In this document: positions 1-64,000 of the stretch, one piece after another
Numbering within the stretch: the stretch's first letter is position 1
Layout: each line of letters begins with the position of its first letter
Assembly (NCBI GenBank): GCA_049515535.1
Contig: JBEKTZ010000007.1
Span: 124,001-188,000, forward strand
Length of the DNA: 64,000 nucleotides
DNA from: Candidatus Aminicenantales bacterium
Lineage (GTDB): Bacteria > Acidobacteriota > Aminicenantia > Aminicenantales > UBA4085
Direction: 5' to 3'
The notes under the pieces: generated by a model
Told to the model about the DNA's origin: nothing
Database searches by the model: none
Seen by the model: the letters and a program-made list of their open reading frames with translations, nothing else
Position numbers and translations under genes: made by a program

Positions 1-1490
1 AGAACAAGGACCTGGTCACGGGCGAAGTCGAGGTGGAGGCCGAAGAATTGAAATTGTTCGCCGTGTCCAAGGTCCCGCCGTTCCCCATCGCAGATCCCCC
101 GCAAGCCTCCGAGGAGCTCCGTTTCAAACACCGCTATCTCGATCTGCGGCGGCCGGCGATGCAGCGGAAAATCCGGCTGCGCCACGAAGCGGCGCTCCGC
201 GTCCGGAATTTCCTGAGCCGGCACGGATTCTTCGAGATCGAAACGCCGTTCCTGGGGAAGTCCACGCCCGAGGGCGCCCGCGATTATCTCGTCCCCAGCC
301 GGATTTACAAGGGACGCTTCTACGCCCTGCCGCAGTCCCCGCAGCTCTTCAAGCAGACGCTGATGATCGCCGGGTTCGACCGCTATTTTCAGATTGTCCG
401 CTGCTTCCGCGACGAGGAGCTCAGGGCGGACCGCCAGCCGGAATTCACCCAGATCGATATCGAGATGAGCTTCATCGACCGCGAGGAATTTTTCGCATTG
501 ATCGAGGGGATGATGGTCTCGCTGTTCGAGCTCATCGGCGAAAAATTGACGCCGCCGTTTCCGCGGCTGAGCTACGCGGAGGCGATGGAAAAATACGGGA
601 GCGACAAACCGGACCTCCGCGTCCCTCTCGAGATGAAGGACCTGACGGGAATCGCGGCCGGGTTGAGCGCGGAATTCATCAAGTCCGTCCTGACCTCGGG
701 CGGCCAAGTCAAAGGATTGCTCGTGCCGAAGGCGGCCGGCCTGTCGCGCGGACAGCTCGACAAGCTCGGAGAGAAGGCCAAATCGCTCGGGGCGAAGGGC
801 CTGATGTGGATCAAAAAGCAGGACGGTTTCAAAGCGTCCCTGAAGCTGGCCGAAGGCGAGTTCGAAACGATCTGGAGGGAGCTTGGCGGCGGCGACGGCG
901 ATCTGGCCCTGCTCATCGCCGATAAAAAGGAAACGGCCCTCAAAGCCCTCGGCGAGATCCGCCGGACATGGCCCCAAGAGCCTCCGGCGGGCGGCCGGCG
1001 CGTTTTCAAGTTCGCCTGGATGACGGATTTTCCGCTTCTCGAATGGAGCGAGGAGGAAAAGCGGCTGGTCTCCATGCACCATCCGTTCACCTCGCCGCTC
1101 GATGAGGACGTGGAATTCCTGGACACGGACCCGGCCCGGGTCCGGGCCAAGGCCTACGACCTGATCCTCAACGGCACGGAGATCGGCGGCGGCTCCATCA
1201 GAATCCACGACATGGATTTGCAGAGGAAGATGTTCGGCGTCCTGAAATTGACGCCCAAGGAGACCGAGGAAAAATTCGGATATTTTCTGGAGGCGCTCGG
1301 CTACGGCACGCCTCCGCACGGCGGGATCGCCTTCGGATTCGACCGGCTGGTCATGCTCCTGGCCGGGGAAGAATCCATCCGCGAGGTCATTCCGTTCCCG
1401 AAGACGACGAGCGCGCTGTGCTTGTTCACGAATTCGCCCTCGGAAGTCTCGGAGCGCCAGCTGAGCGAATTGGGCCTGAAACTGAAGTGA
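1..1490 (+). CDS. aspS: Aspartate--tRNA ligase, 5'-truncated by window edge
   Basis: RYLDLRR, STPEGARDYLVP, QSPQLFKQ, FRDEELRADRQPEFTQIDIE, HHPFT, GGGSIRIH, PPHGGIAFGFDR, FPKT motifs. Confidence 0.97.
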   Translation, partial: NKDLVTGEVEVEAEELKLFAVSKVPPFPIADPPQASEELRFKHRYLDLRRPAMQRKIRLRHEAALRVRNFLSRHGFFEIETPFLGKSTPEGARDYLVPSRIYKGRFYALPQSPQLFKQTLMIAGFDRYFQIVRCFRDEELRADRQPEFTQIDIEMSFIDREEFFALIEGMMVSLFELIGEKLTPPFPRLSYAEAMEKYGSDKPDLRVPLEMKDLTGIAAGLSAEFIKSVLTSGGQVKGLLVPKAAGLSRGQLDKLGEKAKSLGAKGLMWIKKQDGFKASLKLAEGEFETIWRELGGGDGDLALLIADKKETALKALGEIRRTWPQEPPAGGRRVFKFAWMTDFPLLEWSEEEKRLVSMHHPFTSPLDEDVEFLDTDPARVRAKAYDLILNGTEIGGGSIRIHDMDLQRKMFGVLKLTPKETEEKFGYFLEALGYGTPPHGGIAFGFDRLVMLLAGEESIREVIPFPKTTSALCLFTNSPSEVSERQLSELGLKLK

Positions 1491-1530
1491 GCCCGGGCGG
1501 CGGGCCAAATGCGAGGCGCCCGCCGGAGCG

Positions 1531-2916
1531 TCATTCCTTCAGAGCGTACCCTTTTTTCCGGAACAACGTCAGACACGCCGAGACGACGGCCGGGTCGTAG
1601 AGGACGCCTCTGTTGTTTTCGATCTCTCTCAACGCCGCCTCGATTCCCAAAGCTGGGCGATACGGTCGATGGGAGGCCATCGCCTCAATGACGTCGGACA
1701 CCGCCAGAATTCGGGATTCAAGAAGAATATCGTCGCCCTTCAGTCTCTGCGGATACCCGGATCCGTTCATCCGTTCATGATGCTGGAGAATCATTTGGGC
1801 GATAGGCCAGGAAAAATCGATGTCATGGAGAATGTCGTGGCCGACTTTAGGATGCGATTTGATCATTTCAAATTCTAGATTCGTCAGGCTGGCCGGTTTG
1901 CTCAAAATTTCCGCGGGGATGGATACTTTCCCGATATCGTGAATGATCCCGGCCGTGCGCAGCCCTTCCACCCGGTCCGCGGTGAGTCCCATTTCCTGGC
2001 CGATGTCCCCGGCCAGATCCGCCACCCGCCTTTGGTGTCCGGCCGTGTAGGGATCTCTTTTTTCCGAAACCGCGGACAGGACTTGGATGATTCCGCTGAG
2101 AACTTTGCGCAGGCCGTCGAGACTATCGCGGAGCTTTGCCTCGGCCTTTATGCGCTCGGTGATGTCAATCGCTATTCCCCGTATTCCGATTGGGACTCCG
2201 TATTCAAGAATGGCGTTCGCCTGCATCAATATCGGGAATTTCCCTCCGTCTTTTCGCATCAGTTGAAACTCGCGGGAGGCCGTTTCTGAACCGCTCAGGA
2301 TCTCCTGTACTCTCTTTGTAATGGTTTCGCGCTCTTCCGGGGCAACCAGCGCAAAGATGTTGATTCCGGACTGAAAATCCTCGAGAGAATAGCCAACGGA
2401 CTTGAGACCGAACTGATTCGTGAATGTGAGAGTCCCTTTGCTATCCGTTTCAAATACGATTTGCGGGAGGAGATCGGAAAGCGTTCGGAACCGCTCCTCG
2501 CTCGCCCGGAGCGCCTCCTCCGCCCGCTTGCGCTCGCGCCGCTCGACGGCGTCGCGCAACTCCCGTTCGACCGCCGGGCCCAAATGCGCCAGCCGGTCTT
2601 TCATGACATAGTCGTTCGCGCCGGCTTTCATGGCCGCGACAGCCTTATCTTCGCCGATGGTGCCGGAGACGATGATACGCGGAATGGCCAGCGCGCGTTC
2701 CCGCATGATTTCCAGCGCCCGCAGCCCATCGAACTCCGGCAGGTTGTAGTCGACCAGGATGATGTCCCAGCCCTGGTCGAGCTGGGCCAGGAAATCCGGC
2801 TCCGTCTCGACCCGCCTCCACTCAGGCTCATATCCGGCGCGACGCAGCTCGTACAGCGCCAGCTCCGCGTCTTCGGCGCGGTCTTCCAGGATCAGGACCT
2901 TGAGTTTCGTCGGCAT
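1531..2916 (-). CDS. Response regulator REC-PAS-HD-GYP (c-di-GMP phosphodiesterase)
   Basis: N-terminal REC (LED, DYNLP, YVMK), central PAS/PAC, IIHDIGK and HHERMNGSGYP. Confidence 0.93.
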   Translation of the reverse strand: MPTKLKVLILEDRAEDAELALYELRRAGYEPEWRRVETEPDFLAQLDQGWDIILVDYNLPEFDGLRALEIMRERALAIPRIIVSGTIGEDKAVAAMKAGANDYVMKDRLAHLGPAVERELRDAVERRERKRAEEALRASEERFRTLSDLLPQIVFETDSKGTLTFTNQFGLKSVGYSLEDFQSGINIFALVAPEERETITKRVQEILSGSETASREFQLMRKDGGKFPILMQANAILEYGVPIGIRGIAIDITERIKAEAKLRDSLDGLRKVLSGIIQVLSAVSEKRDPYTAGHQRRVADLAGDIGQEMGLTADRVEGLRTAGIIHDIGKVSIPAEILSKPASLTNLEFEMIKSHPKVGHDILHDIDFSWPIAQMILQHHERMNGSGYPQRLKGDDILLESRILAVSDVIEAMASHRPYRPALGIEAALREIENNRGVLYDPAVVSACLTLFRKKGYALKE

Positions 2917-2925
2917 CGGTTTACC

Positions 2926-4023
2926 CTATATTTTTTCTCCTAATGTGAGAAAGAACGTCGCGCCTTTGTCCAGCTCCGCTTCCGCCCACACACGCCCGCC
3001 GTGGCGGTGAACGATCCGCTGGACAATAGCCAGCCCGACGCCCGTGCCTTCGTAGTCTTCGGACCGGTGCAACCTCTGGAAGACGCCGAACAGCTTGTCG
3101 ACATAGCGCATATCGAAACCGACGCCGTTGTCGCGAACGAAGAATACATTCTCCCCGTCCTTGCGGATGCAACCGACTTCGATGACCGCCGGATTGCGCT
3201 TACGGGTGAATTTCAGCGCGTTGGAGAGCAGGTTGACGAAGACCTGCCTCAACAACGCGCGGTCGCCTTGGCAGGATGGCAGGTTGCCGACCGTTAACTT
3301 CACATGACGTCCGTCCTGCTCGCTCCGCAGCAGATCCCACGCTTCGCGGACGAGCGCGGCCGGCTTAACTTGGTCTTTGATCATTGCCTGCCGGCCAAGG
3401 TGCGAGAATGCGAGCAGATCGTCCACGAGATGGCCCATTTGAAGCGTGTTCGAGCGGACCAGGCTGAGGTAGCGTTGTGCGTCCGGCGGCAGTTGGGGCG
3501 CGTATTTATCGAGCAGGATGCGCGAGAATCCGTCAACAGCCCTCAGCGGGGCGCGTAAATCGTGGGACACCGAATAGGTAAACGCTTCCAGTTCCTTGTT
3601 GGCTGCTTCCAGCTCTTTCTGGTAATTGCTTATTAGGTCGTTGTAGGCCTTGACCTTTAGCAGGGACCGGACCCGGGCTAAAAGCTCTATCTTATCAACA
3701 GGCGATGAAATAAAATCATCACAACCGGCTTCAATTCCCTTTACCCGATCTTCCGTATCCCGCAGTACGGTAACCAAGATTATCGGAAGCAGTCGATGTG
3801 TATTATCTTGCCTGACCCTGCGGGTAACTTCAAAACCATCAATGCCGGGCATCAATACGTCCAGCAGAATCAGATCGATTTGCTCACCAGAAAGTTTCCC
3901 CAGCGCTTCTTCACCGTTTGCCGCCTTGACAATTTCATAACCCTGCGGAACAAGATATGCTTCGAGAAGTTCAATGTTTTGGGGCTCGTCATCAACAACT
4001 AAGATTACTGGTTTGTCCTTCAT
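2926..4023 (-). CDS. Hybrid REC-histidine kinase
   Basis: VVDDE/DVLMP receiver; H-box SHDLRAPL, N-box NLLSNALKF, DNGVG, GTGVGL. Confidence 0.93.
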   Translation of the reverse strand: MKDKPVILVVDDEPQNIELLEAYLVPQGYEIVKAANGEEALGKLSGEQIDLILLDVLMPGIDGFEVTRRVRQDNTHRLLPIILVTVLRDTEDRVKGIEAGCDDFISSPVDKIELLARVRSLLKVKAYNDLISNYQKELEAANKELEAFTYSVSHDLRAPLRAVDGFSRILLDKYAPQLPPDAQRYLSLVRSNTLQMGHLVDDLLAFSHLGRQAMIKDQVKPAALVREAWDLLRSEQDGRHVKLTVGNLPSCQGDRALLRQVFVNLLSNALKFTRKRNPAVIEVGCIRKDGENVFFVRDNGVGFDMRYVDKLFGVFQRLHRSEDYEGTGVGLAIVQRIVHRHGGRVWAEAELDKGATFFLTLGEKI

Positions 4024-4066
4024 CCACTATCTCTTTTGAATTTAACTTTTCAACATATTAGAAAAC

Positions 4067-4432
4067 TCACTTAATAAATTGACTAATTTCTTTCGCAAAA
4101 GTGCGCGTATTTATCGGCTTACCTATAAATCCGGTGTTAGTTATGGCTTTTATCTCTTCTCTGCCTTCTGCCATTACAGAAGCAGTCACAAAAACAATGG
4201 GAATATCGCGTGTCTCTTTGTCTTGACGTAATATCCTGGCGGCTTCGGAACCACGCATATCTGGAAGCCGCATATCCATAATTATAATATCCGGTTTTTC
4301 TTTCCTGGCAATGGCAATTCCCCCGGCAGCATTTTCCGCTTCAAACACTTCAAAGCCAGCGACCTCCAAAAGGTCTTTTTCCAGTGTCAGATTGTTTTCA
4401 TTATCATCGACAACTAATGCTTTCTTCCTCAT
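4067..4432 (-). CDS. Single-domain response regulator (DivK/CheY-like)
   Basis: VVDDN, MDMRLP, VTA, GKP; 121 aa. Confidence 0.9.
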   Translation of the reverse strand: MRKKALVVDDNENNLTLEKDLLEVAGFEVFEAENAAGGIAIARKEKPDIIIMDMRLPDMRGSEAARILRQDKETRDIPIVFVTASVMAEGREEIKAITNTGFIGKPINTRTFAKEISQFIK

Positions 4433-4433
4433 C

Positions 4434-6020
4434 TCACACCATCCTCCTGGATATAATAGGCAAAGTAAACCGGACCGCGGTGCCTCTATTTAGCCCCTCT
4501 GATTCTACAGAAAGCTTCCCGCCGTGCAGCTCAACCAGCTTTTTAGAGAGCGGTAAACCGAGTCCGGTCCCTTCAGTTACCCGGGAATATGCGGTATCGA
4601 CACGGAAAAAACCTTCAAATATTTTCTCCATGTTTTCAGGTGCGATACCAACTCCCGTATCCCAGACCACTACTTCTATCTCGGAATCGGCTTTCTTCGC
4701 CCGCATGCCAATTTTACCACCCTCGGGGGTAAATTTAACTGCGTTTGAAAGCAGGTTGTAAATTATCTCTTTTGTCTTGAGCTCATCTGCCTCAATATTC
4801 GGCAGATCTTCGGCTATTTCAAGCAACATTTCAATCTTCTTTTTGCTGACCATATCCGCTACCAGCATTGAAATATCATTTAATAGGTTTTTCATGGGTA
4901 AGCTGGATAATGTCAGCTTCATCTTTCCGGCTTCAACTTTTGCCATATCAAGTATCTGATTTATCAGCAAGAGAAGGTGCTTTCCGCTGGTTAAAACATT
5001 ATTAACGTATTTCTTCTGCTTCTCATTAAGCGGTCCGAAAGTCTCGTCGCATAATACCTCAGAAAAACCGTTAATAGAGTTAAGCGGGGTCCTAAGCTCA
5101 TGCGACATGTTGGCCAAAAATTCAGATTTTACCTTAGCGGTGCGTTTTAACTCGGCGGCCAACTCCTTTAACGCTTCATGGGCTTTTTCCAGACCGTTTT
5201 CTATCTCCCTGCGCTCGGTGATATCCTCGATGGTCAGGAGGATGATCCGCTCTTTGCCCAACACTCTTTGAATCTGCCGGGCATTCAAAAGCATTATGCG
5301 CCTGCCAATGGTCGCAAAATCGTGTTCCACCTCATAGTTATCAAAGGTTGCCTTTTGGGGAAGGATGGTTTCCAGCAGTTCCCGCAGCTTGGGGATATTC
5401 CACTGTTTATTGCCCAGGTCATAAATAAGCTGTCCCACGGTCTCTTTGGGGTTTACCTTAAAGACTTCATAGAAGGAGCGGCTGACGGAGACCACCCTTA
5501 AATCTTGATCCAGAGCGATCAAGGGTTCACGTATGGTGTTGATGATGCTCTCTGAGTATTCGCGGGCTGCATCTTCGGATATTTTAGTTGCGGCCAGTTC
5601 TTTGCGGGCTTTTTCCAACCCATTTTCTATCTCCCTACGCTCGGTGATATCCTCGATGGCCAGGAGGATGATCCGCTCTTTGCCCAACACTCTTTGAATC
5701 TGCCGGGCATTCAAAAGCATAATGCGCTTGCCGATGGTGGCAAAATCGTGTTCAACCTCATAGTCATCAAAGGTTGTCTTTTGGGGAAGGATGGTTTCCA
5801 GCAGCTCCCGCAGCTTGGGAATATCCCACTGTTTATTGCCCAGGTCATAAATAAGCTGTCCCACAGTCTCTTCAGGTTTTACCTTAAAGAATTCATAGAA
5901 GGAGCGGCTGGCGGTGACCACCCTTAGATCTTGATCCAGAGCGATTAAGGGTTCACGCACGGTGTTGATGATGCTCTCGGCGTATTCCAGGGATTGGATG
6001 ATGGTTTTATTCCGGAACAT
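4434..6020 (-). CDS. PAS-PAS sensor histidine kinase
   Basis: Two near-identical PAS repeats; SHELRTPL, NLLSNAVKF, DTGVG, GTGLGL. Confidence 0.93.
   Translation of the reverse strand: MFRNKTIIQSLEYAESIINTVREPLIALDQDLRVVTASRSFYEFFKVKPEETVGQLIYDLGNKQWDIPKLRELLETILPQKTTFDDYEVEHDFATIGKRIMLLNARQIQRVLGKERIILLAIEDITERREIENGLEKARKELAATKISEDAAREYSESIINTIREPLIALDQDLRVVSVSRSFYEVFKVNPKETVGQLIYDLGNKQWNIPKLRELLETILPQKATFDNYEVEHDFATIGRRIMLLNARQIQRVLGKERIILLTIEDITERREIENGLEKAHEALKELAAELKRTAKVKSEFLANMSHELRTPLNSINGFSEVLCDETFGPLNEKQKKYVNNVLTSGKHLLLLINQILDMAKVEAGKMKLTLSSLPMKNLLNDISMLVADMVSKKKIEMLLEIAEDLPNIEADELKTKEIIYNLLSNAVKFTPEGGKIGMRAKKADSEIEVVVWDTGVGIAPENMEKIFEGFFRVDTAYSRVTEGTGLGLPLSKKLVELHGGKLSVESEGLNRGTAVRFTLPIISRRMV
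5180..5987. repeat. Intragenic duplication of a PAS module, period 426 nt (boundaries approximate)
   Basis: gatgatgctc at 5541 and 5967; ttttctatc at 5197 and 5623. Confidence 0.9.
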
Positions 6021-6302
6021 TTTTATGCCTCCTCGCGTTCGGGGATGCCTTTGGGGTGGACCTCATAATGCAGAATTTGTCGCGGATCGCCGATATCAAA
6101 GGAATCACGCTCGCGTCGAGCCCGCTCATCTCGGCGAGAACGACTTTTCTCTTTCCCCTGGTCCGGCTTGAAAAGGAGGATGAACTAACTACCCCCTCAA
6201 ACCATTGTAATTCTCGGCCTCTCCGAAAAGCAAGCCAAATGATTTTTTCCGCGGCGCGCCAAATGGCGGTTTCGGACGAGATTTGGTGAGGCTCGAGCCG
6301 GA

Positions 6303-8876
6303 TTATCGGACTCTGCGGGTTTCGGCGATGAGGGCACCGGCGACCGCGACAAGCGTGAATAGGAAAATGTGCCAGACGCATCTGACGGCCAGCCGGCCGA
6401 GGGTCTGCTCTCCCGCCGTCACGCCGGCGTAAAGGGGGGGCAGGAACGTATTCGCCATCGCGTAAAACAGACCGATGGTCCCCCCGCTCAGCGTTGCCAA
6501 AAAGAGCCGCCGGCCGAACGCCGCTCCGCCGGCGAGCCGGCTGATCGCGGCCGAAGCCAGCAGCGGCGCCCAGAGCGCCGCCCACCAGATGTTTCCAAGG
6601 GCGGGGACGTTTCCCTTCCACCGGAAATAGGCGAAGTCGAGGAGCGCGAGCAGGGCCGTCGCCGCCAGGATCAAGGCCGGCGCGTGCGCGGAGCGGGCCG
6701 GTTTTCCGGCCCGCGCTTCCTGGCGGAGCTTCATGCGGCGCCGGATCGTGAGCGGAAAGTTGTAGAACACATCAAAGACGAAATGCTCCAGCCACGCGCC
6801 TTTCTCTCCGAAAACGGGGACGATATGCACGGCGCTCGTCGCCCAGTGGCCGGCCATGAACCGGGCCAGGTCGGGATAGCGATAGGCCATCTGGACCGGA
6901 AAGGCGAAATAGCCGATATACTTGAAGAAGCTCATCCAGAAGGCGATATTGTAGTTCTTGAAATTCTTTTCGCGGAGGATGAGCGAGCTCGTGTAGATCC
7001 CCCGGGCGATCGACCCCGGCGAGATGGGAATGATCTGGAAAATGGCGAAGATGACGCCCGTCGTCAGGCCCGCCTGCTGCCAGGTCATTTCGGAGTGGAA
7101 GCGGAGATAGATGAACGCCGTGATCAGGGCCACGACGTGGGTCGTCGGCATGAGCAGGATGTGGATGGCCAGGCTTTTCAAATATTTCTGGATGAACGGC
7201 TCCTTGATTTGCCCGTCGATGTGTGAGGCCTCGTCGCGGGTCAGCATCCCGTTTCGCTCGCCGGCGGCGATCATGTCGTGGAGCCACTTTTCGCGCTCCT
7301 CGGCTTTGAAGTACAGCCGCACCGGCTTGACGAAGATGAGGAAGAGGCGCTGCCGGAAATAGCGTTTGTCCGTGAGAAAGCGGTGAAGCCCGGACGGCAG
7401 CAGAGAGAACGGCAGGTGGAGGTAATAGCGCCAGGGCTTGTCCGCGATCTTGAGGGCCCGCTCCTCGGAAACGCGGCCCGCCCGGTGCCAGCGGATGAGC
7501 GCTTCGGCGATTCGGGCGCGGCTCGCGCGCATAAAATATCCGGCGCTCGTCAGTATCGCCCCCCAATGACGGCGAAGATAAGTGCGGCCCCAGAGCCCGC
7601 GGAGAAAGGGAGCGAAGAGCGGAAGAGCCCACAGAGGATAAAGCCACCATGTCCGGCCCGGAAAGGCGAAGACCAGAAGGGCCGGCGTCGCGACCGGGAC
7701 GATCGCCAGAAGCAGGAAGACAAGAGAGAGGAGTCCGCTTTTTTCGAGGCGCGCCACCGTCCGTTCGTCGGTTATGTTCCGGACGCGCCAGCTCTGCCGG
7801 AAGGCGCCCATGATCGCCCGCCGGAGCTTTCGGCCGAAGAGGCGGACGTGGTGGTACGTGAAGTCGATCAGCGAATCGCGGTAGGCGCGGTCTTCCCGTT
7901 TCAAACTTTCGAGCGGGGCGCGCATATCGGCGAATTCGCCGGGATGAGCGTCGACGAATTCTTCGAGCTTATTCAGGTTGCCTTTGTCGAATTGGACCAA
8001 ACGGCCGCGGGCAAGCCCCTGGAAAACGAGTTTGATATCCGCCGGGCACTGAGGCGTGACCGGGGTGAGGACCATGCCCGCTCTGAAATCCACGGCGACG
8101 AGGCCCGCTTTCGGATCCGGGTCGCTCGCCGTCCGCTTCATGGCGTTGGGCTGGCTTTTGAGCGACCACCATTCATATTGGCGGGCCAGCTCCACGGCGC
8201 CGATCCGGCGCATGAGCCGCACGAGGCGGGCCATGAACTCGCGCTTGGTCCGGTATTCGGGCGAGCCGGCGTCGCCGTCCGGACGGCCGGGTTTCCCGCG
8301 GCGCCTGTTGTCGAGGTCATCGTCCGCCTCGAACCGCCACATCCGTCCGTCCACCCATTCGCTGATCTCCCCGCAGCTTCCCAGGTTGGCGTCGATCAGG
8401 GTCGCCAAGACGTCCACGACCGCGTTTTCCGAGCCGAATTCGATCTTGGCCGCCCGGCGGATGAATTTCTGCCAGAGCGCCTGTGAACGGCCTGCGGCCG
8501 GCGTGACTTGAAGCGAAAAGGGGCCCTGAAACCCCATGATGTAAACCAGGCTGCGGATACTTCGGCTGAATCCTGACGGGGGGATGAAGATCTTGACGGC
8601 GTAGGCCCGGTCCCGTTCGAGGCCGTGGATGTCGCCCTCGAGAATTTCGATGTCCCGGCAGATGACTTTATAGACCTGCCCGGCGAAGCCTCCGCCGACG
8701 AATTTCTGGATCTCGAGCTTGATCTTCGCCCGGCCGTCGGGGATGACTCCGCGGACTTCATAATCGAGAACGGTTCCCGGCTCGTAGCGGCGGACGCGGA
8801 ACGGCCGGAAGATGTCCTGCTCCCGGAATTTCCGCTCTAAAGCGCGAACCGTGTCGACGGAATAGAAGACGGCCAT
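6303..8876 (-). CDS. Hypothetical membrane protein with N-terminal protein-kinase-like motifs
   Basis: FVGGGFAGQVY, YAVK, QPN, VAVDF followed by several hydrophobic helices. Confidence 0.6.
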   Translation of the reverse strand: MAVFYSVDTVRALERKFREQDIFRPFRVRRYEPGTVLDYEVRGVIPDGRAKIKLEIQKFVGGGFAGQVYKVICRDIEILEGDIHGLERDRAYAVKIFIPPSGFSRSIRSLVYIMGFQGPFSLQVTPAAGRSQALWQKFIRRAAKIEFGSENAVVDVLATLIDANLGSCGEISEWVDGRMWRFEADDDLDNRRRGKPGRPDGDAGSPEYRTKREFMARLVRLMRRIGAVELARQYEWWSLKSQPNAMKRTASDPDPKAGLVAVDFRAGMVLTPVTPQCPADIKLVFQGLARGRLVQFDKGNLNKLEEFVDAHPGEFADMRAPLESLKREDRAYRDSLIDFTYHHVRLFGRKLRRAIMGAFRQSWRVRNITDERTVARLEKSGLLSLVFLLLAIVPVATPALLVFAFPGRTWWLYPLWALPLFAPFLRGLWGRTYLRRHWGAILTSAGYFMRASRARIAEALIRWHRAGRVSEERALKIADKPWRYYLHLPFSLLPSGLHRFLTDKRYFRQRLFLIFVKPVRLYFKAEEREKWLHDMIAAGERNGMLTRDEASHIDGQIKEPFIQKYLKSLAIHILLMPTTHVVALITAFIYLRFHSEMTWQQAGLTTGVIFAIFQIIPISPGSIARGIYTSSLILREKNFKNYNIAFWMSFFKYIGYFAFPVQMAYRYPDLARFMAGHWATSAVHIVPVFGEKGAWLEHFVFDVFYNFPLTIRRRMKLRQEARAGKPARSAHAPALILAATALLALLDFAYFRWKGNVPALGNIWWAALWAPLLASAAISRLAGGAAFGRRLFLATLSGGTIGLFYAMANTFLPPLYAGVTAGEQTLGRLAVRCVWHIFLFTLVAVAGALIAETRRVR

Positions 8877-8881
8877 GAATT

Positions 8882-10444
8882 CTATTTAATGTCGGCGGCG
8901 AAGGCATTCAGGACTTTTTTAGTTTCTTTGTCCTGCGCGAAAAAGACGAAAGCGAGATTGGTCCGGTCGATCTTAAGGTGCCGCTCGGCGAAGCGGAAAT
9001 TCGGGATCCGGTCGTAGGTCTTCTCGAACTCGGTTAGATATAGGTCGGTCGCTTTTTCGTTGGCGGCCAGATCGAAAGAGACCTGCTTTGCTGCGGCCGC
9101 CGGATCGACCGTCGCGAAATCGCGGACGACCAGCTTGTGGAAGACGATGCCGTTGCTGCCGCGGTACTTTTCCTCTTTCTGGACGAGAGCGATGTTGTAC
9201 TCGGCATTGGGAATGACCTTGTCGAAGGAATAATCGATCTTCACGATATCGCCGGCGCGGGCCCCCGCGGCCTTGAGGACGACCTGCGGCGCTTCGTTGA
9301 TTTTCGCGTTGATCTCGTCACGATACTCCTTGAATTTTCCCTCGGCCATGGCCTTGCTGCCGCCTCCGACTTTCTTGTTGCCGTCGATGATGGTCGTCGG
9401 GGTGCTGTTGACCGCGTAATAATCCTGCCGTTTCTTCGTGGCGGGATTCATGATCGGATCCGGCCGGGGGATGGGCAGATGGTACACGAGGATGGCCAGA
9501 TATTTGGACGCGTACGCCTCGATCAGTCCGTCGAATCCAAGATCGGCTCCCACGCAGGGCGGACATTCGGAACCCGTGAAGATTTCGGCGAGGACGGCTT
9601 TGCCCTTCCATTCGGCCGTCGGCTGGAACGTCCCTGGGTGATACGGCAGCTCGCGCCATTTGGCTTCGAGCTTCGCTTCGAAGCCGTCGGGCTTGCCGTT
9701 GACTTTCTGGTAATATTCCTTGGCTTTGTCGACGGCATCCTGGTAGTTTTCGACGGCGGCTTCGAAATAGCCCGCCAGGGCTTCCTTGTTCTTTCCCAAC
9801 AAAGCATTGGCCGCGGCGAAGGTGTAGTGGAACTCGGAGCCCATTTCCCCGCCGCCTTTCTTAAACGTCTCCAAGGCGTTGAGGGCCTTTGCGGCGCTGC
9901 CCTCGTTCAGGAAGGCCTGGGCTTCGACGAGATAGAATTCGGCGATATATGTGGAAACCCGATTCTGCTGCTGGGGCGGGATGGATTTCAGAATTTCCGG
10001 ATCGGCGATGGCCTTTCGGCCGGCATCGGCATAGCCGCTGACGATTTCCGTGACCCTTTCCTTGTTGAACTGTTTAAGACTTTTGTGGCTGATGATCTGC
10101 ATGCTCGAGGTATAATACAACGCAACTTTGCGGAACCCTTGGGCCTGGGCGATGACCGGCCTCTGGAGATCGGCCACGGCGTCCACGGTCGCGCAGAGGC
10201 CGATTCTGGCCGTCAAAATCATGCCGTCGATGTTCGACATCAATGAACTGTTCGGAAAGGCGGCTTTGATTCTCTCCAGTTCCTTGATCCGGGCGTTGAG
10301 ATCCTCGATCCTCATGGCCGCGACGAGGTCCTTTTGTTCGGGCGGCGCTTCACGCCGGGCTTGCCGGGCAAAGGTCTGGACCGCGAGGACCAATCCAAAG
10401 GCTAAAATTACGACGCAAATCATGTTTCGTCTGCGTGTGTTCAC
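8882..10444 (-). CDS. Exported helical/TPR-like protein with Omp28-like thioredoxin domain
   Basis: GTG start after GAGGAGG; signal peptide; EIFTGSECPPC, YHLP, TPT..IDG. Confidence 0.7.
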   Translation of the reverse strand: MNTRRRNMICVVILAFGLVLAVQTFARQARREAPPEQKDLVAAMRIEDLNARIKELERIKAAFPNSSLMSNIDGMILTARIGLCATVDAVADLQRPVIAQAQGFRKVALYYTSSMQIISHKSLKQFNKERVTEIVSGYADAGRKAIADPEILKSIPPQQQNRVSTYIAEFYLVEAQAFLNEGSAAKALNALETFKKGGGEMGSEFHYTFAAANALLGKNKEALAGYFEAAVENYQDAVDKAKEYYQKVNGKPDGFEAKLEAKWRELPYHPGTFQPTAEWKGKAVLAEIFTGSECPPCVGADLGFDGLIEAYASKYLAILVYHLPIPRPDPIMNPATKKRQDYYAVNSTPTTIIDGNKKVGGGSKAMAEGKFKEYRDEINAKINEAPQVVLKAAGARAGDIVKIDYSFDKVIPNAEYNIALVQKEEKYRGSNGIVFHKLVVRDFATVDPAAAAKQVSFDLAANEKATDLYLTEFEKTYDRIPNFRFAERHLKIDRTNLAFVFFAQDKETKKVLNAFAADIK

Positions 10445-10549
10445 TTTTGGCCTCCTCAAGAAAGGCTCATTATATAGAAATCAGGGTGTTTGCTCAAATG
10501 CGAAGAAGCCGACGGGCCGGGGGATGCTGCCCCGCTCCAGCGGCTATCG

Positions 10550-12010
10550 TCACTTGGCGATTTCGCCCGTCAGCGGATCCTTCAGCGTGATCTTGTGGAG
10601 CTTACCCAGCTTGTCGAGCGGGCCGGGCCATTTGTCCCCGCCTTTATTGCTGGGATCCCAGTCGCCGACGATCATGATTACGGCCTTGTCCGGATGGATG
10701 TACTTGTTGGCGACTTCCTGGACCTTGGCCTTGGTCACGGCCTTGATCTTGTCGCGGTAAGTCTTGTAGTAGTCCATCTTTTTGCCGGTCATCTCGAGGT
10801 TGGCGAAGCTGGACATGGTCCCCTGCGGTGATTCGAATGCGTTGGCGAAGCTCTCCAGGTAATAGTTGATCGCGGTCACAAGCTCCGCGTCCGTGACGGG
10901 GTCCTTGCGGATACGGTTGAACTCGTCGACGATGAGCGAGATTGCATAGCCGACCGTGGAGGACTTGGTCTGGACGTAGCCCGAGAACTGCCCCGGGAAT
11001 CCCCACCGGTAGGCGAACCGGCTTCCCTGGTTATAAGACAAGCCTTCGTTCGATCGGACTTTCGAAGTGATCCGCGAAGAGAAGCTGCCGCCGCCGAGAA
11101 TGAAGTTCATGACCTGGACGGCGAAGTAATCGGGGTTGGTGTCCTCGGGACCCAGGTGGCCGATGTTGATGTAGCCCTGGTTGATCGGCATCTGGATGAA
11201 GTAAACGCCAGGCTCGGGGGATGGGAAGGCCTTCGGGATGGAAGGAAAGGCGAGGTCCTTGTTCTTCCAGGCGCCGACGTACTTGTCGATCTTGGCCTTG
11301 AGGTCGGCTTTGGCGAAGTCGCCGGCCGCGGAGAGGATGATGTTCCTGGGGAAGAAATACGTGGCATGGACGGCCTTCAGGTCCGCGGAAGTGATCGCGT
11401 CGTATGTCGCCTTGGTCGGCTGCCAGGTCAGCGGGTGATCGCCGTAAAGGAGCTTCTCGTATTCCCGGCTGAGGACGGTGCCCGGCTGGTCGTTGGCCTG
11501 CCGGAGCTGCTGGAGCACGCGGACCCGAACCAGGTTCAGAGGGCCTTCCCGGAACTCGGGGTTCATCAGGACGTCGAAGAACATTCCGAGGCCCTCATCG
11601 AGGTCCTTGCTGAGGACCGACAGAGATAGCGTCGCGGTCCGCTCGGCCACGTTGAAGCTGAGCGAGCCGCCGAGGAAATCGAGCCGTTCCTGGATCGCGG
11701 GGCCTTCCTTGGTCTTTGTCCCGCCCTGGATCATCGTGCCGCTCATCAGGGCGTCGAGCCCTTGTTTGTCCTTCGGGAGGTACAGCCCGCCGAAGTTGAT
11801 GTGGGCCGAGATGTTGAAGAGCGGGAGGCTGTGGTCCTCCTGAATGTAGCCGCGGAGTCCGTTGGCGAACGTCATTCGATACGCGGCCGGATCGGGCGGG
11901 TTATATGTGAGGGGAGGGTATTTCAATTCGGAGGGTTTTTGGACCTGGCCGAAGCCGATCCCGGCGAAGAGAAACCCGAGAACGAGGACGAGGATAATGG
12001 TCTTTTTCAT
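10550..12010 (-). CDS. M16 peptidase-like subunit, non-catalytic
   Basis: Start MKKTII with signal peptide; ANGL, EDHSLP, ILGGGSFSSRITSKVRSNEGLSY; no HxxEH. Confidence 0.88.
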   Translation of the reverse strand: MKKTIILVLVLGFLFAGIGFGQVQKPSELKYPPLTYNPPDPAAYRMTFANGLRGYIQEDHSLPLFNISAHINFGGLYLPKDKQGLDALMSGTMIQGGTKTKEGPAIQERLDFLGGSLSFNVAERTATLSLSVLSKDLDEGLGMFFDVLMNPEFREGPLNLVRVRVLQQLRQANDQPGTVLSREYEKLLYGDHPLTWQPTKATYDAITSADLKAVHATYFFPRNIILSAAGDFAKADLKAKIDKYVGAWKNKDLAFPSIPKAFPSPEPGVYFIQMPINQGYINIGHLGPEDTNPDYFAVQVMNFILGGGSFSSRITSKVRSNEGLSYNQGSRFAYRWGFPGQFSGYVQTKSSTVGYAISLIVDEFNRIRKDPVTDAELVTAINYYLESFANAFESPQGTMSSFANLEMTGKKMDYYKTYRDKIKAVTKAKVQEVANKYIHPDKAVIMIVGDWDPSNKGGDKWPGPLDKLGKLHKITLKDPLTGEIAK

Positions 12011-12024
12011 GGGATTCTCCTTTC

Positions 12025-13584
12025 TTACCGCCCCGAGCCCCGCCGGTTGATGGCCGTGAGGCTGTTGTCCTTGACGAAGTACTTCGCGGCCACCCGTTTG
12101 ATGTCGTCGTTCGTGACCTTTTTCAGATCGTCGAGGTCGGTAATGAGCGACCGCCAGCCCCGGTGGAGCTCGGCCCGGCCGACGCTGCCGGCGAGGCCCG
12201 TGGAGCTCGACAGGCTGCGGATGAACTGGGCCTCGAAGCGGTTCTTGGCCTTCTGGATCTCGTCGGGCGTCACGCCGTCCTTCTTGACCTTGTCGATCTC
12301 GACCCAGATCTCCTTCTCGAGGTCCTCGGGCTGAACGTTTTTGTCCAAGCGGGGCGTGGCGCCGAACTGGAAGGCGCCCACGAACCACTGCGCCCGGCTG
12401 GACGCGGAGACGTTGACGGCCAGCTGCTTCTCCTGGACCAGGATCTTGTTGAGGCGCCCGGTCCCGGCGCCGCCGCCGAAGCCGCCGCCCCGCTGGCCGA
12501 TTTCGCCGCCGTCGGGGCCGAGGCCGCCGCGCATGCCGCCGCCCCCTCCGCCGAGGATGCTGGCCAGGACCTGCAGGGGGGCCGCGTCGGGCTGCCCGGC
12601 CTGAGGTGTATGGAACATCATCGAAAGGCTCGTGGGCGCGGAGCTTTCCCCATAGAGGCGCTTTTCACCGTATTGGGGCGGTTCGGCGGTCCGCAGCGGC
12701 TCGATATCCGGTCCCCGGGGGATCCGGCCGAAATATTTCTCGGCCATGGCCGCGAGGGCTTGCGGATCGAAGTCGCCGACATAGATGGCGACCGCGTTGT
12801 TCGGGACGTAATACTTGTTGTGGAACTCGATGAGGTCGGCCTTGGTGATCTTCTGAATGTCATCCATCCAGCCGATGGTGTCCCAGTGGTAGCCCGATGC
12901 GGAGTAGAAGGCGGCATTGACCTGCTCGCTGAAGAAGAAGCCGGGGCGGTTCTCGCTCAGGCGGCGCTCCTCCATAATGACGTCTTTCTCGGAGTAGAAC
13001 TCGCGGAAGTAGGCGTTCATGAGCCGGTCGGACTCGACGAACATCTGGAGTTCGACCTTGTTCGAGGGCATGGTGACGTAGTAGCCCGTGTTTTCGCCGC
13101 CGGTCGAAGCGTTGACTCCCGTGCCGCCGTTGTTGGCGTACAGGTTGTCGAGCTCGTCCTTGACGATATAGGCTTTCTCGGCCTTGGTCAGCTCTTCGAA
13201 TTCCTTCTGCCATCCGGCGATTTTGGCCTTGTCGCCGCCGTCGGCCTTCCAGAACTTCTCATGATAGATCTTGTCCATCACGGCGTCGATCTTCTTGTCG
13301 ATTTCGGTGTCCTTGGCGAAATCAGAGACGCCGACGACATGGGTGCCCTTGAACATCATGTGCTCATGGATGTGGGCGATGCCGGTGATGCCCTCCCGCT
13401 CGTTGATCGAGCCGACCTTGAAGTAAATGTGACAGACGACGCGGGGAACGCCGGGCCGCGGGATCATCAGGATTTTCATCCCGTTCGACAGCACGTGTTC
13501 CTTCACGTCGAGCTTCAGGTCCGCCGCCGCGAGGAGCGAAGCGAACGCGAAGAGCGTGAAAAGAAGAACCAGTTTGCGTTTCAT
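12025..13584 (-). CDS. M16 zinc peptidase, catalytic subunit
   Basis: Signal peptide; LSNG, GIAHIHEHMMFKG (HxxEH), NAST, VIMEERR. Confidence 0.92.
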   Translation of the reverse strand: MKRKLVLLFTLFAFASLLAAADLKLDVKEHVLSNGMKILMIPRPGVPRVVCHIYFKVGSINEREGITGIAHIHEHMMFKGTHVVGVSDFAKDTEIDKKIDAVMDKIYHEKFWKADGGDKAKIAGWQKEFEELTKAEKAYIVKDELDNLYANNGGTGVNASTGGENTGYYVTMPSNKVELQMFVESDRLMNAYFREFYSEKDVIMEERRLSENRPGFFFSEQVNAAFYSASGYHWDTIGWMDDIQKITKADLIEFHNKYYVPNNAVAIYVGDFDPQALAAMAEKYFGRIPRGPDIEPLRTAEPPQYGEKRLYGESSAPTSLSMMFHTPQAGQPDAAPLQVLASILGGGGGGMRGGLGPDGGEIGQRGGGFGGGAGTGRLNKILVQEKQLAVNVSASSRAQWFVGAFQFGATPRLDKNVQPEDLEKEIWVEIDKVKKDGVTPDEIQKAKNRFEAQFIRSLSSSTGLAGSVGRAELHRGWRSLITDLDDLKKVTNDDIKRVAAKYFVKDNSLTAINRRGSGR

Positions 13585-13616
13585 GCGGTTTTAACCTCCT
13601 GGGAAAATAATAAACA

Positions 13617-13664
13617 GGGGACACCGGCCGGATTCGGATTCTCCGGGATTCGGAGCGTGTCCCC
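13617..13664. repeat. GGGGACAC...GTGTCCCC palindromic (REP-like) site
   Basis: Perfect 8-bp terminal arms resembling the arms of the repeats at 20261 and 21135. Confidence 0.45.
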
Positions 13665-13782
13665 GGATTTAAAGACGAAAGGAATGGCCGCCAGACTCAG
13701 CATGATAGGCAAACATCATTTCTCAATTTTCCGGGAAAGTCAAGAATCGGTCCCGACGGCGGCGTTCGGCGGCGTCGCCCTA

Positions 13783-14544
13783 TTATCCGTATCTTCCGGT
13801 GATGTAATCTTCCGTGCGCTTGTCCCGGGGGCGGGTGAAGATGTCCGTGGTCCGGCCGAATTCGATGAGTTCCCCGAGAAGCATGAACCCCGTCTCCTCG
13901 GATACGCGGGCGGCCTGCTGCATGTTATGGGTGACGATGACGATCGTGTAGCGGCTCTTGAGAACCTGCATCAGCTCTTCGATCTTGAGCGTGGCCATGG
14001 GATCGAGCGCCGAACACGGCTCGTCCATCAACAAGACTTCGGATTTGACCGCGACCAGCCGGGCGATGCAGAGGCGTTGCTTCTGCTCGAGGGACAGGTC
14101 CAGGGCGCTTTTGTCGAGCTTGTCCTTGAGTTCTTCCCAAAGATGGACCGCCTTGAGGCTTTCCTCGACGATGCCGTCGAGCTCCGCGCCTTTGGACATG
14201 TGGTGGACCTTGGGTCCGAAGGCGATGTTTTGATAAACGCTCAGCGGGAACGGGTTCGGCCGTTGAAAGACCATGCCGACTTTTTTGCGGAGGGCCGTCA
14301 GCCCGCTTTTCTGGCCATAGATGTCCTCCCCGTCGATCCGGACCGAACCCTCGATGCGGACGCCTTCGATCAGATCGTTCATCCGGTTGAGACAGCGGAG
14401 GAGAGTGGATTTCCCGCATCCCGATGAACCGATGAGGGCCGAGACGGCCTTTTCCCGGATGGACATGCGGATGTCAATCAGGGCCCGGAATCCGCCGTAC
14501 CACAGGTTGAGATTTTCGACTTCGATCTTCTTCGCGGCCGTCAT
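13783..14544 (-). CDS. pstB: Phosphate ABC transporter ATPase with degenerate signature
   Basis: Start MTAAKK; GSSGCGKS, GMVFQRPNPFP, DEPCSALDP, VTHN, YITGRYG; signature reads LSLEQ. Confidence 0.93.
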   Translation of the reverse strand: MTAAKKIEVENLNLWYGGFRALIDIRMSIREKAVSALIGSSGCGKSTLLRCLNRMNDLIEGVRIEGSVRIDGEDIYGQKSGLTALRKKVGMVFQRPNPFPLSVYQNIAFGPKVHHMSKGAELDGIVEESLKAVHLWEELKDKLDKSALDLSLEQKQRLCIARLVAVKSEVLLMDEPCSALDPMATLKIEELMQVLKSRYTIVIVTHNMQQAARVSEETGFMLLGELIEFGRTTDIFTRPRDKRTEDYITGRYG

Positions 14545-15323
14545 CCGAACCTGCCCACGATGTAATCGTTCGTTCGCTGGTCTTTCGGCGCCGTGAAGAT
14601 CTTCTCCGTGCCGTCGATTTCGATCAGTTCGCCCATCAGGAAAAAGGCCGTCCGCGTTCCGACGCGCGCGGCCTGCTTGGTGTTGTTGGTCACCAGAACG
14701 ATCGAATGGTTTCTTTTCAGCTCCGACATGGATTCCTCGACCTTGGCCGTGGAAATGGGATCGAGGCCCGAACACGGCTCATCGAAGAGAATGACGTCCG
14801 GTTCGAGGGCCAGGGTCCGGGCGATACAGAGGCGCTGCTGCTGACCGCCCGAAAGCTTGAGGGCCGACGAGCGGAGCCGGTCTTTCACCTCATCCCAGAG
14901 ATAAGCGGCCCGGAGACTCTTTTCGACCGTCGCGCTCAATGCCTTTTTGTCCCGCGTTCCCGCCATTTTCGGGCCGTAGACGATGTTGTCATAGATGGAC
15001 AGAGGCAGAGGAATCGGCAGAGCGAAAATCATCCCGATCCTTTTTCTCAGAACTTCCGCCTCCATATCTTTGTAAATGTCCTTGCCATCGAGATAAATCG
15101 ATCCGGACATTCGCATATGGCTCTCGAGGTCATTGAGCCGATTCAAGGCGCGAAGAAAGGAGGTTTTTCCGGAATTCGAAGGCCCGATGATGCTCAAGAT
15201 TTCGTTCTTGTGGATGTCCAGGGAAAGCCGGCCCAGCGCCTGGACTTTCCCGAAGTGGATCGATAGATCCTGGACTCGGATTTTGGGCTCAGCCCCGCAC
15301 TTCCGGCCGTTCGCCTCGTTCAT
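14541..15323 (-). CDS. pstB: Phosphate ABC transporter ATPase with degenerate Q- and H-loops
   Basis: GPSNSGKT, LSGGQQQRLCIAR, DEPCSGLDP, YIVGRFG; position in pst operon. Confidence 0.9.
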   Translation of the reverse strand: MNEANGRKCGAEPKIRVQDLSIHFGKVQALGRLSLDIHKNEILSIIGPSNSGKTSFLRALNRLNDLESHMRMSGSIYLDGKDIYKDMEAEVLRKRIGMIFALPIPLPLSIYDNIVYGPKMAGTRDKKALSATVEKSLRAAYLWDEVKDRLRSSALKLSGGQQQRLCIARTLALEPDVILFDEPCSGLDPISTAKVEESMSELKRNHSIVLVTNNTKQAARVGTRTAFFLMGELIEIDGTEKIFTAPKDQRTNDYIVGRFG

Positions 15324-16165
15324 TTCTTTCTCTTCCGGAATCGCGTGCGGATGACGACCGCCGTGATGTTCATGATCAGGACCAGCCCGACGAGGACGAG
15401 CGCGGTCCCGTAGCGGTAATTTTCAGGAATGTTCGGGATCTGGGTCGAGATGATATAAAGATGATAGGGCAGAGCCATGGCCTGGTCGCCGAGCGAATGA
15501 GGCAGTTTGGGAAGATAGAACGCCGCGACGGTGAAAAGGATGGGCGCGGTCTCGCCTGCCACCCGGCCGATGCTGAGGATCGCCCCGGTCAGGACGCCGG
15601 GGAGGGCGAACGGAAGCACCGCGTGCCGGATGGTCTGCCAGCGCGAAGCGCCGAGCGAATAGCTCACTTCCCGGTAGGATTTCGGGACGGCGCGCAGGGC
15701 CTCCCGGGTGGTCGTGATGATGACGGGCAGGGTCATGATGCCCAAGGTCAGGGCGCCCGATATGATCGAAACGCCGAATTTCAGGAAGACGACGAACAGG
15801 CTGAGGCCGAAAAGGCCGTAGACGACCGAAGACACTCCGGCGAGATTGATGATGGCGAGATTGATTATGCGGGTGAGGGCGTTGTCCCGGGCGTATTCAT
15901 GCAAATAGATGGCGGCGAGCATGCCGAGCGGAAGGGAGAAGACGATCGAGACGACGACGAGATAGACCGTTCCGATAATCGCCGGCAGGATGCCGCCCGC
16001 CCGCATGCCTTCGGTCGGCATCGTGAAGAGAAAACTCAGGGACAGGGCGCTCCAGCCCTTGGCGATGATCATCCCGATGATGAAGATCACGGGGACGACC
16101 ACGAGGAGCGTGGCGAGGAGCAGGACGCCGAATCCGGTCTTTTGTTTCAGACGTTCACCGATCAT
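15320..16165 (-). CDS. pstA: Phosphate ABC transporter permease
   Basis: GGILPAIIGT, LAGVSSVVYGLFG, RVAGETAP. Confidence 0.93.
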   Translation of the reverse strand: MIGERLKQKTGFGVLLLATLLVVVPVIFIIGMIIAKGWSALSLSFLFTMPTEGMRAGGILPAIIGTVYLVVVSIVFSLPLGMLAAIYLHEYARDNALTRIINLAIINLAGVSSVVYGLFGLSLFVVFLKFGVSIISGALTLGIMTLPVIITTTREALRAVPKSYREVSYSLGASRWQTIRHAVLPFALPGVLTGAILSIGRVAGETAPILFTVAAFYLPKLPHSLGDQAMALPYHLYIISTQIPNIPENYRYGTALVLVGLVLIMNITAVVIRTRFRKRKK

Positions 16166-17037
16166 CGGCGCTTTCCTCGATGGAGAAAAAGGTCGGCCGT
16201 GATATTGATGAGGAACGAGATCACGAACAGGACGATGCCGATGGCGAATAGGGCGTAATAATGGTCGCTGCCGCGGACGGCCTCGCCCATCTCGGCGGCG
16301 ATGGTCGCCGTCAGAGTCCGCACCGGCTGGAGGAGGGTCCGGGGGATGACCGCGGCGTTGCCGGTGACCATCATCACGGCCATCGTCTCTCCGATCACCC
16401 GGCCGATGCCGAGCATCGAGGCCGCGATGATCCCCGGCAGGGCGCCGTGGATGATGACCCGGTGAAGCGTCTGCCAGTGGGTGGCCCCCAGGGCGAGGGC
16501 CCCTTCCTTGTATTCCCGGGGAACGGAATTGATGGCGTCCTCGGAAATGCTGATGATGGTCGGGAGGGCCATGAAGGCCAGCATGATCGATCCCGTCAGG
16601 GCCGTAAGCCCCGTCGGGATGCCGAAGAACTTCTTGATGAACGGGACGATCGTCACCATTCCGATGAAACCCAGGACGACCGAGGGGATGGCGGAAAGGA
16701 TCTCGACGCAGGATTTAAGAAGGTCCCGGACTTTGGGATGGACGATCTCGGCGATATAGAAGGCGGAGGCGATCCCCAGAGGAACCGCGATCGCAATCGC
16801 TCCCACGGTCACGAGAATCGAGCCGAAAATGAGAGGCAGGATCCCGAGTTTGGGCGGGTCGGAGACGGGATACCAGAGTTTTCCGCCTAAGAAATCGCCG
16901 AGGCCGTGGTTTTTGAATAGGGAGATCCCCTCTTTGAGGAGGAAAACGAAAATCAGGACGACGAAAACGATCGAAGCGATGCCGCTGAGAAAAATCAATT
17001 TCTCGATGACGAACTCTTTGATTTTTCTCGGGCTCAT
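16162..17037 (-). CDS. pstC: Phosphate ABC transporter permease
   Basis: W.P, AIPSVVLG, RVIGETMAV. Confidence 0.93.
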   Translation of the reverse strand: MSPRKIKEFVIEKLIFLSGIASIVFVVLIFVFLLKEGISLFKNHGLGDFLGGKLWYPVSDPPKLGILPLIFGSILVTVGAIAIAVPLGIASAFYIAEIVHPKVRDLLKSCVEILSAIPSVVLGFIGMVTIVPFIKKFFGIPTGLTALTGSIMLAFMALPTIISISEDAINSVPREYKEGALALGATHWQTLHRVIIHGALPGIIAASMLGIGRVIGETMAVMMVTGNAAVIPRTLLQPVRTLTATIAAEMGEAVRGSDHYYALFAIGIVLFVISFLINITADLFLHRGKRR

Positions 17038-17043
17038 GGGGCG

Positions 17044-17949
17044 CTATTTAATCGGAACGAAGTCGATTTTCTTGACGATCTCCTGCCCTTCCTTGGAATA
17101 GACGAAATCCATGAAATCCTTGATGATCCCTTGGGGTTTGCCGTTGGTGTAGATATACAGCGGCCGGGAAATCGGGTAGACGCTGGATTTGACGGCCTCG
17201 ATGGTGGGCTCGATGAACGGCGACTTGGCGTCCTTGGCCACGGCGATGACTTTCTGCCGCGGACTGATGTACCCCATGCCGTAATAGCCGACGGCGTTTT
17301 CGTTCCCCGCGATCTCGTCGGCGATGGCCTGGGAGGATGGCATCATCAGCGCCGCCGGGGAAAATTCCTCGGGGCCCTTGGCGTTGCCGCGTCGGAGCAC
17401 GTGTTCTTTGAAGAAGATATGCGTCCCCGAATTGAATTCGCGCGAGAGGATGACGATGGGCTTGTTAGCGCCGCCGACCGTCTTCCAGTTGACGATGTTG
17501 CCCATGAAGATCTCGCGGAGCTGGTCGATGGTCAGGTTTTTGATCGGGTTTTTCAGATTGACCACGATGGCGATCCCATCCAGGGCCACGGTCTCCTGGT
17601 TGGGCTTGACGCCTTTGGCCTCGGCCTGGGCGATTTCCTTGTTTTCGATGGCCCGCGACGATTCGGCGATATCGCAGGTGCCGTTGATCAACGCGGAGAA
17701 GCCCGTCCCCGAACCTCCGCCCGTGACGGCGATGTTCACGCCGGGGTGGCTCTTGTTGAAGGCCTCGGCCCAGGCCTGGCCGAGGTTGACCATCGTGTCC
17801 GAGCCCTTGATTTGAATGGCCTTTGCTTTTTGCTGGGCAAAGGCTGGGCCGCCGCCGACGGCGAGGGCGAATATCAGCGCGAACGCGCCGATCAGCGAAC
17901 GCGCGCTGATCAGTGAATGCGCCACACAGGGGACGATAGACTTCCTCAT
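17044..17949 (-). CDS. pstS: Phosphate-binding protein
   Basis: ATG after AGGAG; KGSDTM, GGGSGTG, SSR, SGT, YPISRPLY. Confidence 0.92.
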   Translation of the reverse strand: MRKSIVPCVAHSLISARSLIGAFALIFALAVGGGPAFAQQKAKAIQIKGSDTMVNLGQAWAEAFNKSHPGVNIAVTGGGSGTGFSALINGTCDIAESSRAIENKEIAQAEAKGVKPNQETVALDGIAIVVNLKNPIKNLTIDQLREIFMGNIVNWKTVGGANKPIVILSREFNSGTHIFFKEHVLRRGNAKGPEEFSPAALMMPSSQAIADEIAGNENAVGYYGMGYISPRQKVIAVAKDAKSPFIEPTIEAVKSSVYPISRPLYIYTNGKPQGIIKDFMDFVYSKEGQEIVKKIDFVPIK

Positions 17950-18009
17950 CTTTTCACTCCTATTTGATCGGTCAATCTTATGATTTTGGGGAAAGTACAA
18001 GTAGAATGA

Positions 18010-18038
18010 ATTATAAAAAAGGCTTCGCGGGCTGTCAA
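18010..18038 (-). promoter_or_regulatory. Consensus sigma70 promoter for the pst operon
   Basis: TTGACA-N17-TATAAT on the minus strand. Confidence 0.8.
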
Positions 18039-18196
18039 GGGCGAGGGGATGAGCGCAACGCGGGGCGTCGGCCGGATCATTGTTCCGGACGTCCGGCAAA
18101 TCGACCGAAAGATAATTGACTTCTCGTTTATCTCGGAATCACCTGATCTTAAAATATTCCGCCAACTCCTCTGAATCGAAGCTACAAAAATAGTTC

Positions 18197-18256
18197 TTGA
18201 CAAAGCCGGCTAATCAATGTATGCTTGCGTAGCAAGCATACATTGATTAGCCGGCT
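18197..18256 (+). promoter_or_regulatory. Promoter with perfect 25-3-25 inverted repeat (putative AbiEi operator 1)
   Basis: TTGACA at 18197, TATGCT at 18220; arms 18204-18228 and 18232-18256. Confidence 0.75.
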
Positions 18257-18310
18257 CAATACGGATATCTTTACTTATAAAACGAGCTAATTTTTATTCG
18301 TTTATTCTTC

Positions 18311-18371
18311 TTGACAATAGGATGGTGAGCATGTTAGGCTTGCTACGCAAGCCTAACATGCTCACCATCCT
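18311..18371 (+). promoter_or_regulatory. Promoter with perfect 25-3-25 inverted repeat (putative AbiEi operator 2)
   Basis: TTGACA at 18311, TGnTAGGCT; arms 18319-18343 and 18347-18371. Confidence 0.75.
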
Positions 18372-18394
18372 TAGATCCGAACTTATATCCTCGA

Positions 18395-19372
18395 TTGTCA
18401 AAAAATAATATTCCTTTTCAAAAATCCTTTCCTCCAAGATGGGGAGATTTCTTAAAAGCTCTAATGGATCGTCTATCAAAAACGACTGCATCATTGCCTA
18501 GCGTCCGCTGTTTAACTGAAAGCACACTTTCACATGTGTTCGAGGAAATACGAACAAATCTAAGCCTGCCCTCAACGTATCCGAGCGGTACGAAAATCCT
18601 AGATCTTTTAATGTCTATGGGAATAGCAACTCGAATCCCGATTGAAGGAACGCTCACATCCAAGCCATCAAAAAAGTTTTATATATTTGGAATACGCGGA
18701 TCACAAGAAATAAACGTCGAGCCTCTGGAATTATTACAGGCTTATCATCAATCGGGTGTAATTTGCTATTTTAGCGCGTTATCATTTTTGAATCTGACAT
18801 CTCAATTGGCGACTCATCATCACATCGCTATTTTGACGCGACCGAAGATTAAAGCAAAATACGATCTAGCGAAAATATTACCAGAGACAATTCGGCAACA
18901 GAAAAAAAACGAACGATCTAGACTCGGAACTTCCGTCTTCTCTTATCAAGGTATCTCTTATTATTCGACCAAACGAGTAAAAAAATCCATTCCCGGCATT
19001 AAAACCCGAAGCCTATCTCCATGGACAAAAATTCGAATAACGACAACGGAACAAACTCTTCTTGATACTCTACAATACCCTTTCCACTGTGGAGGGCCAG
19101 AAGCCATATTCGAGGCATGGGAGAGAAAAATAAATCAAATTGATGATGAATTAATTCTCGATTACCTAAAAGAAATTCAAATAGCCCCTCTCGCAAGACG
19201 CCTCGGAGCTATATTTGAGCTTTATGATCATCACCCTACAAATAGGCTTAGTTCATTCTTGAGAAAATTGATGAGGCGATTTATGACGGAATCCGAATTC
19301 AAGACAATTTCACTTCTAAGAGGAATTGATTATTCGCGTATAAATACTAATTGGAATGTTTCTATACCATAA
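18395..19372 (+). CDS. abiEi: Type IV toxin-antitoxin antitoxin, AbiEi family (start uncertain)
   Basis: VICYFSAL, ITTTEQTLLDTLQYPFHCGG, RRLG; directly upstream of an AbiEii-like gene. Confidence 0.8.
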   Translation: MSKNNIPFQKSFPPRWGDFLKALMDRLSKTTASLPSVRCLTESTLSHVFEEIRTNLSLPSTYPSGTKILDLLMSMGIATRIPIEGTLTSKPSKKFYIFGIRGSQEINVEPLELLQAYHQSGVICYFSALSFLNLTSQLATHHHIAILTRPKIKAKYDLAKILPETIRQQKKNERSRLGTSVFSYQGISYYSTKRVKKSIPGIKTRSLSPWTKIRITTTEQTLLDTLQYPFHCGGPEAIFEAWERKINQIDDELILDYLKEIQIAPLARRLGAIFELYDHHPTNRLSSFLRKLMRRFMTESEFKTISLLRGIDYSRINTNWNVSIP

Positions 19373-19373
19373 A

Positions 19374-20261
19374 ATGAATGCCGGCAAACGGGAAGATTGG
19401 AAATTCGAAGTTATATCGCAAATCCTTTTTGCTTTAGCGGAAAACGAAAACATCAAAGAGAATCTCATTTTTAAAGGAGCACTGATTTTAAATCAATATC
19501 TGTCTTCCCCAAGAAAATCTTTAGATATCGATTCGAATCTTACCAGTGCCTTTATCAAAAGCTATCCGCGCCTTGAACAGCAAAAATCTTTCCTTAAAAT
19601 TAATATTGAACAAGCTATTTCTCGTCACTTTGAAAAGCAGGATCCCGTAAGATTCGAACTGAAAAATCTAAAGATCGAGCATATGCCCCGAACCTCCCAT
19701 CCACATGGATGGGATGGTTTCTATATTACAGTTTCCATATCGGATCACGAAAACTCCGGTGTCCGTGGGTTGCCGAATCTGACGATCGATGTAGTGGCGC
19801 CAGAGACTCTTTCGGAATACTCGTTGACTAAGATGCGTCTTGGTAAATCGAAGATTGTCGCATATACGTTAGAGCGAATAGCAGGCGAAAAAGCCCGAGC
19901 GTTTTTAAGTTCTCTTCGGACATATAAGGACAAGATCGGGAAGCGGGAGAAAGCGATCCGTGTTAGAGATCTTTATGATCTCGCTCAAATCGTGCGTGTA
20001 CGGAAATTATCGGACAACACTTTCTGGAAAATTGCCGGGAATGAATTCAAGCTTTCATGTGAATCGCGGTTTGTTGATTGCGTTGGGGTTAGTAGCTTTC
20101 GGGAAGAATGGACTTTAGCGGAAGAACTTTACAAAAAAAGCCCGACTATCCCAAAAGATATCCCTTTTAAAGAAGTAGAGACTTTCATTATAAATATCTC
20201 GAAATATTGGGAAAAAACCGGGATAATTCCGTTTTCGTTCCCCTTGAGCATCCTAGAATAA
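19374..20261 (+). CDS. abiEii: Type IV toxin-antitoxin nucleotidyltransferase toxin, AbiEii family
   Basis: LIFKGALIL, RKSLDID, GEK, RVRDLYDL. Confidence 0.85.
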   Translation: MNAGKREDWKFEVISQILFALAENENIKENLIFKGALILNQYLSSPRKSLDIDSNLTSAFIKSYPRLEQQKSFLKINIEQAISRHFEKQDPVRFELKNLKIEHMPRTSHPHGWDGFYITVSISDHENSGVRGLPNLTIDVVAPETLSEYSLTKMRLGKSKIVAYTLERIAGEKARAFLSSLRTYKDKIGKREKAIRVRDLYDLAQIVRVRKLSDNTFWKIAGNEFKLSCESRFVDCVGVSSFREEWTLAEELYKKSPTIPKDIPFKEVETFIINISKYWEKTGIIPFSFPLSILE

Positions 20262-20351
20262 AATCGGAGACATAATAAGCATTTTCCTATTTCCGGAAGT
20301 GCTGGGGTGAGCAGAATCAGGGAATTAGGTATTGTGTCTTCCAATTACAAT
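20261..20351 (+). repeat. 91-nt imperfect palindromic repeat, copy 1
   Basis: 80/91 ungapped identity to 21135-21225; begins on the last base of the abiEii stop codon. Confidence 0.9.
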
Positions 20352-20406
20352 AATTGATTCCGACGTGTGGGGTAAGGGAGCGGTGGAGGAGTCAGCGTCG
20401 GGGGGC

Positions 20407-20460
20407 TTGACAAGCGCATGGTATATTAGTACATTAGATAATGCTAATAAACTAATATAC
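20407..20460 (+). promoter_or_regulatory. ArsR promoter/operator
   Basis: TTGACA-N17-TACATT overlapped by inverted repeat gtatattagt (20421)...actaatatac (20451). Confidence 0.7.
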
Positions 20461-20485
20461 CATCTCTCATCTGAAAGGAGATCGA

Positions 20486-20863
20486 ATGCTAGACAAGGTT
20501 AAGGTGTTCAAGGCGCTTTCCTCCGAGTCCCGGCTCAAGATCGTCCGGCTGCTCAAGGAACATCCCCAATGCGTCAACGCCATCGCCAAGAGGCTGGGCA
20601 TGACCCAATCGGCTGTTTCCCAACACCTCCGTATCCTTAAGGAAGCCGGTTTGGTCCGAGGCCTGAAGCGCGGGAACTGGATGCACTATGAGATGCCTGT
20701 CGAGAGCCTGAAAAACTGCGGCCGGGTCCTGGCCGAGGTCTTCGGCGTTGGGATCAAGCTCAAAAAGATCACCGACGGGAATCTCAACTGCCCGCCCTCC
20801 CTGTTGAAAGATTGCCGCACGAAGACGCCGGGAGGCAAGAGAACGAAAGGGGGAAAGCCTTGA
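20486..20863 (+). CDS. ArsR/SmtB family transcriptional regulator
   Basis: FKALS..SRLKI, CV, SAVSQHLRILKEAGLV. Confidence 0.9.
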   Translation: MLDKVKVFKALSSESRLKIVRLLKEHPQCVNAIAKRLGMTQSAVSQHLRILKEAGLVRGLKRGNWMHYEMPVESLKNCGRVLAEVFGVGIKLKKITDGNLNCPPSLLKDCRTKTPGGKRTKGGKP

Positions 20864-21135
20864 CCCCGCATCAAATCCAATGTGAGACCCTGAACGTCCG
20901 GACGGATACAAAAATATGTCCTGGTTTGGCCAAAACGGAACAAGGTGAAATGTATCTCCTCGATGCTCGAACGCCCGGCTCCAAAGGCATTTGCTGTCAG
21001 GCTTTCGCGGCGATGAACTCCATGAGAATGGCCATGATGGTGACCGATCAAAAGGATCTGGAGAATTTGGAATACTTTGATGTGACTTGTCCCCATGGTG
21101 CCGTGACCTTTCGGCTTTCCCGGAAGAAGTCATGA
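20860..21135 (+). CDS. Small Cys-rich protein (TIGR04076-like)
   Basis: TTG start overlapping the ArsR stop; ICP...GICCQAF...TCPHG..V.F pattern. Confidence 0.6.
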   Translation: MTPHQIQCETLNVRTDTKICPGLAKTEQGEMYLLDARTPGSKGICCQAFAAMNSMRMAMMVTDQKDLENLEYFDVTCPHGAVTFRLSRKKS

Positions 21136-21225
21136 AATCGGAGACACAATATACATTTCCCTGTTTCCGGGAGTGCAGGGGTGGGCAGAATCAGGGAAAT
21201 AGGGATTGTGTCTCCCAATTACAAT
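21135..21225 (+). repeat. 91-nt imperfect palindromic repeat, copy 2
   Basis: ggagacacaat/attgtgtctcc and atttccctg/cagggaaat arms; begins on the last base of the upstream stop codon. Confidence 0.9.
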
Positions 21226-21282
21226 TTATCGTTTCTTGCTTTTCTCGCTCGCCTTGGCTAGACTCATCTCGGGTTGGCGAAA

Positions 21283-21912
21283 ATGACAGAAGAAATTGCC
21301 TTCACATGGCCCCATAAAAGGCCCTATAAGAACGTCCTCCAATTCAAAATCACGCTCTTGGATACAAATCCTCAAGTTTGGCGGAGAATCCAGGTCCCGG
21401 AGTATTACACTTTTTATGATCTGCACGTCGCCATACAAGACGCCATGAACTGGCTGGATTATCATCTTCACGCTTTCGAGATTAGAATCGGGCGCCAAAT
21501 GCATCAGGCCGTCCGGATCGAGTGCCCGTTTGCTGTTGACGAAATCGAAGAGGAGAATCCGCTGTTTTCTACCGAAGTCCCATTGTCGGATTTCCTAAAG
21601 AAGCCGGAAGACCGAGCGCTTTATATCTATGATTTCGGCGATGGCTGGGAACACGACGTCGTTTGCGAAGGAGCTTTAGCTAAAAAACCAGGCAACAAAT
21701 ATCCTCTATGTCTGGGCGGCGAGATGGCCGGTCCTCCGGAGGACTGCGGCGGAATCCCGGGCTATTACAACTGCATCAAAGCCGTAAAGACACGGGATAA
21801 CTCCGAGGATCTACTGACCTGGTTGGGTCGCTGGAAACCGGACCGCTTCGACCCCGCGCGTGTCAAATTCTGGAGCCCACGGAAACGCCTGCAGAAGGCC
21901 TTTGAGGATTGA
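21283..21912 (+). CDS. Plasmid pRiA4b ORF-3 family protein
   Basis: VWRRIQVP, LHVAIQDAMNW..YHLHAF, YIYDFGDGWEH, PPEDCGG. Confidence 0.9.
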   Translation: MTEEIAFTWPHKRPYKNVLQFKITLLDTNPQVWRRIQVPEYYTFYDLHVAIQDAMNWLDYHLHAFEIRIGRQMHQAVRIECPFAVDEIEEENPLFSTEVPLSDFLKKPEDRALYIYDFGDGWEHDVVCEGALAKKPGNKYPLCLGGEMAGPPEDCGGIPGYYNCIKAVKTRDNSEDLLTWLGRWKPDRFDPARVKFWSPRKRLQKAFED

Positions 21913-22013
21913 GAAACGCTTCCGATTAGGCCTCAATCCAACGGCAGTCCTTGACTTATTATCACAGCGTGATTTACGATCTTTCCTGATGGGAAGCGGT
22001 GGGGGGATGGATA

Positions 22014-22766
22014 ATGAACAATCGATCCGATGATCACATCCTAAAGAACCATTCTGAAATTATCCTCTACCAGACAGAAGACGGACAAAGCCGTATTCAG
22101 GTGCGCTTGAAGGGCGACACGGTTTGGCTGTCTCAGTCCGGAATGGTCGAACTCTACCAAACGACCAAGCAGAACGTGAGTTTTCATATCCAGAACATTT
22201 ACGAGGAAGGGGAATTAGCGCGGGAGGCAACTGTCAAGCAATACTTGACAGTTCAGACTGAAGGGAAACGGAAAATTACTCGGTCGCGCGAATTCTATAA
22301 TCTCGATATGATTCTCGCTATCGGCTACCGTGTAAGGTCTCATCGGGGTGTCCAGTTCCGCCGGTGGGCCACCGAGAGGTTGCGCGAGTATCTCGTCAAA
22401 GGTTTCACGATGGACGACGAGAGGCTCAAGGAAGGCCGAGTTCTTGGGGCAGATTACTTCGATGAGCTTCTGGAGCGCATACGCGATATTCGCGCCTCGG
22501 AAAAGCGCTTCTATCAAAAAATCCGCGACCTTTATGCACTCTCGATCGATTATGATCCTAGAGCCGAGCAGACGCTGGAGTTTTTCAGCATCGTCCAGAA
22601 CAAACTTCATTGGGCAATCGCGGGGAAAACGGCGGCCGAGATCATCAAGGGACGCGCCGACGCCGGGAAGCCGAATATGGGCTTGACAAGTTGGAAAGGT
22701 GCAAAGGTTCGCAGAACCGACGTATTGGTGCAGGGCCTTATAACGACTTTTCCTCCATCGCCGTGA
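22014..22766 (+). pseudogene. RhuM family protein, C-terminally truncated
   Basis: YNLDMILAIGYRVRS, FRRWAT, LVKGFTMDDERLK, RASEKRFYQK; family similarity ends after MGLTSWKGAKVRRTDV. Confidence 0.75.
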
Positions 22767-22990
22767 TGAATCAAAACGAATAAAAATTAAAAGAAGAGAG
22801 AATTCAGGGTTTCTTAGCTCATTCTTCATCATAAATTCACCGAGGAGAGCGATACTGGCCAAACGACGGCGATGTTGGCCGTCCTACGATCAGACGGCGA
22901 TGGCCATGACACGCGAGCCGGAGTATGTTATATTTAAAAAAACGGGCGATGTCATGATCGTCGGCTGTCCGTGAATATCTGGAGGCCAAA

Positions 22991-23680
22991 ATGGAAAGGC
23001 TATTCGACGAGGAATTGAAAAACCTCAAGGAAAAATTGCTGCGCATGGCCGCGCTCGTGGAGGAATCCATCGAGCTTTCGATCGAGGGGCTAAAAGAACA
23101 GAAGGAAGAACCGGCCCTCGAAGTCATGAAACTGGAAGAAGACGTTAACCTTTTGGATGTGGAGATCGACGAGACCTGCCTTCGGCTGCTCGCTCTCAGG
23201 CAGCCCATGGCCGGCGACCTGCGGTTCATCACGTCGGCCATGAAGATCGGGACCGAGCTCGAGCGAATGGGAGACCTGGCCGTCAACATCGCTCAGCGGG
23301 CCCTCGAACTGAACAAAATGCCCCTTCTCAAGCCGCTGATCGATATCCCGCGGATGGCCGTTCTGGCCCGGGCCATGGTTACGGACTCGATCAACGCCTT
23401 CATCAACCGGGACGAGAACCTGGCCCGGGACATTTGTAAGCGGGACGACGAGGTCGACGCCCTCAACGACCAGATTTTCCGAGAACTCCTCACCTACATG
23501 ATCGAAGATCCGGTCACCATCAAGCGGGCCGTGGGGCTGCTTTTGGTCGGCCGCCATCTCGAGCGCATTGCCGACCATGCCACGAACATCGGAGAGGACG
23601 TGATTTATCTGGTTAAGGGAAAGACGATCAAACATCATATCGATAAAAAGCGGGAAAGCGGCAGCTGCGAGGACTTTTAA
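22991..23680 (+). CDS. phoU: Phosphate signalling complex protein PhoU
   Basis: QPMAGDLR, LERMGDLAVNIA, DDEVD, LERIADHATNIGE. Confidence 0.95.
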   Translation: MERLFDEELKNLKEKLLRMAALVEESIELSIEGLKEQKEEPALEVMKLEEDVNLLDVEIDETCLRLLALRQPMAGDLRFITSAMKIGTELERMGDLAVNIAQRALELNKMPLLKPLIDIPRMAVLARAMVTDSINAFINRDENLARDICKRDDEVDALNDQIFRELLTYMIEDPVTIKRAVGLLLVGRHLERIADHATNIGEDVIYLVKGKTIKHHIDKKRESGSCEDF

Positions 23681-23691
23681 GAAAGAAAGCG

Positions 23692-24705
23692 TTGCTCTTT
23701 CGCCTGGGCGGGCTGGGCGATTTGCTCGTCGCGCTCCCGTCCATTAACCTCCTCCGAAAGTCGTTCCCCGGCCTGGTTCTCCACCTTGTCGGACGAAAAG
23801 AGTACGGCGAGTTTCTTCGCCAGGAGGGCGTAGTCGAAATCGCGCATTCCATCGATGAAGCGAAATGGGCGTCGCTTTTCGAAGATTCCATCGCGGTGCC
23901 CCCGGAAATGAGACGATGGATTTCCGGATTTGACTTCATCCTGGGCTGGTTTCAACCAAAAACGGAGATGCGGCGTTTTTCCCGGATACTCGACGATCTG
24001 AGTCCGGAGGCGCGTTTGATAATTTACGACTTCGCTTCGCGACGCCCGATCAGCCGCTATTTTTTCGAAAGGACCGCGGAGGCGATCAAGCCGAACGGAC
24101 GTCCCGCGCCGGCCTTCGAAGAATGCGTCCGGCTTCCATCATCGGAGATTTCCTCGGCGGCGGCCGGGGCCCCGGGCTTTACCCGGGGGTCCACTTCCGC
24201 CGTACTCGCCCGTGGATATAAGCTACGGGCGAGTGATGAGCCGAAGGCTCGTCCCTTGACGCCGAAATTCGCGGTCGTGCATCCCGGGAGCGGGAGTCCA
24301 AAAAAATGCTGGCCGCTCGACCGGTTTCTCGAGGTCGTCTCTTTTCTGCAGAGACGGGGTTTCAGCGGGACCCTGGCCACGGGCGAGGCCGAGGAGCGTT
24401 GGGAGGGAGAACTCCGCAAGGTCGCGCTTCCGGCGGGCTGGACTTGGCTTCGGCGTCCGGCCCTTCCGGCGTTGGCCCGTTTGCTGCGCGAGGCGACGTT
24501 ATATCTCGGCAACGATTCCGGCGTGACGCATCTGGCGGCGGCCTGCGGAACGAATGTCATCGCGATCTTCCGGAAAGAATTCGAAACGGCCTGGCGGCCA
24601 TTCGGCCGGACCACGGTCCTGAGCGCCGAGAACGTCGAGCAGGTTTCTCTCGAGGATGTCGTCGCGGCCATCGGCCGGGTCCTCAGCCGACCATCCGCCG
24701 GTTAG
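23692..24705 (+). CDS. Glycosyltransferase family 9 (heptosyltransferase-like) with a 34-aa repeat-derived insert
   Basis: RLGGLGD, HPGSGSPKKCWP, GNDSGVTHLAAA; the start may be the in-frame CTG at 23665. Confidence 0.88.
   Translation: MLFRLGGLGDLLVALPSINLLRKSFPGLVLHLVGRKEYGEFLRQEGVVEIAHSIDEAKWASLFEDSIAVPPEMRRWISGFDFILGWFQPKTEMRRFSRILDDLSPEARLIIYDFASRRPISRYFFERTAEAIKPNGRPAPAFEECVRLPSSEISSAAAGAPGFTRGSTSAVLARGYKLRASDEPKARPLTPKFAVVHPGSGSPKKCWPLDRFLEVVSFLQRRGFSGTLATGEAEERWEGELRKVALPAGWTWLRRPALPALARLLREATLYLGNDSGVTHLAAACGTNVIAIFRKEFETAWRPFGRTTVLSAENVEQVSLEDVVAAIGRVLSRPSAG
24159..24260. mobile_element. Palindromic mini-element, 102-nt form, in-frame in the GT9 gene
   Basis: Near-identical to 26157-26258; ends cccttgac. 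Confidence 0.88.
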
Positions 24706-24777
24706 ATGGTGTTTCGGCGGATATCAGCGAGTTCGGTCATGAGGGCACGGCGAACTCCGGGAAGGGGGCATTTCCGC

Positions 24778-24840
24778 GGCGGACGGGGCCCCGGGGAAAG
24801 CCCAGGGGTCCATTTCCGCCGCGAAGGCTCGTCCCTTGAC
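24778..24840. mobile_element. Palindromic mini-element, 63-nt form, intergenic
   Basis: Same ends as the 102-nt form, lacking the 39-nt internal hairpin. Confidence 0.8.
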
Positions 24841-24923
24841 TCCGTTTTTCGCGCTCCATGGGAAAGCTTCAATTACCGCGTCTCCTGTGGTAATATAAGC
24901 GCAAAGAAAGGCAGCCGGCGACA

Positions 24924-25388
24924 ATGGACACCACGGACTGGCGCGACGATCTCAAAATCTCTTTCGGCGATCTCCAGGTCATCGAAAAATGCCGGGCCGA
25001 GGCCATCGAGCAGTTCGACCAGTTCTGCGATTACGTCGTCGAGCCCGCTTTCGAGGCCTTGGCCGAGGAATTCAAGGAATATCAGATCAAGATGAAAACC
25101 TGGAAGGCGCCGGGAAAATCCATCCACCTCGAAATCCGGTTTCCCAAGTCCCGGATCGACCAGTTCCATTACATCCTGTGGATGCCCAGAAATTCCGTGG
25201 AGCTCAAGCTGAAATTGACGACCCGGGCGCGCAAAACACGGTTCGGCCCGCTCGAGGAAAAATCCGTCCCGTTCATCGAGAACGTCACGCCCAAGGAAAT
25301 CCTCAAACTCGACAAGGAAGCCCTCGCCCAGGACGTGGTGGCCCGCTATAAGAAGTTGCTTTACGAGACGGCGGTCGTGTCCGACTAG
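24924..25388 (+). CDS. Hypothetical protein
   Basis: 154-aa ORF with typical codon usage filling the gap between neighbours. Confidence 0.7.
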   Translation: MDTTDWRDDLKISFGDLQVIEKCRAEAIEQFDQFCDYVVEPAFEALAEEFKEYQIKMKTWKAPGKSIHLEIRFPKSRIDQFHYILWMPRNSVELKLKLTTRARKTRFGPLEEKSVPFIENVTPKEILKLDKEALAQDVVARYKKLLYETAVVSD

Positions 25389-25404
25389 GACCGCACTCTT
25401 TTCC

Positions 25405-26127
25405 TCAACGATTCAGGCGTTCCAGGGTTTGGAACAGAACCTCGTATTCAGGCCGGTCCGTGGTGCTCTGGCCGATGTACTTGAACTGACAGATGCCCTT
25501 CTTGTCCACGATGAACACGCTGGTGATGCACTGGTCGACCTTGCTTCCGCCCCATTCCGTGGCGAAAAGGCCGAGGCCCTTGGACACTTTGCGGTCGGCA
25601 TCGATGAGCAGAGGGAAGGGCGTCGGGACTTTGCCTTTTTCCAGACTGAGCTCCTTGGGATACGACGTGCGCCATCTCTCCATCCGGGCCTTGCCTTGTT
25701 CATCGAGCTTGGCGGGATCGGCGGGATGCTTCCACTCCTTGATTTTCTGCAGCTGGTCGGGATTGTCCTCGACCCATTTCTTGACGACGTCGGCCGCGTA
25801 GGGGAAGACCAAAACGATCTCAACGTCGTATTTTTTTCGGATTTCGGATGTCTTCTCGAGATCGACGAGCTCCGCGTATTTGTAGTTGTCGATCGTGCAC
25901 CAGCGGGCTTCACCGGCGAATCCCCGCGGGAAGATCAACATCACGTTCTTTCCCTTCAAAGACGACAAAGCGAATGTCCCTCCCTGATAGGTCGGCAGCG
26001 CGAAATCCGGCATCGGCCGTCCGATCGTCACCGGCTTGATTTCGTCAGCCTGGGAAAAGAGGAACGTGCCGGCCGCTGCAAGGAACACGGCGATCAGCCC
26101 CGCGGCGATCATGTGATTTCTCTTCAT
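25405..26127 (-). CDS. Exported AhpC/TSA redoxin-like protein
   Basis: Signal peptide, MPDFALP, LSSLKGK, WC, FPLLID, FIVDKKG. Confidence 0.8.
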   Translation of the reverse strand: MKRNHMIAAGLIAVFLAAAGTFLFSQADEIKPVTIGRPMPDFALPTYQGGTFALSSLKGKNVMLIFPRGFAGEARWCTIDNYKYAELVDLEKTSEIRKKYDVEIVLVFPYAADVVKKWVEDNPDQLQKIKEWKHPADPAKLDEQGKARMERWRTSYPKELSLEKGKVPTPFPLLIDADRKVSKGLGLFATEWGGSKVDQCITSVFIVDKKGICQFKYIGQSTTDRPEYEVLFQTLERLNR

Positions 26128-26156
26128 GTGAACCTCCTTCGGAAATCCGCGTCGAC

Positions 26157-26258
26157 GGCGGCCGGGGCCCCGGGCTTTACCCGGGGGTCCACTTCCGCCG
26201 TACTCGCCCGTGGATATAAGCCACGGGCGAGTGGCGAGCCGAAGGCTCGTCCCTTGAC
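26157..26258. mobile_element. Palindromic mini-element, 102-nt form, intergenic
   Basis: Hairpins ccccgggctttacccggggg, actcgcccgtgg-atataag-ccacgggcgagt, cgagcc-gaa-ggctcg. Confidence 0.88.
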
Positions 26259-26445
26259 GCCATCGTCGACTTACTTTACGTATAATAGACCCGGGACCGG
26301 TCCCAAGGCAAGCCGGCCGTCGTCTGACCGTATTGCGGTCAGGGCCGTCGTCCGCGAAATAGGCCGCCGGAACGCGCTGGTTCGGTTTTAATCTTGTGGA
26401 ATTGCCCTCGTCGTTTTGTTAAAATGCGAACAGAGATGTTGTCCG

Positions 26446-26847
26446 TTGAAAAAACTCACCATCACGGCCGATCTTTCCGAAATCGATAACATCCGCCAAT
26501 TTCTCAAGGACAGCCTTCGGGGACTCCCGATTTCCGAGGAAAACTATTTCAAGATCGAGCTGGCCATCGTCGAAATCTGCGTCAACGTGATCCGCTATGG
26601 GTATCCGGAGCGCCGGGGGGAGATTGACATCGCCATCCGGGACGCCGGGGGGCGCATCGCGATCGAGATCCGGGATTCCGGCGTACGATTTGATCCGGGC
26701 AGCGTCCCGAAGCCCGACATCGACGAAGTCATCGCGGCCGGTGGGAAAGGCAGCCTGGGGATCTATCTCGTCCGCCAGATCATGGACGAGTTCGACTACC
26801 GCTGGGAAAACGGCGAGAATATCCTCACTCTCGTGAAGACGATTTAA
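26446..26847 (+). CDS. RsbW/SpoIIAB-like anti-sigma factor Ser kinase
   Basis: ELAIVEICVNVIRYG, IRDSG..FDP, GSLGIYLV..IMDE. Confidence 0.88.
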   Translation: MKKLTITADLSEIDNIRQFLKDSLRGLPISEENYFKIELAIVEICVNVIRYGYPERRGEIDIAIRDAGGRIAIEIRDSGVRFDPGSVPKPDIDEVIAAGGKGSLGIYLVRQIMDEFDYRWENGENILTLVKTI

Positions 26848-26929
26848 ACTGGCGGAAACCCGTCGTTTTCTTGGGCCGGAGCGCCCCCGCCGCGCCGATC
26901 CAAAGCGAGGCGCCTTCTCCCTTTGTCCT

Positions 26930-27763
26930 CTATTTTTCGTAGATGACGCTCTCTTCGCCGTTCTTTTTGATTAGCTTATCCATCTCCGCGAGGACCAAAT
27001 CCTTGCGGATCATGACGCATTTGATCTCCTCATCCGTGAGATATTCTCCGACCGCGGTCTTGATCTGTTCGTACGTCAGCGCTTTGATTTTCTCGAAGAA
27101 GGCCTTGGGCAGCTCTTTCATGACCATCGGCCCTTCCGGATGTTTCTCCGTGTAGATCAATTGCTTGATGAATTTCCCCGTCGTCCGGAAACTCCTGGAG
27201 TGATCGATGAGGATCATCCGCCAATCCGGAAGAACGATCAGGTAATTGTCTAGATGACGGTCTTCGTTGGCGATCAGATTATCGAAAGCCCGCTGCAAAT
27301 AGAGCGCCCGGTTGTAATAGAAGACGCGATAGGAAGGCTTTTTGATGTTTTCTTCGGTGATTTTTTTGAGCGATTTCGTGTCGTCTATCCATAGCTGCAA
27401 TGAGCCGCGGTTACCGTTGAACCGCCGCTCGATGGTGACCGGGACCATGCCGAGGCCCAGGATCTTGTCCATTTCATAGCCGGCGACTTCGTATTTCCAA
27501 CTGTCGATATATCCCGCGGGTCTCCCCGAGACGTCTTTCCAGAGGCCTTTTTTCGTGACATCGCCCTGCTTGAGGGTCAGGGTCCACGGATGCGTCACGG
27601 CTGCCTCGGTGATTTGCTTGCTGTCGATGATCTCCGCCGTCTTCAGGAATTCTTCCCATTTGGCCCGGTCAGCCACTTCTTCGGGCTTTAACTGAGCGAA
27701 GGATCGAACGCAGAGACCCAGCACGCCGCACGCGAAAAGGACGACAAAAAGCTTCTTCTTCAT
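26930..27763 (-). CDS. Exported atypical kinase (PI4K2/Fam20-like fold)
   Basis: Signal peptide; LWK, EVAGYEMDKILGLGMVPVT, GSLQLW, FDNLIANEDRHLDN, IDHSRSF. Confidence 0.8.
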   Translation of the reverse strand: MKKKLFVVLFACGVLGLCVRSFAQLKPEEVADRAKWEEFLKTAEIIDSKQITEAAVTHPWTLTLKQGDVTKKGLWKDVSGRPAGYIDSWKYEVAGYEMDKILGLGMVPVTIERRFNGNRGSLQLWIDDTKSLKKITEENIKKPSYRVFYYNRALYLQRAFDNLIANEDRHLDNYLIVLPDWRMILIDHSRSFRTTGKFIKQLIYTEKHPEGPMVMKELPKAFFEKIKALTYEQIKTAVGEYLTDEEIKCVMIRKDLVLAEMDKLIKKNGEESVIYEK

Positions 27764-27775
27764 TCTCTCTCCTCC

Positions 27776-28612
27776 TTAATACAAAACGTTCGCCTCACCG
27801 TTTTTCTTGATCATGTCCGCGATCTCGGCCGTGATGAGCGGGATCCGGGCGATGATCGCGCGGATTTCGTCGTCGGTCAGGTACGGCCCGACGGCCTGTT
27901 TGATGACGGCGAAGTTCAGGGCTTTGATTTTCTCGAAAAGAGCGCGGGGAACTCGCTGGATGAGAAACGAGCCGCCGTCGTCCTTCCTGACGATCCCCTT
28001 GGCCCCGTACATCAGCCGCCGGGAGTATTTCCCGCCGGCTTGGAAGGCACGGGAATGGTCGATGAGAATCATCCGCCAATCATCGGTGAACAGGACATTC
28101 TGCTGAGTCCGGTCCGCGTTGGCGATCAGACTATCCCAGAGCCGGGCAATATATTTCATGCGGTCGGTCTGGGCGATCGCCTGATCGGGGATTTGCTCGT
28201 TGTTTTCTTGCATCTTGAGAAGGCTGGTTCTGTTGTCGGCCCACAGGGACAGATCTCCCTTTTTTCCGTTGAATTCCCGCTCGATCGCGGGAGGGATCAT
28301 ATTCAGGCCGATGAGCTTGTCGAGCCGATAGGCCGCAATTTCATGTTTCCAGCTGTCGAGAATATCGTCGATTTTTTCATCGGGATTCTTCCAGGCCGCC
28401 CTTTTTTGGACGTCGCCCTTTTGGAGATAGATCCTCCAGGGAGACGTGACGCCTTCCCCGATCGGTTCGCTCTTGACGATATCGGCCGCTTTCATGAATT
28501 CTTCCCACTGTTCGCGCAGGGCGATATCCGCGGGTTTGAACTGGGCCTGGGCGTAAGGGCCCGAGGCCAGCAGCCATGACGCCAAGACGAGCCCAAAGGT
28601 TTTTGTTCTCAT
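27776..28612 (-). CDS. Exported atypical kinase (PI4K2/Fam20-like fold)
   Basis: Signal peptide ending AQA; AWK, EIAAYRLDKLIGLNMIPP, WDSLIANADRTQQN, IDHSRAF. Confidence 0.8.
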   Translation of the reverse strand: MRTKTFGLVLASWLLASGPYAQAQFKPADIALREQWEEFMKAADIVKSEPIGEGVTSPWRIYLQKGDVQKRAAWKNPDEKIDDILDSWKHEIAAYRLDKLIGLNMIPPAIEREFNGKKGDLSLWADNRTSLLKMQENNEQIPDQAIAQTDRMKYIARLWDSLIANADRTQQNVLFTDDWRMILIDHSRAFQAGGKYSRRLMYGAKGIVRKDDGGSFLIQRVPRALFEKIKALNFAVIKQAVGPYLTDDEIRAIIARIPLITAEIADMIKKNGEANVLY

Positions 28613-28731
28613 AGCCCGATCTCGTTTCGGCCGATTCCCCTCCTCCAAGATGCCCTCAGTTTAATACCGGAGAATCGAGAAAATCAAGAGAGAATAAGAA
28701 TTTTTTATTGACCTGCGGAAACGCTGAATCC

Positions 28732-30138
28732 TTATAAAGCCGGCGCCGCCGCGGATTTCGCCTTGATTTTTTTGTATTCGCGAATCAGCAAAAAGCCGAC
28801 GAGAATCCAGATCAGGGTGACGGCCACGTTCAATTTGGCGAAGCTCTCGAGGGAGAGGCTCAAGTAATTGACCCCGATAAAGAGAGTCAGGGCGGCCATG
28901 GCGTCCCCGCCCCTATAGAAAAACGTGTCCGCCGCGGCCTTGCCCTTGTATTTCTCTTCCCTCGAGGTGACGAGAAATAAGGCGCCCTTGGTCGTGTTCA
29001 TGAGGGAATAATCGATGCCGTTTTCGAAGCCTTTCACCCATTTGACCAGGACCAGAGACGCCCCCAGGCTGACCAGGCTGTATCCGCCCAGGGCGATGAA
29101 CGGCAGGAACAGGAGCGCTCCGCTCACCCCGACCCATTTGAAAATCCGGGACACCAGAAAGAGCTGGACGAGCAAGGCCACCAGATTGTAGATGAATTGA
29201 TAATCCGTATAGACGCTGCCGATGAATTGCGTTTTGTCCAATCCCCCCATCGTCCCCGCTTTCTCAGCCTGAGTGGCCGCATTATCGACGGCTCTGCTCC
29301 AAATGGTTTCTCCCGTATAATTGACGTAATTGAGGAAAAACATGAGCAGCGCGTAAAAAAGGAGATACTTGCTCTTGAAGATCAGGCGAAATCCGCCCCC
29401 CTTTTTCAGGGGTTTTTCCTTGGCTTTCTCCTCTTCGACGGTTTTCGCGTCCAAAGCCTGGGCCTTCCTTTGGAATCGGTTGATCTCCCGTTTATGCACG
29501 GCGATCGTCAGGAAGATGCAGACTCCCAGGAGGGCGGCCGTCATCAACATCATGATATAGGCGAAATGGGTCCCCAGGGGACCGATGACCCATTTCGCGA
29601 TTCGCGTTCCGAAGAGGGCCCCCGCGGTCTGTCCGAAGGCGACCAGGGGAAACAGCCTTTTCCCCGCTTCCTCGGTATAGATGTCGTTGGCGAAGCCCCA
29701 GAACTGGGCGATGACCATGACGTTGAAAATGCCGACCCAGATGAAAAAGATGATGCCCATCGTGCCCATGGGCATGCCCCAAAGATGGAAGAGATAGAAC
29801 AGGCCGAGATTGGACATGAAAAAGAGAGTGACCCAGGAGATGAGAAGATGGCGCGGAACTTTGGACGCCAGGAGGCTGAATCCCTTGATCACGAAAATGA
29901 ACAGAATGGCCTGAGCCCCGGCGAGATAGCTTCGGACGAGCGGACCCATGGACGAAATCACGAGGGCTTCCCGAACGGGTTTGATGAGATAATACGCCAG
30001 AAGCAAAAGAAAGACGTTGAGGGTCAGGAGAATGACGGTGATGGTTTCTCCGGGATGAATTTCCGTGAAAATTTTAAGAGCGCGATGGCCGATTCCGGGA
30101 GATCTTGACTCCGGCCTCATGGCGACGGCGTTGTCCAT
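28732..30138 (-). CDS. NTT/TLC (Npt1/Npt2) nucleotide translocase, stand-alone
   Basis: YYLIKPVREAL, QFWGFANDIY..EAGKRLFP, DYSLMN, EKYKGK...DTFFYRGGD; about 12 hydrophobic helices. Confidence 0.85.
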   Translation of the reverse strand: MDNAVAMRPESRSPGIGHRALKIFTEIHPGETITVILLTLNVFLLLLAYYLIKPVREALVISSMGPLVRSYLAGAQAILFIFVIKGFSLLASKVPRHLLISWVTLFFMSNLGLFYLFHLWGMPMGTMGIIFFIWVGIFNVMVIAQFWGFANDIYTEEAGKRLFPLVAFGQTAGALFGTRIAKWVIGPLGTHFAYIMMLMTAALLGVCIFLTIAVHKREINRFQRKAQALDAKTVEEEKAKEKPLKKGGGFRLIFKSKYLLFYALLMFFLNYVNYTGETIWSRAVDNAATQAEKAGTMGGLDKTQFIGSVYTDYQFIYNLVALLVQLFLVSRIFKWVGVSGALLFLPFIALGGYSLVSLGASLVLVKWVKGFENGIDYSLMNTTKGALFLVTSREEKYKGKAAADTFFYRGGDAMAALTLFIGVNYLSLSLESFAKLNVAVTLIWILVGFLLIREYKKIKAKSAAAPAL

Positions 30139-30154
30139 GGCTATTCCCCTCCTT

Positions 30155-30964
30155 TCATTTTATTTCCAAGTCGAAAATGACGGCGGATTCGCCCTTGTCC
30201 TTTATCGAATTCCGGAGTTTTTCAATGATGATGATCATGCGACCGAGCAGCGCCTTGATCTCCTGGGCGTTGAGATAGGGCTTGAGCTTGCTTTCGACGT
30301 CGAGCGGCCGGATATCGAGCAGAGATCGATAGAGGCGCCTGGAGCAGCGGGCGATCGCGGCTTCAGGCAACAGTTCCGGGATGGTTTCGAAAGCTTCGGC
30401 GAAATCCACCCGGCAGACGCGCCAGGTGTCCTTGTGGATCAAGATGTCTTTCAAAGATCGTTTGCAATAGGTCAGATTTTCAAAGATGCTGAGTTCTTCC
30501 AGGGCGTTCTCGAACGCTTTCGGATCGGGGGGGGCGATTTTCTTCGCCCGGCGGTCGCTTTCCGAGAGGCAGCTCTCGAGGAAGAGCTGGAGCGATCCCT
30601 TGCGCTTGTCGATTTCCCTCTCGACGACGGGCGGGACGATGTCGAGGCCGAGGAGCTTGGCCAGCTCATACGCCGCAAGCTCGTATTTATAACACATGAC
30701 GATGATGCTCGGCCGGGGTTGGTCGACGTATTTGAAGATTCCCCTGAGGGCGCTTTTCCCGTCATTGAGGCTGACGATCCAAGGGGCGCCGCGCCCGGAT
30801 GCCGCGCCTTTTTGGACGGCGACGGCCTTCGCGCTTTTCAGATAATCTTCCAGCCCCTTTTGCTGGGCGTTGGCCTGGCCGGCCGCGCGGAGCAGAGGGA
30901 CCGCGAGGCCCATCAGGAGAAAACCGAGGACGACGAAAACTCCGAGATCTCTCTTGTCCATCAT
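30155..30964 (-). CDS. Exported paralogue of the atypical kinases, probable pseudokinase
   Basis: Signal peptide; IFK, ELAAYELAKLLGLDIVPP, GSLQLF retained; NxDR replaced by YCKR, IDH by VDF. Confidence 0.72.
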   Translation of the reverse strand: MMDKRDLGVFVVLGFLLMGLAVPLLRAAGQANAQQKGLEDYLKSAKAVAVQKGAASGRGAPWIVSLNDGKSALRGIFKYVDQPRPSIIVMCYKYELAAYELAKLLGLDIVPPVVEREIDKRKGSLQLFLESCLSESDRRAKKIAPPDPKAFENALEELSIFENLTYCKRSLKDILIHKDTWRVCRVDFAEAFETIPELLPEAAIARCSRRLYRSLLDIRPLDVESKLKPYLNAQEIKALLGRMIIIIEKLRNSIKDKGESAVIFDLEIK

Positions 30965-31953
30965 TCCTTCCCCCAAACGGCGAAATGCTCGCCTTCGATG
31001 ATCAAAGCGCTCAGGTGGCCGCCATAAACGGACGATATCCCCGTATCCACGATCCAGACCTTCCCGCCGAATCGGGACATGTTCTCCCAAACGAGCACCG
31101 GTGTGTGAGCGACGATGATGTGCTTCGCGCCGAGATTGGCCAGAATTTGATCGATCTGGGCCTCGTCGGCCTGCGCGGCCAGGTCCCGGTTCCACAGCGG
31201 CCCGTCTTCGGCGAACAGGATTTTCGGCCGGAATATGTCTCCCCGGAAAGATTTCTTGAATTCATCATGATAAAGGGCGTTGATCTCCTCGAGCTTCATC
31301 TTCGAATAAAATTCGTTGATCCCGCCGTGGACGAAGACGACGTCGTTGATTTTGATCACGGCGCTTTGATCGGTGAGCCAGCGGCCGTAGAGGAGGTTGA
31401 AATTCTCGGTGTAAACGTCCTTGGCCTCCTGCTCTTTCATGAGGGCCTCCCAGAACGCGTTGATGTCCCCCCGGCCGCCATTTTTCTTGCCGAATTCCTT
31501 TTCCTTGTCCCGCCGGTATTTGTCCGGCAGGAAAGAGACGAACTGCGGGACGGTGACGTAATCCTGGAAATTGAACACAAACCCCGTGATGTTCATTTCT
31601 TCGTGATTGCCGAGGATAACATGGATTTGCCCGCCGGCCGCGGCGGCCTCGGTTTCGAGCTTCCGGAGCAGACCGAGGATCTTCCTGGCTTCGTCGCCGC
31701 GATCCATGATATCGCCCATTTGGACGAGGTGCGTCTTGTCGCCCGTCCAATGGAGGTCGCCGTCCACGAGGCGGGTCCCCCTGAGAATCTTGACGAAGTG
31801 ATCGTAGTCTCCGTGCAGATCTCCGATCGCGACGACCTTTTCGATCCCCGTCCAAACGCATTGCGAATCCGCGGCGGACAGGGGAAAACTTACGAGCAGA
31901 CCGAGGAGGCCCAATAATAGGAGGCTTGGAAGAAAACGGCGAAACCATCCCAT
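30961..31953 (-). CDS. Exported metallophosphoesterase (Shewanella-like PPP phosphatase)
   Basis: Signal peptide; GDLHG, GDIMDRG, GNHE, HGG, GPLWNR, AHT, VDTG. Confidence 0.88.
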   Translation of the reverse strand: MGWFRRFLPSLLLLGLLGLLVSFPLSAADSQCVWTGIEKVVAIGDLHGDYDHFVKILRGTRLVDGDLHWTGDKTHLVQMGDIMDRGDEARKILGLLRKLETEAAAAGGQIHVILGNHEEMNITGFVFNFQDYVTVPQFVSFLPDKYRRDKEKEFGKKNGGRGDINAFWEALMKEQEAKDVYTENFNLLYGRWLTDQSAVIKINDVVFVHGGINEFYSKMKLEEINALYHDEFKKSFRGDIFRPKILFAEDGPLWNRDLAAQADEAQIDQILANLGAKHIIVAHTPVLVWENMSRFGGKVWIVDTGISSVYGGHLSALIIEGEHFAVWGKE

Positions 31954-32032
31954 TAGGCTTATAATAATTTAATGAGAGGATTAGTCAAGGGCTGACCGTA
32001 ATACACTACGGTCAGCCGTAAGGGCGTTTGAC

Positions 32033-32139
32033 CCGTTCGCCTCTGCTAAGCCCCGCCTTTCAAGGCGGGGACGAGAAGCGAGGCTCAGGGTTAACCCCGA
32101 ATAAGCCCCGGCATTCATGCCGGGGAGTCGATGGTTGAC
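32033..32139. mobile_element. 107-nt double-hairpin mini-element bounded by TTGAC
   Basis: TTGAC at 32028 and 32135; hairpins ccccgcctt-tc-aaggcgggg and ccccggcat-tc-atgccgggg. Confidence 0.65.
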
Positions 32140-32191
32140 TATTTATTCGCGAAATATTATCTTGTTAAAAGCAAGGGAAAGGAGGGACGCC

Positions 32192-32569
32192 ATGTTTGCC
32201 CGCATGACCATCATGCCCATCAAGCTGGATCGAATCGATGAGGCCATTCGGCTTTATAAGAAAAGCGTCATTCCCGAGGCCAAAAGACAGGCGGGTTTCC
32301 TGGGCACTTGTCTTTTGACCGACCGTCAAGCCGGGAAAGGGATCGCCGTGACATTTTGGAAAGATGAAAAGACCGCCTTGGCCAACGAGGAAAGCCGCTA
32401 CTACCAGGAGCAGCTCGTGAAGTTCATCAGCCTGTTCGCCGGACCGCCGATCCGCGAAGGCTACGAAGTCAGCGTCCATTGTTTTGAGGCGCAGGCCGCG
32501 CCGAAATCCCGACGAAAAACCCCTAAGAAAACGGCGTCGGGAAAAAAAAGAACGACCCCAAGGCTATAA
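32192..32569 (+). CDS. ABM-like dimeric alpha/beta barrel protein with basic tail
   Basis: MFAR, QAGF.G, GKGIAVTFW, YEV. Confidence 0.7.
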   Translation: MFARMTIMPIKLDRIDEAIRLYKKSVIPEAKRQAGFLGTCLLTDRQAGKGIAVTFWKDEKTALANEESRYYQEQLVKFISLFAGPPIREGYEVSVHCFEAQAAPKSRRKTPKKTASGKKRTTPRL

Positions 32570-32581
32570 TTTTTTCCAGCC

Positions 32582-33328
32582 ATGGACAAGATTTATACCA
32601 AAAAATTCCAGATTCAAACCTATGAGGTGGATCATCGGGCCAAGGCGCTCACTCTTTCGCTCCTGAATTATCTGCAGGATACGGCCGGGAACCACGCCGC
32701 GCTTCTCGGCTTTTCCGTTCTCGATCTTTTGAAAAAACGCATGACCTGGATTCTTTCCCGCTATCATGTCAGGATTTTCAGGTATCCGGGGCTGGACGAG
32801 CGGATTGTCGTCTCCACGTGGCCGTCGGGAAAGCAGGGCATTTTCGCCCTTCGGGATTTCGAGATCGCGGACGAGCGAGGCGAGATCCTGGCCGCGGCGA
32901 CGAGCTCCTGGATTCTCTGGAACGTGAACGCCAAGCAGCCGGCGCGCTTGGAGGAAAACCTGCCCGACAGCGTAACGCACGACAAAAGAGCCCTGCCGGA
33001 CGATTTCCCAACCCTCCCACCGTGTCCGACCGCGGACCGCGAACTCGCTTTCCGCGTCGCAATGCAGGATATCGACTTCAACAACCATGTCAACCACGCC
33101 GTTTATATCCAATGGGCCCTGGAAACCGTTCCCGAGGAGCTTCTCCGGACCTTCCGGCCCACGGATATCGAGGTCGCTTTTAAAGGCGAAGCGTTCTACG
33201 GCGAGGAGATCGTGTCTCGGGTGAAGCGGATCGGAGACGATCCCGGGCCCGTCTTTCTCCACGGCATTTTCAACGGGCCGAAAGAGGCTGAACTGACGCG
33301 GCTCAGAACGGTCTGGGGGAGAGTTTGA
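32582..33328 (+). CDS. Acyl-ACP thioesterase
   Basis: YEVD, YLQD.A..HA, RDF, DIDFNNHVNHAVYIQW. Confidence 0.92.
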   Translation: MDKIYTKKFQIQTYEVDHRAKALTLSLLNYLQDTAGNHAALLGFSVLDLLKKRMTWILSRYHVRIFRYPGLDERIVVSTWPSGKQGIFALRDFEIADERGEILAAATSSWILWNVNAKQPARLEENLPDSVTHDKRALPDDFPTLPPCPTADRELAFRVAMQDIDFNNHVNHAVYIQWALETVPEELLRTFRPTDIEVAFKGEAFYGEEIVSRVKRIGDDPGPVFLHGIFNGPKEAELTRLRTVWGRV

Positions 33329-33375
33329 CATTCCTGCCTTCTTTTGATAAAAAGCACATAGGATAGCTTAACATC

Positions 33376-33723
33376 ATGGTGATCAGCAAACGAGAGAAGA
33401 ACAACGTCGTGATTTTCGATATCGACGGGGAGATCAAACGATCGGATATCACGGATATCACGCTTCATCAAATGGTCAAGGACCAGCTCGAACTGGGGAA
33501 AAAACAGATCCTTCTGAACTTCGAGAAGGTCGAGTTCATCGACAGCTTCGGCGTCGGCGAGATCCTGGCCAGCTACATTTCCACCCACAATCTGGGGGGC
33601 AAGCTCAAGCTCGCCCGGATCTCCAAGAAGCTCTTCCTGATCTTCCAGGTCACCATGCTGACCAAAGTCCTGGACATCCACGAAGAAGAAGACTCGGCCC
33701 TCCAGAGCTTCTTCAAGGATTGA
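33376..33723 (+). CDS. STAS anti-sigma factor antagonist
   Basis: LLNFEKVEFIDSFGVG with conserved phosphoacceptor Ser; 115 aa. Confidence 0.9.
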   Translation: MVISKREKNNVVIFDIDGEIKRSDITDITLHQMVKDQLELGKKQILLNFEKVEFIDSFGVGEILASYISTHNLGGKLKLARISKKLFLIFQVTMLTKVLDIHEEEDSALQSFFKD

Positions 33724-33754
33724 CGATCGCTCGCGTGTTCTTCTGAGCCGCCTC

Positions 33755-36178
33755 ATGGCGAAAAGCCGCCTTTTCAAGGTCCTCTCGGCTGTCATCGACG
33801 TCAAGCCGGGCGAGGAAGTCCTGGCCGTTCTTCTCTTCTCCTATTTTTTCCTCATCACGGCCCCCTTTGGCATCGTCAAGTCGCTGCGCGACGCCAACTA
33901 CCTCGACGACCTCAGTGCTAAAAGCCTCCCTTACGCCTATCTCTCCGCCCTCCTCGTGGCGTTCGCCGTGGCCCTCCACGCCAGGCTCCAGTCCAAGATC
34001 TCGCGCCGGCGCCTGATCCTGTCGACCCTGGTCTTTTTCATCTCGACCGACCTCGTTTTTTTCGCCCTCTTTTCCCTGTCGCAGTGGCCGTGGCTTTCGC
34101 TCATCTTCTGGATGTGGGCCAGTACCTTCGTCGTCGCCCTGACGACGCAGTTCTGGATCCTGGTCAACGATCTGTTCAATCCGCGCGAGGCCAAACGGCT
34201 GATCGGCTTTTTCGGAAGCGGCGGCATCCTCGGCGGCATCGCCGGCTACCTCCTGACCTGGTTCCTGGCGAAAACGGCGACGTCCCACCAGCTTCTCCTG
34301 TTGTCCGCGGCTTTCTTGGCCGTCTGCATGATCGTCGTCCGGGCCATTTTTTCCTGGCTGAAGGCGAACGAAGGACGCTTTTCCGTCTCCGGCTCCGGGG
34401 CGAAACCGGGCCGGCAGGATTCCCCTCGCGTCGGTCTGTCGGACAGTTTTCGATGCGTGCGGACGAACGGATATCTGAAGATGATGGCCGCGATCGTCGT
34501 CGTAACCGGGATCGTGTCCACGTTCATCGACTGGCAGTCCAAAAGCCTCATCGAGCAGAATCCGGCCGCCAGGGCCAATTTCGCTTCGTTTTTCGGCCGC
34601 TTCAACGCCGGCATCCTGGTCTTTGCCTTTCTCTTTCAGCTCGCGTTGACCAGCCGCTTCATCAACCGCTTCGGCATCCGGCCCGGGCTGATGATCTATC
34701 CCCTGATCATCCTCCTGTGTTCCACCGGCATCGCGGTGCTGCCGACGCTGGGGTTCGCCATCGCCATCAAGGGCAGCGACAAAGCTCTGTCTTATTCCAT
34801 CAACCAGTCGGCTCGAGAGCTTCTTTATATCCCCGTCCCTCCGGATTCGAAATATCGGGCCAAGATCTTCATCGATATGTTCCTCAACCGCTTCTCCAAA
34901 GCGGCCGGCGGGGTGATTTTGCTGGGTCTCCTGTTTATAGCCGGCCTCAAGCCGATCGCCGCGACCAACATTCCTCCTCTCGTCGGGATCAGCCTCGTCT
35001 CCGGAGGGTTTGTCCTGCTCTGGATCATCTTGAATTTTAAAATCAGCGGCGCATACGTCCGGGAGGTCAAGGCCCAACTCGCCAAGAAATGGGAGCGGGC
35101 CGACGGGGTCATCGCCGGGAAGATGGATGTGGACGCGGCCAAACTCGTCGTGGACACGCTCGAAGCCCGGGCCCAAAGCTCCACCTTGTTTGCCCTTCAT
35201 CTCCATGAATTGGCCCGGCAGAACAAGCTGACGCCCGAGATCCGAAGCTTGCTGGGCCTCGAACCGACAGAGGCTTCCGCGTCCCCGGTCCGGCCTCTTT
35301 TCGAATCCGATGCCGCGTTGCGCCTCCCCGATTTCGATGAGTTGATCCCTCCTTCCATGCTCGACCAGGAAATCCGGGAGATTTCGTCCCTCGAAAGCTA
35401 TCAGAAACTCGTGGGCGAATATGCCGGCAAGATGATCGCGGACAAAAGCGCCGCATCGGAAACGGCCCGGATGGAACTGGCCAAAGCGATCGGCTTCATG
35501 GACGAACATTCGGCCCTCTCGGCGTCATTGGAAGACCTGTTGCTCGACGCTTCGCCCCGGGTCTTCCAGTATGCGGCGGAATCCGCGGGCCGGATCAGGA
35601 AGAGAGAATATCTTCCGATCCTCGTCCGGAAGCTCGCCGATCCTAAGGTCGGCGAAGACGCCCGGTCGGCCCTTGAAAAATACGGCGACGCGATCACGGG
35701 GATGTTGGCGGATTATCTGACGGACGCGGACGAGGACCCGCGCGTCCGGGCGAACGCGGCATCGCTCCTGGGCGGCATCGCCACCCCGGAATCCGCGGCC
35801 GTCCTTCTTGGCGAGCTCGCCGAGGGCCATGAGGATCTCAGGGAAGAGATAATCGACGCGCTGGATCGCGTCCGATCCCAACGATCCGATATCGATTTTT
35901 CCGAGGAGATCGTCCTCGGCCGGTTCGCGATGGAGGTCCGGAAATCCGGCCGGGCCGAGGCTCCCGGCGATTTGATTCCCTTGTTCAAGCTGCTCGGGCT
36001 GATCTATGACCATGAGGACATTTTCCGGGCCTATCAGAATTTCGTAAAGGGAACGAAGGACTCGGTCGCCTACGCGATTGAGCTGCTCGATAACATCGTC
36101 AGCCTCGAGATCAAGGCGCAGCTGTTCCCTCTCCTGGATCGCTTCTCCGGCAAGAGCGAAGGGGGCGATCCGGCATGA
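33755..36178 (+). CDS. NTT nucleotide transporter-HEAT repeat fusion
   Basis: KSLRDA, QFWILVNDLFNPREAKRL, ELLYIPVP...KYRAKIFID; helical-repeat C-terminus. Confidence 0.85.
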   Translation: MAKSRLFKVLSAVIDVKPGEEVLAVLLFSYFFLITAPFGIVKSLRDANYLDDLSAKSLPYAYLSALLVAFAVALHARLQSKISRRRLILSTLVFFISTDLVFFALFSLSQWPWLSLIFWMWASTFVVALTTQFWILVNDLFNPREAKRLIGFFGSGGILGGIAGYLLTWFLAKTATSHQLLLLSAAFLAVCMIVVRAIFSWLKANEGRFSVSGSGAKPGRQDSPRVGLSDSFRCVRTNGYLKMMAAIVVVTGIVSTFIDWQSKSLIEQNPAARANFASFFGRFNAGILVFAFLFQLALTSRFINRFGIRPGLMIYPLIILLCSTGIAVLPTLGFAIAIKGSDKALSYSINQSARELLYIPVPPDSKYRAKIFIDMFLNRFSKAAGGVILLGLLFIAGLKPIAATNIPPLVGISLVSGGFVLLWIILNFKISGAYVREVKAQLAKKWERADGVIAGKMDVDAAKLVVDTLEARAQSSTLFALHLHELARQNKLTPEIRSLLGLEPTEASASPVRPLFESDAALRLPDFDELIPPSMLDQEIREISSLESYQKLVGEYAGKMIADKSAASETARMELAKAIGFMDEHSALSASLEDLLLDASPRVFQYAAESAGRIRKREYLPILVRKLADPKVGEDARSALEKYGDAITGMLADYLTDADEDPRVRANAASLLGGIATPESAAVLLGELAEGHEDLREEIIDALDRVRSQRSDIDFSEEIVLGRFAMEVRKSGRAEAPGDLIPLFKLLGLIYDHEDIFRAYQNFVKGTKDSVAYAIELLDNIVSLEIKAQLFPLLDRFSGKSEGGDPA

Positions 36179-38673
36179 GCGAGGGTCGGATCTTTCGTCT
36201 CCTCAGGAAGTCCGTGGATTTGAAACCCGAAGAGACCAAGGGCGCGCTGCTGATGGCCCTTTATTTTTTCCTGATCACCTCCTCGGCCTACATCATCAAG
36301 GCCGTCAAGATTTCTCTTTTCCTGCACAGGCTCAATTTCACGAAACTTCCCTACGCGTATTTGGTCACGGCCGTCTTCATGGGCTTCGTCGTTTCGCTCA
36401 ACTCGAAACTCTTGAGATCCATGAACAGGCGGCGTTATGTGTCCGTGAGCCTGGAATTCTTTCTCGCCGGCCTGGTAGTGTTTTGGCTCCTCTTCAAGAT
36501 CTCCTGGAACGGGATCTTGATCCTTTATTGGCTGTGGTCAGATGTTTTCCTAGTGCTGTCGGTGACGCAATTCTGGATCCTCGTCTATGATTTGTATCAG
36601 CCTCGCCAGGCCAAGCGGTTCGTGAGTTTTTTCGTCAGCGGCGGCCTTCTCGGCGGGGTTTTCGGCTCTTTCCTCGTGACCGTCCTGGCCAAAGTCGTCG
36701 GGACGGAGAACCTTCTTCTCCTCTGTCCCGTGTTCCTGCTCTCGTGCCTTTGGATTGTTCAATCCGTGGCCAAAGCGCCGGCTGGGGGAATGAAGGAAAG
36801 GACGCCGGCGGGCGCCCGTCTCCCGAAGACAAAGGCCGGCGCCTGGAAGAGCTTTCAAGTCCTGGCCAAGAGTCGTTATCTCGTGCTTTTGAGCGCAGCG
36901 ATGGCCGTGGCCATCATCGTTTCCACGCTCATCGATTTTCAATTCAGCGCGATCATTAAGGCCAAATTCGGGGGGAATTCCGATGCGCAGACGGCGTTCC
37001 TCGGCATGTTTTTCACGGTCCTCCTCATCTTTTCCTGGTTTTTAAATGTGCTTTTGACCAATAGGGTCCTCCGAAGCTTCGGGATCCGCGTCGCCCTGTT
37101 GATCACGCCTCTGGCCCTGATGATCGGGTCGTGCGCCCTCTTTTTTATCCCGGCGGCCTTGAGGATTTATTGGGGCGTCGCGGCCAAAGGAGCCGACAAG
37201 AGTCTGACCCATACCTTCAGCCAGGCGACCCGGGAAGTCCTCTATATCCCGATTCCCCAGGAGATCAAGTATAAAGCCAAGATGTTCATCGACATCTTCG
37301 TCAATAAGCTCGGCGACGGGCTGGCCGCGGTGCTGTTGATGGTCTGCTACTCTCTCCTCGGGTTCTCCATTCCCGAAATCAGCTTGCTCACCCTCGCTCT
37401 CACCGCGTTTTGGATGATTCTCAATGTTCGGCTCATGCGCGAGTACGTGGGCATCGTCAAGAAAAACCTGACCATCAAATGGCCGGACGCCGATAAATTC
37501 GTCTTCGAACAAATCGACGTCGATGCGACGAAGCTTGTCTTCGATACGCTGGAGAGCAAGCAGCGCAGTTCCGTTCTCTACGCGATGAACCTGCTCGACC
37601 TGATCAAAAGGGATAAGCTGAGCCCGGAGCTCAAGTCCATCATCGCTTCGAAGCGCTCGGAGGTCCGGGCCGGATCGTTCGATTCGCTCATGGACATGAA
37701 AGGGGAGGCGTTCGCTCCCGAGTGGGACGATGGGCTCGAGGAGCGGGACCTGGATACCCAAGTCCGGGAAATCCTCTCGCTCGACGTCTATCAGGAGTTG
37801 ATGCGGGCGCGCGTCGAAAGCCTCGCGACGTCCAAGGACAGTGACGCCCTCGTTTCCCAAATGGAGATCGCCAAGTCGCTGGGTATGATGGCGACGGATT
37901 CCCCGCTCGTCCAGAACCTGGCCCGGCTGCTGCGGCACGATTCTCCCGAGGTCGTCCGCTATGCCCTCGAGAGCGCGGGCCGGCAAAAAAAAAGAGAGTT
38001 CGTTCCTTGGATCCTGCCCCATCTCGGTCAGCCCGCGACGCGCCAGTCCGCGAGCCAAGCGTTGCTCGAATATGGGGACAAGATCGCGGGAACGCTCAAG
38101 GATTATCTGGCCGACCCAAAGACGGACATCGAGGTGAGGCGGGCCGTTCCGGATATCCTGGCGGGCATGGGGACCCAGCGGGCGACGGATTTTCTCGTCC
38201 GGGAGCTTAAAGAGCGGGATCCGGACGTGCAGACGGAACTCATCGAGGCGCTGACCAAGCTCCGGTCCAGAAATCCGGGTCTTCGATTTTCCGAACGGAC
38301 GATCGTCCCGGAGATTTTCGCCGCTATCCATAAAGCCTGCGTCCTCGTGTTCGAGCTTTTCAAGTTCCGGAAAGAGAATCCAAAGGGGGGAGAGGCCGGC
38401 GAGCTCGAGAATGTCCTGGCCCGCATCTTGAAACAGATCTTCGAGCTTCTCAGCCTCATATATCCCCATGAGGATGTGATGAGGGCTTATCAGGATTTTC
38501 GCGAAGGGACGCAGACCTCCGTTGATTACGCGCTCGAGTTGCTGGAGAATATCCTGAAAAAGGACATCAAGGACGCGCTTCTTCCCTTGCTCGAGGAGCG
38601 GCCCCTGGACGAAAAAGCTCAAATTTGCCGCAAGATTCTCAAGATGCTCGAGAAATTCGAAGGGACGAAATGA
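36175..38673 (+). CDS. NTT nucleotide transporter-HEAT repeat fusion, paralogue
   Basis: QFWILVYDLYQPRQAKRF, EVLYIPIP..IKYKAKMFID; HEAT-like repeats; ATGA overlap with the previous gene. Confidence 0.85.
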   Translation: MSEGRIFRLLRKSVDLKPEETKGALLMALYFFLITSSAYIIKAVKISLFLHRLNFTKLPYAYLVTAVFMGFVVSLNSKLLRSMNRRRYVSVSLEFFLAGLVVFWLLFKISWNGILILYWLWSDVFLVLSVTQFWILVYDLYQPRQAKRFVSFFVSGGLLGGVFGSFLVTVLAKVVGTENLLLLCPVFLLSCLWIVQSVAKAPAGGMKERTPAGARLPKTKAGAWKSFQVLAKSRYLVLLSAAMAVAIIVSTLIDFQFSAIIKAKFGGNSDAQTAFLGMFFTVLLIFSWFLNVLLTNRVLRSFGIRVALLITPLALMIGSCALFFIPAALRIYWGVAAKGADKSLTHTFSQATREVLYIPIPQEIKYKAKMFIDIFVNKLGDGLAAVLLMVCYSLLGFSIPEISLLTLALTAFWMILNVRLMREYVGIVKKNLTIKWPDADKFVFEQIDVDATKLVFDTLESKQRSSVLYAMNLLDLIKRDKLSPELKSIIASKRSEVRAGSFDSLMDMKGEAFAPEWDDGLEERDLDTQVREILSLDVYQELMRARVESLATSKDSDALVSQMEIAKSLGMMATDSPLVQNLARLLRHDSPEVVRYALESAGRQKKREFVPWILPHLGQPATRQSASQALLEYGDKIAGTLKDYLADPKTDIEVRRAVPDILAGMGTQRATDFLVRELKERDPDVQTELIEALTKLRSRNPGLRFSERTIVPEIFAAIHKACVLVFELFKFRKENPKGGEAGELENVLARILKQIFELLSLIYPHEDVMRAYQDFREGTQTSVDYALELLENILKKDIKDALLPLLEERPLDEKAQICRKILKMLEKFEGTK

Positions 38674-38759
38674 CGGGACACGGATCCGCGTTTTTCGCGA
38701 AAACGTCCCGCGCACAAGCCGGGCCGCGGTTATGATATAATGAACCCTTCGAGCCGACG

Positions 38760-40436
38760 ATGGCGACATTATATATATATCCCAAGGATGGCGAGTCTTA
38801 TACCATTCCCCTGAAAGACCGGCAGGTGACGCTCGGCCGTTCGGCCGAAAACGACATCCCCATTCCCGACCCGTTCAGCTCGAGCCGCCACGCTCTCATC
38901 TTTCCCTCGGACACCGGCTACGCGGTCAGGGACAACGGCAGCAAGAACGGCACCTTCGTCAACGGCAAGAAGATCGGCGCCGCGACCGAGCTCAAAGAAG
39001 GGGACGAGATCCTCATCGGCTCGGTCCGCATTCTTTTCGACAAGGCGCTGCTGACGAACATCGAACTGACGGATGCGCCGACGGTGCAGACGAATGTCAA
39101 TACCGTCATTCCGTTCAAGGATATTTTGGCCAAGCCGACCCAGCGGACGACGATCCAGGCGACGATCCCCTTCAACGAGGTGGACCAGGTCCGGGCCGAG
39201 AACAAGATCTTTTCCGTTCTCAGCGAGGTCAGCCAGGCGCTCCTCCTGCACAAGCCTCTGGCCGAGCTCCTGGATCACATCATGGATCTCCTTTCGGTTC
39301 ACCTCACGATGGACAGGGGCGTCCTGATGCTCAAGGAAGGAAATCCCGTCCAACTGATCCCCAAGGTCATCCGGATCAACAGCAAACACCTGCAAACCCA
39401 GAAGATCCAGGTCAGCCGGAGCATCATAAACATGGCTTTTGAGCAGCATCTCGCCGTCCTGACCTCGGACGCGTTGGTCGACCCGCGATTCCAGGGCCGG
39501 GAGAGCATCATCAGCTCGGGGATCCATTCGGCGATGTGCGTTCCGCTATGGAACAACAAAGAGATCATCGGGATCATTTATGCCGATCGGATCTCGCTCC
39601 TCCAGGAATTTCGGGAGGAAGACCTGAGGCTCCTGACGTTGCTCTCCAACCTGGCCGCCGTCAAGATCGAGAACGCGTCGCTCATCGAACAGGCCATAGA
39701 AAAGGAGAAAATGGAGCGGGAGATGCAGCTGGCGGCCCAGATCCAGAAAGATTTCCTGCCCAGGACCACTCCGTCTTGCGAGAAATTCGACATCGCCGGC
39801 AAAAATGTGTCCTGCCATCAGGTCGGCGGCGACTACTATGATTTCCTCCCTATCGACCCGGGCCGCATCGGCATCACCGTGGCGGATGTTTCCGGAAAGG
39901 GCGTCAGCGCCTCCCTGCTCATGGCCTCGCTCCGGGCGGCCCTCCATTCGGAAGTCCATTCCCGCTACGAGATGGGGGCCATGTCGGCCAAGCTCAACGA
40001 CTTCGTCCAGCGCAGCTCCGCCATAAACACGTTCATCACGTTCTTCTTCTGCGAACTGAACATAGAAACGGGGGATCTGACGTTCGTCAACGCCGGCCAC
40101 AATCCTCCGCTGGTCGTCGGCCAGGACGGAAAAATGCGGACGCTGGCGAGCTCCGGGCTTTGCCTGGGGATGCTGCCGCAGATGACCTATGAGGTGAGGA
40201 AAGAAATCCTCAAACCCGGCGACATCATTCTGATGTACACGGACGGCATCACGGAAAGCCGGAGCCCGGACAATGAGGAATTCGGCGACGGACGGCTGGC
40301 CGATATCTGCCGGAGAAATAGCGGGGCGCCGGCCGGCGAGCTGATGAATGCCGTCTTTCGCGACCTGGACGACTTCACGCGGAAGGCCCCGGCGGCCGAC
40401 GATCGAACCATCGTCGTCGTCAAAAGGCTGTCCTAA
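38760..40436 (+). CDS. FHA-GAF-PP2C (SpoIIE/RsbU-like) phosphatase
   Basis: LGRS/SSRHA/SKNGT FHA; CVPL GAF; GGDYYD, DVSGKG, NAGH, YTDGITE, DD. Confidence 0.93.
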   Translation: MATLYIYPKDGESYTIPLKDRQVTLGRSAENDIPIPDPFSSSRHALIFPSDTGYAVRDNGSKNGTFVNGKKIGAATELKEGDEILIGSVRILFDKALLTNIELTDAPTVQTNVNTVIPFKDILAKPTQRTTIQATIPFNEVDQVRAENKIFSVLSEVSQALLLHKPLAELLDHIMDLLSVHLTMDRGVLMLKEGNPVQLIPKVIRINSKHLQTQKIQVSRSIINMAFEQHLAVLTSDALVDPRFQGRESIISSGIHSAMCVPLWNNKEIIGIIYADRISLLQEFREEDLRLLTLLSNLAAVKIENASLIEQAIEKEKMEREMQLAAQIQKDFLPRTTPSCEKFDIAGKNVSCHQVGGDYYDFLPIDPGRIGITVADVSGKGVSASLLMASLRAALHSEVHSRYEMGAMSAKLNDFVQRSSAINTFITFFFCELNIETGDLTFVNAGHNPPLVVGQDGKMRTLASSGLCLGMLPQMTYEVRKEILKPGDIILMYTDGITESRSPDNEEFGDGRLADICRRNSGAPAGELMNAVFRDLDDFTRKAPAADDRTIVVVKRLS

Positions 40437-40508
40437 TCGAAGGATTTTGGGCCCGTCTCCCTTTTTTCTGGCATTTTTACCGCAAATTTCTTATGATATT
40501 GGGACACT

Positions 40509-41681
40509 ATGAGGAAAGGTTTGGTTATGAACAAAGCTGTTTTAAGAAAAACCACGCTCCTATTCGTTTTCGCCGCGGCCTGCTTCCTTGCGGCAACGGG
40601 CCGATCTCCGGTTCAAACGGGTCCGGCCTTGTCCCCCGATCCGGTTTTCGATGAGATCGCCAGATTCATTAGCGGGCTTCCCTGCGCTTCCGATAATTTG
40701 AAGGCGCTTCAAGAGACTCCGGAATGGAAGGCCTACGTCGCCGGCCTCGAAAAAAGCTGGTCCGAGTTGGACGCCAAACGGTTGCAGCCCATGCGGACTT
40801 GGGCGGAGACCGAAATCGCCGATTCCGGTGCGGCTACGACCACGCTGTTCTATCCCTTCGGCGGGCCCGATTTTCTGACGGCATTCTATTTTTATCCCAA
40901 TGCCGACACGTATGTCCTCATGGGCCTCGAATTCGTCGGCAGGTTGCCGGATTTCAAGAAGGACGTTCCCAACAAGGAGAAACACGTCGGCAACTATCTG
41001 GCGAACCTCAACGCGGCCCTGGCCGACTTTTTCAATAAAAGCTATTTCATCACCAAGAACATGAACACGGCCCTGGCCCGGGACAAGGTGGATGGCGTCC
41101 TGCCCGTCATCTGCTTTTTTGTGGAGAGGACGGACCATGTGATCGCGGCCATTAAGCGCTGCGAGGTTCTGGACAACGGCGACGTCCTGGAATACGACTA
41201 CGGGATGTCGCGAAAGGTCAGGCAGCCCTACGGCATCAAGATCGAATTTTTCGCGCGCGGGACGAACAGGCTCCGCTCGCTCTATTACTTTTCCTGCGAC
41301 CTGTCCGACGAGCCCTTCGCCAAGAACAAGCCGATTTACCTTTACGCGAACAATTTGAATTTCGAGACGACTTTCATCAAATCGGCGTCTTATCTCCTGC
41401 ATTATAAATTCTTTTCCAGCATTCGCGGGCTGATTCTCGCCAAGAGCCGCTTCGTCCTGGAGGACGATACCGGGATCCCGTATAAGTATTTCGCGCCCAA
41501 GGATTGGGAGGCCCAGCTCTATGGCGAATACATCAAGCCGGTCAGCGATTTCAAAGGCGTGGACCAGGCCGATCTCGAAGCCGCCTACGCGGACGTCGCC
41601 AGGATCAAAAAACTGCCTTTCCATCTCGGATATCATTGGGGATCCAATAAAGACTCGATCCTCTATTTCAAGAAGAAATGA
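40509..41681 (+). CDS. Exported protein of unknown function
   Basis: Signal-like N-terminus; FYPFGGPDF, GLE, KSASYLLH, EDDTGIP. Confidence 0.7.
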   Translation: MRKGLVMNKAVLRKTTLLFVFAAACFLAATGRSPVQTGPALSPDPVFDEIARFISGLPCASDNLKALQETPEWKAYVAGLEKSWSELDAKRLQPMRTWAETEIADSGAATTTLFYPFGGPDFLTAFYFYPNADTYVLMGLEFVGRLPDFKKDVPNKEKHVGNYLANLNAALADFFNKSYFITKNMNTALARDKVDGVLPVICFFVERTDHVIAAIKRCEVLDNGDVLEYDYGMSRKVRQPYGIKIEFFARGTNRLRSLYYFSCDLSDEPFAKNKPIYLYANNLNFETTFIKSASYLLHYKFFSSIRGLILAKSRFVLEDDTGIPYKYFAPKDWEAQLYGEYIKPVSDFKGVDQADLEAAYADVARIKKLPFHLGYHWGSNKDSILYFKKK

Positions 41682-43045
41682 CCAACCGGACGAAATTCAG
41701 CCTGGCGACGGCCACGTCCCTCGTCATCGCCAACATGGTCGGGGCCGGCGTTTTCACCAGCCTGGGCTTTCAAGTCGAAAGCCTTTCCTCGGGGTTGGCC
41801 CTCATTTTCCTTTGGGCCCTCGGGGGGATGATCGCGCTCTTCGGGGCGCTCACGTATTCGGAGGCCGGCATCCTCTATCCGCGCTGCGGCGGCGAATATC
41901 ATTACCTGACCAAGATGTACCATCCGGCCATCGGATTCCTCTCGGGTTGGATCTCGCTTGTCGTGGGATTCGCCGCTCCCGTCGCGGCCACTTCGATGGC
42001 CCTCGGCAAATATCTCTGCGGAGCCTTGCGACTGCCGGAGGCGCTGCCCGGAGCGCTCTCTTTTATCCGGGCGCAGTCCTTCGTCGCCGTGACGGTTGTC
42101 GTGGTATTGACCGTCATCCACGCCGTAAACAAAAATATCGGCGCCAGGTTCCAGACCGTCATCACGCTGTTCAACATCCTTTTCATCCTGAGCATTGTCG
42201 GGCTCGGCCTGGCCTTCGGAAAATCGACGCACCTGTCCTTCGCCCTGTCGCGAGGGGCCGTCCATGACATTTTCAGCCCGGCCTTCGCGATTTCCATGTT
42301 CTTCGTTTCCTTCGCCTATTCCGGCTGGAACGCGGCGGCCTATGTCGCGGGCGAAATCGACCGGCCGTCCAGGAACCTGCCCATCAGCCTGATCGCGGGG
42401 ACGCTCTTCGTCATCGTCATGTACCTGCTTTTGAACTTCGTTTTTCTCTATGCCGTGCCCATCGCCCAGTTGAAAGGGCGGGAGGAGATCGGGCTCATTT
42501 TCGCGACGCATGTATTCGGGAATACGGCCGGGAGGATCATGGGCGGAATCATCTCGTTCCTTCTCCTGGCCAGCGCCAGCGCGATGGTCATCGCCGGTCC
42601 GAGGGTCAATAAAGTCATCGGCGAGGATTATCATCTGTTCCGCTGGATGGGCCGGGCGAGCCGGCAGGATACCCCCTCGATAGCCATCGCCGTTCAAGGC
42701 GTTCTGTCGCTCATCTATATCTTGACGTCGACGTTCAAGCAAGTCGTCATCTTCATCGGCTTCACCCTGAACCTGTTCACGTTCCTGACGGTGTTGGGGG
42801 TGATCATCGTCAGGATAAAGCATCCGGAGCTTCCGCGGCCTTATAAGACCATCGGATACCCGGTCGTGCCGGGATTGTTCCTCTTGATCAGTCTCTGGAT
42901 TCTCACCTATGGAGTGATTTATAAGACGAAGGAATCCCTGGCCGGAATCACGATCACGGCGATCGGACTCCTGGTCTATTGGATCGACAAGAAATTGAGA
43001 CCTGGGGATTTCCGGCCGGCCGAAGACGCGTCCTGCCCGGAATAG
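41678..43045 (+). CDS. APC family amino acid permease
   Basis: NMVGAGVF, GGEY.YL, FAYSGWN..AYVAGE, RPYK..GYP. Confidence 0.92.
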   Translation: MTNRTKFSLATATSLVIANMVGAGVFTSLGFQVESLSSGLALIFLWALGGMIALFGALTYSEAGILYPRCGGEYHYLTKMYHPAIGFLSGWISLVVGFAAPVAATSMALGKYLCGALRLPEALPGALSFIRAQSFVAVTVVVVLTVIHAVNKNIGARFQTVITLFNILFILSIVGLGLAFGKSTHLSFALSRGAVHDIFSPAFAISMFFVSFAYSGWNAAAYVAGEIDRPSRNLPISLIAGTLFVIVMYLLLNFVFLYAVPIAQLKGREEIGLIFATHVFGNTAGRIMGGIISFLLLASASAMVIAGPRVNKVIGEDYHLFRWMGRASRQDTPSIAIAVQGVLSLIYILTSTFKQVVIFIGFTLNLFTFLTVLGVIIVRIKHPELPRPYKTIGYPVVPGLFLLISLWILTYGVIYKTKESLAGITITAIGLLVYWIDKKLRPGDFRPAEDASCPE

Positions 43046-43051
43046 AGATTC

Positions 43052-44287
43052 TTACGCGAAAAATTCCGGCGGGGCCGCCTGGATCCGGGCGATGTCCGTC
43101 ACCCTTCCCCGAATGTCGAACCCCTGGGCGCATCGGACCGCGCAGCTGGCGCAGTTCCCGCACGGATTCTCGGATATCTTCGAGGACGCGACGAGATCGT
43201 AGGCCGCGCCCAGGTTTTTGTATCCGTAAGCGTACATGAAGCTGCGCATCAGGGCCGGGATGGGCAGGGCGTTCGGGCATTGCTCGAGACACTGATTGCA
43301 CCCTTGGCAGTAGAGGCCGCTCTCTTGGGGAACGAGCCGCAGGTCTTTCTTCTCAGCCTCGGTCAGCGTGATGTCTTTGACGACGGAGAGGTTGAGCTCG
43401 AGCTGGTCGAAGGCGGTCATGCCGGGGATGGCTGTCGTGATGCCGGGATTACGGAGGACCCATTTCAAGGCCGCCTTGGCGTTAATCGGCTGTTGCCGTT
43501 CCCGGTCGAAGTAATTGCCGGCCAGGGTCTTCATGGCGATGATGCCGAGGCCCGCCTGGGCCGCCTCGGCGATGGCTTTGTCCAACTCGACGAGATTGGC
43601 CTTTCGAAAATTGTAGCCCGACAGTACCACGTCGTAGAATTTGCTTTCGATCGCGGCCCGGATGACCTCGTGCTCGTTGCTGTGGGTCGAGACGCCGACG
43701 AAGCGGGCTTTGCCGCTCTTTTTCGCGGTTTCCAGGGCTTTCATCAGGGGCTCGAAAAGGACGGCATCGCGGTAAATGACGTTGTGGATGTAGAGGATGT
43801 CGACGTATTCCAGGCCGAGCCGCTTGAGGCTGAGGTCGAATTTTTCGAGAAAAGGCTCGGCCTTGGTCTCTGCCGAGAACAGGCGCGTCCGTCCGTCGGC
43901 CGGCTCTCCGGGGACTTTCGTGGCGAGGAAAAAGGAATCGCGCGGCCTGCCCTGGAGGACCTTTCCGATCTGCTCTTCGTTGCGGCCCCGCATATAGTTG
44001 TGGGCTGTGTCGAGGTGGACGAGGCCGGCGTCGAGCACAGCGCGGATCAGGTTCTCGCTGTCCGAATTCATGACGCCCATGGAGACGACGGGCAGGGTGA
44101 CGCCGGTCTTCCCGAGCTTGCGGTAGATGAATCCGTCTTTTTTCGTCTCGGCCTTGGGAGCCGTGAAAACTTTCTGCCCGCCTTTAAGGGCTGAGGGGAG
44201 CGCGGCCAGCGCCCCGGCGCCCGCCACGCCCAACAGGCTGTTCTTCAAAAAGGATCGCCGATCGATGCCGGATGGTTTTTGATTCAC
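43052..44287 (-). CDS. Aldo/keto reductase with Tat-like signal and C-terminal Fe-S motif
   Basis: GTG after AGGAG; DRRSFLK; DTAHNY; IIAMK; CxxCxxCxxxCP and CxxCxxCxxxC. Confidence 0.88.
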   Translation of the reverse strand: MNQKPSGIDRRSFLKNSLLGVAGAGALAALPSALKGGQKVFTAPKAETKKDGFIYRKLGKTGVTLPVVSMGVMNSDSENLIRAVLDAGLVHLDTAHNYMRGRNEEQIGKVLQGRPRDSFFLATKVPGEPADGRTRLFSAETKAEPFLEKFDLSLKRLGLEYVDILYIHNVIYRDAVLFEPLMKALETAKKSGKARFVGVSTHSNEHEVIRAAIESKFYDVVLSGYNFRKANLVELDKAIAEAAQAGLGIIAMKTLAGNYFDRERQQPINAKAALKWVLRNPGITTAIPGMTAFDQLELNLSVVKDITLTEAEKKDLRLVPQESGLYCQGCNQCLEQCPNALPIPALMRSFMYAYGYKNLGAAYDLVASSKISENPCGNCASCAVRCAQGFDIRGRVTDIARIQAAPPEFFA

Positions 44288-44465
44288 GCTATTCTCCTCT
44301 CCCGCGGGCGATGCGAACGGTGAGAAGCTCCGTCCCGTTTCGCCCAAATTTCTATTAAAAATATAGATTTAATAGCATATGTCCAAGGGACTGTCAAATG
44401 GGCTCGCTCCGCTCCTCGAATTTCGACTATAATATCGTCCTGAATCGAACGTCAAGGAAAACGAT

Positions 44466-45410
44466 ATGAACGATGCGGCGAAGACTCCGTCTCTCCCGAA
44501 AAAATGGCTGATCGCTGCGCGCCCTTGGGCCCTGCCGGCCTCGACCATGCCGGTCGTCTTCGGGACGTCCATGGCCGTCGTCGTCGGAGGCGCGCGGCTC
44601 GCCCCGTTCGGATTTCTGCTCGCCCTGCTGGCCATGATCGTCCTTCACTCGGCGGCCAATATGCTGAGCGATGTCTTCGATTTCCGGCGCGGACTGGACA
44701 AGGACGTCACGCCGATGAGCGGAGCCATCGTCCGGGGCTGGCTTTCGGGCGGGGCGGTGGCCGCGGGATCGGCCGTCCTTTTCGCGATCGGCGTCGCCGC
44801 CGGCCTCTGGCTTGTCGCCCTGACGGGAACGGCCCTTCTCGTCATCGGGGTCGCGGGGGTCATGATCGGGGCTTCCTATTCGCTGCTCAAATATCACGCC
44901 CTGGGGGACCTAGCCGTTTTCCTGAATTTCGGCCTTCTCGGGTCGCTCGGGGCCTGGGTCGTCCAGACGCGCTCATTCTCCTGGATCCCGGTCGTCTGGA
45001 CCGTCCCCATGGCCATGCTCGTCATCGCCGTCCTCCACGCCAACAACTGGCGCGACATCGGCTCGGACGCGGAACGGCGGGTGAAGACGTTCGCCTCGAT
45101 CCTGGGAGACCGGGGATCATTCATCTATTACGGGATTCTGATCTTCGGTTCCATGATCGTCATTTTTGGCTTGATGTCCGTCCCACGACTCGTTTGTTCC
45201 GGGCCCATGGCCATGCCTTGGACGTTCGCGGTCATTCTCCTGGCCCTGCCGCGCGCACTCCAACTGTGGGGACGCGCGAAGCGGCGCTTCCAGCCGCTTC
45301 GTCCCCTGGATTTCGTCATCCTGGACGGAGCGACCGCCCAATATAATTTGATTTTCGGCTTGTTGTGCACCGCCGCTTTATGGCTGCGGTATTTGCTGGC
45401 CGGGTTGTGA
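44466..45410 (+). CDS. menA: UbiA-family prenyltransferase, MenA-like
   Basis: ARPWALPAS, ANMLSDVFD, NNWRDIGSD....KT. Confidence 0.75.
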   Translation: MNDAAKTPSLPKKWLIAARPWALPASTMPVVFGTSMAVVVGGARLAPFGFLLALLAMIVLHSAANMLSDVFDFRRGLDKDVTPMSGAIVRGWLSGGAVAAGSAVLFAIGVAAGLWLVALTGTALLVIGVAGVMIGASYSLLKYHALGDLAVFLNFGLLGSLGAWVVQTRSFSWIPVVWTVPMAMLVIAVLHANNWRDIGSDAERRVKTFASILGDRGSFIYYGILIFGSMIVIFGLMSVPRLVCSGPMAMPWTFAVILLALPRALQLWGRAKRRFQPLRPLDFVILDGATAQYNLIFGLLCTAALWLRYLLAGL

Positions 45411-45525
45411 GGCAGCCGGGCCGGTCGACAGGTCGCGCCCTTTGACCGGCGGACGGCCTCTGATATAATGAGCCCTCCTGATAACGAACATTAAAACGCC
45501 GTCCGAGGACATATAAAGAGCCGAT

Positions 45526-47460
45526 ATGAAACGCCCGTTATCAATGATCATACCGCTGGCCGTTCTCGGGCTATTCGCCTTCGGCCAGAACCAGGATATC
45601 GTCACGGTGAAGGTCGTCCCGGCCTTGGAAACCCTCAAGCCCGGCCAGGCCTATCCTCTCACGCTCGAAGTCGCCGTTCGCGCTCCTTATCATATCAACT
45701 CGGATCAGCCTCTCGACGATTTTCTCATCGGGACGACGGTCGATTTCAAGCCCGAGCCCGGCTTGACCTATAAAAAGGTGACGTTCCCTCCGGCTGAGAT
45801 GCGCAAGCTCGAGCTCTCGGACAAGCCCATGGCCATTTATGAGGGAACGATCAAGATCACGGCCGAACTCGTCCTAGCGCCGGATGTTAAAGGCCGCGAA
45901 GTGATGATCGCGGGCACCCTCGGCTATCAGGCCTGCGACGAGAGGTCCTGCCTGCCGCCGGCGAGTGTTGCTTTCAGCCGGAAGATCGCGATTGCCGGAA
46001 CGGCGGAAACGGGCCCGGCCGGCGCTCGAATCAAAGAGTCCGCGCCTCCGACATCCGCTCCCGTCGAATCCAAAACGGAGACGCCCGCCGGGGAGCGGAA
46101 GCAGGCCGATGCTTCAACCGCTCAAAAAGAGAAGGCTGCCGCTCCCGCCGCGAATGCCGCCGGATCGTCTCAAAGCGCGAATCCTTTTGAAAACAAGGGT
46201 CTTTTTCTCACCTTCATCCTGGTTTTTCTCGGCGGCCTGGCGCTCAACTTGACGCCCTGCATTTATCCGCTCATCCCGATCACGATCAGCTACTTCGGCG
46301 GCCAGTCCCAGGGTAAAAAAGGGGGTGTCGTCGCCCACGCGGTGCTCTACGTCGTCGGCATGGCCATGACCTACTCCATCTTGGGCGTGATCGCGGCCTT
46401 CACCGGCAGCCTTTTCGGCGCCGCTCTGCAATATCCGCCGGTGCTCATCGGGATCGCCCTGGTCATGGTCCTTCTGGCCTTGAGCATGTTCAATGTCTAT
46501 GAGCTGCGCGTTCCCGCGTTTCTCAATAAATTCGCCGGCGGCTCGCAGAAAGGATTTTTCGGGACGTTCTTCATGGGCCTGACCTGCGGCATCATCGCCG
46601 CGCCGTGTATCGGCCCCTTTGTCCTCGGGCTCCTGACCTACGTCGGCGACAGAGGCAACGTCCTTCTCGGCTTCTCCTTGTTCTTTGTCCTGGCCCTGGG
46701 GCTCGGTGTCCCGTTTCTCTTCCTCGGCATCTTCTCGGGCAGCCTCAAGCGCATTCCCCGCTCGGGCGCGTGGATGGTCTGGGTCCGGACGATCTTTGGG
46801 TTCATTCTCATCGCCATGGCCATCTATTTTCTAAAAACATTGTTCCCCAACGCGCTTTTCTACAATCTCGCGCTCGCCCTGACCTTGGCCGTCGCGGGAG
46901 TTTATATGGCCTGGATCGAGCCGACGAAAACGGCCGGCAAGGCCTTCCCTTATGTCCGGAACATTTTCGGCGTGATTTTTTTCGTTCTCGCGCTCTATAC
47001 CGCCGCGACCGGCATCCAGGGTTATCTGGACGATGAGATCGCGACCCGGCTCCAATCGCTGTCGTCGGCGAAGGGCGCTCTCGTGCCGGGCGACGCCGTC
47101 TCATGGCAGGTCTATTCCGAGGAGAAACTCGCCGGCGCAGTCCGCGACGGAAAACCCGTCTTCATCGACTTTTTCACCGACTGGTGCCTCGAATGCAAGG
47201 AAATGGACAGGTTGACGTTTTCCGATCCCGGCGTTGTCGCGGTGTCCCGGAATTTCGTCATGCTCAGATCCAATTTAACGAGAGATACGGATCCCGCGCT
47301 GAAGGACCTCTATAAAAAATACCAGGTCAGGGGTTTCCCCACCTATGTCTTTCTGGGCGCGGACGGCAAGGAAACGACCGAAATACGGCTCGTGGGGTTC
47401 GAGAAGAAACAGGATTTCGTTTCGAGGCTGAAGCGGGCCCTCGAACTGGGCGGGAAATAA
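45526..47460 (+). CDS. dsbD: Thiol:disulfide interchange protein DsbD
   Basis: QACDERSCLPP, LTPCIYPLIP, APCIGP, WCLECK. Confidence 0.93.
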   Translation: MKRPLSMIIPLAVLGLFAFGQNQDIVTVKVVPALETLKPGQAYPLTLEVAVRAPYHINSDQPLDDFLIGTTVDFKPEPGLTYKKVTFPPAEMRKLELSDKPMAIYEGTIKITAELVLAPDVKGREVMIAGTLGYQACDERSCLPPASVAFSRKIAIAGTAETGPAGARIKESAPPTSAPVESKTETPAGERKQADASTAQKEKAAAPAANAAGSSQSANPFENKGLFLTFILVFLGGLALNLTPCIYPLIPITISYFGGQSQGKKGGVVAHAVLYVVGMAMTYSILGVIAAFTGSLFGAALQYPPVLIGIALVMVLLALSMFNVYELRVPAFLNKFAGGSQKGFFGTFFMGLTCGIIAAPCIGPFVLGLLTYVGDRGNVLLGFSLFFVLALGLGVPFLFLGIFSGSLKRIPRSGAWMVWVRTIFGFILIAMAIYFLKTLFPNALFYNLALALTLAVAGVYMAWIEPTKTAGKAFPYVRNIFGVIFFVLALYTAATGIQGYLDDEIATRLQSLSSAKGALVPGDAVSWQVYSEEKLAGAVRDGKPVFIDFFTDWCLECKEMDRLTFSDPGVVAVSRNFVMLRSNLTRDTDPALKDLYKKYQVRGFPTYVFLGADGKETTEIRLVGFEKKQDFVSRLKRALELGGK

Positions 47461-47513
47461 GGGAAACCAGCGGGCATTTTTGCCCGACATCCGATAGGAC
47501 GTGGGAGTCAATC

Positions 47514-47846
47514 ATGAACATCCCGACTATTCCGATGACCGTGACGACGTGGGCCGCTCTCCCCGCCTCCGAACATCGCGGCGAGACGGGAACCTCGTTT
47601 TGGCGGACGTTCGAGGCCGGCGAACTGCGTGTCCGGATGGTCGACTATTCGCCCGGCTTCAAGGCCGACCACTGGTGCGGCCGGGGGCATGTCCTTCTCG
47701 TTCTGGACGGAGAGATTTCCGTCCGGCTGAAAGACGGCCGGGAGCACCGCCTGACGGCGGGCATGAGTTTTCAGGCCGGCGATGACGAAACGAATCCCCA
47801 TCTGGCCCGCTCCGATCGAGGCGCCAGAGTCTTCATCGTCGATTGA
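47514..47846 (+). CDS. DHCW-motif cupin protein
   Basis: GETG, ADHWC.RGH, FIVD. Confidence 0.88.
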   Translation: MNIPTIPMTVTTWAALPASEHRGETGTSFWRTFEAGELRVRMVDYSPGFKADHWCGRGHVLLVLDGEISVRLKDGREHRLTAGMSFQAGDDETNPHLARSDRGARVFIVD

Positions 47847-47855
47847 ATCCGCCGC

Positions 47856-48719
47856 TTACCGGCGGGACTGGATTTCAGAGATGGACTCTTCGAGAAGCCG
47901 GTTGAACTCCGCGGCGTTCTCGATCATCACGAAATGCCCGAGGCCCCGCATGATCTTGACGTCGAACGCGGCGGCGATCTTGCGGTTGCCTTCGAGGTTG
48001 ACCGGATATTGATCCGCGTTGATCGCGATGATCGGCTGCCGGACTTTTTTCAGGGTTTCGACGGGGCTGTAGGACATAATGGCCCTCAAAGCGCCGACGC
48101 CGACCGCCGGCGGCGCCGAAGACATCCTTTTGGCGATCTCGTTGACCAGCTCCGGCTTCGCGGTCGATGGAAACATGCCGCGGACATAACCGTCGGTCGT
48201 CTGGACGAAGGCGGCTTTAAAGGGAGCAATGATGTCTTCGGCCTGCTCGCGGGTATAGAGCGCCGCCCCGAGGTCGTGAAACGTGTCAACGCCGACCAGC
48301 CCGAGGATCCGGCCCGGGCACAACGCCGCGGCTTCGATGCTCGCGGCGCCTCCCATGGAATGGCCTATCAGGATGACGTTCCTCAGATTTTCCTCGCGGA
48401 TGACGGCGGCGATGTCAGCGCCGAACGCCCGGACCGTCCACTCTTTACGGTCTTTCCCGGACCGGCCGTGCCCTCCCAAGTCGATCGCGACGATCTTGTG
48501 CGTCCCGGCGAAGACGGGGATCTGCGCGTTCCAGAAATTTCCGTCGCAACACCAGCCGTGGACGAAGACGAGGGCCGGGTCGCCGGATCCCTCGAGGTGA
48601 TAGGCGATCGTGACCCCGTCGGCCGAGGGCACGGCCAGATCGCGCGGCCCGCGCCGGCAGGACGCGACGAGGAGCCCCGCGGCGAGAAGGTAGAACGCCG
48701 CGATCGAGCGCCGGGTCAT
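47856..48719 (-). CDS. Alpha/beta hydrolase lipoprotein
   Basis: Lipobox VASC; HGW, GHGRS, GHSMG, GHF. Confidence 0.9.
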   Translation of the reverse strand: MTRRSIAAFYLLAAGLLVASCRRGPRDLAVPSADGVTIAYHLEGSGDPALVFVHGWCCDGNFWNAQIPVFAGTHKIVAIDLGGHGRSGKDRKEWTVRAFGADIAAVIREENLRNVILIGHSMGGAASIEAAALCPGRILGLVGVDTFHDLGAALYTREQAEDIIAPFKAAFVQTTDGYVRGMFPSTAKPELVNEIAKRMSSAPPAVGVGALRAIMSYSPVETLKKVRQPIIAINADQYPVNLEGNRKIAAAFDVKIMRGLGHFVMIENAAEFNRLLEESISEIQSRR

Positions 48720-50845
48720 TTCAAAAACCCTCTCTTTTTCAGCAGAGGCTCGACCTTGGGTTCACGGCCGCGGAAGCGCTTGTAGAGGGCCATCGGATCC
48801 TCCGTGTCGCCGCGCGCCAGGATGTTTTTTCTGTAGCTCTGGGCCGTGGCCTGGTCGTAAAGGCTCGTCTCTTTGAACGCCTGGAAGGCGTCGGCGTCGA
48901 GGACGTTGGACCAAATATAGCTGTAGTAGCCCGCGGAATAGCCGCTCGAAAAGATGTGCTGGAAGTACGGACTCCGATAGCGGACCACGATCTCCGGGAT
49001 GAGGCCGATTTTGCTCATGGACGCGTTCTCGAAAGCCACGGCGTCCTGTTCTTTGGAATCGGTGAGGGTATGCCAGTCCATATCCAGGAACGAGGCGGCG
49101 AGGTATTCGACGGTGGCGAATCCCTGGTTGAACAGGCCGGCTTTTTCGATCTTGTTCACGAGCGCTTGCGGGATCGGCTCCCCGGTCTGATAATGCTTCG
49201 CGTAGGTCTTGATGACTTCGGGATCGCCCGCCCAGTTCTCCATGATTTGAGAGGGAAGCTCGACGAAATCCCGGGGGACGTTCGTCCCGGCCAGCGATTC
49301 GTACGTGCAGTCCGACAGCAGATCGTGCAGGGCGTGGCCGAATTCGTGGAACAGGGTCAGGGCCTCCTCAAACGTCAGGAGGGACGGTTTGTCGCCGACG
49401 GGCATGGAGAAATTGCCGTTGTTGGAGACGACCGGCGTGATTTTCTTGCCGTTTCTGACGGACTGGTTGCGAAACGAGTTCGACCAGGCGCCGCCGCGCT
49501 TATTCGCCCTCGGGAAATAATCCGTGTAGAGGATGCCGATGTGGGTCCCGTCGGCCTCCTTGACTTCGAATGTTTTCACCTCGGGATGATATTTCGGGAT
49601 GTCCGTCCTTTCGATGAACTGGAGCCCCCAGAGCTTGCTGGCGACGGCGAACGCCCCGTCGCGAACATTTTCGAGTTTGAAATATGGCTTGAGGGCCAGG
49701 TCGTCCAGCTCATATTTGGCCTTCTTTAGCTTTTCCGCGTAATACCACCAGTCCCATGCGGCGAGCTTGAAATTCCCGCCTTCTTTGTCGATGAGGGTTT
49801 GGAGGTCGCGGGCTTCTTTTTTAGCCATGGCCAGGGCCGGCGTCCAGAGCTGGTTCAGGAGCTTGTAGACGTTTTCCGGTTTTTTGGCCATGTTCTCTTC
49901 GAGGATGTAATCGGCATGCGTTTTATAGCCAAGGAGATTGGCTCGCTTGACCCGCAGCGCGGCGATCCTGGACAGGACGGCCTTGTTGTCCGAACCGTTG
50001 TTGTTGTCGCCGCGGTGGATATAAGCCTTGAACATCTTCTCCCGGAGATCGCGCTTCCCGGAATACTGAAGGAAGGGGATGAGGCTGGGCTTGTGGAGCG
50101 AGAAGACCCATTTGCCTTCCAGCCCCCGATTCTTGGCGGCCTCGGCGGCGCCGGCAATTACGGCCTCCGGCAGCCCGGCCAGGTCTTCTTTCTTGTCGAG
50201 CACGAGAGCGAAATCGTTGTCTTCCTTTAGGACGTCGTCGCCGAACTTCACGGTCAGCGTCGAAAGCTCCTCGTTGATCTTGCGGAACTCGGCTTTCTTG
50301 GCCTCGTCGAGGTTCGCGCCTCCCCGGACAAAAATCTTGTAGAATTTCTCGAGGAGCCTCGCCTGCTCGGGGTTGAGACCGAGCTTGTCTCTTTGGTCAT
50401 TGACGGCCTTCACTCTCTGGAAGAGCTTCTGGTTCAGATTGATGTCGTCTTGGTGTTTGGCCAGAAGGGGGGCGACGGCGCTTTGGGTCTTCTGCATTTC
50501 GTCGTTGGTGTTGGACGAAGTCAGGTTGTAAAAAACGTTGCTGACTTTGGTCAGCAGCTCGCCGCTCCTCTCCAGCGCTTCGAGCGTGTTGGCGAAGGTC
50601 GGGGCGTCGGGGTTGTTCGTGATGGCCTCGATCTCTTTTTTCTGCCGATCCATGCCGGCCTGGAAGGCGGGCATATAATGCGCGTCCTTGATCTTGTCGA
50701 ACGGCGGCGTCTCGAACGGCGTGTCCCAGGCGATGAAGAAGGGGTTGACGTCCTGCGTCGCGGGCGGCGCCGGCGTTTCTTTTTTAGTCGAGCAAAATGT
50801 CGTCATGGCGGCCAGGAGGGCCAGAAGGATCAGGTTTTTTTTCAT
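48716..50845 (-). CDS. dcp: M3 metallopeptidase (peptidyl-dipeptidase Dcp-like)
   Basis: KRGGAW, FHEFGH, DFVELPSQ, YSAGYYSY. Confidence 0.9.
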   Translation of the reverse strand: MKKNLILLALLAAMTTFCSTKKETPAPPATQDVNPFFIAWDTPFETPPFDKIKDAHYMPAFQAGMDRQKKEIEAITNNPDAPTFANTLEALERSGELLTKVSNVFYNLTSSNTNDEMQKTQSAVAPLLAKHQDDINLNQKLFQRVKAVNDQRDKLGLNPEQARLLEKFYKIFVRGGANLDEAKKAEFRKINEELSTLTVKFGDDVLKEDNDFALVLDKKEDLAGLPEAVIAGAAEAAKNRGLEGKWVFSLHKPSLIPFLQYSGKRDLREKMFKAYIHRGDNNNGSDNKAVLSRIAALRVKRANLLGYKTHADYILEENMAKKPENVYKLLNQLWTPALAMAKKEARDLQTLIDKEGGNFKLAAWDWWYYAEKLKKAKYELDDLALKPYFKLENVRDGAFAVASKLWGLQFIERTDIPKYHPEVKTFEVKEADGTHIGILYTDYFPRANKRGGAWSNSFRNQSVRNGKKITPVVSNNGNFSMPVGDKPSLLTFEEALTLFHEFGHALHDLLSDCTYESLAGTNVPRDFVELPSQIMENWAGDPEVIKTYAKHYQTGEPIPQALVNKIEKAGLFNQGFATVEYLAASFLDMDWHTLTDSKEQDAVAFENASMSKIGLIPEIVVRYRSPYFQHIFSSGYSAGYYSYIWSNVLDADAFQAFKETSLYDQATAQSYRKNILARGDTEDPMALYKRFRGREPKVEPLLKKRGFLK

Positions 50846-50884
50846 GCCGAATGACTCCTTGAACGAGCATGGGATTTCCGCTTT

Positions 50885-51697
50885 CTATTTTATCTTATTT
50901 GGCCGCGGAAAAAACAGGATGTCCAGAAATTCGGCGAGGACCATGGCCGTCGCTCCCCAGATTTTATGATCCTTGTAAGCATAGAACGGTATGTTGAGGA
51001 GTTCGCCCCTAATCGTCCATTTCTCCTCGCGGGCGTTCCGCGGATCCATCATGTGGACAAGGGGGACTTCGATGATCTCGGCGACTTCGCCGGGGTGCGG
51101 CGTGAACGCGACGGAACCGTCCGCCGCCGCGACGACGGGATAAATGCAGAAGTTGCTTGGCTGGATATAGAGCGGGGTCAGTTCGCCGATAACGCGCAGG
51201 CGCTTCGGCGCGACGCCCAGCTCCTCCCACGTCTCGCGAAGGGCGGCCTGAACGAAATCCTCGCCGGGCTCAAGTTGCCCCCCGGGGAAACCGATTTGGT
51301 CTTTGTGATGCATGACCGTGTTCGTCCGGAGGATAAGCGGGAGGTGCCAGGAGCCGTCTCGAGGATAGAGCAGGAGCATGACGCCGGCTTTCAGGCAGAC
51401 ATCCTCGACAGCGGCTGGGGCCCCGGGCTTTGCCCGGGGGTCCACGGCGGGCGGGGCCCCGGGTTTTGCCCGGGGATCCATTTCCGCCGTACTCGCCCGT
51501 CGATATAAGCCACGGGCGAGTGGCGAGCCGAAGGCTCGTCCCTTGACTTCCGCCGCGAAGGCTCGTCCCTTGACTTCGGCATAGGATCTGCGATCGGGGA
51601 ACGGATACGGCATCATTTTCAATTGGGCCGGCAAACCCGGCTTGGCCGACCTGAGAGCGTGTTCGATCTTGGCCAGAACTGCGGAATTGTTCGTCAT
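50885..51697 (-). CDS. Nudix CoA pyrophosphatase with a 55-aa repeat-derived insert
   Basis: LR....H..QIGFPGG, AALRETWEELG, IWGATA. Confidence 0.88.
   Translation of the reverse strand: MTNNSAVLAKIEHALRSAKPGLPAQLKMMPYPFPDRRSYAEVKGRAFAAEVKGRAFGSPLARGLYRRASTAEMDPRAKPGAPPAVDPRAKPGAPAAVEDVCLKAGVMLLLYPRDGSWHLPLILRTNTVMHHKDQIGFPGGQLEPGEDFVQAALRETWEELGVAPKRLRVIGELTPLYIQPSNFCIYPVVAAADGSVAFTPHPGEVAEIIEVPLVHMMDPRNAREEKWTIRGELLNIPFYAYKDHKIWGATAMVLAEFLDILFFPRPNKIK
51410..51574. mobile_element. Nested palindromic mini-element (102-nt form inside 63-nt form), in-frame in the Nudix gene
   Basis: Inner copy 51446-51547; outer halves rejoin into the 63-nt form. Confidence 0.85.
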
Positions 51698-51761
51698 GGA
51701 AACCTATCATTCATGCGATTTCAGAAAGGAAAACGACCGCTTTAGTGAAATCAAGCCGGCT

Positions 51762-52772
51762 TCAGGGAAGGGGCGATATTTTCAGGTAATAATCCAGGTT
51801 GAGAGTGGAGCCCTCCCTGCCGGAAATGTTCACATAATACGATCCGGGTGGAAGGATGAGAGTCCCCAGGGGCGGCCGGTTCTTTTCGACGGTTTGTTTC
51901 GTATTCAAATCCGGGAAAAGCCCATATTCGTAATCCACCTTTTCCCGTCCGTCGGATCCGGAGTGAAAGATCCTCCAGCCTTTGGTCTCTGAATTGATCT
52001 GATTGGCGGCATGGAATTTGTAGGCTTTCATTCCGGCGGGGACGATGAACTTCTGGATATTTCCGATGAGCATTTCCCCTTGACGCTTGATATAGAGGGA
52101 TACCAATTCGGGCTTGTCCGCGGGCGGCGGCGGGATCACGGCGGCCATGAAGATCGGGTCATCGACGATCTTGCCCCAGTAAATTTTGCCGAGCCACGCG
52201 CAGTCGGGCATGGCGGTATAAGCCTTCACGTCGGCGTCGGGATCGGCCGGGAATTTGAGCCTGAATTCGAGCGCCGCCGCCGGTTCGCGGGCGAGGCAGA
52301 CCAGATAGAGTCCCCGCGTGTTGCTTTTAGCTTCGACGGTGAAATTGAAACGGCGGGTTTCCCGGCACGGGGCGGCGCCGGCGGGCGCGGGATGCGTGGT
52401 CAAATCCTGCGGATAGCACGTCCGCGCGCCTTGAGGAAGCTGGAGTTTTTCATCGGAAAAGGGATTCTCGCCGGTGATGATGATCCTCCGCCGGGCCTTG
52501 TCGGCGGCGTACGTCAGAACAAGAGTGTACCGGCTCCCGGCTTCGGCGGGGAAATGATAGATCTCGACATATGGAAACCCGCCGTTTTCCGTCCAGGCCC
52601 AGAGCTTTTTCGACGCCTGGTTTTGGCTGAGAGGCGGCCGGTTTTGAAAGGCGCGGACCTGCTGGTTGATGCCGACGAAATCCCCCTGCTGGCCCGAAAT
52701 CGGGCCGGCCGGCGGCAGAAGACAGACCAGACCGATGAAAACGACTCTCTGGATCTTGCTTCGTTTTCTCAC
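51762..52772 (-). CDS. Exported hypothetical protein
   Basis: GTG after GAGGGAG; signal-like N-terminus. Confidence 0.6.
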   Translation of the reverse strand: MRKRSKIQRVVFIGLVCLLPPAGPISGQQGDFVGINQQVRAFQNRPPLSQNQASKKLWAWTENGGFPYVEIYHFPAEAGSRYTLVLTYAADKARRRIIITGENPFSDEKLQLPQGARTCYPQDLTTHPAPAGAAPCRETRRFNFTVEAKSNTRGLYLVCLAREPAAALEFRLKFPADPDADVKAYTAMPDCAWLGKIYWGKIVDDPIFMAAVIPPPPADKPELVSLYIKRQGEMLIGNIQKFIVPAGMKAYKFHAANQINSETKGWRIFHSGSDGREKVDYEYGLFPDLNTKQTVEKNRPPLGTLILPPGSYYVNISGREGSTLNLDYYLKISPLP

Positions 52773-52914
52773 GACGGCTCCCTCCTCTCAATCATGTATA
52801 CATGAAGAAAGAAGGCTTTGTCCAGAGGCGATAGAGTTCAGAGACGCCACAGATAGGAGGCTTTGAAAAAAAATCCTTTTTTCGATTCGAGAAAGCGATT
52901 ATATAGGTTCCAGC

Positions 52915-55581
52915 TCATAGGTTCCAGCGATAGGAAACCTTGAGCATGAAGATGTTTTCTCCCGGCGCCGTCAGAAGATCGCCCAGGTCGCGCCCAAGAT
53001 CGAAATTTCCCGGATGGGCATAATCCGCCCGGTTCTGAGTCCAGACAAAATAGAGCAAGGAACCGGGATAGTATTCCCAGCGCAGGACGATCGTGCCGCG
53101 GAGGGACTTCATGTTGAAATCGGGATTCCCGAAGAAGAACGGGGACGCGGGACCGGAACCGTCCGGATCGATCGTGTAAAGTCCACCGGCATAATCGATC
53201 GTCGATGCGCCTTGGCCATAAACGTTGAAGTCGTAGGTCTTGGGCCGGGCGAGCTCTTTGAACCGGTCGTAGCGGCCGACGGCGATGAACGGTTGGAGAT
53301 AGGCCTGAAGCGTCAGCTTCGGCGTGAACGTCCAGTCGAGCCGAATCTCGGCCGAGAGCACTTTTTGGTTGAGTCGGCTGAAAACGTAGCGTGCGCCGTA
53401 GGTGTCGGGCATGAGCGCGTCGTTGACCCGCGTCACCCATTGGTGCCCCGTTTCTTCAAATGCGTAGCCGGGGCCGATGGACAAGCTGAGGTTGCTCCGC
53501 GGCTTCCAGCGCAGGGAGATCTGGCCGCTGATCTGTTGGCTCGCTCCGGGCTGGGTATACGCCGACATGCTGCCGTCGATGACCACGGGCTTCCGGCTAT
53601 CCGTCGACAGCTGCGCGTCCAATTCCCAACCCCACGGTCTGAGAACGAGAGGGCCGCCCCGGGTCATGTCGTTGTTGTAGGTTCTGGGATTGTAAGCGAG
53701 CATGACATTGAAATTCCAGAAGTTGCGAAACACGCCCTGCGCGGAAGCCAGCCACCCTTCATAGATCCTGTTGCCGCCGAAATCGTAATTCCGGGCCACG
53801 CCGACAAAAACCAAGGCCTGCTGAAAGATTTTCCCCGGCTTTGTCCATTGGTAAGCCGGGAGGATCGAGAGGTTGATGATATCGGATTTCCCGTATTGAA
53901 AGCCCATGTCGTTGGGGTCGAACCCGGGCGATAAGGCGCCGGCTTGGAAGAGCCAAATGAAGTCGCCGTTTTGCTTGGCGAAGCTCAAGCGGCCGCCCCA
54001 GCCGGAGAGGGATTTCGCGAGCGGGTCCACGCTGAGGTACGAGGCGTCGGGCCGCTGGAAGTAGTGCATCGATGAATTTTGGAGACGGAAGATGTCCTCG
54101 GGCGTCCCTTCGACGCGCGTCCCGCCTAGCCATCCTCCGACGACATAATTCCGTTCTTTATCGAGGAACGTCCAGCCGTCGGCGGCCAGAGTGAAGGCGT
54201 TCTTGTTGAGGATGCCGCTCAGCGTGTCGCTCCGGAGATCGCGCATGACGCCCGTGGCCATGAGCCCGAAGCCCCGCTGGCCCTGGTTGATGTCCTTCTG
54301 GGCGCGGAAGGCACCGTAATATGAAAACGGCTCGACTTCCTGCTCGAATCGGGAGCCCGACGAGTCGATCTCGGCGTATTCGCGCATAGTCAGGGCGTTG
54401 ACGAAACCGACGTTCCAACCGCCCATCTTGCCCGTGATCTTGGCCGCGCCGAGGATTTTCGAATAACCGGGCATATCCACGAAGCCGTCCTGCGTGACGT
54501 AACCCTGCGGAGAACGTCCGATGCGGCGGCTATAGAAGAAGTTGGGACTGGGCCAGTTGATATTGGCGTTCATGTAGACGCCGCCGCGGCCGAATCCGTT
54601 GAAGATGGACGCTCCCTCGATGAAGAAAGGCCGCTTTTCTTCGTAGTAGGTCTCGTAGGCCGAGAGATTGAGTACGGCCGGGTCCACTTCAACCTGCCCG
54701 AAATCCGGATTGACCGTGGCGTCGAGCGTCAGATTGCTCTGGAGGCTCATTTTCAAGTCGAAGCCCATATTGCCCAGGTATTTGTGCCCCCGTTCGTAGG
54801 GATTGCCCGGTTCGGCGGGCTTGAACTGGGCCTGGCCGACGGTGTAGGGAAGGACCTCGATGTGACGGCCGGGGCTGATGCCCTTGATCCCTTCGAGGCG
54901 GGCGAACTTCGAGACGAAGGCCGGTTCGTTTTTCGGGACCCATGCGAAGCTGGCCCTTTCCTGCTTGCGTTTGATGACGCGGCTGAAGTTCACTCCCCAG
55001 ACGTACTCATCCTTCTTTGGAAACCGGATCTGGTTGAACGGAATCTTCATCTCCACCGCCCAGCCCTTGTCGTTGATCGCGGTCTTCCATTCCCAGACGC
55101 CGTCCCAGGATGTGTCTTCGTTGACGTCGTTCGAAAGGGCTTCATCGAGGATGGAGCCGGCCGGATTGACGCCGAACAAATATCCGGTTCTCTTGTCATC
55201 GTAGGGATCGACGGCGAAATAGAACCAGTCGGAATCGATTTGGGAATCGCGGCGGCCCATGAGGCTCTTGATTCCCTTCGGATCAGAGTCAAAGCAAAAC
55301 GCCGCGACATAGAGCGCCTTGTCGTCATAGGCGACCCAGACCTGCGTCTTTTCGGTCGACGGCGCGCCGTCCTGAGGATCATTCTGGATGAATCCGTCGG
55401 CCGGAGGATTCTGCCAGACTTTTTCATTCAGGATGCCGTCTAGAGTGATGGGCTCTTCCGTCCGGTAGGCTTTGAGGATTCGCGGCTGCCAATCCTTTTT
55501 ATCCTGAGCGGCTATCTTGTCCGTCGTCCCCAGAAGCAGAGGAAGCGCGAGCATGATGAGGGCGAGGGTCACTTTTTTCAT
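52915..55581 (-). CDS. CBM9-like/DUF5916 outer-membrane protein
   Basis: LDG.LNE..W, AVEMKIPF, TVNPDFGQVEVD, EKRPFF.EG, FYSRRIG. Confidence 0.88.
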   Translation of the reverse strand: MKKVTLALIMLALPLLLGTTDKIAAQDKKDWQPRILKAYRTEEPITLDGILNEKVWQNPPADGFIQNDPQDGAPSTEKTQVWVAYDDKALYVAAFCFDSDPKGIKSLMGRRDSQIDSDWFYFAVDPYDDKRTGYLFGVNPAGSILDEALSNDVNEDTSWDGVWEWKTAINDKGWAVEMKIPFNQIRFPKKDEYVWGVNFSRVIKRKQERASFAWVPKNEPAFVSKFARLEGIKGISPGRHIEVLPYTVGQAQFKPAEPGNPYERGHKYLGNMGFDLKMSLQSNLTLDATVNPDFGQVEVDPAVLNLSAYETYYEEKRPFFIEGASIFNGFGRGGVYMNANINWPSPNFFYSRRIGRSPQGYVTQDGFVDMPGYSKILGAAKITGKMGGWNVGFVNALTMREYAEIDSSGSRFEQEVEPFSYYGAFRAQKDINQGQRGFGLMATGVMRDLRSDTLSGILNKNAFTLAADGWTFLDKERNYVVGGWLGGTRVEGTPEDIFRLQNSSMHYFQRPDASYLSVDPLAKSLSGWGGRLSFAKQNGDFIWLFQAGALSPGFDPNDMGFQYGKSDIINLSILPAYQWTKPGKIFQQALVFVGVARNYDFGGNRIYEGWLASAQGVFRNFWNFNVMLAYNPRTYNNDMTRGGPLVLRPWGWELDAQLSTDSRKPVVIDGSMSAYTQPGASQQISGQISLRWKPRSNLSLSIGPGYAFEETGHQWVTRVNDALMPDTYGARYVFSRLNQKVLSAEIRLDWTFTPKLTLQAYLQPFIAVGRYDRFKELARPKTYDFNVYGQGASTIDYAGGLYTIDPDGSGPASPFFFGNPDFNMKSLRGTIVLRWEYYPGSLLYFVWTQNRADYAHPGNFDLGRDLGDLLTAPGENIFMLKVSYRWNL

Positions 55582-55844
55582 ATATGATCTCCTGGTTTGA
55601 TCTCGATTCCGGAAAATCGTCTCATTTATTCCGCCGCCGATATTTTGGGCGGAAAACCATTTCTCATCCGTATATACGCCGAATCCGGAAAAATGGTTCA
55701 CGTCCGCGGCTGATATATCTGTTCGCGCGAGCTAGGCGCGTTCGCCTATGTCGATTTTGAAAATCCCGGCGGCGGAGAGTATGATGGAATCTCCGGGCGG
55801 CCCGTTCTTGAAGAGGCCCAGCGGTGAAAGCGAGGGAAGGCGAC

Positions 55845-56957
55845 ATGGAAAGCAAGCCCCTCCGATCGAAACCGGAGAGAGGCTGGCTGGACCGGCTGCC
55901 CAAAGTCGAGCTCCACGTCCATCTCGAAGGCGCCATCCCTCACGAAGCTCTCTGGAAACTTGTCCAAAAATACGGCGGAGATCCGGCCGTCCCGGACCTC
56001 GAGGCGCTGAAGAAAAAGTTCGAATATCGCGATTTCGTCCAGTTCATCGAGACCTGGGCCTGGAAAAACCGGTTCCTCCGGGAATACGAGGATTTTGCGT
56101 TCATCGCCGAGGCGGCGGCGCGTGACTTTGTCCGCCAGAATATCCGCTACGCGGAGGCTTTTTTCTCGCCGGCGGATTTCTCCAGCCGCGGCCTCCGGCC
56201 CCAGGAGCTGGCCCAGGCCGTTCGCCGCGGCCTGGCCCGGGTTCCCGGAACTCGCGTCGCCCTTGTCGCCGATCTTGTCCGCGACCACGGCCCGGAACAA
56301 GCTGCCGTCACGCTCGCCCAGGTTCGCGAGGTCCGGGATCAGGGCGTGATCGGCATCGGGATCGGGGGGTCGGAACATGAATTTCCGCCCGAGCCGTTCG
56401 CCGGAATTTATAAGGAAGCCCGACGTCTGGGATTTCGCACCAGCGCGCATGCGGGCGAGGCGGCCGGAGCCGAAAGCGTATGGGGAGCCGTGCGTGTCTT
56501 GGGCGCGGAGCGGATCGGCCACGGCACCCGCGCGGGCGAGGACGAGGCTCTGATCGATGACCTCGCCGAACGGAGGATCCCGCTCGAAATGTGCCCGCTG
56601 TCCAATCTCAGGACCGGGGTCATCGGAGCCCTCGAGAATCACCCCATCCGGCGCTTTTTCGATCGGGGCGTCATCGTCACGGTCAACACCGACGACCCGG
56701 CGATGTTCGGGAACTCGCTTGCCGACGAATATCTCGGGCTGATGGAAGTCTTCCATTTTTCCAGAGACGAAATCCGGACGCTCATCCTTCAGGCCGTCCG
56801 GGCTTCCTGGCTGACGGAAACCGAAAAGCTGACCCTCTCCGGATCTTTTTGTCGCGATCCGGCCTGGATGGAAATGGAGGCGGGACGTCGACGGATTTCC
56901 CATGGGCCGCACCGTGAGCCGGAACAGGCCTGGGCTGACGGGAATAAAAAAGAATGA
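55845..56957 (+). CDS. add: Adenosine/adenine deaminase
   Basis: PKVELHVHLEG, HAGE, RIGHG, CPLSN, NTDDP. Confidence 0.92.
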   Translation: MESKPLRSKPERGWLDRLPKVELHVHLEGAIPHEALWKLVQKYGGDPAVPDLEALKKKFEYRDFVQFIETWAWKNRFLREYEDFAFIAEAAARDFVRQNIRYAEAFFSPADFSSRGLRPQELAQAVRRGLARVPGTRVALVADLVRDHGPEQAAVTLAQVREVRDQGVIGIGIGGSEHEFPPEPFAGIYKEARRLGFRTSAHAGEAAGAESVWGAVRVLGAERIGHGTRAGEDEALIDDLAERRIPLEMCPLSNLRTGVIGALENHPIRRFFDRGVIVTVNTDDPAMFGNSLADEYLGLMEVFHFSRDEIRTLILQAVRASWLTETEKLTLSGSFCRDPAWMEMEAGRRRISHGPHREPEQAWADGNKKE

Positions 56958-57017
56958 AACTTCGTCTAAATATCGGTGTTATAAGAGATAGGACGAAGAT
57001 CAGGTTTGGAGGCCGTG

Positions 57018-57920
57018 ATGAAAAAGACTCCTCGAACGAACAAGTCCGTTTTTTGCTCGGCGGCCTTTCCGGCGGCCGGGCTCGCTTTGTTGTGGATTCT
57101 GGGCTTTTCGGGATGCAAGACGTTTAATTGGTACGAGACGGAAAGCCGCCCGAGGAGCCGGCCGATCGTCATCGACGGCAAAAGCGATGACTGGCAGGGT
57201 GATCTTTTCGTCGTGGAAGGCGAACGCGTCTCGGCCGGCTTCCTGAACGACGGGAAGTATCTGTATGTCTGCTTTCTCACTTCGGATGCCGCGATCCGCT
57301 ACCAGATCATGATGCTGGGATTCACGATCTGGTTCGATCCGAAAGGAGGAAAGGAGAAAGCGTTCGGCATCAAGTACCCCGTCGGGTCGCAGCCGGGACA
57401 ACAGTCGGCGCCGAAGATGGGGGCCGGAGGGGAGATGGCCTTCGATGATCTTCCCGGAGCGCCTTTGGCCGAGTTGGAAATCATCAAGTCGGAGAAAGAA
57501 GCGCCCGTGAAGATGAAGATCGAAGAGGCCAAAGGGATCGAGATCAAAGGGACTTCTTCGACGGGGCTATTCGTCTATGAGCTCAAGATTCCGCTCATGT
57601 CCGACGGAGAATCCGTGTTGGCCCTCGGGACGCCGCCCGGAAAAACGGTCGGCATCGGATTCGAAACGGGCAAGTTCGATGCTTCAAAAATGCCCAAGAA
57701 CAACCAAGGGGGAATACCACAGGGGGCGAATCGGCCTCCGACGGGCGGGATGGCCGGCCGCGGGGGCATGGGCGGCGGCCGCACGGGCACGGCTTTGCTC
57801 GAAACTCTGAAAGTCTGGGCCGTCGTTCAGCTGGCGCCGGGACCGGGCGCTCCGGTCAATTTGGAGGGGGAACCCGCTTCGCGCTTCCCCCTTCCAACGG
57901 GCACCGGGAAGACCCGGTAG
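57018..57920 (+). CDS. Hypothetical lipoprotein
   Basis: Lipobox FSGC; IDG..DDW; YELKIPL; Gly-rich tail. Confidence 0.7.
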   Translation: MKKTPRTNKSVFCSAAFPAAGLALLWILGFSGCKTFNWYETESRPRSRPIVIDGKSDDWQGDLFVVEGERVSAGFLNDGKYLYVCFLTSDAAIRYQIMMLGFTIWFDPKGGKEKAFGIKYPVGSQPGQQSAPKMGAGGEMAFDDLPGAPLAELEIIKSEKEAPVKMKIEEAKGIEIKGTSSTGLFVYELKIPLMSDGESVLALGTPPGKTVGIGFETGKFDASKMPKNNQGGIPQGANRPPTGGMAGRGGMGGGRTGTALLETLKVWAVVQLAPGPGAPVNLEGEPASRFPLPTGTGKTR

Positions 57921-58034
57921 CCCTGCCTCCCCTTCTCGCCCTATGCTCCGCATAGGACTGCGACCAAGGGGGCGGCTCCCCCTTGGATCCCTCTACGAGC
58001 GGTTCCCCGTGGCAAGCCACGGGGAACCGCTCGT
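57861..58034. repeat. Cluster of five tandem hairpins
   Basis: Includes ccaaggggg/cccccttgg and perfect 19-bp arms at 57995-58034. Confidence 0.75.
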
Positions 58035-58250
58035 CATCTGATCAAGATCAATTCCGTCTGCGGCGTGGACAGTCCATCGACGCCGTCCCCGGTCACGACG
58101 ACCATATCTTCGATGGTGATGATTCCGCGGCCGGGCACGGCCAGGCGAGGCTCGATCGTGAAAACCATGCCTTCCTCCAGACGCCGGAACGGCTTCTGAG
58201 CGTATTTATCCCACGGCGGGCCCAGGAGCGCGGTGCCGTCGTGGGGAAAC
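58034..58250 (-). pseudogene. C-terminal remnant of an M24 (Xaa-Pro) peptidase
   Basis: Hand translation PHDGTALLGPPWDKY...LEEGMVFTIEP...TIEDMVVVTGDG..LSTPQTELILIR*; N-terminal part absent. Confidence 0.75.
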
Positions 58251-58365
58251 CAATCCGCCGTCCCGATTTTTTTTGATATATTCCTGATTTCGATCTGGAT
58301 GGACGCGATCGAAATTCCTTTATTTGCGCGTCCATTTATAATAGATTGTTAGGGGAGCGCGTGCG

Positions 58366-59847
58366 ATGAAAAAAACAGGACTAGGGTTTTTCCTCTGCCT
58401 GGGTCTCATCCTCGCGGCCGTGGCCGCGGCCCAAACGCCGAAACCGGCCCGGTCCGAAATCCAGGTCGTTCTCACCGGCGATTACGCCGATCCGTCGATC
58501 ATCCGCGTCGGCGATGATTTTTACATGACCCATTCGTCGTATAGCTATATGCCGGGGCTGTTGATTTGGCATTCGAGGGATCTCTTGAAATGGGATCGTC
58601 TCGGTTATGCCCTGCATAAATTCGTCGGCGACGTCTGGGCGCCCGATTTTGTCCATTATCAGAACAAGTTCTACATTTATTTTCCGGCGGCGCGGACCAA
58701 CTGGGTTGTGACGGCCGACAGGCCCGAAGGGCCGTGGAGCGACCCGGTCGATCTTCATTTCGGGGGGATCGATCCGGGGCATATCGCGACGCCCGGGGGC
58801 AGACGTTACTTGTATGTGGACGGAGGCCGGGTCACCGAACTCTCGGTGGACGGCCTTTCGGTCGTCGGCAAACCCAAGAGCGTCTATGAAGGGTGGAAGT
58901 ATCCGGACGATTGGGTCGTCGAAGGCTTCTACCCGGAGTCGCCCAAGCTCATCTATAAGGACGGATATTATTATCTGACGACGGCGGAGGGTGGGACGGC
59001 CGGGCCCTCGACGAGCCATATGGTCGTCAGCGCCCGGTCGAAAAGCCCTCTCGGCCCATGGAAGAACAGCCCGTTCAACCCGATCATCCACACGTGGAGC
59101 CGGATGGAAAAATACTGGTCGAAGGGTCACGGCACGATTTTCGCGGACGCGGCCGGGCAGTGGTACATCGTCTATCACGGCTACGAGAACGGCTACGCGC
59201 CGCTGGGCCGGAATACGCTGATCGAGCCCATCGAATGGACGAAGGACGGCTGGTTCAAGGCCGTCCGCGAGCCGAGGATCGAAAGCGCCGTCCGCACGTT
59301 CAAGAATGTCACGATCGAGCCGGATGATTTTTCGGGGGCGGAGCTCAAGCTTCAATGGCAGTTTTCCGGCCCCGGCGCGTTCGAAACCTTCATTTTAAAA
59401 AACGGCGTCTTAAAATTGACGGCCGTGCCCGAGCAGTTCCGCGCGCTCCACTGCACGGTCGGCCGCCATGCCTACGAGGCGTCCGTGATGCTGAGCGAGG
59501 AGGGCGACGTCGAAGCGGGCCTTGCCGTCTATTACAACAACAAGATGTTTGCCGGGATCGGGATGAAAGGCGGCGCGGTGTTCGGCTATGCCAAAGGCGT
59601 GGGGCCCCACGGCTCCAAAATCAAGGCCCCGACCGCCAAATATCTGAAAATCCGGTTGGTCGACTTCGACCTCCAGGTGTTTTACGGCGATAACGGGAAA
59701 ACATGGAAGCCCTATCCGAATTCCCTGGACGTTTCCGGCTATCACCATAACGCGCTGGGAGGGTTCTCCAGCTTGAAGATCGGGATCTTCGTCAAGGGCA
59801 AAGGCTCCGTGACGATCGATGATTTCCGATATACGGCTTTAGATTAG
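58366..59847 (+). CDS. Glycoside hydrolase family 43 (xylosidase/arabinofuranosidase-like)
   Basis: Signal peptide; ADPSI, WAP, IDP, ESPK, AEGGTAG, GHG. Confidence 0.92.
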   Translation: MKKTGLGFFLCLGLILAAVAAAQTPKPARSEIQVVLTGDYADPSIIRVGDDFYMTHSSYSYMPGLLIWHSRDLLKWDRLGYALHKFVGDVWAPDFVHYQNKFYIYFPAARTNWVVTADRPEGPWSDPVDLHFGGIDPGHIATPGGRRYLYVDGGRVTELSVDGLSVVGKPKSVYEGWKYPDDWVVEGFYPESPKLIYKDGYYYLTTAEGGTAGPSTSHMVVSARSKSPLGPWKNSPFNPIIHTWSRMEKYWSKGHGTIFADAAGQWYIVYHGYENGYAPLGRNTLIEPIEWTKDGWFKAVREPRIESAVRTFKNVTIEPDDFSGAELKLQWQFSGPGAFETFILKNGVLKLTAVPEQFRALHCTVGRHAYEASVMLSEEGDVEAGLAVYYNNKMFAGIGMKGGAVFGYAKGVGPHGSKIKAPTAKYLKIRLVDFDLQVFYGDNGKTWKPYPNSLDVSGYHHNALGGFSSLKIGIFVKGKGSVTIDDFRYTALD

Positions 59848-59930
59848 CCGGGAATCACTTTGAAAAAGACCGATGGAAAGCCGCTGGCCGGCATGTCCGA
59901 GGGGAGACGCGGGATGGCGTCCCCCAGGAT

Positions 59931-61892
59931 CTAGATTCCCAGGTCTTCGAGCTTCGCGTCCGGAACGACGCCGTCCTTCGTCCAGCCCTGGTACTCAAAG
60001 TAGGCATCGAGGATCTCGTTGTAATATTTCAGGTCGACGGCCTTTCCCTTATGCGCTCCGCCCGTCATGGGAACCGTCAGCTTGGGCGGAACGTAGGCGT
60101 CGTAAGCGCGCGTTCGCCCCTGCCCGTTGTTGATGTGCCGCTCGAGATTATAGATCCTCTGGCCGCATTTCTTCATGGATTCCGGCGTGTACTCGAAGCC
60201 GGTCAGCGCGCGATAAAGCGAGAGGAACAAATCCGACGTGTTGTCTTCCGTGAAGAAATCGCACAGACCCTTGGAATCGATGAGCGCTTTTCCGACCTGC
60301 CCGCCGCCGACATAGGCGGCCAGGTTCCCGGCGCCCGTGAGTCCGCCTTCTTCGGCCTGGATGGTCCATGCGTATGTGTGGTCGCCGCGGCCGCGGTTCG
60401 ATGTTCCGTAAGCCGCGTGCATTCCGGGGAACGCTTTCGGCTCGACGCCGGCATAGCCCAGCCCGCCGAACGCCGTCGTGACGCACCGGGCGATGTCCTC
60501 GAGGCCGGCGCCCGCGTTGGCCGCTCCGACGTCGGCCACGACGCGGTCGGAATATCGGCCGAGAATGTCCCCCAGATCGTCGGATCGATAAGCGATCGCT
60601 TTCAGTGTCCGGACCATGTCCGGCGCATTGCCGAACTTCGGCGCTCCCGCGAAGGTTTTCAAAAATCCTTTTTCCTCGAGCTCCATGGCTCCGGCCATGA
60701 CGCTGCCCAGCGTCATCGTATCGAGGCCGAGCTCGTTGCACAAATAATTCAGATGGAAGATCGCGTCACGGTCGAGGATGCAGCAGTTGATCCAAAGGGC
60801 GATGGTCTCGAACTCCGGCCGCACCCCTTCCCCCGAGTAGGGGCCGCTTCTGACTTTCGCCGACCGCGTGCACATGACGTGGCGGCAGCGGTTGCAGACG
60901 TTGTGCTTCCCTGAGATCTCGAGGAAAGCGTCGGTGCCGACTTTGGCCTGGTCCTCGGGCGCGAACCAGCCCTCGTCGAAGTTGTGCCAGGGGAGATATC
61001 CTCCCTGCCGGCCCAGGTATTTGCCGTTGAAAGCGCGGTCGAGCCACCAGGTCGTCCCGGTCGTCGGACGGAAGGAGGCCGTCCATTTGGGATCGCCGAC
61101 ATGCGTTTTGACCTGGGCGTCGATCTCCTTGGCCAGCCGGGCGAATTCCTCGGCGTTGAAATACGAGGTCGCCTCGCGTCCGTAAGCGGTGACGGCGACG
61201 AGGTTCTTCGAGCCAAAGATCGCGCCCGCGCCTCCGCGGCCGAAGTTCCGGTGATGGTCGCCCGTCAAACAGGCGAAGGCGACCTGGTTCCATCCGGCCG
61301 GCCCCAGGCACATCGTCGAGGAGCCGGGATATTTCCGGGTCAGGAAATCCGTGATGGCCGACGCGGTGCGCGCGATTTTTTTGCCGTCGACGATCTCGAA
61401 CAACTCCTCTTCGGCGTCGAGGATCTCGACCTTGCCTTCGGCAGCCAGGACGCGCGAGGGTTTGGCGGCGCGGCCGTCGATGATCAAGTGATCGAGCCCC
61501 GCCCGTTTCAGCATGTTCGGGAAGAGACCCCCGGCGCTCGAATGGGTGAGCATGCCGAAGACGGGCTGGTGGCCGGGGATCCAGGGCGCGTTTTGGGGAG
61601 AGCGGGTCATGGGGCTTATGAACGAGCACGAACCGCGTCCCGCGGTCGGAACGGCGGTGTCGTTCAGCGCGGCGGTCCCGATCACGATCCGGTTTAAGGG
61701 GGAGAGCGGATCTTTCAGCGGGCCGGTTTTTTGAAGATGGCCATGGATGAGACGGGCTTGGACGCCCCGGCCTCCGATATAATCGCGATAAACCGCGGGG
61801 TCGGCGGGTTCGACGCGGACCGTGCGGTTCGTGAGGTCTATGCGGGCCCAACGACCCTTGTATCCGTAACTGCCCTTCCCTGAATCGGCCAT
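59931..61892 (-). CDS. Aldehyde:ferredoxin oxidoreductase family (tungstopterin) protein
   Basis: YIGGRG, GR.G.GA.FGSKNL, CxxCxxxxC, PEFET, ELGLD, SNRG..H, DSKGLC. Confidence 0.9.
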   Translation of the reverse strand: MADSGKGSYGYKGRWARIDLTNRTVRVEPADPAVYRDYIGGRGVQARLIHGHLQKTGPLKDPLSPLNRIVIGTAALNDTAVPTAGRGSCSFISPMTRSPQNAPWIPGHQPVFGMLTHSSAGGLFPNMLKRAGLDHLIIDGRAAKPSRVLAAEGKVEILDAEEELFEIVDGKKIARTASAITDFLTRKYPGSSTMCLGPAGWNQVAFACLTGDHHRNFGRGGAGAIFGSKNLVAVTAYGREATSYFNAEEFARLAKEIDAQVKTHVGDPKWTASFRPTTGTTWWLDRAFNGKYLGRQGGYLPWHNFDEGWFAPEDQAKVGTDAFLEISGKHNVCNRCRHVMCTRSAKVRSGPYSGEGVRPEFETIALWINCCILDRDAIFHLNYLCNELGLDTMTLGSVMAGAMELEEKGFLKTFAGAPKFGNAPDMVRTLKAIAYRSDDLGDILGRYSDRVVADVGAANAGAGLEDIARCVTTAFGGLGYAGVEPKAFPGMHAAYGTSNRGRGDHTYAWTIQAEEGGLTGAGNLAAYVGGGQVGKALIDSKGLCDFFTEDNTSDLFLSLYRALTGFEYTPESMKKCGQRIYNLERHINNGQGRTRAYDAYVPPKLTVPMTGGAHKGKAVDLKYYNEILDAYFEYQGWTKDGVVPDAKLEDLGI

Positions 61893-61961
61893 GTTGACTC
61901 CTTGCGCTATGATGATATGGGAAGTATAGGAAGATCCGCCGCGCGGGGCAAGGCGGAATAT

Positions 61962-63455
61962 TCATTTTCGGCGATAGATGTCCACGCCCAGAAACTCGCG
62001 CGGCATGTTCCTGACGAATGTGAAGTCTTCGTCGAGATAGGCCTGGAAAGCGGGATAGTCTATGAGATTTTTGAGATGATGGGCCGGGCCGGATGTTTCG
62101 ACCAGGATCAATTTGACGTTATGGCTCTCGCACTCGTTTCGAATATTGACGGCCGTGATCTGGCCGCTCCGGGTCATGGCCCCGGAGACATCCACGAGGC
62201 GGGGAGGGCAGGGCCGGCGGGCCAAGAAATTGATTCCCGGATCGTCGCCGAAGACGTAATCCCCGGCCGAAGTATTGTCTCCGACAAAAGCCGCCAAAGC
62301 CCGCGTGTCCTGATCGAAAGCGCGGAGCTTCTTCAAATTGAACGCCGGGCCGAGGCTGAGCAGGATGAGGACGGCCGCGACGGGGAAAAGATAATATTTC
62401 AGCTTTTTCCTGGAGCCGATGCCGGCCACGCCGTCCCCGAAAAAGAAGGCCAGCGGGACGAAGGCGAAGACGATGTAGCGCAGGAAGAATGTCCCGGGAA
62501 TCAAAACCTGAACGAGGACGGTGAGCGTCATGAAGAAAAGCAGGGTCCGCTTTTTATCTTTGAAGACGGGCGAGGCGAAGAGGCCCGCGATCGCCAGAGG
62601 GATGAGCCCGTAATCGTGGTTCCCGATGAACTGGGCAAGCCGGACGAACGGAAGCGCCGCGTACCGTGAGAACGGGATTTTCTCCTTGGCCAGGTGGAAG
62701 CCGAGCGTCGCGTGATAGGTCCCGGGAACGAAAATGACGAAGAGGGCATAAATGAGTCCGAAGGCCAGGAGGAAGCCCGCCATCGCGGCGGCGGCTTTTC
62801 GCCGGAGCTGAGGCCCGACGCCTTTTTTGTCATGGGATCGCAGCCATAGATAAAGCAAAAACGATAGATAGCCCCCCAAGAGCAGGACGGCGTTGAGCTT
62901 AGCCAGGGTCGCGAGTCCCGCGAACGCTCCGAAAAAAAACGCCGCCGGCAGCCGGTTGTTCAGGCCATCGCCGGCTTCCGACTTCAGGGCGAAATAGAGC
63001 GCGGCGGTCGAGAAAAAAAGCATGGCGTTGTCCGGCATGAACATCCGCCCCAGGAAATAAATGTGCTTCGTGAAGAGAAAAACGGCCGCCGCGAGAAAAG
63101 CGAGCTCGGCGCTGAAATGGAAGAATTTCCGGGAGGCGCGGATGATCAGATAGGCCGTTCCCAGAATGAAGAGAAACGACAGAGCGCGGACTGCCGGGAC
63201 CGTCGCTCCGAAGATTTTGAATACCGCTGCCCCGAGATAGAAGCTCGCCGGCGCCTGGGAAACGAAGAAATCGCGGTAGGGGACATCGCCGAGACTGACG
63301 CGCCAGGAACTGTAGAGATAGGTTCCTTCGTCGTCGTTCATCAAATCTCCGCCCAGGTTGTAGAAGCCCATGAACAGAGCGAGAAGGACGAGCGCTGCGG
63401 GAAAAAGAACGGAGAGAAGCCGCCGATGACGAAGGGGAGCCGGGATCGAGCTCAT
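61962..63455 (-). CDS. GT-C glycosyltransferase (ArnT/PMT, GT39-like)
   Basis: DDEGTY, PYRDF, multiple transmembrane segments. Confidence 0.8.
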   Translation of the reverse strand: MSSIPAPLRHRRLLSVLFPAALVLLALFMGFYNLGGDLMNDDEGTYLYSSWRVSLGDVPYRDFFVSQAPASFYLGAAVFKIFGATVPAVRALSFLFILGTAYLIIRASRKFFHFSAELAFLAAAVFLFTKHIYFLGRMFMPDNAMLFFSTAALYFALKSEAGDGLNNRLPAAFFFGAFAGLATLAKLNAVLLLGGYLSFLLYLWLRSHDKKGVGPQLRRKAAAAMAGFLLAFGLIYALFVIFVPGTYHATLGFHLAKEKIPFSRYAALPFVRLAQFIGNHDYGLIPLAIAGLFASPVFKDKKRTLLFFMTLTVLVQVLIPGTFFLRYIVFAFVPLAFFFGDGVAGIGSRKKLKYYLFPVAAVLILLSLGPAFNLKKLRAFDQDTRALAAFVGDNTSAGDYVFGDDPGINFLARRPCPPRLVDVSGAMTRSGQITAVNIRNECESHNVKLILVETSGPAHHLKNLIDYPAFQAYLDEDFTFVRNMPREFLGVDIYRRK

Positions 63456-63463
63456 TCAGGGAA

Positions 63464-63492
63464 GTTATAGTGCTCGGGCCTCGTCAAGTCAA
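63464..63492 (-). promoter_or_regulatory. Sigma70-like promoter 8 nt before the GT39 start
   Basis: TTGACT-N17-TATAAC. Confidence 0.6.
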
Positions 63493-63628
63493 GCTCGTCC
63501 CCGAAACTGGACTGCGGTCAGAACCGCGCTCATTTGTCGTAATGCAGGAATTCGATCGGCGCGCCGTTGTGGACGATGAAGGCCACCGTATGGCTTTACC
63601 GACGTCCGAGGCCTCGCCGCACGGAGTC

Positions 63629-64000
63629 TTAAAAACCGAGTTTCAAGGCCAAACGAAACGCGAGATCGTTCAAATTCAGGGATGAGGAATTTCTTCGATT
63701 TTCCTGCGGCTGACAGAAAGCCCCGCTTTGTAAAGAATTCAACAAACGCTGCCAAGCATCGTTATCCGAGGAATTGAATCTCCGCCCGAGCGCTTCGACG
63801 ATATTCAAGAGGTCCTCGACGGCCGTCTGCGTCTGCGATAGCGGCTTCACCAAGCCGTGGAATTCAGCGAAGCGGTAGCCGCCTTCGGCCACGAGCTGCA
63901 ACCCCTGGGCGAGGCGATATTCGACGCCGAGGCCGGCCTGGCCGCCCCAGGCGTTTTTATGCTGCATCGGGGAATCTCCATGAAACGAACCGAGGTAGAA
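63629..64000 (-). CDS. Outer-membrane beta-barrel protein, C-terminal part (runs off the window)
   Basis: Alternating strands GGQAGLGVEY, LVAEGGYR; terminal Phe. Confidence 0.65.
   Translation of the reverse strand, partial: FYLGSFHGDSPMQHKNAWGGQAGLGVEYRLAQGLQLVAEGGYRFAEFHGLVKPLSQTQTAVEDLLNIVEALGRRFNSSDNDAWQRLLNSLQSGAFCQPQENRRNSSSLNLNDLAFRLALKLGF

Follow-up and report, generated by a model that had tools for sequence, protein, structure and literature searches.

Why should a free-living, uncultured bacterium from peat pack genes for two kinases, a pseudokinase and a phosphatase, all four of them beginning like exported proteins, around a gene for a carrier of the ATP/ADP translocator family? 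This is the question raised by a tight operon of five co-oriented open-reading frames at positions 26930-31953 (minus strand) of the window, by which we mean the whole stretch of 64,000 nucleotides analysed here. The operon points, short of proof, to ATP being sent into the periplasm in order to phosphorylate targets there, and we regard a periplasmic phosphorylation module of a diderm bacterium, supplied by the NTT carrier, as its best reading, with our confidence evenly balanced. Two Fam20-like kinases with intact catalytic residues, a catalytically dead paralogue and a Shelph-type PPP phosphatase would reach the periplasm via the Sec pathway, whilst the inner-membrane carrier would pass cytoplasmic ATP outward in exchange for ADP, possibly helped or replaced by two neighbouring NTT-HEAT carriers; the carried ATP would then serve as the phosphate donor for the kinases in a compartment otherwise without one.

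Table 1. Features of the operon and its neighbourhood, in positions of the window.
Feature	Position	Strand	Details
Phosphatase (Shelph-type PPP)	30961..31953	-	330 aa, first operon gene; Pfam Metallophos E 6.4e-15
Pseudokinase, Fam20-like, putatively exported	30155..30964	-	269 aa, start MMDKRD
NTT/TLC-family carrier (MFS fold)	28732..30138	-	468 aa, without HEAT domain; PF03219
KinB, Fam20-like kinase, putatively exported	27776..28648	-	290 aa if begun at TTG 28648, 278 aa if begun at ATG 28612
KinA, Fam20-like kinase, putatively exported	26930..27763	-	277 aa
RsbW/SpoIIAB-like serine kinase	26416..26847	+	Pfam HATPase_c_2 E 2.8e-27; convergent with KinA
Intergenic region between operon and divergent 150-aa ORF	31954..32116	.	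Presumed promoter region, by position only
STAS-domain protein	33376..33723	+	Pfam STAS E 3.1e-10; opens the neighbouring plus-strand operon
NTT-HEAT fusion 1	33755..36178	+	807 aa; Pfam TLC E 7.8e-24 (84.8 bits), HEAT_2 E 3.7e-10
NTT-HEAT fusion 2	36175..38673	+	832 aa; Pfam TLC E 6.5e-15 (55.3 bits), HEAT_2 E 2.2e-12
FHA-GAF-SpoIIE (PP2C) phosphatase, cytoplasmic type	38760..40436	+	Pfam SpoIIE 5.4e-50, FHA 5.3e-20, GAF 3.6e-15

The five genes were found in the order given by a preliminary description of this DNA, which had read them as phosphatase, kinase-like protein, transporter and two kinases (Table 1). The phosphatase stop and the pseudokinase start overlap as ATGA, and the other genes follow one another at distances of 16, about 83-119 and 12 nt. 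A longer GTG open-reading frame of the pseudokinase (from 31195) would overlap the phosphatase gene. A promoter scan gave one promoter-like match at 31988-31961 (minus), which is no evidence because 3 sites were found against 2.7 expected by chance.

KinA carries K76, E92-x-A-x-Y-x-x-D..LG..VP, D-N-L-I-A-N-E-D-R-H-L-D-N and I-D-H, and KinB, which is 45% identical to it (A2 profile E 9.6e-91), has the same motifs with the signature K-E-D-R-N-D-H intact; the set reported earlier (K / ExAxYxxD..LG..VP / DxxIxNxDR..N / IDH) is therefore present in both. The catalytic set K76, E92, D168, N173 and D187 is complete in KinA and KinB, the equivalence of these positions to Fam20 residues being read from the HMMER alignment. 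The A2 family profile, built from 82 sequences, matched Fam20A (3.5e-14), Fam20B (4.4e-11) and Fam20C (4.8e-10 and 1.8e-09), and more weakly C. elegans Fam20 (2.8e-07) and PI4KII-alpha (1.5e-05). Structure prediction bore out the proposed kinase fold, with Fam20 closest and PI4K type II next: the AF2 model of KinA (pLDDT 92.7, pTM 0.88) had five Fam20 structures as its best Foldseek matches (5xoo, 5wrr, 5yh2, 5yh0 and 4kqa; E 6.7e-10 to 1e-08, query TM 0.60-0.65, with 5xoo at E 6.7e-10 and TM 0.65), and the matches also included 5wrs and 4kqb, structures with ATP and ADP bound. None of KinA, KinB and the pseudokinase matched PF06702 (Fam20C) at E <= 0.01, and only two of 20 long relatives passed its cut-off (29.4 and 27.2 against 26.8). 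As the PF06702 cut-off is missed while the A2 profile matches Fam20A, Fam20B and Fam20C chains, the kinases are, by profile comparison, Fam20 homologues outside the current Pfam model, a sister family and not a member.

The third paralogue is 28% identical to KinA (A2 profile E 3.1e-62) and keeps the ATP-binding Lys and the metal-binding Asp. The catalytic Asp (D168) is gone, with C-K-R for E-D-R, N173 is changed from Asn to Asp, and His is changed to Phe. The name pseudokinase, already used in the preliminary description, is fair because the catalytic Asp is absent and the Asn has become Asp. The same loss of the catalytic Asp recurs in 48 open-reading frames of related loci, and the protein would probably act as a regulatory or scaffolding partner, like Fam20A for Fam20C.

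Whether these proteins leave the cytoplasm was judged by direct reading and a crude home-made script, a heuristic that 760 of 2648 background ORFs (29%) also pass. At that level of stringency the signal-peptide-like starts noted earlier hold for all four soluble proteins: each has a K/R n-region, a stretch of 15-22 uncharged or hydrophobic residues and a small-x-small site (putative cleavage SFA/Q, AQA/Q, ANA/Q and LSA/A, the phosphatase reading LSA/AD), KinB being signal-like from either start codon. All four pass the script and three cytoplasmic neighbours fail; of 110 full-length representatives of the family, 91 pass. The background rate, and synteny evidence drawn in bulk from one phylum, lend something to the reading that the proteins are not exported at all, their hydrophobic N-termini being anchors or start-codon artefacts, the enzymes acting in the cytoplasm and the carrier being tied to them only through inherited gene order. 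We consider this extremely improbable: after the putative cleavage site the mature N-terminus is conserved as Q-F/L-x-P-E-E, in a few relatives lipobox-like sites are found instead, and residues 1-20 of KinA lie outside the modelled fold (pLDDT 56). Even as an anchor, an N-terminal segment whose n-region is positive would still place the domain outside, and inherited order alone leaves unexplained an adjacency that recurs in varied gene orders and in fused forms, the fused phosphatase-kinase proteins likewise beginning with signal sequences. The genome encodes Omp85 and LpxC, and therefore an outer membrane and periplasm into which the four proteins would be secreted.

The phosphatase contains GDLHG, GDIMDRG and GNHE, in agreement with the PPP signatures GDxHG, GDxxDRG as well as GNH(E/D) as defined in the available text of PMC535813. 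Its closest solved relatives are the Shewanella enzymes 2z72, 1v73 and 2zbm (E 1e-37 to 3e-37), the next structure match being plant BSU1 (E 2e-04). Metallophos-kinase fusions make up 12 of the 20 long relatives and occur in 25 of 80 metagenome loci. We infer that the phosphatase takes off the mark written by the kinases, whose target in the envelope would most likely be a protein, because the phosphatase is of the protein type, with a glycan or lipid possible.

The same exported enzymes might instead process extracellular organophosphates outside any regulatory cycle, with the carrier taking up ATP or nucleotides from outside, in the manner of intracellular parasites. All characterised NTTs import their substrates, according to the available part of Major, Embley and Williams (2017, PMC5381601), the bacterial PPP enzymes include dinucleoside tetraphosphatases (available text of PMC535813), the phosphatase has a weak ApaH match (4.5e-07, far under its cut-off), an NPP-type phosphodiesterase adjoins the fusion in one related locus (L192), and the organism is known from peat and sediment metagenomes. 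Such scavenging is nevertheless distinctly unlikely, as a kinase whose catalytic residues are all in place requires an extracellular phosphate donor and scavenging supplies none, the phosphatase is far nearer to the protein-tyrosine phosphatase than to ApaH, and a conserved pseudokinase paralogue suits regulation more than catabolism.

The carrier, of the NTT/TLC family (TC 2.A.12), scores 52.1 bits against the Pfam TLC (PF03219) cut-off of 21, misses the NCBIfam TIGR00769 model for NTP/NDP exchange transporters (52.6 bits against a cut-off of 387.2) and matches the AtNTT1 sequence at E 0.0017; on these scores it is a distant NTT branch outside the characterised clade. Its AF2 model (pLDDT 79.7) finds the ATP/ADP translocators 9j3n, 9j3l, 9j3m, 9j3o and 9j3j at Foldseek ranks 1-5 (TM up to 0.75; E 2.8e-11 to 1.7e-07), with other MFS proteins following from 3.4e-07, an advantage of ~10^4 at best.

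Gene linkage gives the carrier a further tie to the kinases. The only three kinase-like genes and the only three TLC genes of the genome all lie within the window. Among 401 sampled genomes of the phylum, 91 have both, 13 the kinase only, 27 TLC only and 270 neither; the resulting odds ratio of 70 overstates independence because genomes of one phylum are kin. Among the 30 families listed, 10 have both, three TLC only, none the kinase only and 17 neither, and within the order to which the window belongs four genomes have no kinase and no TLC. At least 25 of 63 genomes have kinase and TLC genes <=12 kb apart (at least 16 of 50 outside the order), and an in-operon NTT is present in 41 of 48 related loci and absent in seven, including the closest relative, L001. 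Of 16 fused loci of >=7 kb, eight have a TLC gene next to the fusion, placed variously as convergent, tandem or upstream. For the best kinase match per genome, a TLC gene lies within about 9 kb in only 11 of 62 genomes and a phosphatase gene in only 23. Kinase-TLC linkage is frequent, not universal: the recurrence expected by the preliminary description was found in other genomes and arrangements, but 13 of 104 kinase-bearing genomes have no TLC match.

These exceptions, together with the carrier's distance from its characterised relatives, fit a reading in which the kinase-phosphatase pair is exported, the NTT-family carriers transport some other nucleotide or a cofactor, or bring in a product of the periplasmic enzymes, and the kinases receive their donor by another route. 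The characterised NTTs do carry other nucleotides and cofactors and the free-living members are uncharacterised, as stated in the available text of PMC5381601. We nevertheless judge this fairly unlikely, since ATP/ADP translocators are what the carrier most resembles in structure and the recurrent kinase-TLC adjacency needs a functional reason. Kinases of the Fam20/PI4K fold use ATP, and we know of no other route by which ATP reaches the periplasm.

The genes around the operon suggest how an ATP-exporting carrier might be controlled. The RsbW/SpoIIAB-like gene adjoins KinA in most of 80 related loci, a STAS gene directly adjoins the NTT-HEAT gene in 38 of the 40 related loci that contain one, and the FHA-GAF-SpoIIE architecture also stands beside NTT-HEAT and STAS in related locus L102. 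More broadly, and tentatively enough that we consider it less likely than not, free-living diderm bacteria may run an ATP-fuelled, reversible periplasmic phosphorylation: NTT and NTT-HEAT carriers would export ATP under control from the cytoplasmic side, exerted via the HEAT domain, the gate being here a partner-switching set (STAS, RsbW-like kinase and SpoIIE phosphatase) and elsewhere a cNMP sensor, whilst Fam20-like kinases with their pseudokinase partner would write a mark that the Shelph phosphatase erases. The NTT-HEAT clade of free-living bacteria is widespread and uncharacterised (Major, Embley and Williams 2017, PMC5381601, available part). If true, this would assign a first function to the NTT genes so far uncharacterised in free-living bacteria, and the secretory-pathway (Fam20) kinases of animals would likely have evolved from this bacterial kinase family. 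Our literature search found no paper describing such a system. The overall reading of the preliminary description is thus partly supported: it withstood every computation that could have spoken against it, through signal-like N-termini, a Fam20-like fold and recurrent NTT linkage.

Amongst known systems, the animal Fam20 proteins (the protein kinase Fam20C, the xylosylkinase Fam20B and the pseudokinase Fam20A) are the best profile and fold matches of the bacterial kinases. They share the catalytic set (Lys, Glu, D-R-H..N and the Asp in the D-x-G position), a C-terminal helix that aligns, a signal sequence for leaving the cytoplasm (predicted on the bacterial side) and an inactive paralogue beside active ones. 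In contrast, the bacterial kinases are ~250 residues when mature and cover only 41-53% of Fam20 chains by TM-score, which indicates that Fam20-specific insertions are absent. Fam20A has a changed Glu, whereas the bacterial pseudokinase lost the catalytic Asp instead. A 2022 kinome survey described FAM20 as 'eukaryotic- or Metazoa-specific' (PMC9758233, available text). PI4KII alpha and beta form the second-best group by profile and fold, weaker than Fam20, and one 1611-aa relative exceeds the Pfam PI3_PI4_kinase cut-off (49.2 against 27.1). The PI4KII enzymes are cytoplasmic and palmitoylated, whereas the bacterial kinases carry predicted signal sequences.

The two neighbouring fusions share the architecture of the NTT-HEAT clade; their linkage to putatively exported kinases and a phosphatase is a context without mention in the available text of PMC5381601, and STAS, RsbW-like and SpoIIE genes stand beside them here in place of the cNMP-binding domain described there. 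The Shewanella-like PPP enzymes (Shelph; cold-active protein-tyrosine phosphatase PPI, 1v73 and 2z72) match the operon phosphatase at E 1e-37 across both of its halves, but its gene is translationally coupled to the pseudokinase gene and is kinase-fused in other lineages. The solved NTT/TLC translocators of Chlamydia, Rickettsia and plastids (9j3j-9j3o) are the best fold match of the operon carrier, which lies above the Pfam TLC cut-off but is distant in sequence and belongs to a free-living bacterium that has ATP of its own, so that outward transport is what one would expect of such an exchanger. In eukaryotes the kinases of the secretory pathway draw on ATP that the ER ATP importer AXER/SLC35B1 brings into the ER/Golgi lumen. 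The carrier family of this importer is unrelated, and the outer membrane around the periplasm contains porins and is not sealed, so ATP let into it might leak away; yet the proposed logic is the same, an exchanger feeding ATP to kinases that lie topologically outside the cytoplasm.

The five co-oriented genes that the preliminary description had assigned to one operon are five tightly packed minus-strand open-reading frames at 26930–31953, in which the phosphatase stop and the pseudokinase start overlap (ATGA) and the remaining gaps are 16, about 83–119 and 12 nt, a spacing that is operon-like. A longer GTG start for the pseudokinase, at 31195, was rejected because the frame would then run into the phosphatase gene, and because the orthologue alignment begins at the MMDKRD start; a scan for promoters and terminators gave matches at chance level. 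Omp85 and LpxC are both encoded in the genome, so that the cell must possess an outer membrane and hence a periplasm, and relatives of the kinase KinA carry the source labels Candidatus Aminicenantes or Acidobacteriota. Divergent from the operon lies a 150-aa open-reading frame without Pfam match, kept in several relatives and present in two copies in the closest one (L001), whilst an AhpC/TSA-type peroxiredoxin with its own signal-like N-terminus is a conserved neighbour in some related loci (L001, L018, L057). G+C content dips to 0.45 at 4001–6000 and 0.41 at 18001–20000, against the usual 0.55–0.62 in the window, and these stretches may be foreign or mobile DNA.

Genes of the kinase operon and its surroundings, in window coordinates
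Feature	Position	Strand	Remarks
AhpC/TSA-type peroxiredoxin	25405-26127		
RsbW-like HATPase_c_2 kinase	26416-26847		other side of operon from STAS
KinA, ~280 aa	26930-27763	-	only sub-threshold HipA_2 and PI3_PI4_kinase matches
KinB, ~280 aa	27776-28648	-	only sub-threshold HipA_2 and PI3_PI4_kinase matches
TLC/NTT protein (carrier), 468 aa	28732-30138	-	PF03219, 52.1 bits against cut-off of 21
Pseudokinase, 269 aa	30155-30964	-	no Pfam match
Calcineurin-like phosphoesterase (phosphatase), 330 aa	30961-31953	-	Pfam Metallophos, E 6.4e-15
150-aa open-reading frame	32117-32569		divergent from operon
STAS	33376-33723		first of gene run beside operon
NTT-HEAT	33755-36178		after STAS
NTT-HEAT	36175-38673		second of tandem pair
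FHA-GAF-SpoIIE phosphatase	38760-40436		after NTT-HEAT pair

The three small proteins are paralogues (KinB and the pseudokinase share 45% and 28% identity with KinA), and both kinases keep the motif set first noticed in them (K76, E92, D168, N173, D187). A single-sequence search of PDB sequences with KinA gave a marginal Fam20B match (E 0.02), and a search of protein clusters returned unnamed clusters of the same family and one in which 12% of the members carry PI3_PI4_kinase; at 50% identity the family comprises 2407 clusters at E ≤ 0.001, 1065 at E ≤ 1e-10 and 54 at E ≤ 1e-30. A profile of 82 family members matched a Fam20A chain (E 3.5e-14), the Hydra Fam20 xylosylkinase (E 4.4e-11), Fam20C chains (E 4.8e-10 and 1.8e-09), C. 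elegans Fam20 (E 2.8e-07) and PI4KII-alpha (E 1.5e-05), in an alignment that runs from the Lys strand through the E-I-A-A-Y/F..D..L helix, the D-R-H..N loop and the Asp that binds metal to the helix at the C-terminus. Structure prediction followed by Foldseek, the comparison suggested at the outset, agrees: the AlphaFold2 model of KinA (pLDDT 92.7, pTM 0.88) has a kinase fold whose best PDB matches are all Fam20 (E 6.7e-10 to 1e-08, TM 0.60–0.65), followed by PI4KII and PI3K. None of the three operon proteins reaches the Pfam Fam20C cut-off, which 2 of 20 long relatives do reach, and we therefore treat these proteins as belonging to a bacterial family that is sister to Fam20 and not as Fam20 members. 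FAM20 is called 'eukaryotic- or Metazoa-specific' in a 2022 kinome survey (PMC9758233), and a term search of a 2021 Fam20 review (PMC7948968) found 'bacteria' in its reference list only. Two proteins labelled Bacteriovoracaceae (P0197/P0391, 1611–1612 aa) carry the kinase domain mid-protein and lack a signal-like N-terminus; this relative scores above the Pfam cut-off for PI3_PI4_kinase (49.2) as well as for Fam20C (27.2).

The third paralogue, rightly picked out as a pseudokinase from the sequence, lacks the catalytic Asp and retains the Lys and the metal-binding Asp. Its '..DDF' signature recurs in 48 open-reading frames of 80 related metagenome-assembled loci, in which the catalytic position is C, E, K, R or S, the loop Asn is always Asp and the His after the metal-binding Asp is always Phe; the shared loss of the catalytic Asp therefore marks a maintained pseudokinase lineage. 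The phosphatase matches a cold-active protein-tyrosine phosphatase of Shewanella (E 1e-37) and has the PPP signature GDLHG, GDIMDRG, GNHE, the motifs and the Tyr specificity of the Shewanella enzyme being those given in PMC535813; it scores far under the cut-offs of ApaH-type tetraphosphatase models. Metallophos and kinase domains are fused in 12 of 20 long KinA relatives and in 25 of 80 metagenome loci, and such fusions also occur in other Acidobacteriota and in a metagenome-assembled genome labelled Gammaproteobacteria. The link between phosphatase and kinase is the best-supported inference.

All four soluble proteins begin with a signal-like segment, as the preliminary description had it, and this consists of a K/R n-region, 15–22 uncharged residues and a small-x-small site. 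They pass a crude signal test, and three cytoplasmic neighbours do not. The test was passed by 91 of 110 full-length-like family representatives against 760 of 2648 (29%) background open-reading frames of the same genome, and several of the 19 failures look like mis-called starts. Fusion proteins likewise begin with signal sequences, a few family members have lipobox-like sites, and residues 1–20 of the KinA model lie outside the fold (pLDDT 56). Export of the kinases, pseudokinase and phosphatase is thus strongly suggested by their N-termini, and that the proteins stay in the cytoplasm is very improbable. The phosphatase N-terminus (31900–31953) reads F-R-R-F-L-P-S, which is twin-arginine (Tat)-like; the RR pair is absent in most relatives.

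The periplasm is taught as an ATP-free compartment, and we know of no ATP-dependent kinase system that works there. We propose, with about even confidence and from sequence and models, that the carrier or carriers would pass cytoplasmic ATP outward in exchange for ADP, that the exported Fam20-like kinases would spend it on an envelope target, that the Shelph-type phosphatase would remove the mark and that the pseudokinase would modulate the kinases. The limited literature searched held no description of exported bacterial Fam20-like kinases or of NTT-mediated ATP export to the periplasm. The 468-aa carrier is, by sequence, a distant NTT (52.6 bits against an NCBIfam cut-off of 387; E 0.0017 to AtNTT1), and its relatives bear the automated names 'ATP:ADP antiporter' or 'Npt1/Npt2', which are names and not tests. 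Compared with the PDB, its model (pLDDT 79.7) has as its five best matches the ATP/ADP translocator structures from Chlamydia pneumoniae and Arabidopsis (E from 2.8e-11 to 1.7e-07, highest TM 0.75), and every other MFS protein ranks below them. A complex prediction of the carrier with the mature pseudokinase (residues 33–269) scored 0.29 against a mark of 0.32, a value that speaks neither for nor against an interaction. Against the proposed mechanism, the carrier is distant from the characterised NTTs, all of which are importers, and ATP could leak through porins. That the module serves nucleotide scavenging is improbable.

Linkage between kinase and carrier bears on a further alternative, a carrier with some role other than ATP supply, which we hold to be rather unlikely. 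The genome (3.45 Mb, 94% complete) has only three kinase-like and three TLC genes, all in the window, and an NTT lies in the operon in 41 of the 48 related loci with a visible operon 5′ end. Of 401 genomes sampled across the phylum, 104 have a kinase profile match and 118 a TLC gene (the TLC counts take in the unpublished genome G049); 91 genomes have both, 13 the kinase alone, 27 TLC alone and 270 neither. As kin genomes are not independent we also counted families, and among the 30 listed for both profiles 10 have both, three TLC only, none kinase only and 17 neither. Kinase and TLC genes lie within 12 kb in at least 25 of 63 genomes, and in at least 16 of 50 outside the order, lower bounds among the matches listed (150 of 298 kinase places, 146 of 215 TLC places). 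Within about ±9 kb of the best kinase match in each of 62 genomes outside the order, some on short contigs, a phosphatase was found in 23, TLC in 11 and both in 8. An adjacent TLC gene, mostly a single-domain NTT that abuts or overlaps the fusion gene, whether convergent with it, downstream of it or upstream, accompanies 8 of 16 fused metagenome loci of at least 7 kb found with the fusion alignment, and in 15 regions, biased by construction as they were chosen for kinase and TLC on one contig, fusions or separate genes abut NTT-HEAT genes (at least 900 aa) in several orientations. Telling against the proposed mechanism, linkage is incomplete, and the operon of the closest relative, L001, has no NTT. 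Within the order to which the window belongs, four genomes lack kinase and TLC alike. From these counts the association that the neighbourhood survey was meant to find recurs, and does so whatever the gene arrangement, without being obligatory. Pfam searches of 30 neighbours in 10 diverse loci gave no recurring fourth component as a possible substrate.

The in-operon NTT lacks a HEAT domain, whilst a complete partner-switching set (STAS, RsbW-like kinase, FHA-GAF-SpoIIE) flanks the tandem pair of NTT-HEAT genes; of 40 related loci with an NTT-HEAT gene, 38 have STAS directly beside it, and the order SpoIIE, NTT-HEAT, STAS is repeated beside phosphatase and kinase genes in L102 (G046:C23). The carrier sequence is positively charged towards its N- and C-terminus alike, which suggests cytoplasm-facing termini; a C-terminal HEAT domain would then be cytoplasmic and, as an idea, may be the output of the partner-switching set. 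In L102, an acidobacterial locus, the phosphatase gene is followed by a tandem array of five genes for Fam20-like kinases (7365–12881), which are divergent from the STAS/NTT-HEAT/SpoIIE unit. In another related locus (L192, 7814–18320) an NPP-type phosphodiesterase lies just upstream of the fusion, and an Omp85-family protein, a 554-aa protein without Pfam match and an NTT-HEAT follow downstream; these four neighbours are possible extra components.

If correct, the proposal would mean that bacteria can write and erase phosphorylation beyond their cytoplasm with an ATP supply line dedicated to it, and the 2407 clusters would be a bacterial sister family to the Golgi kinases of animals, of relevance to how phosphorylation in the secretory pathway arose. 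It would also account for the retention of 'parasite-type' NTT and NTT-HEAT carriers by many free-living bacteria, a question open since Major et al. 2017 (PMC5381601). The pseudokinase lineage beside the kinases parallels the Fam20A/Fam20C pairing of animals, and, in contrast to the fused phosphatase-kinase lineages, the window operon has separate genes with a conserved pseudokinase. NTT-HEAT proteins are described by Major et al. 2017 (PMC5381601) as widespread in free-living bacteria, uncharacterised and often with a cNMP-binding partner, whereas in the window a partner-switching set stands in its place.
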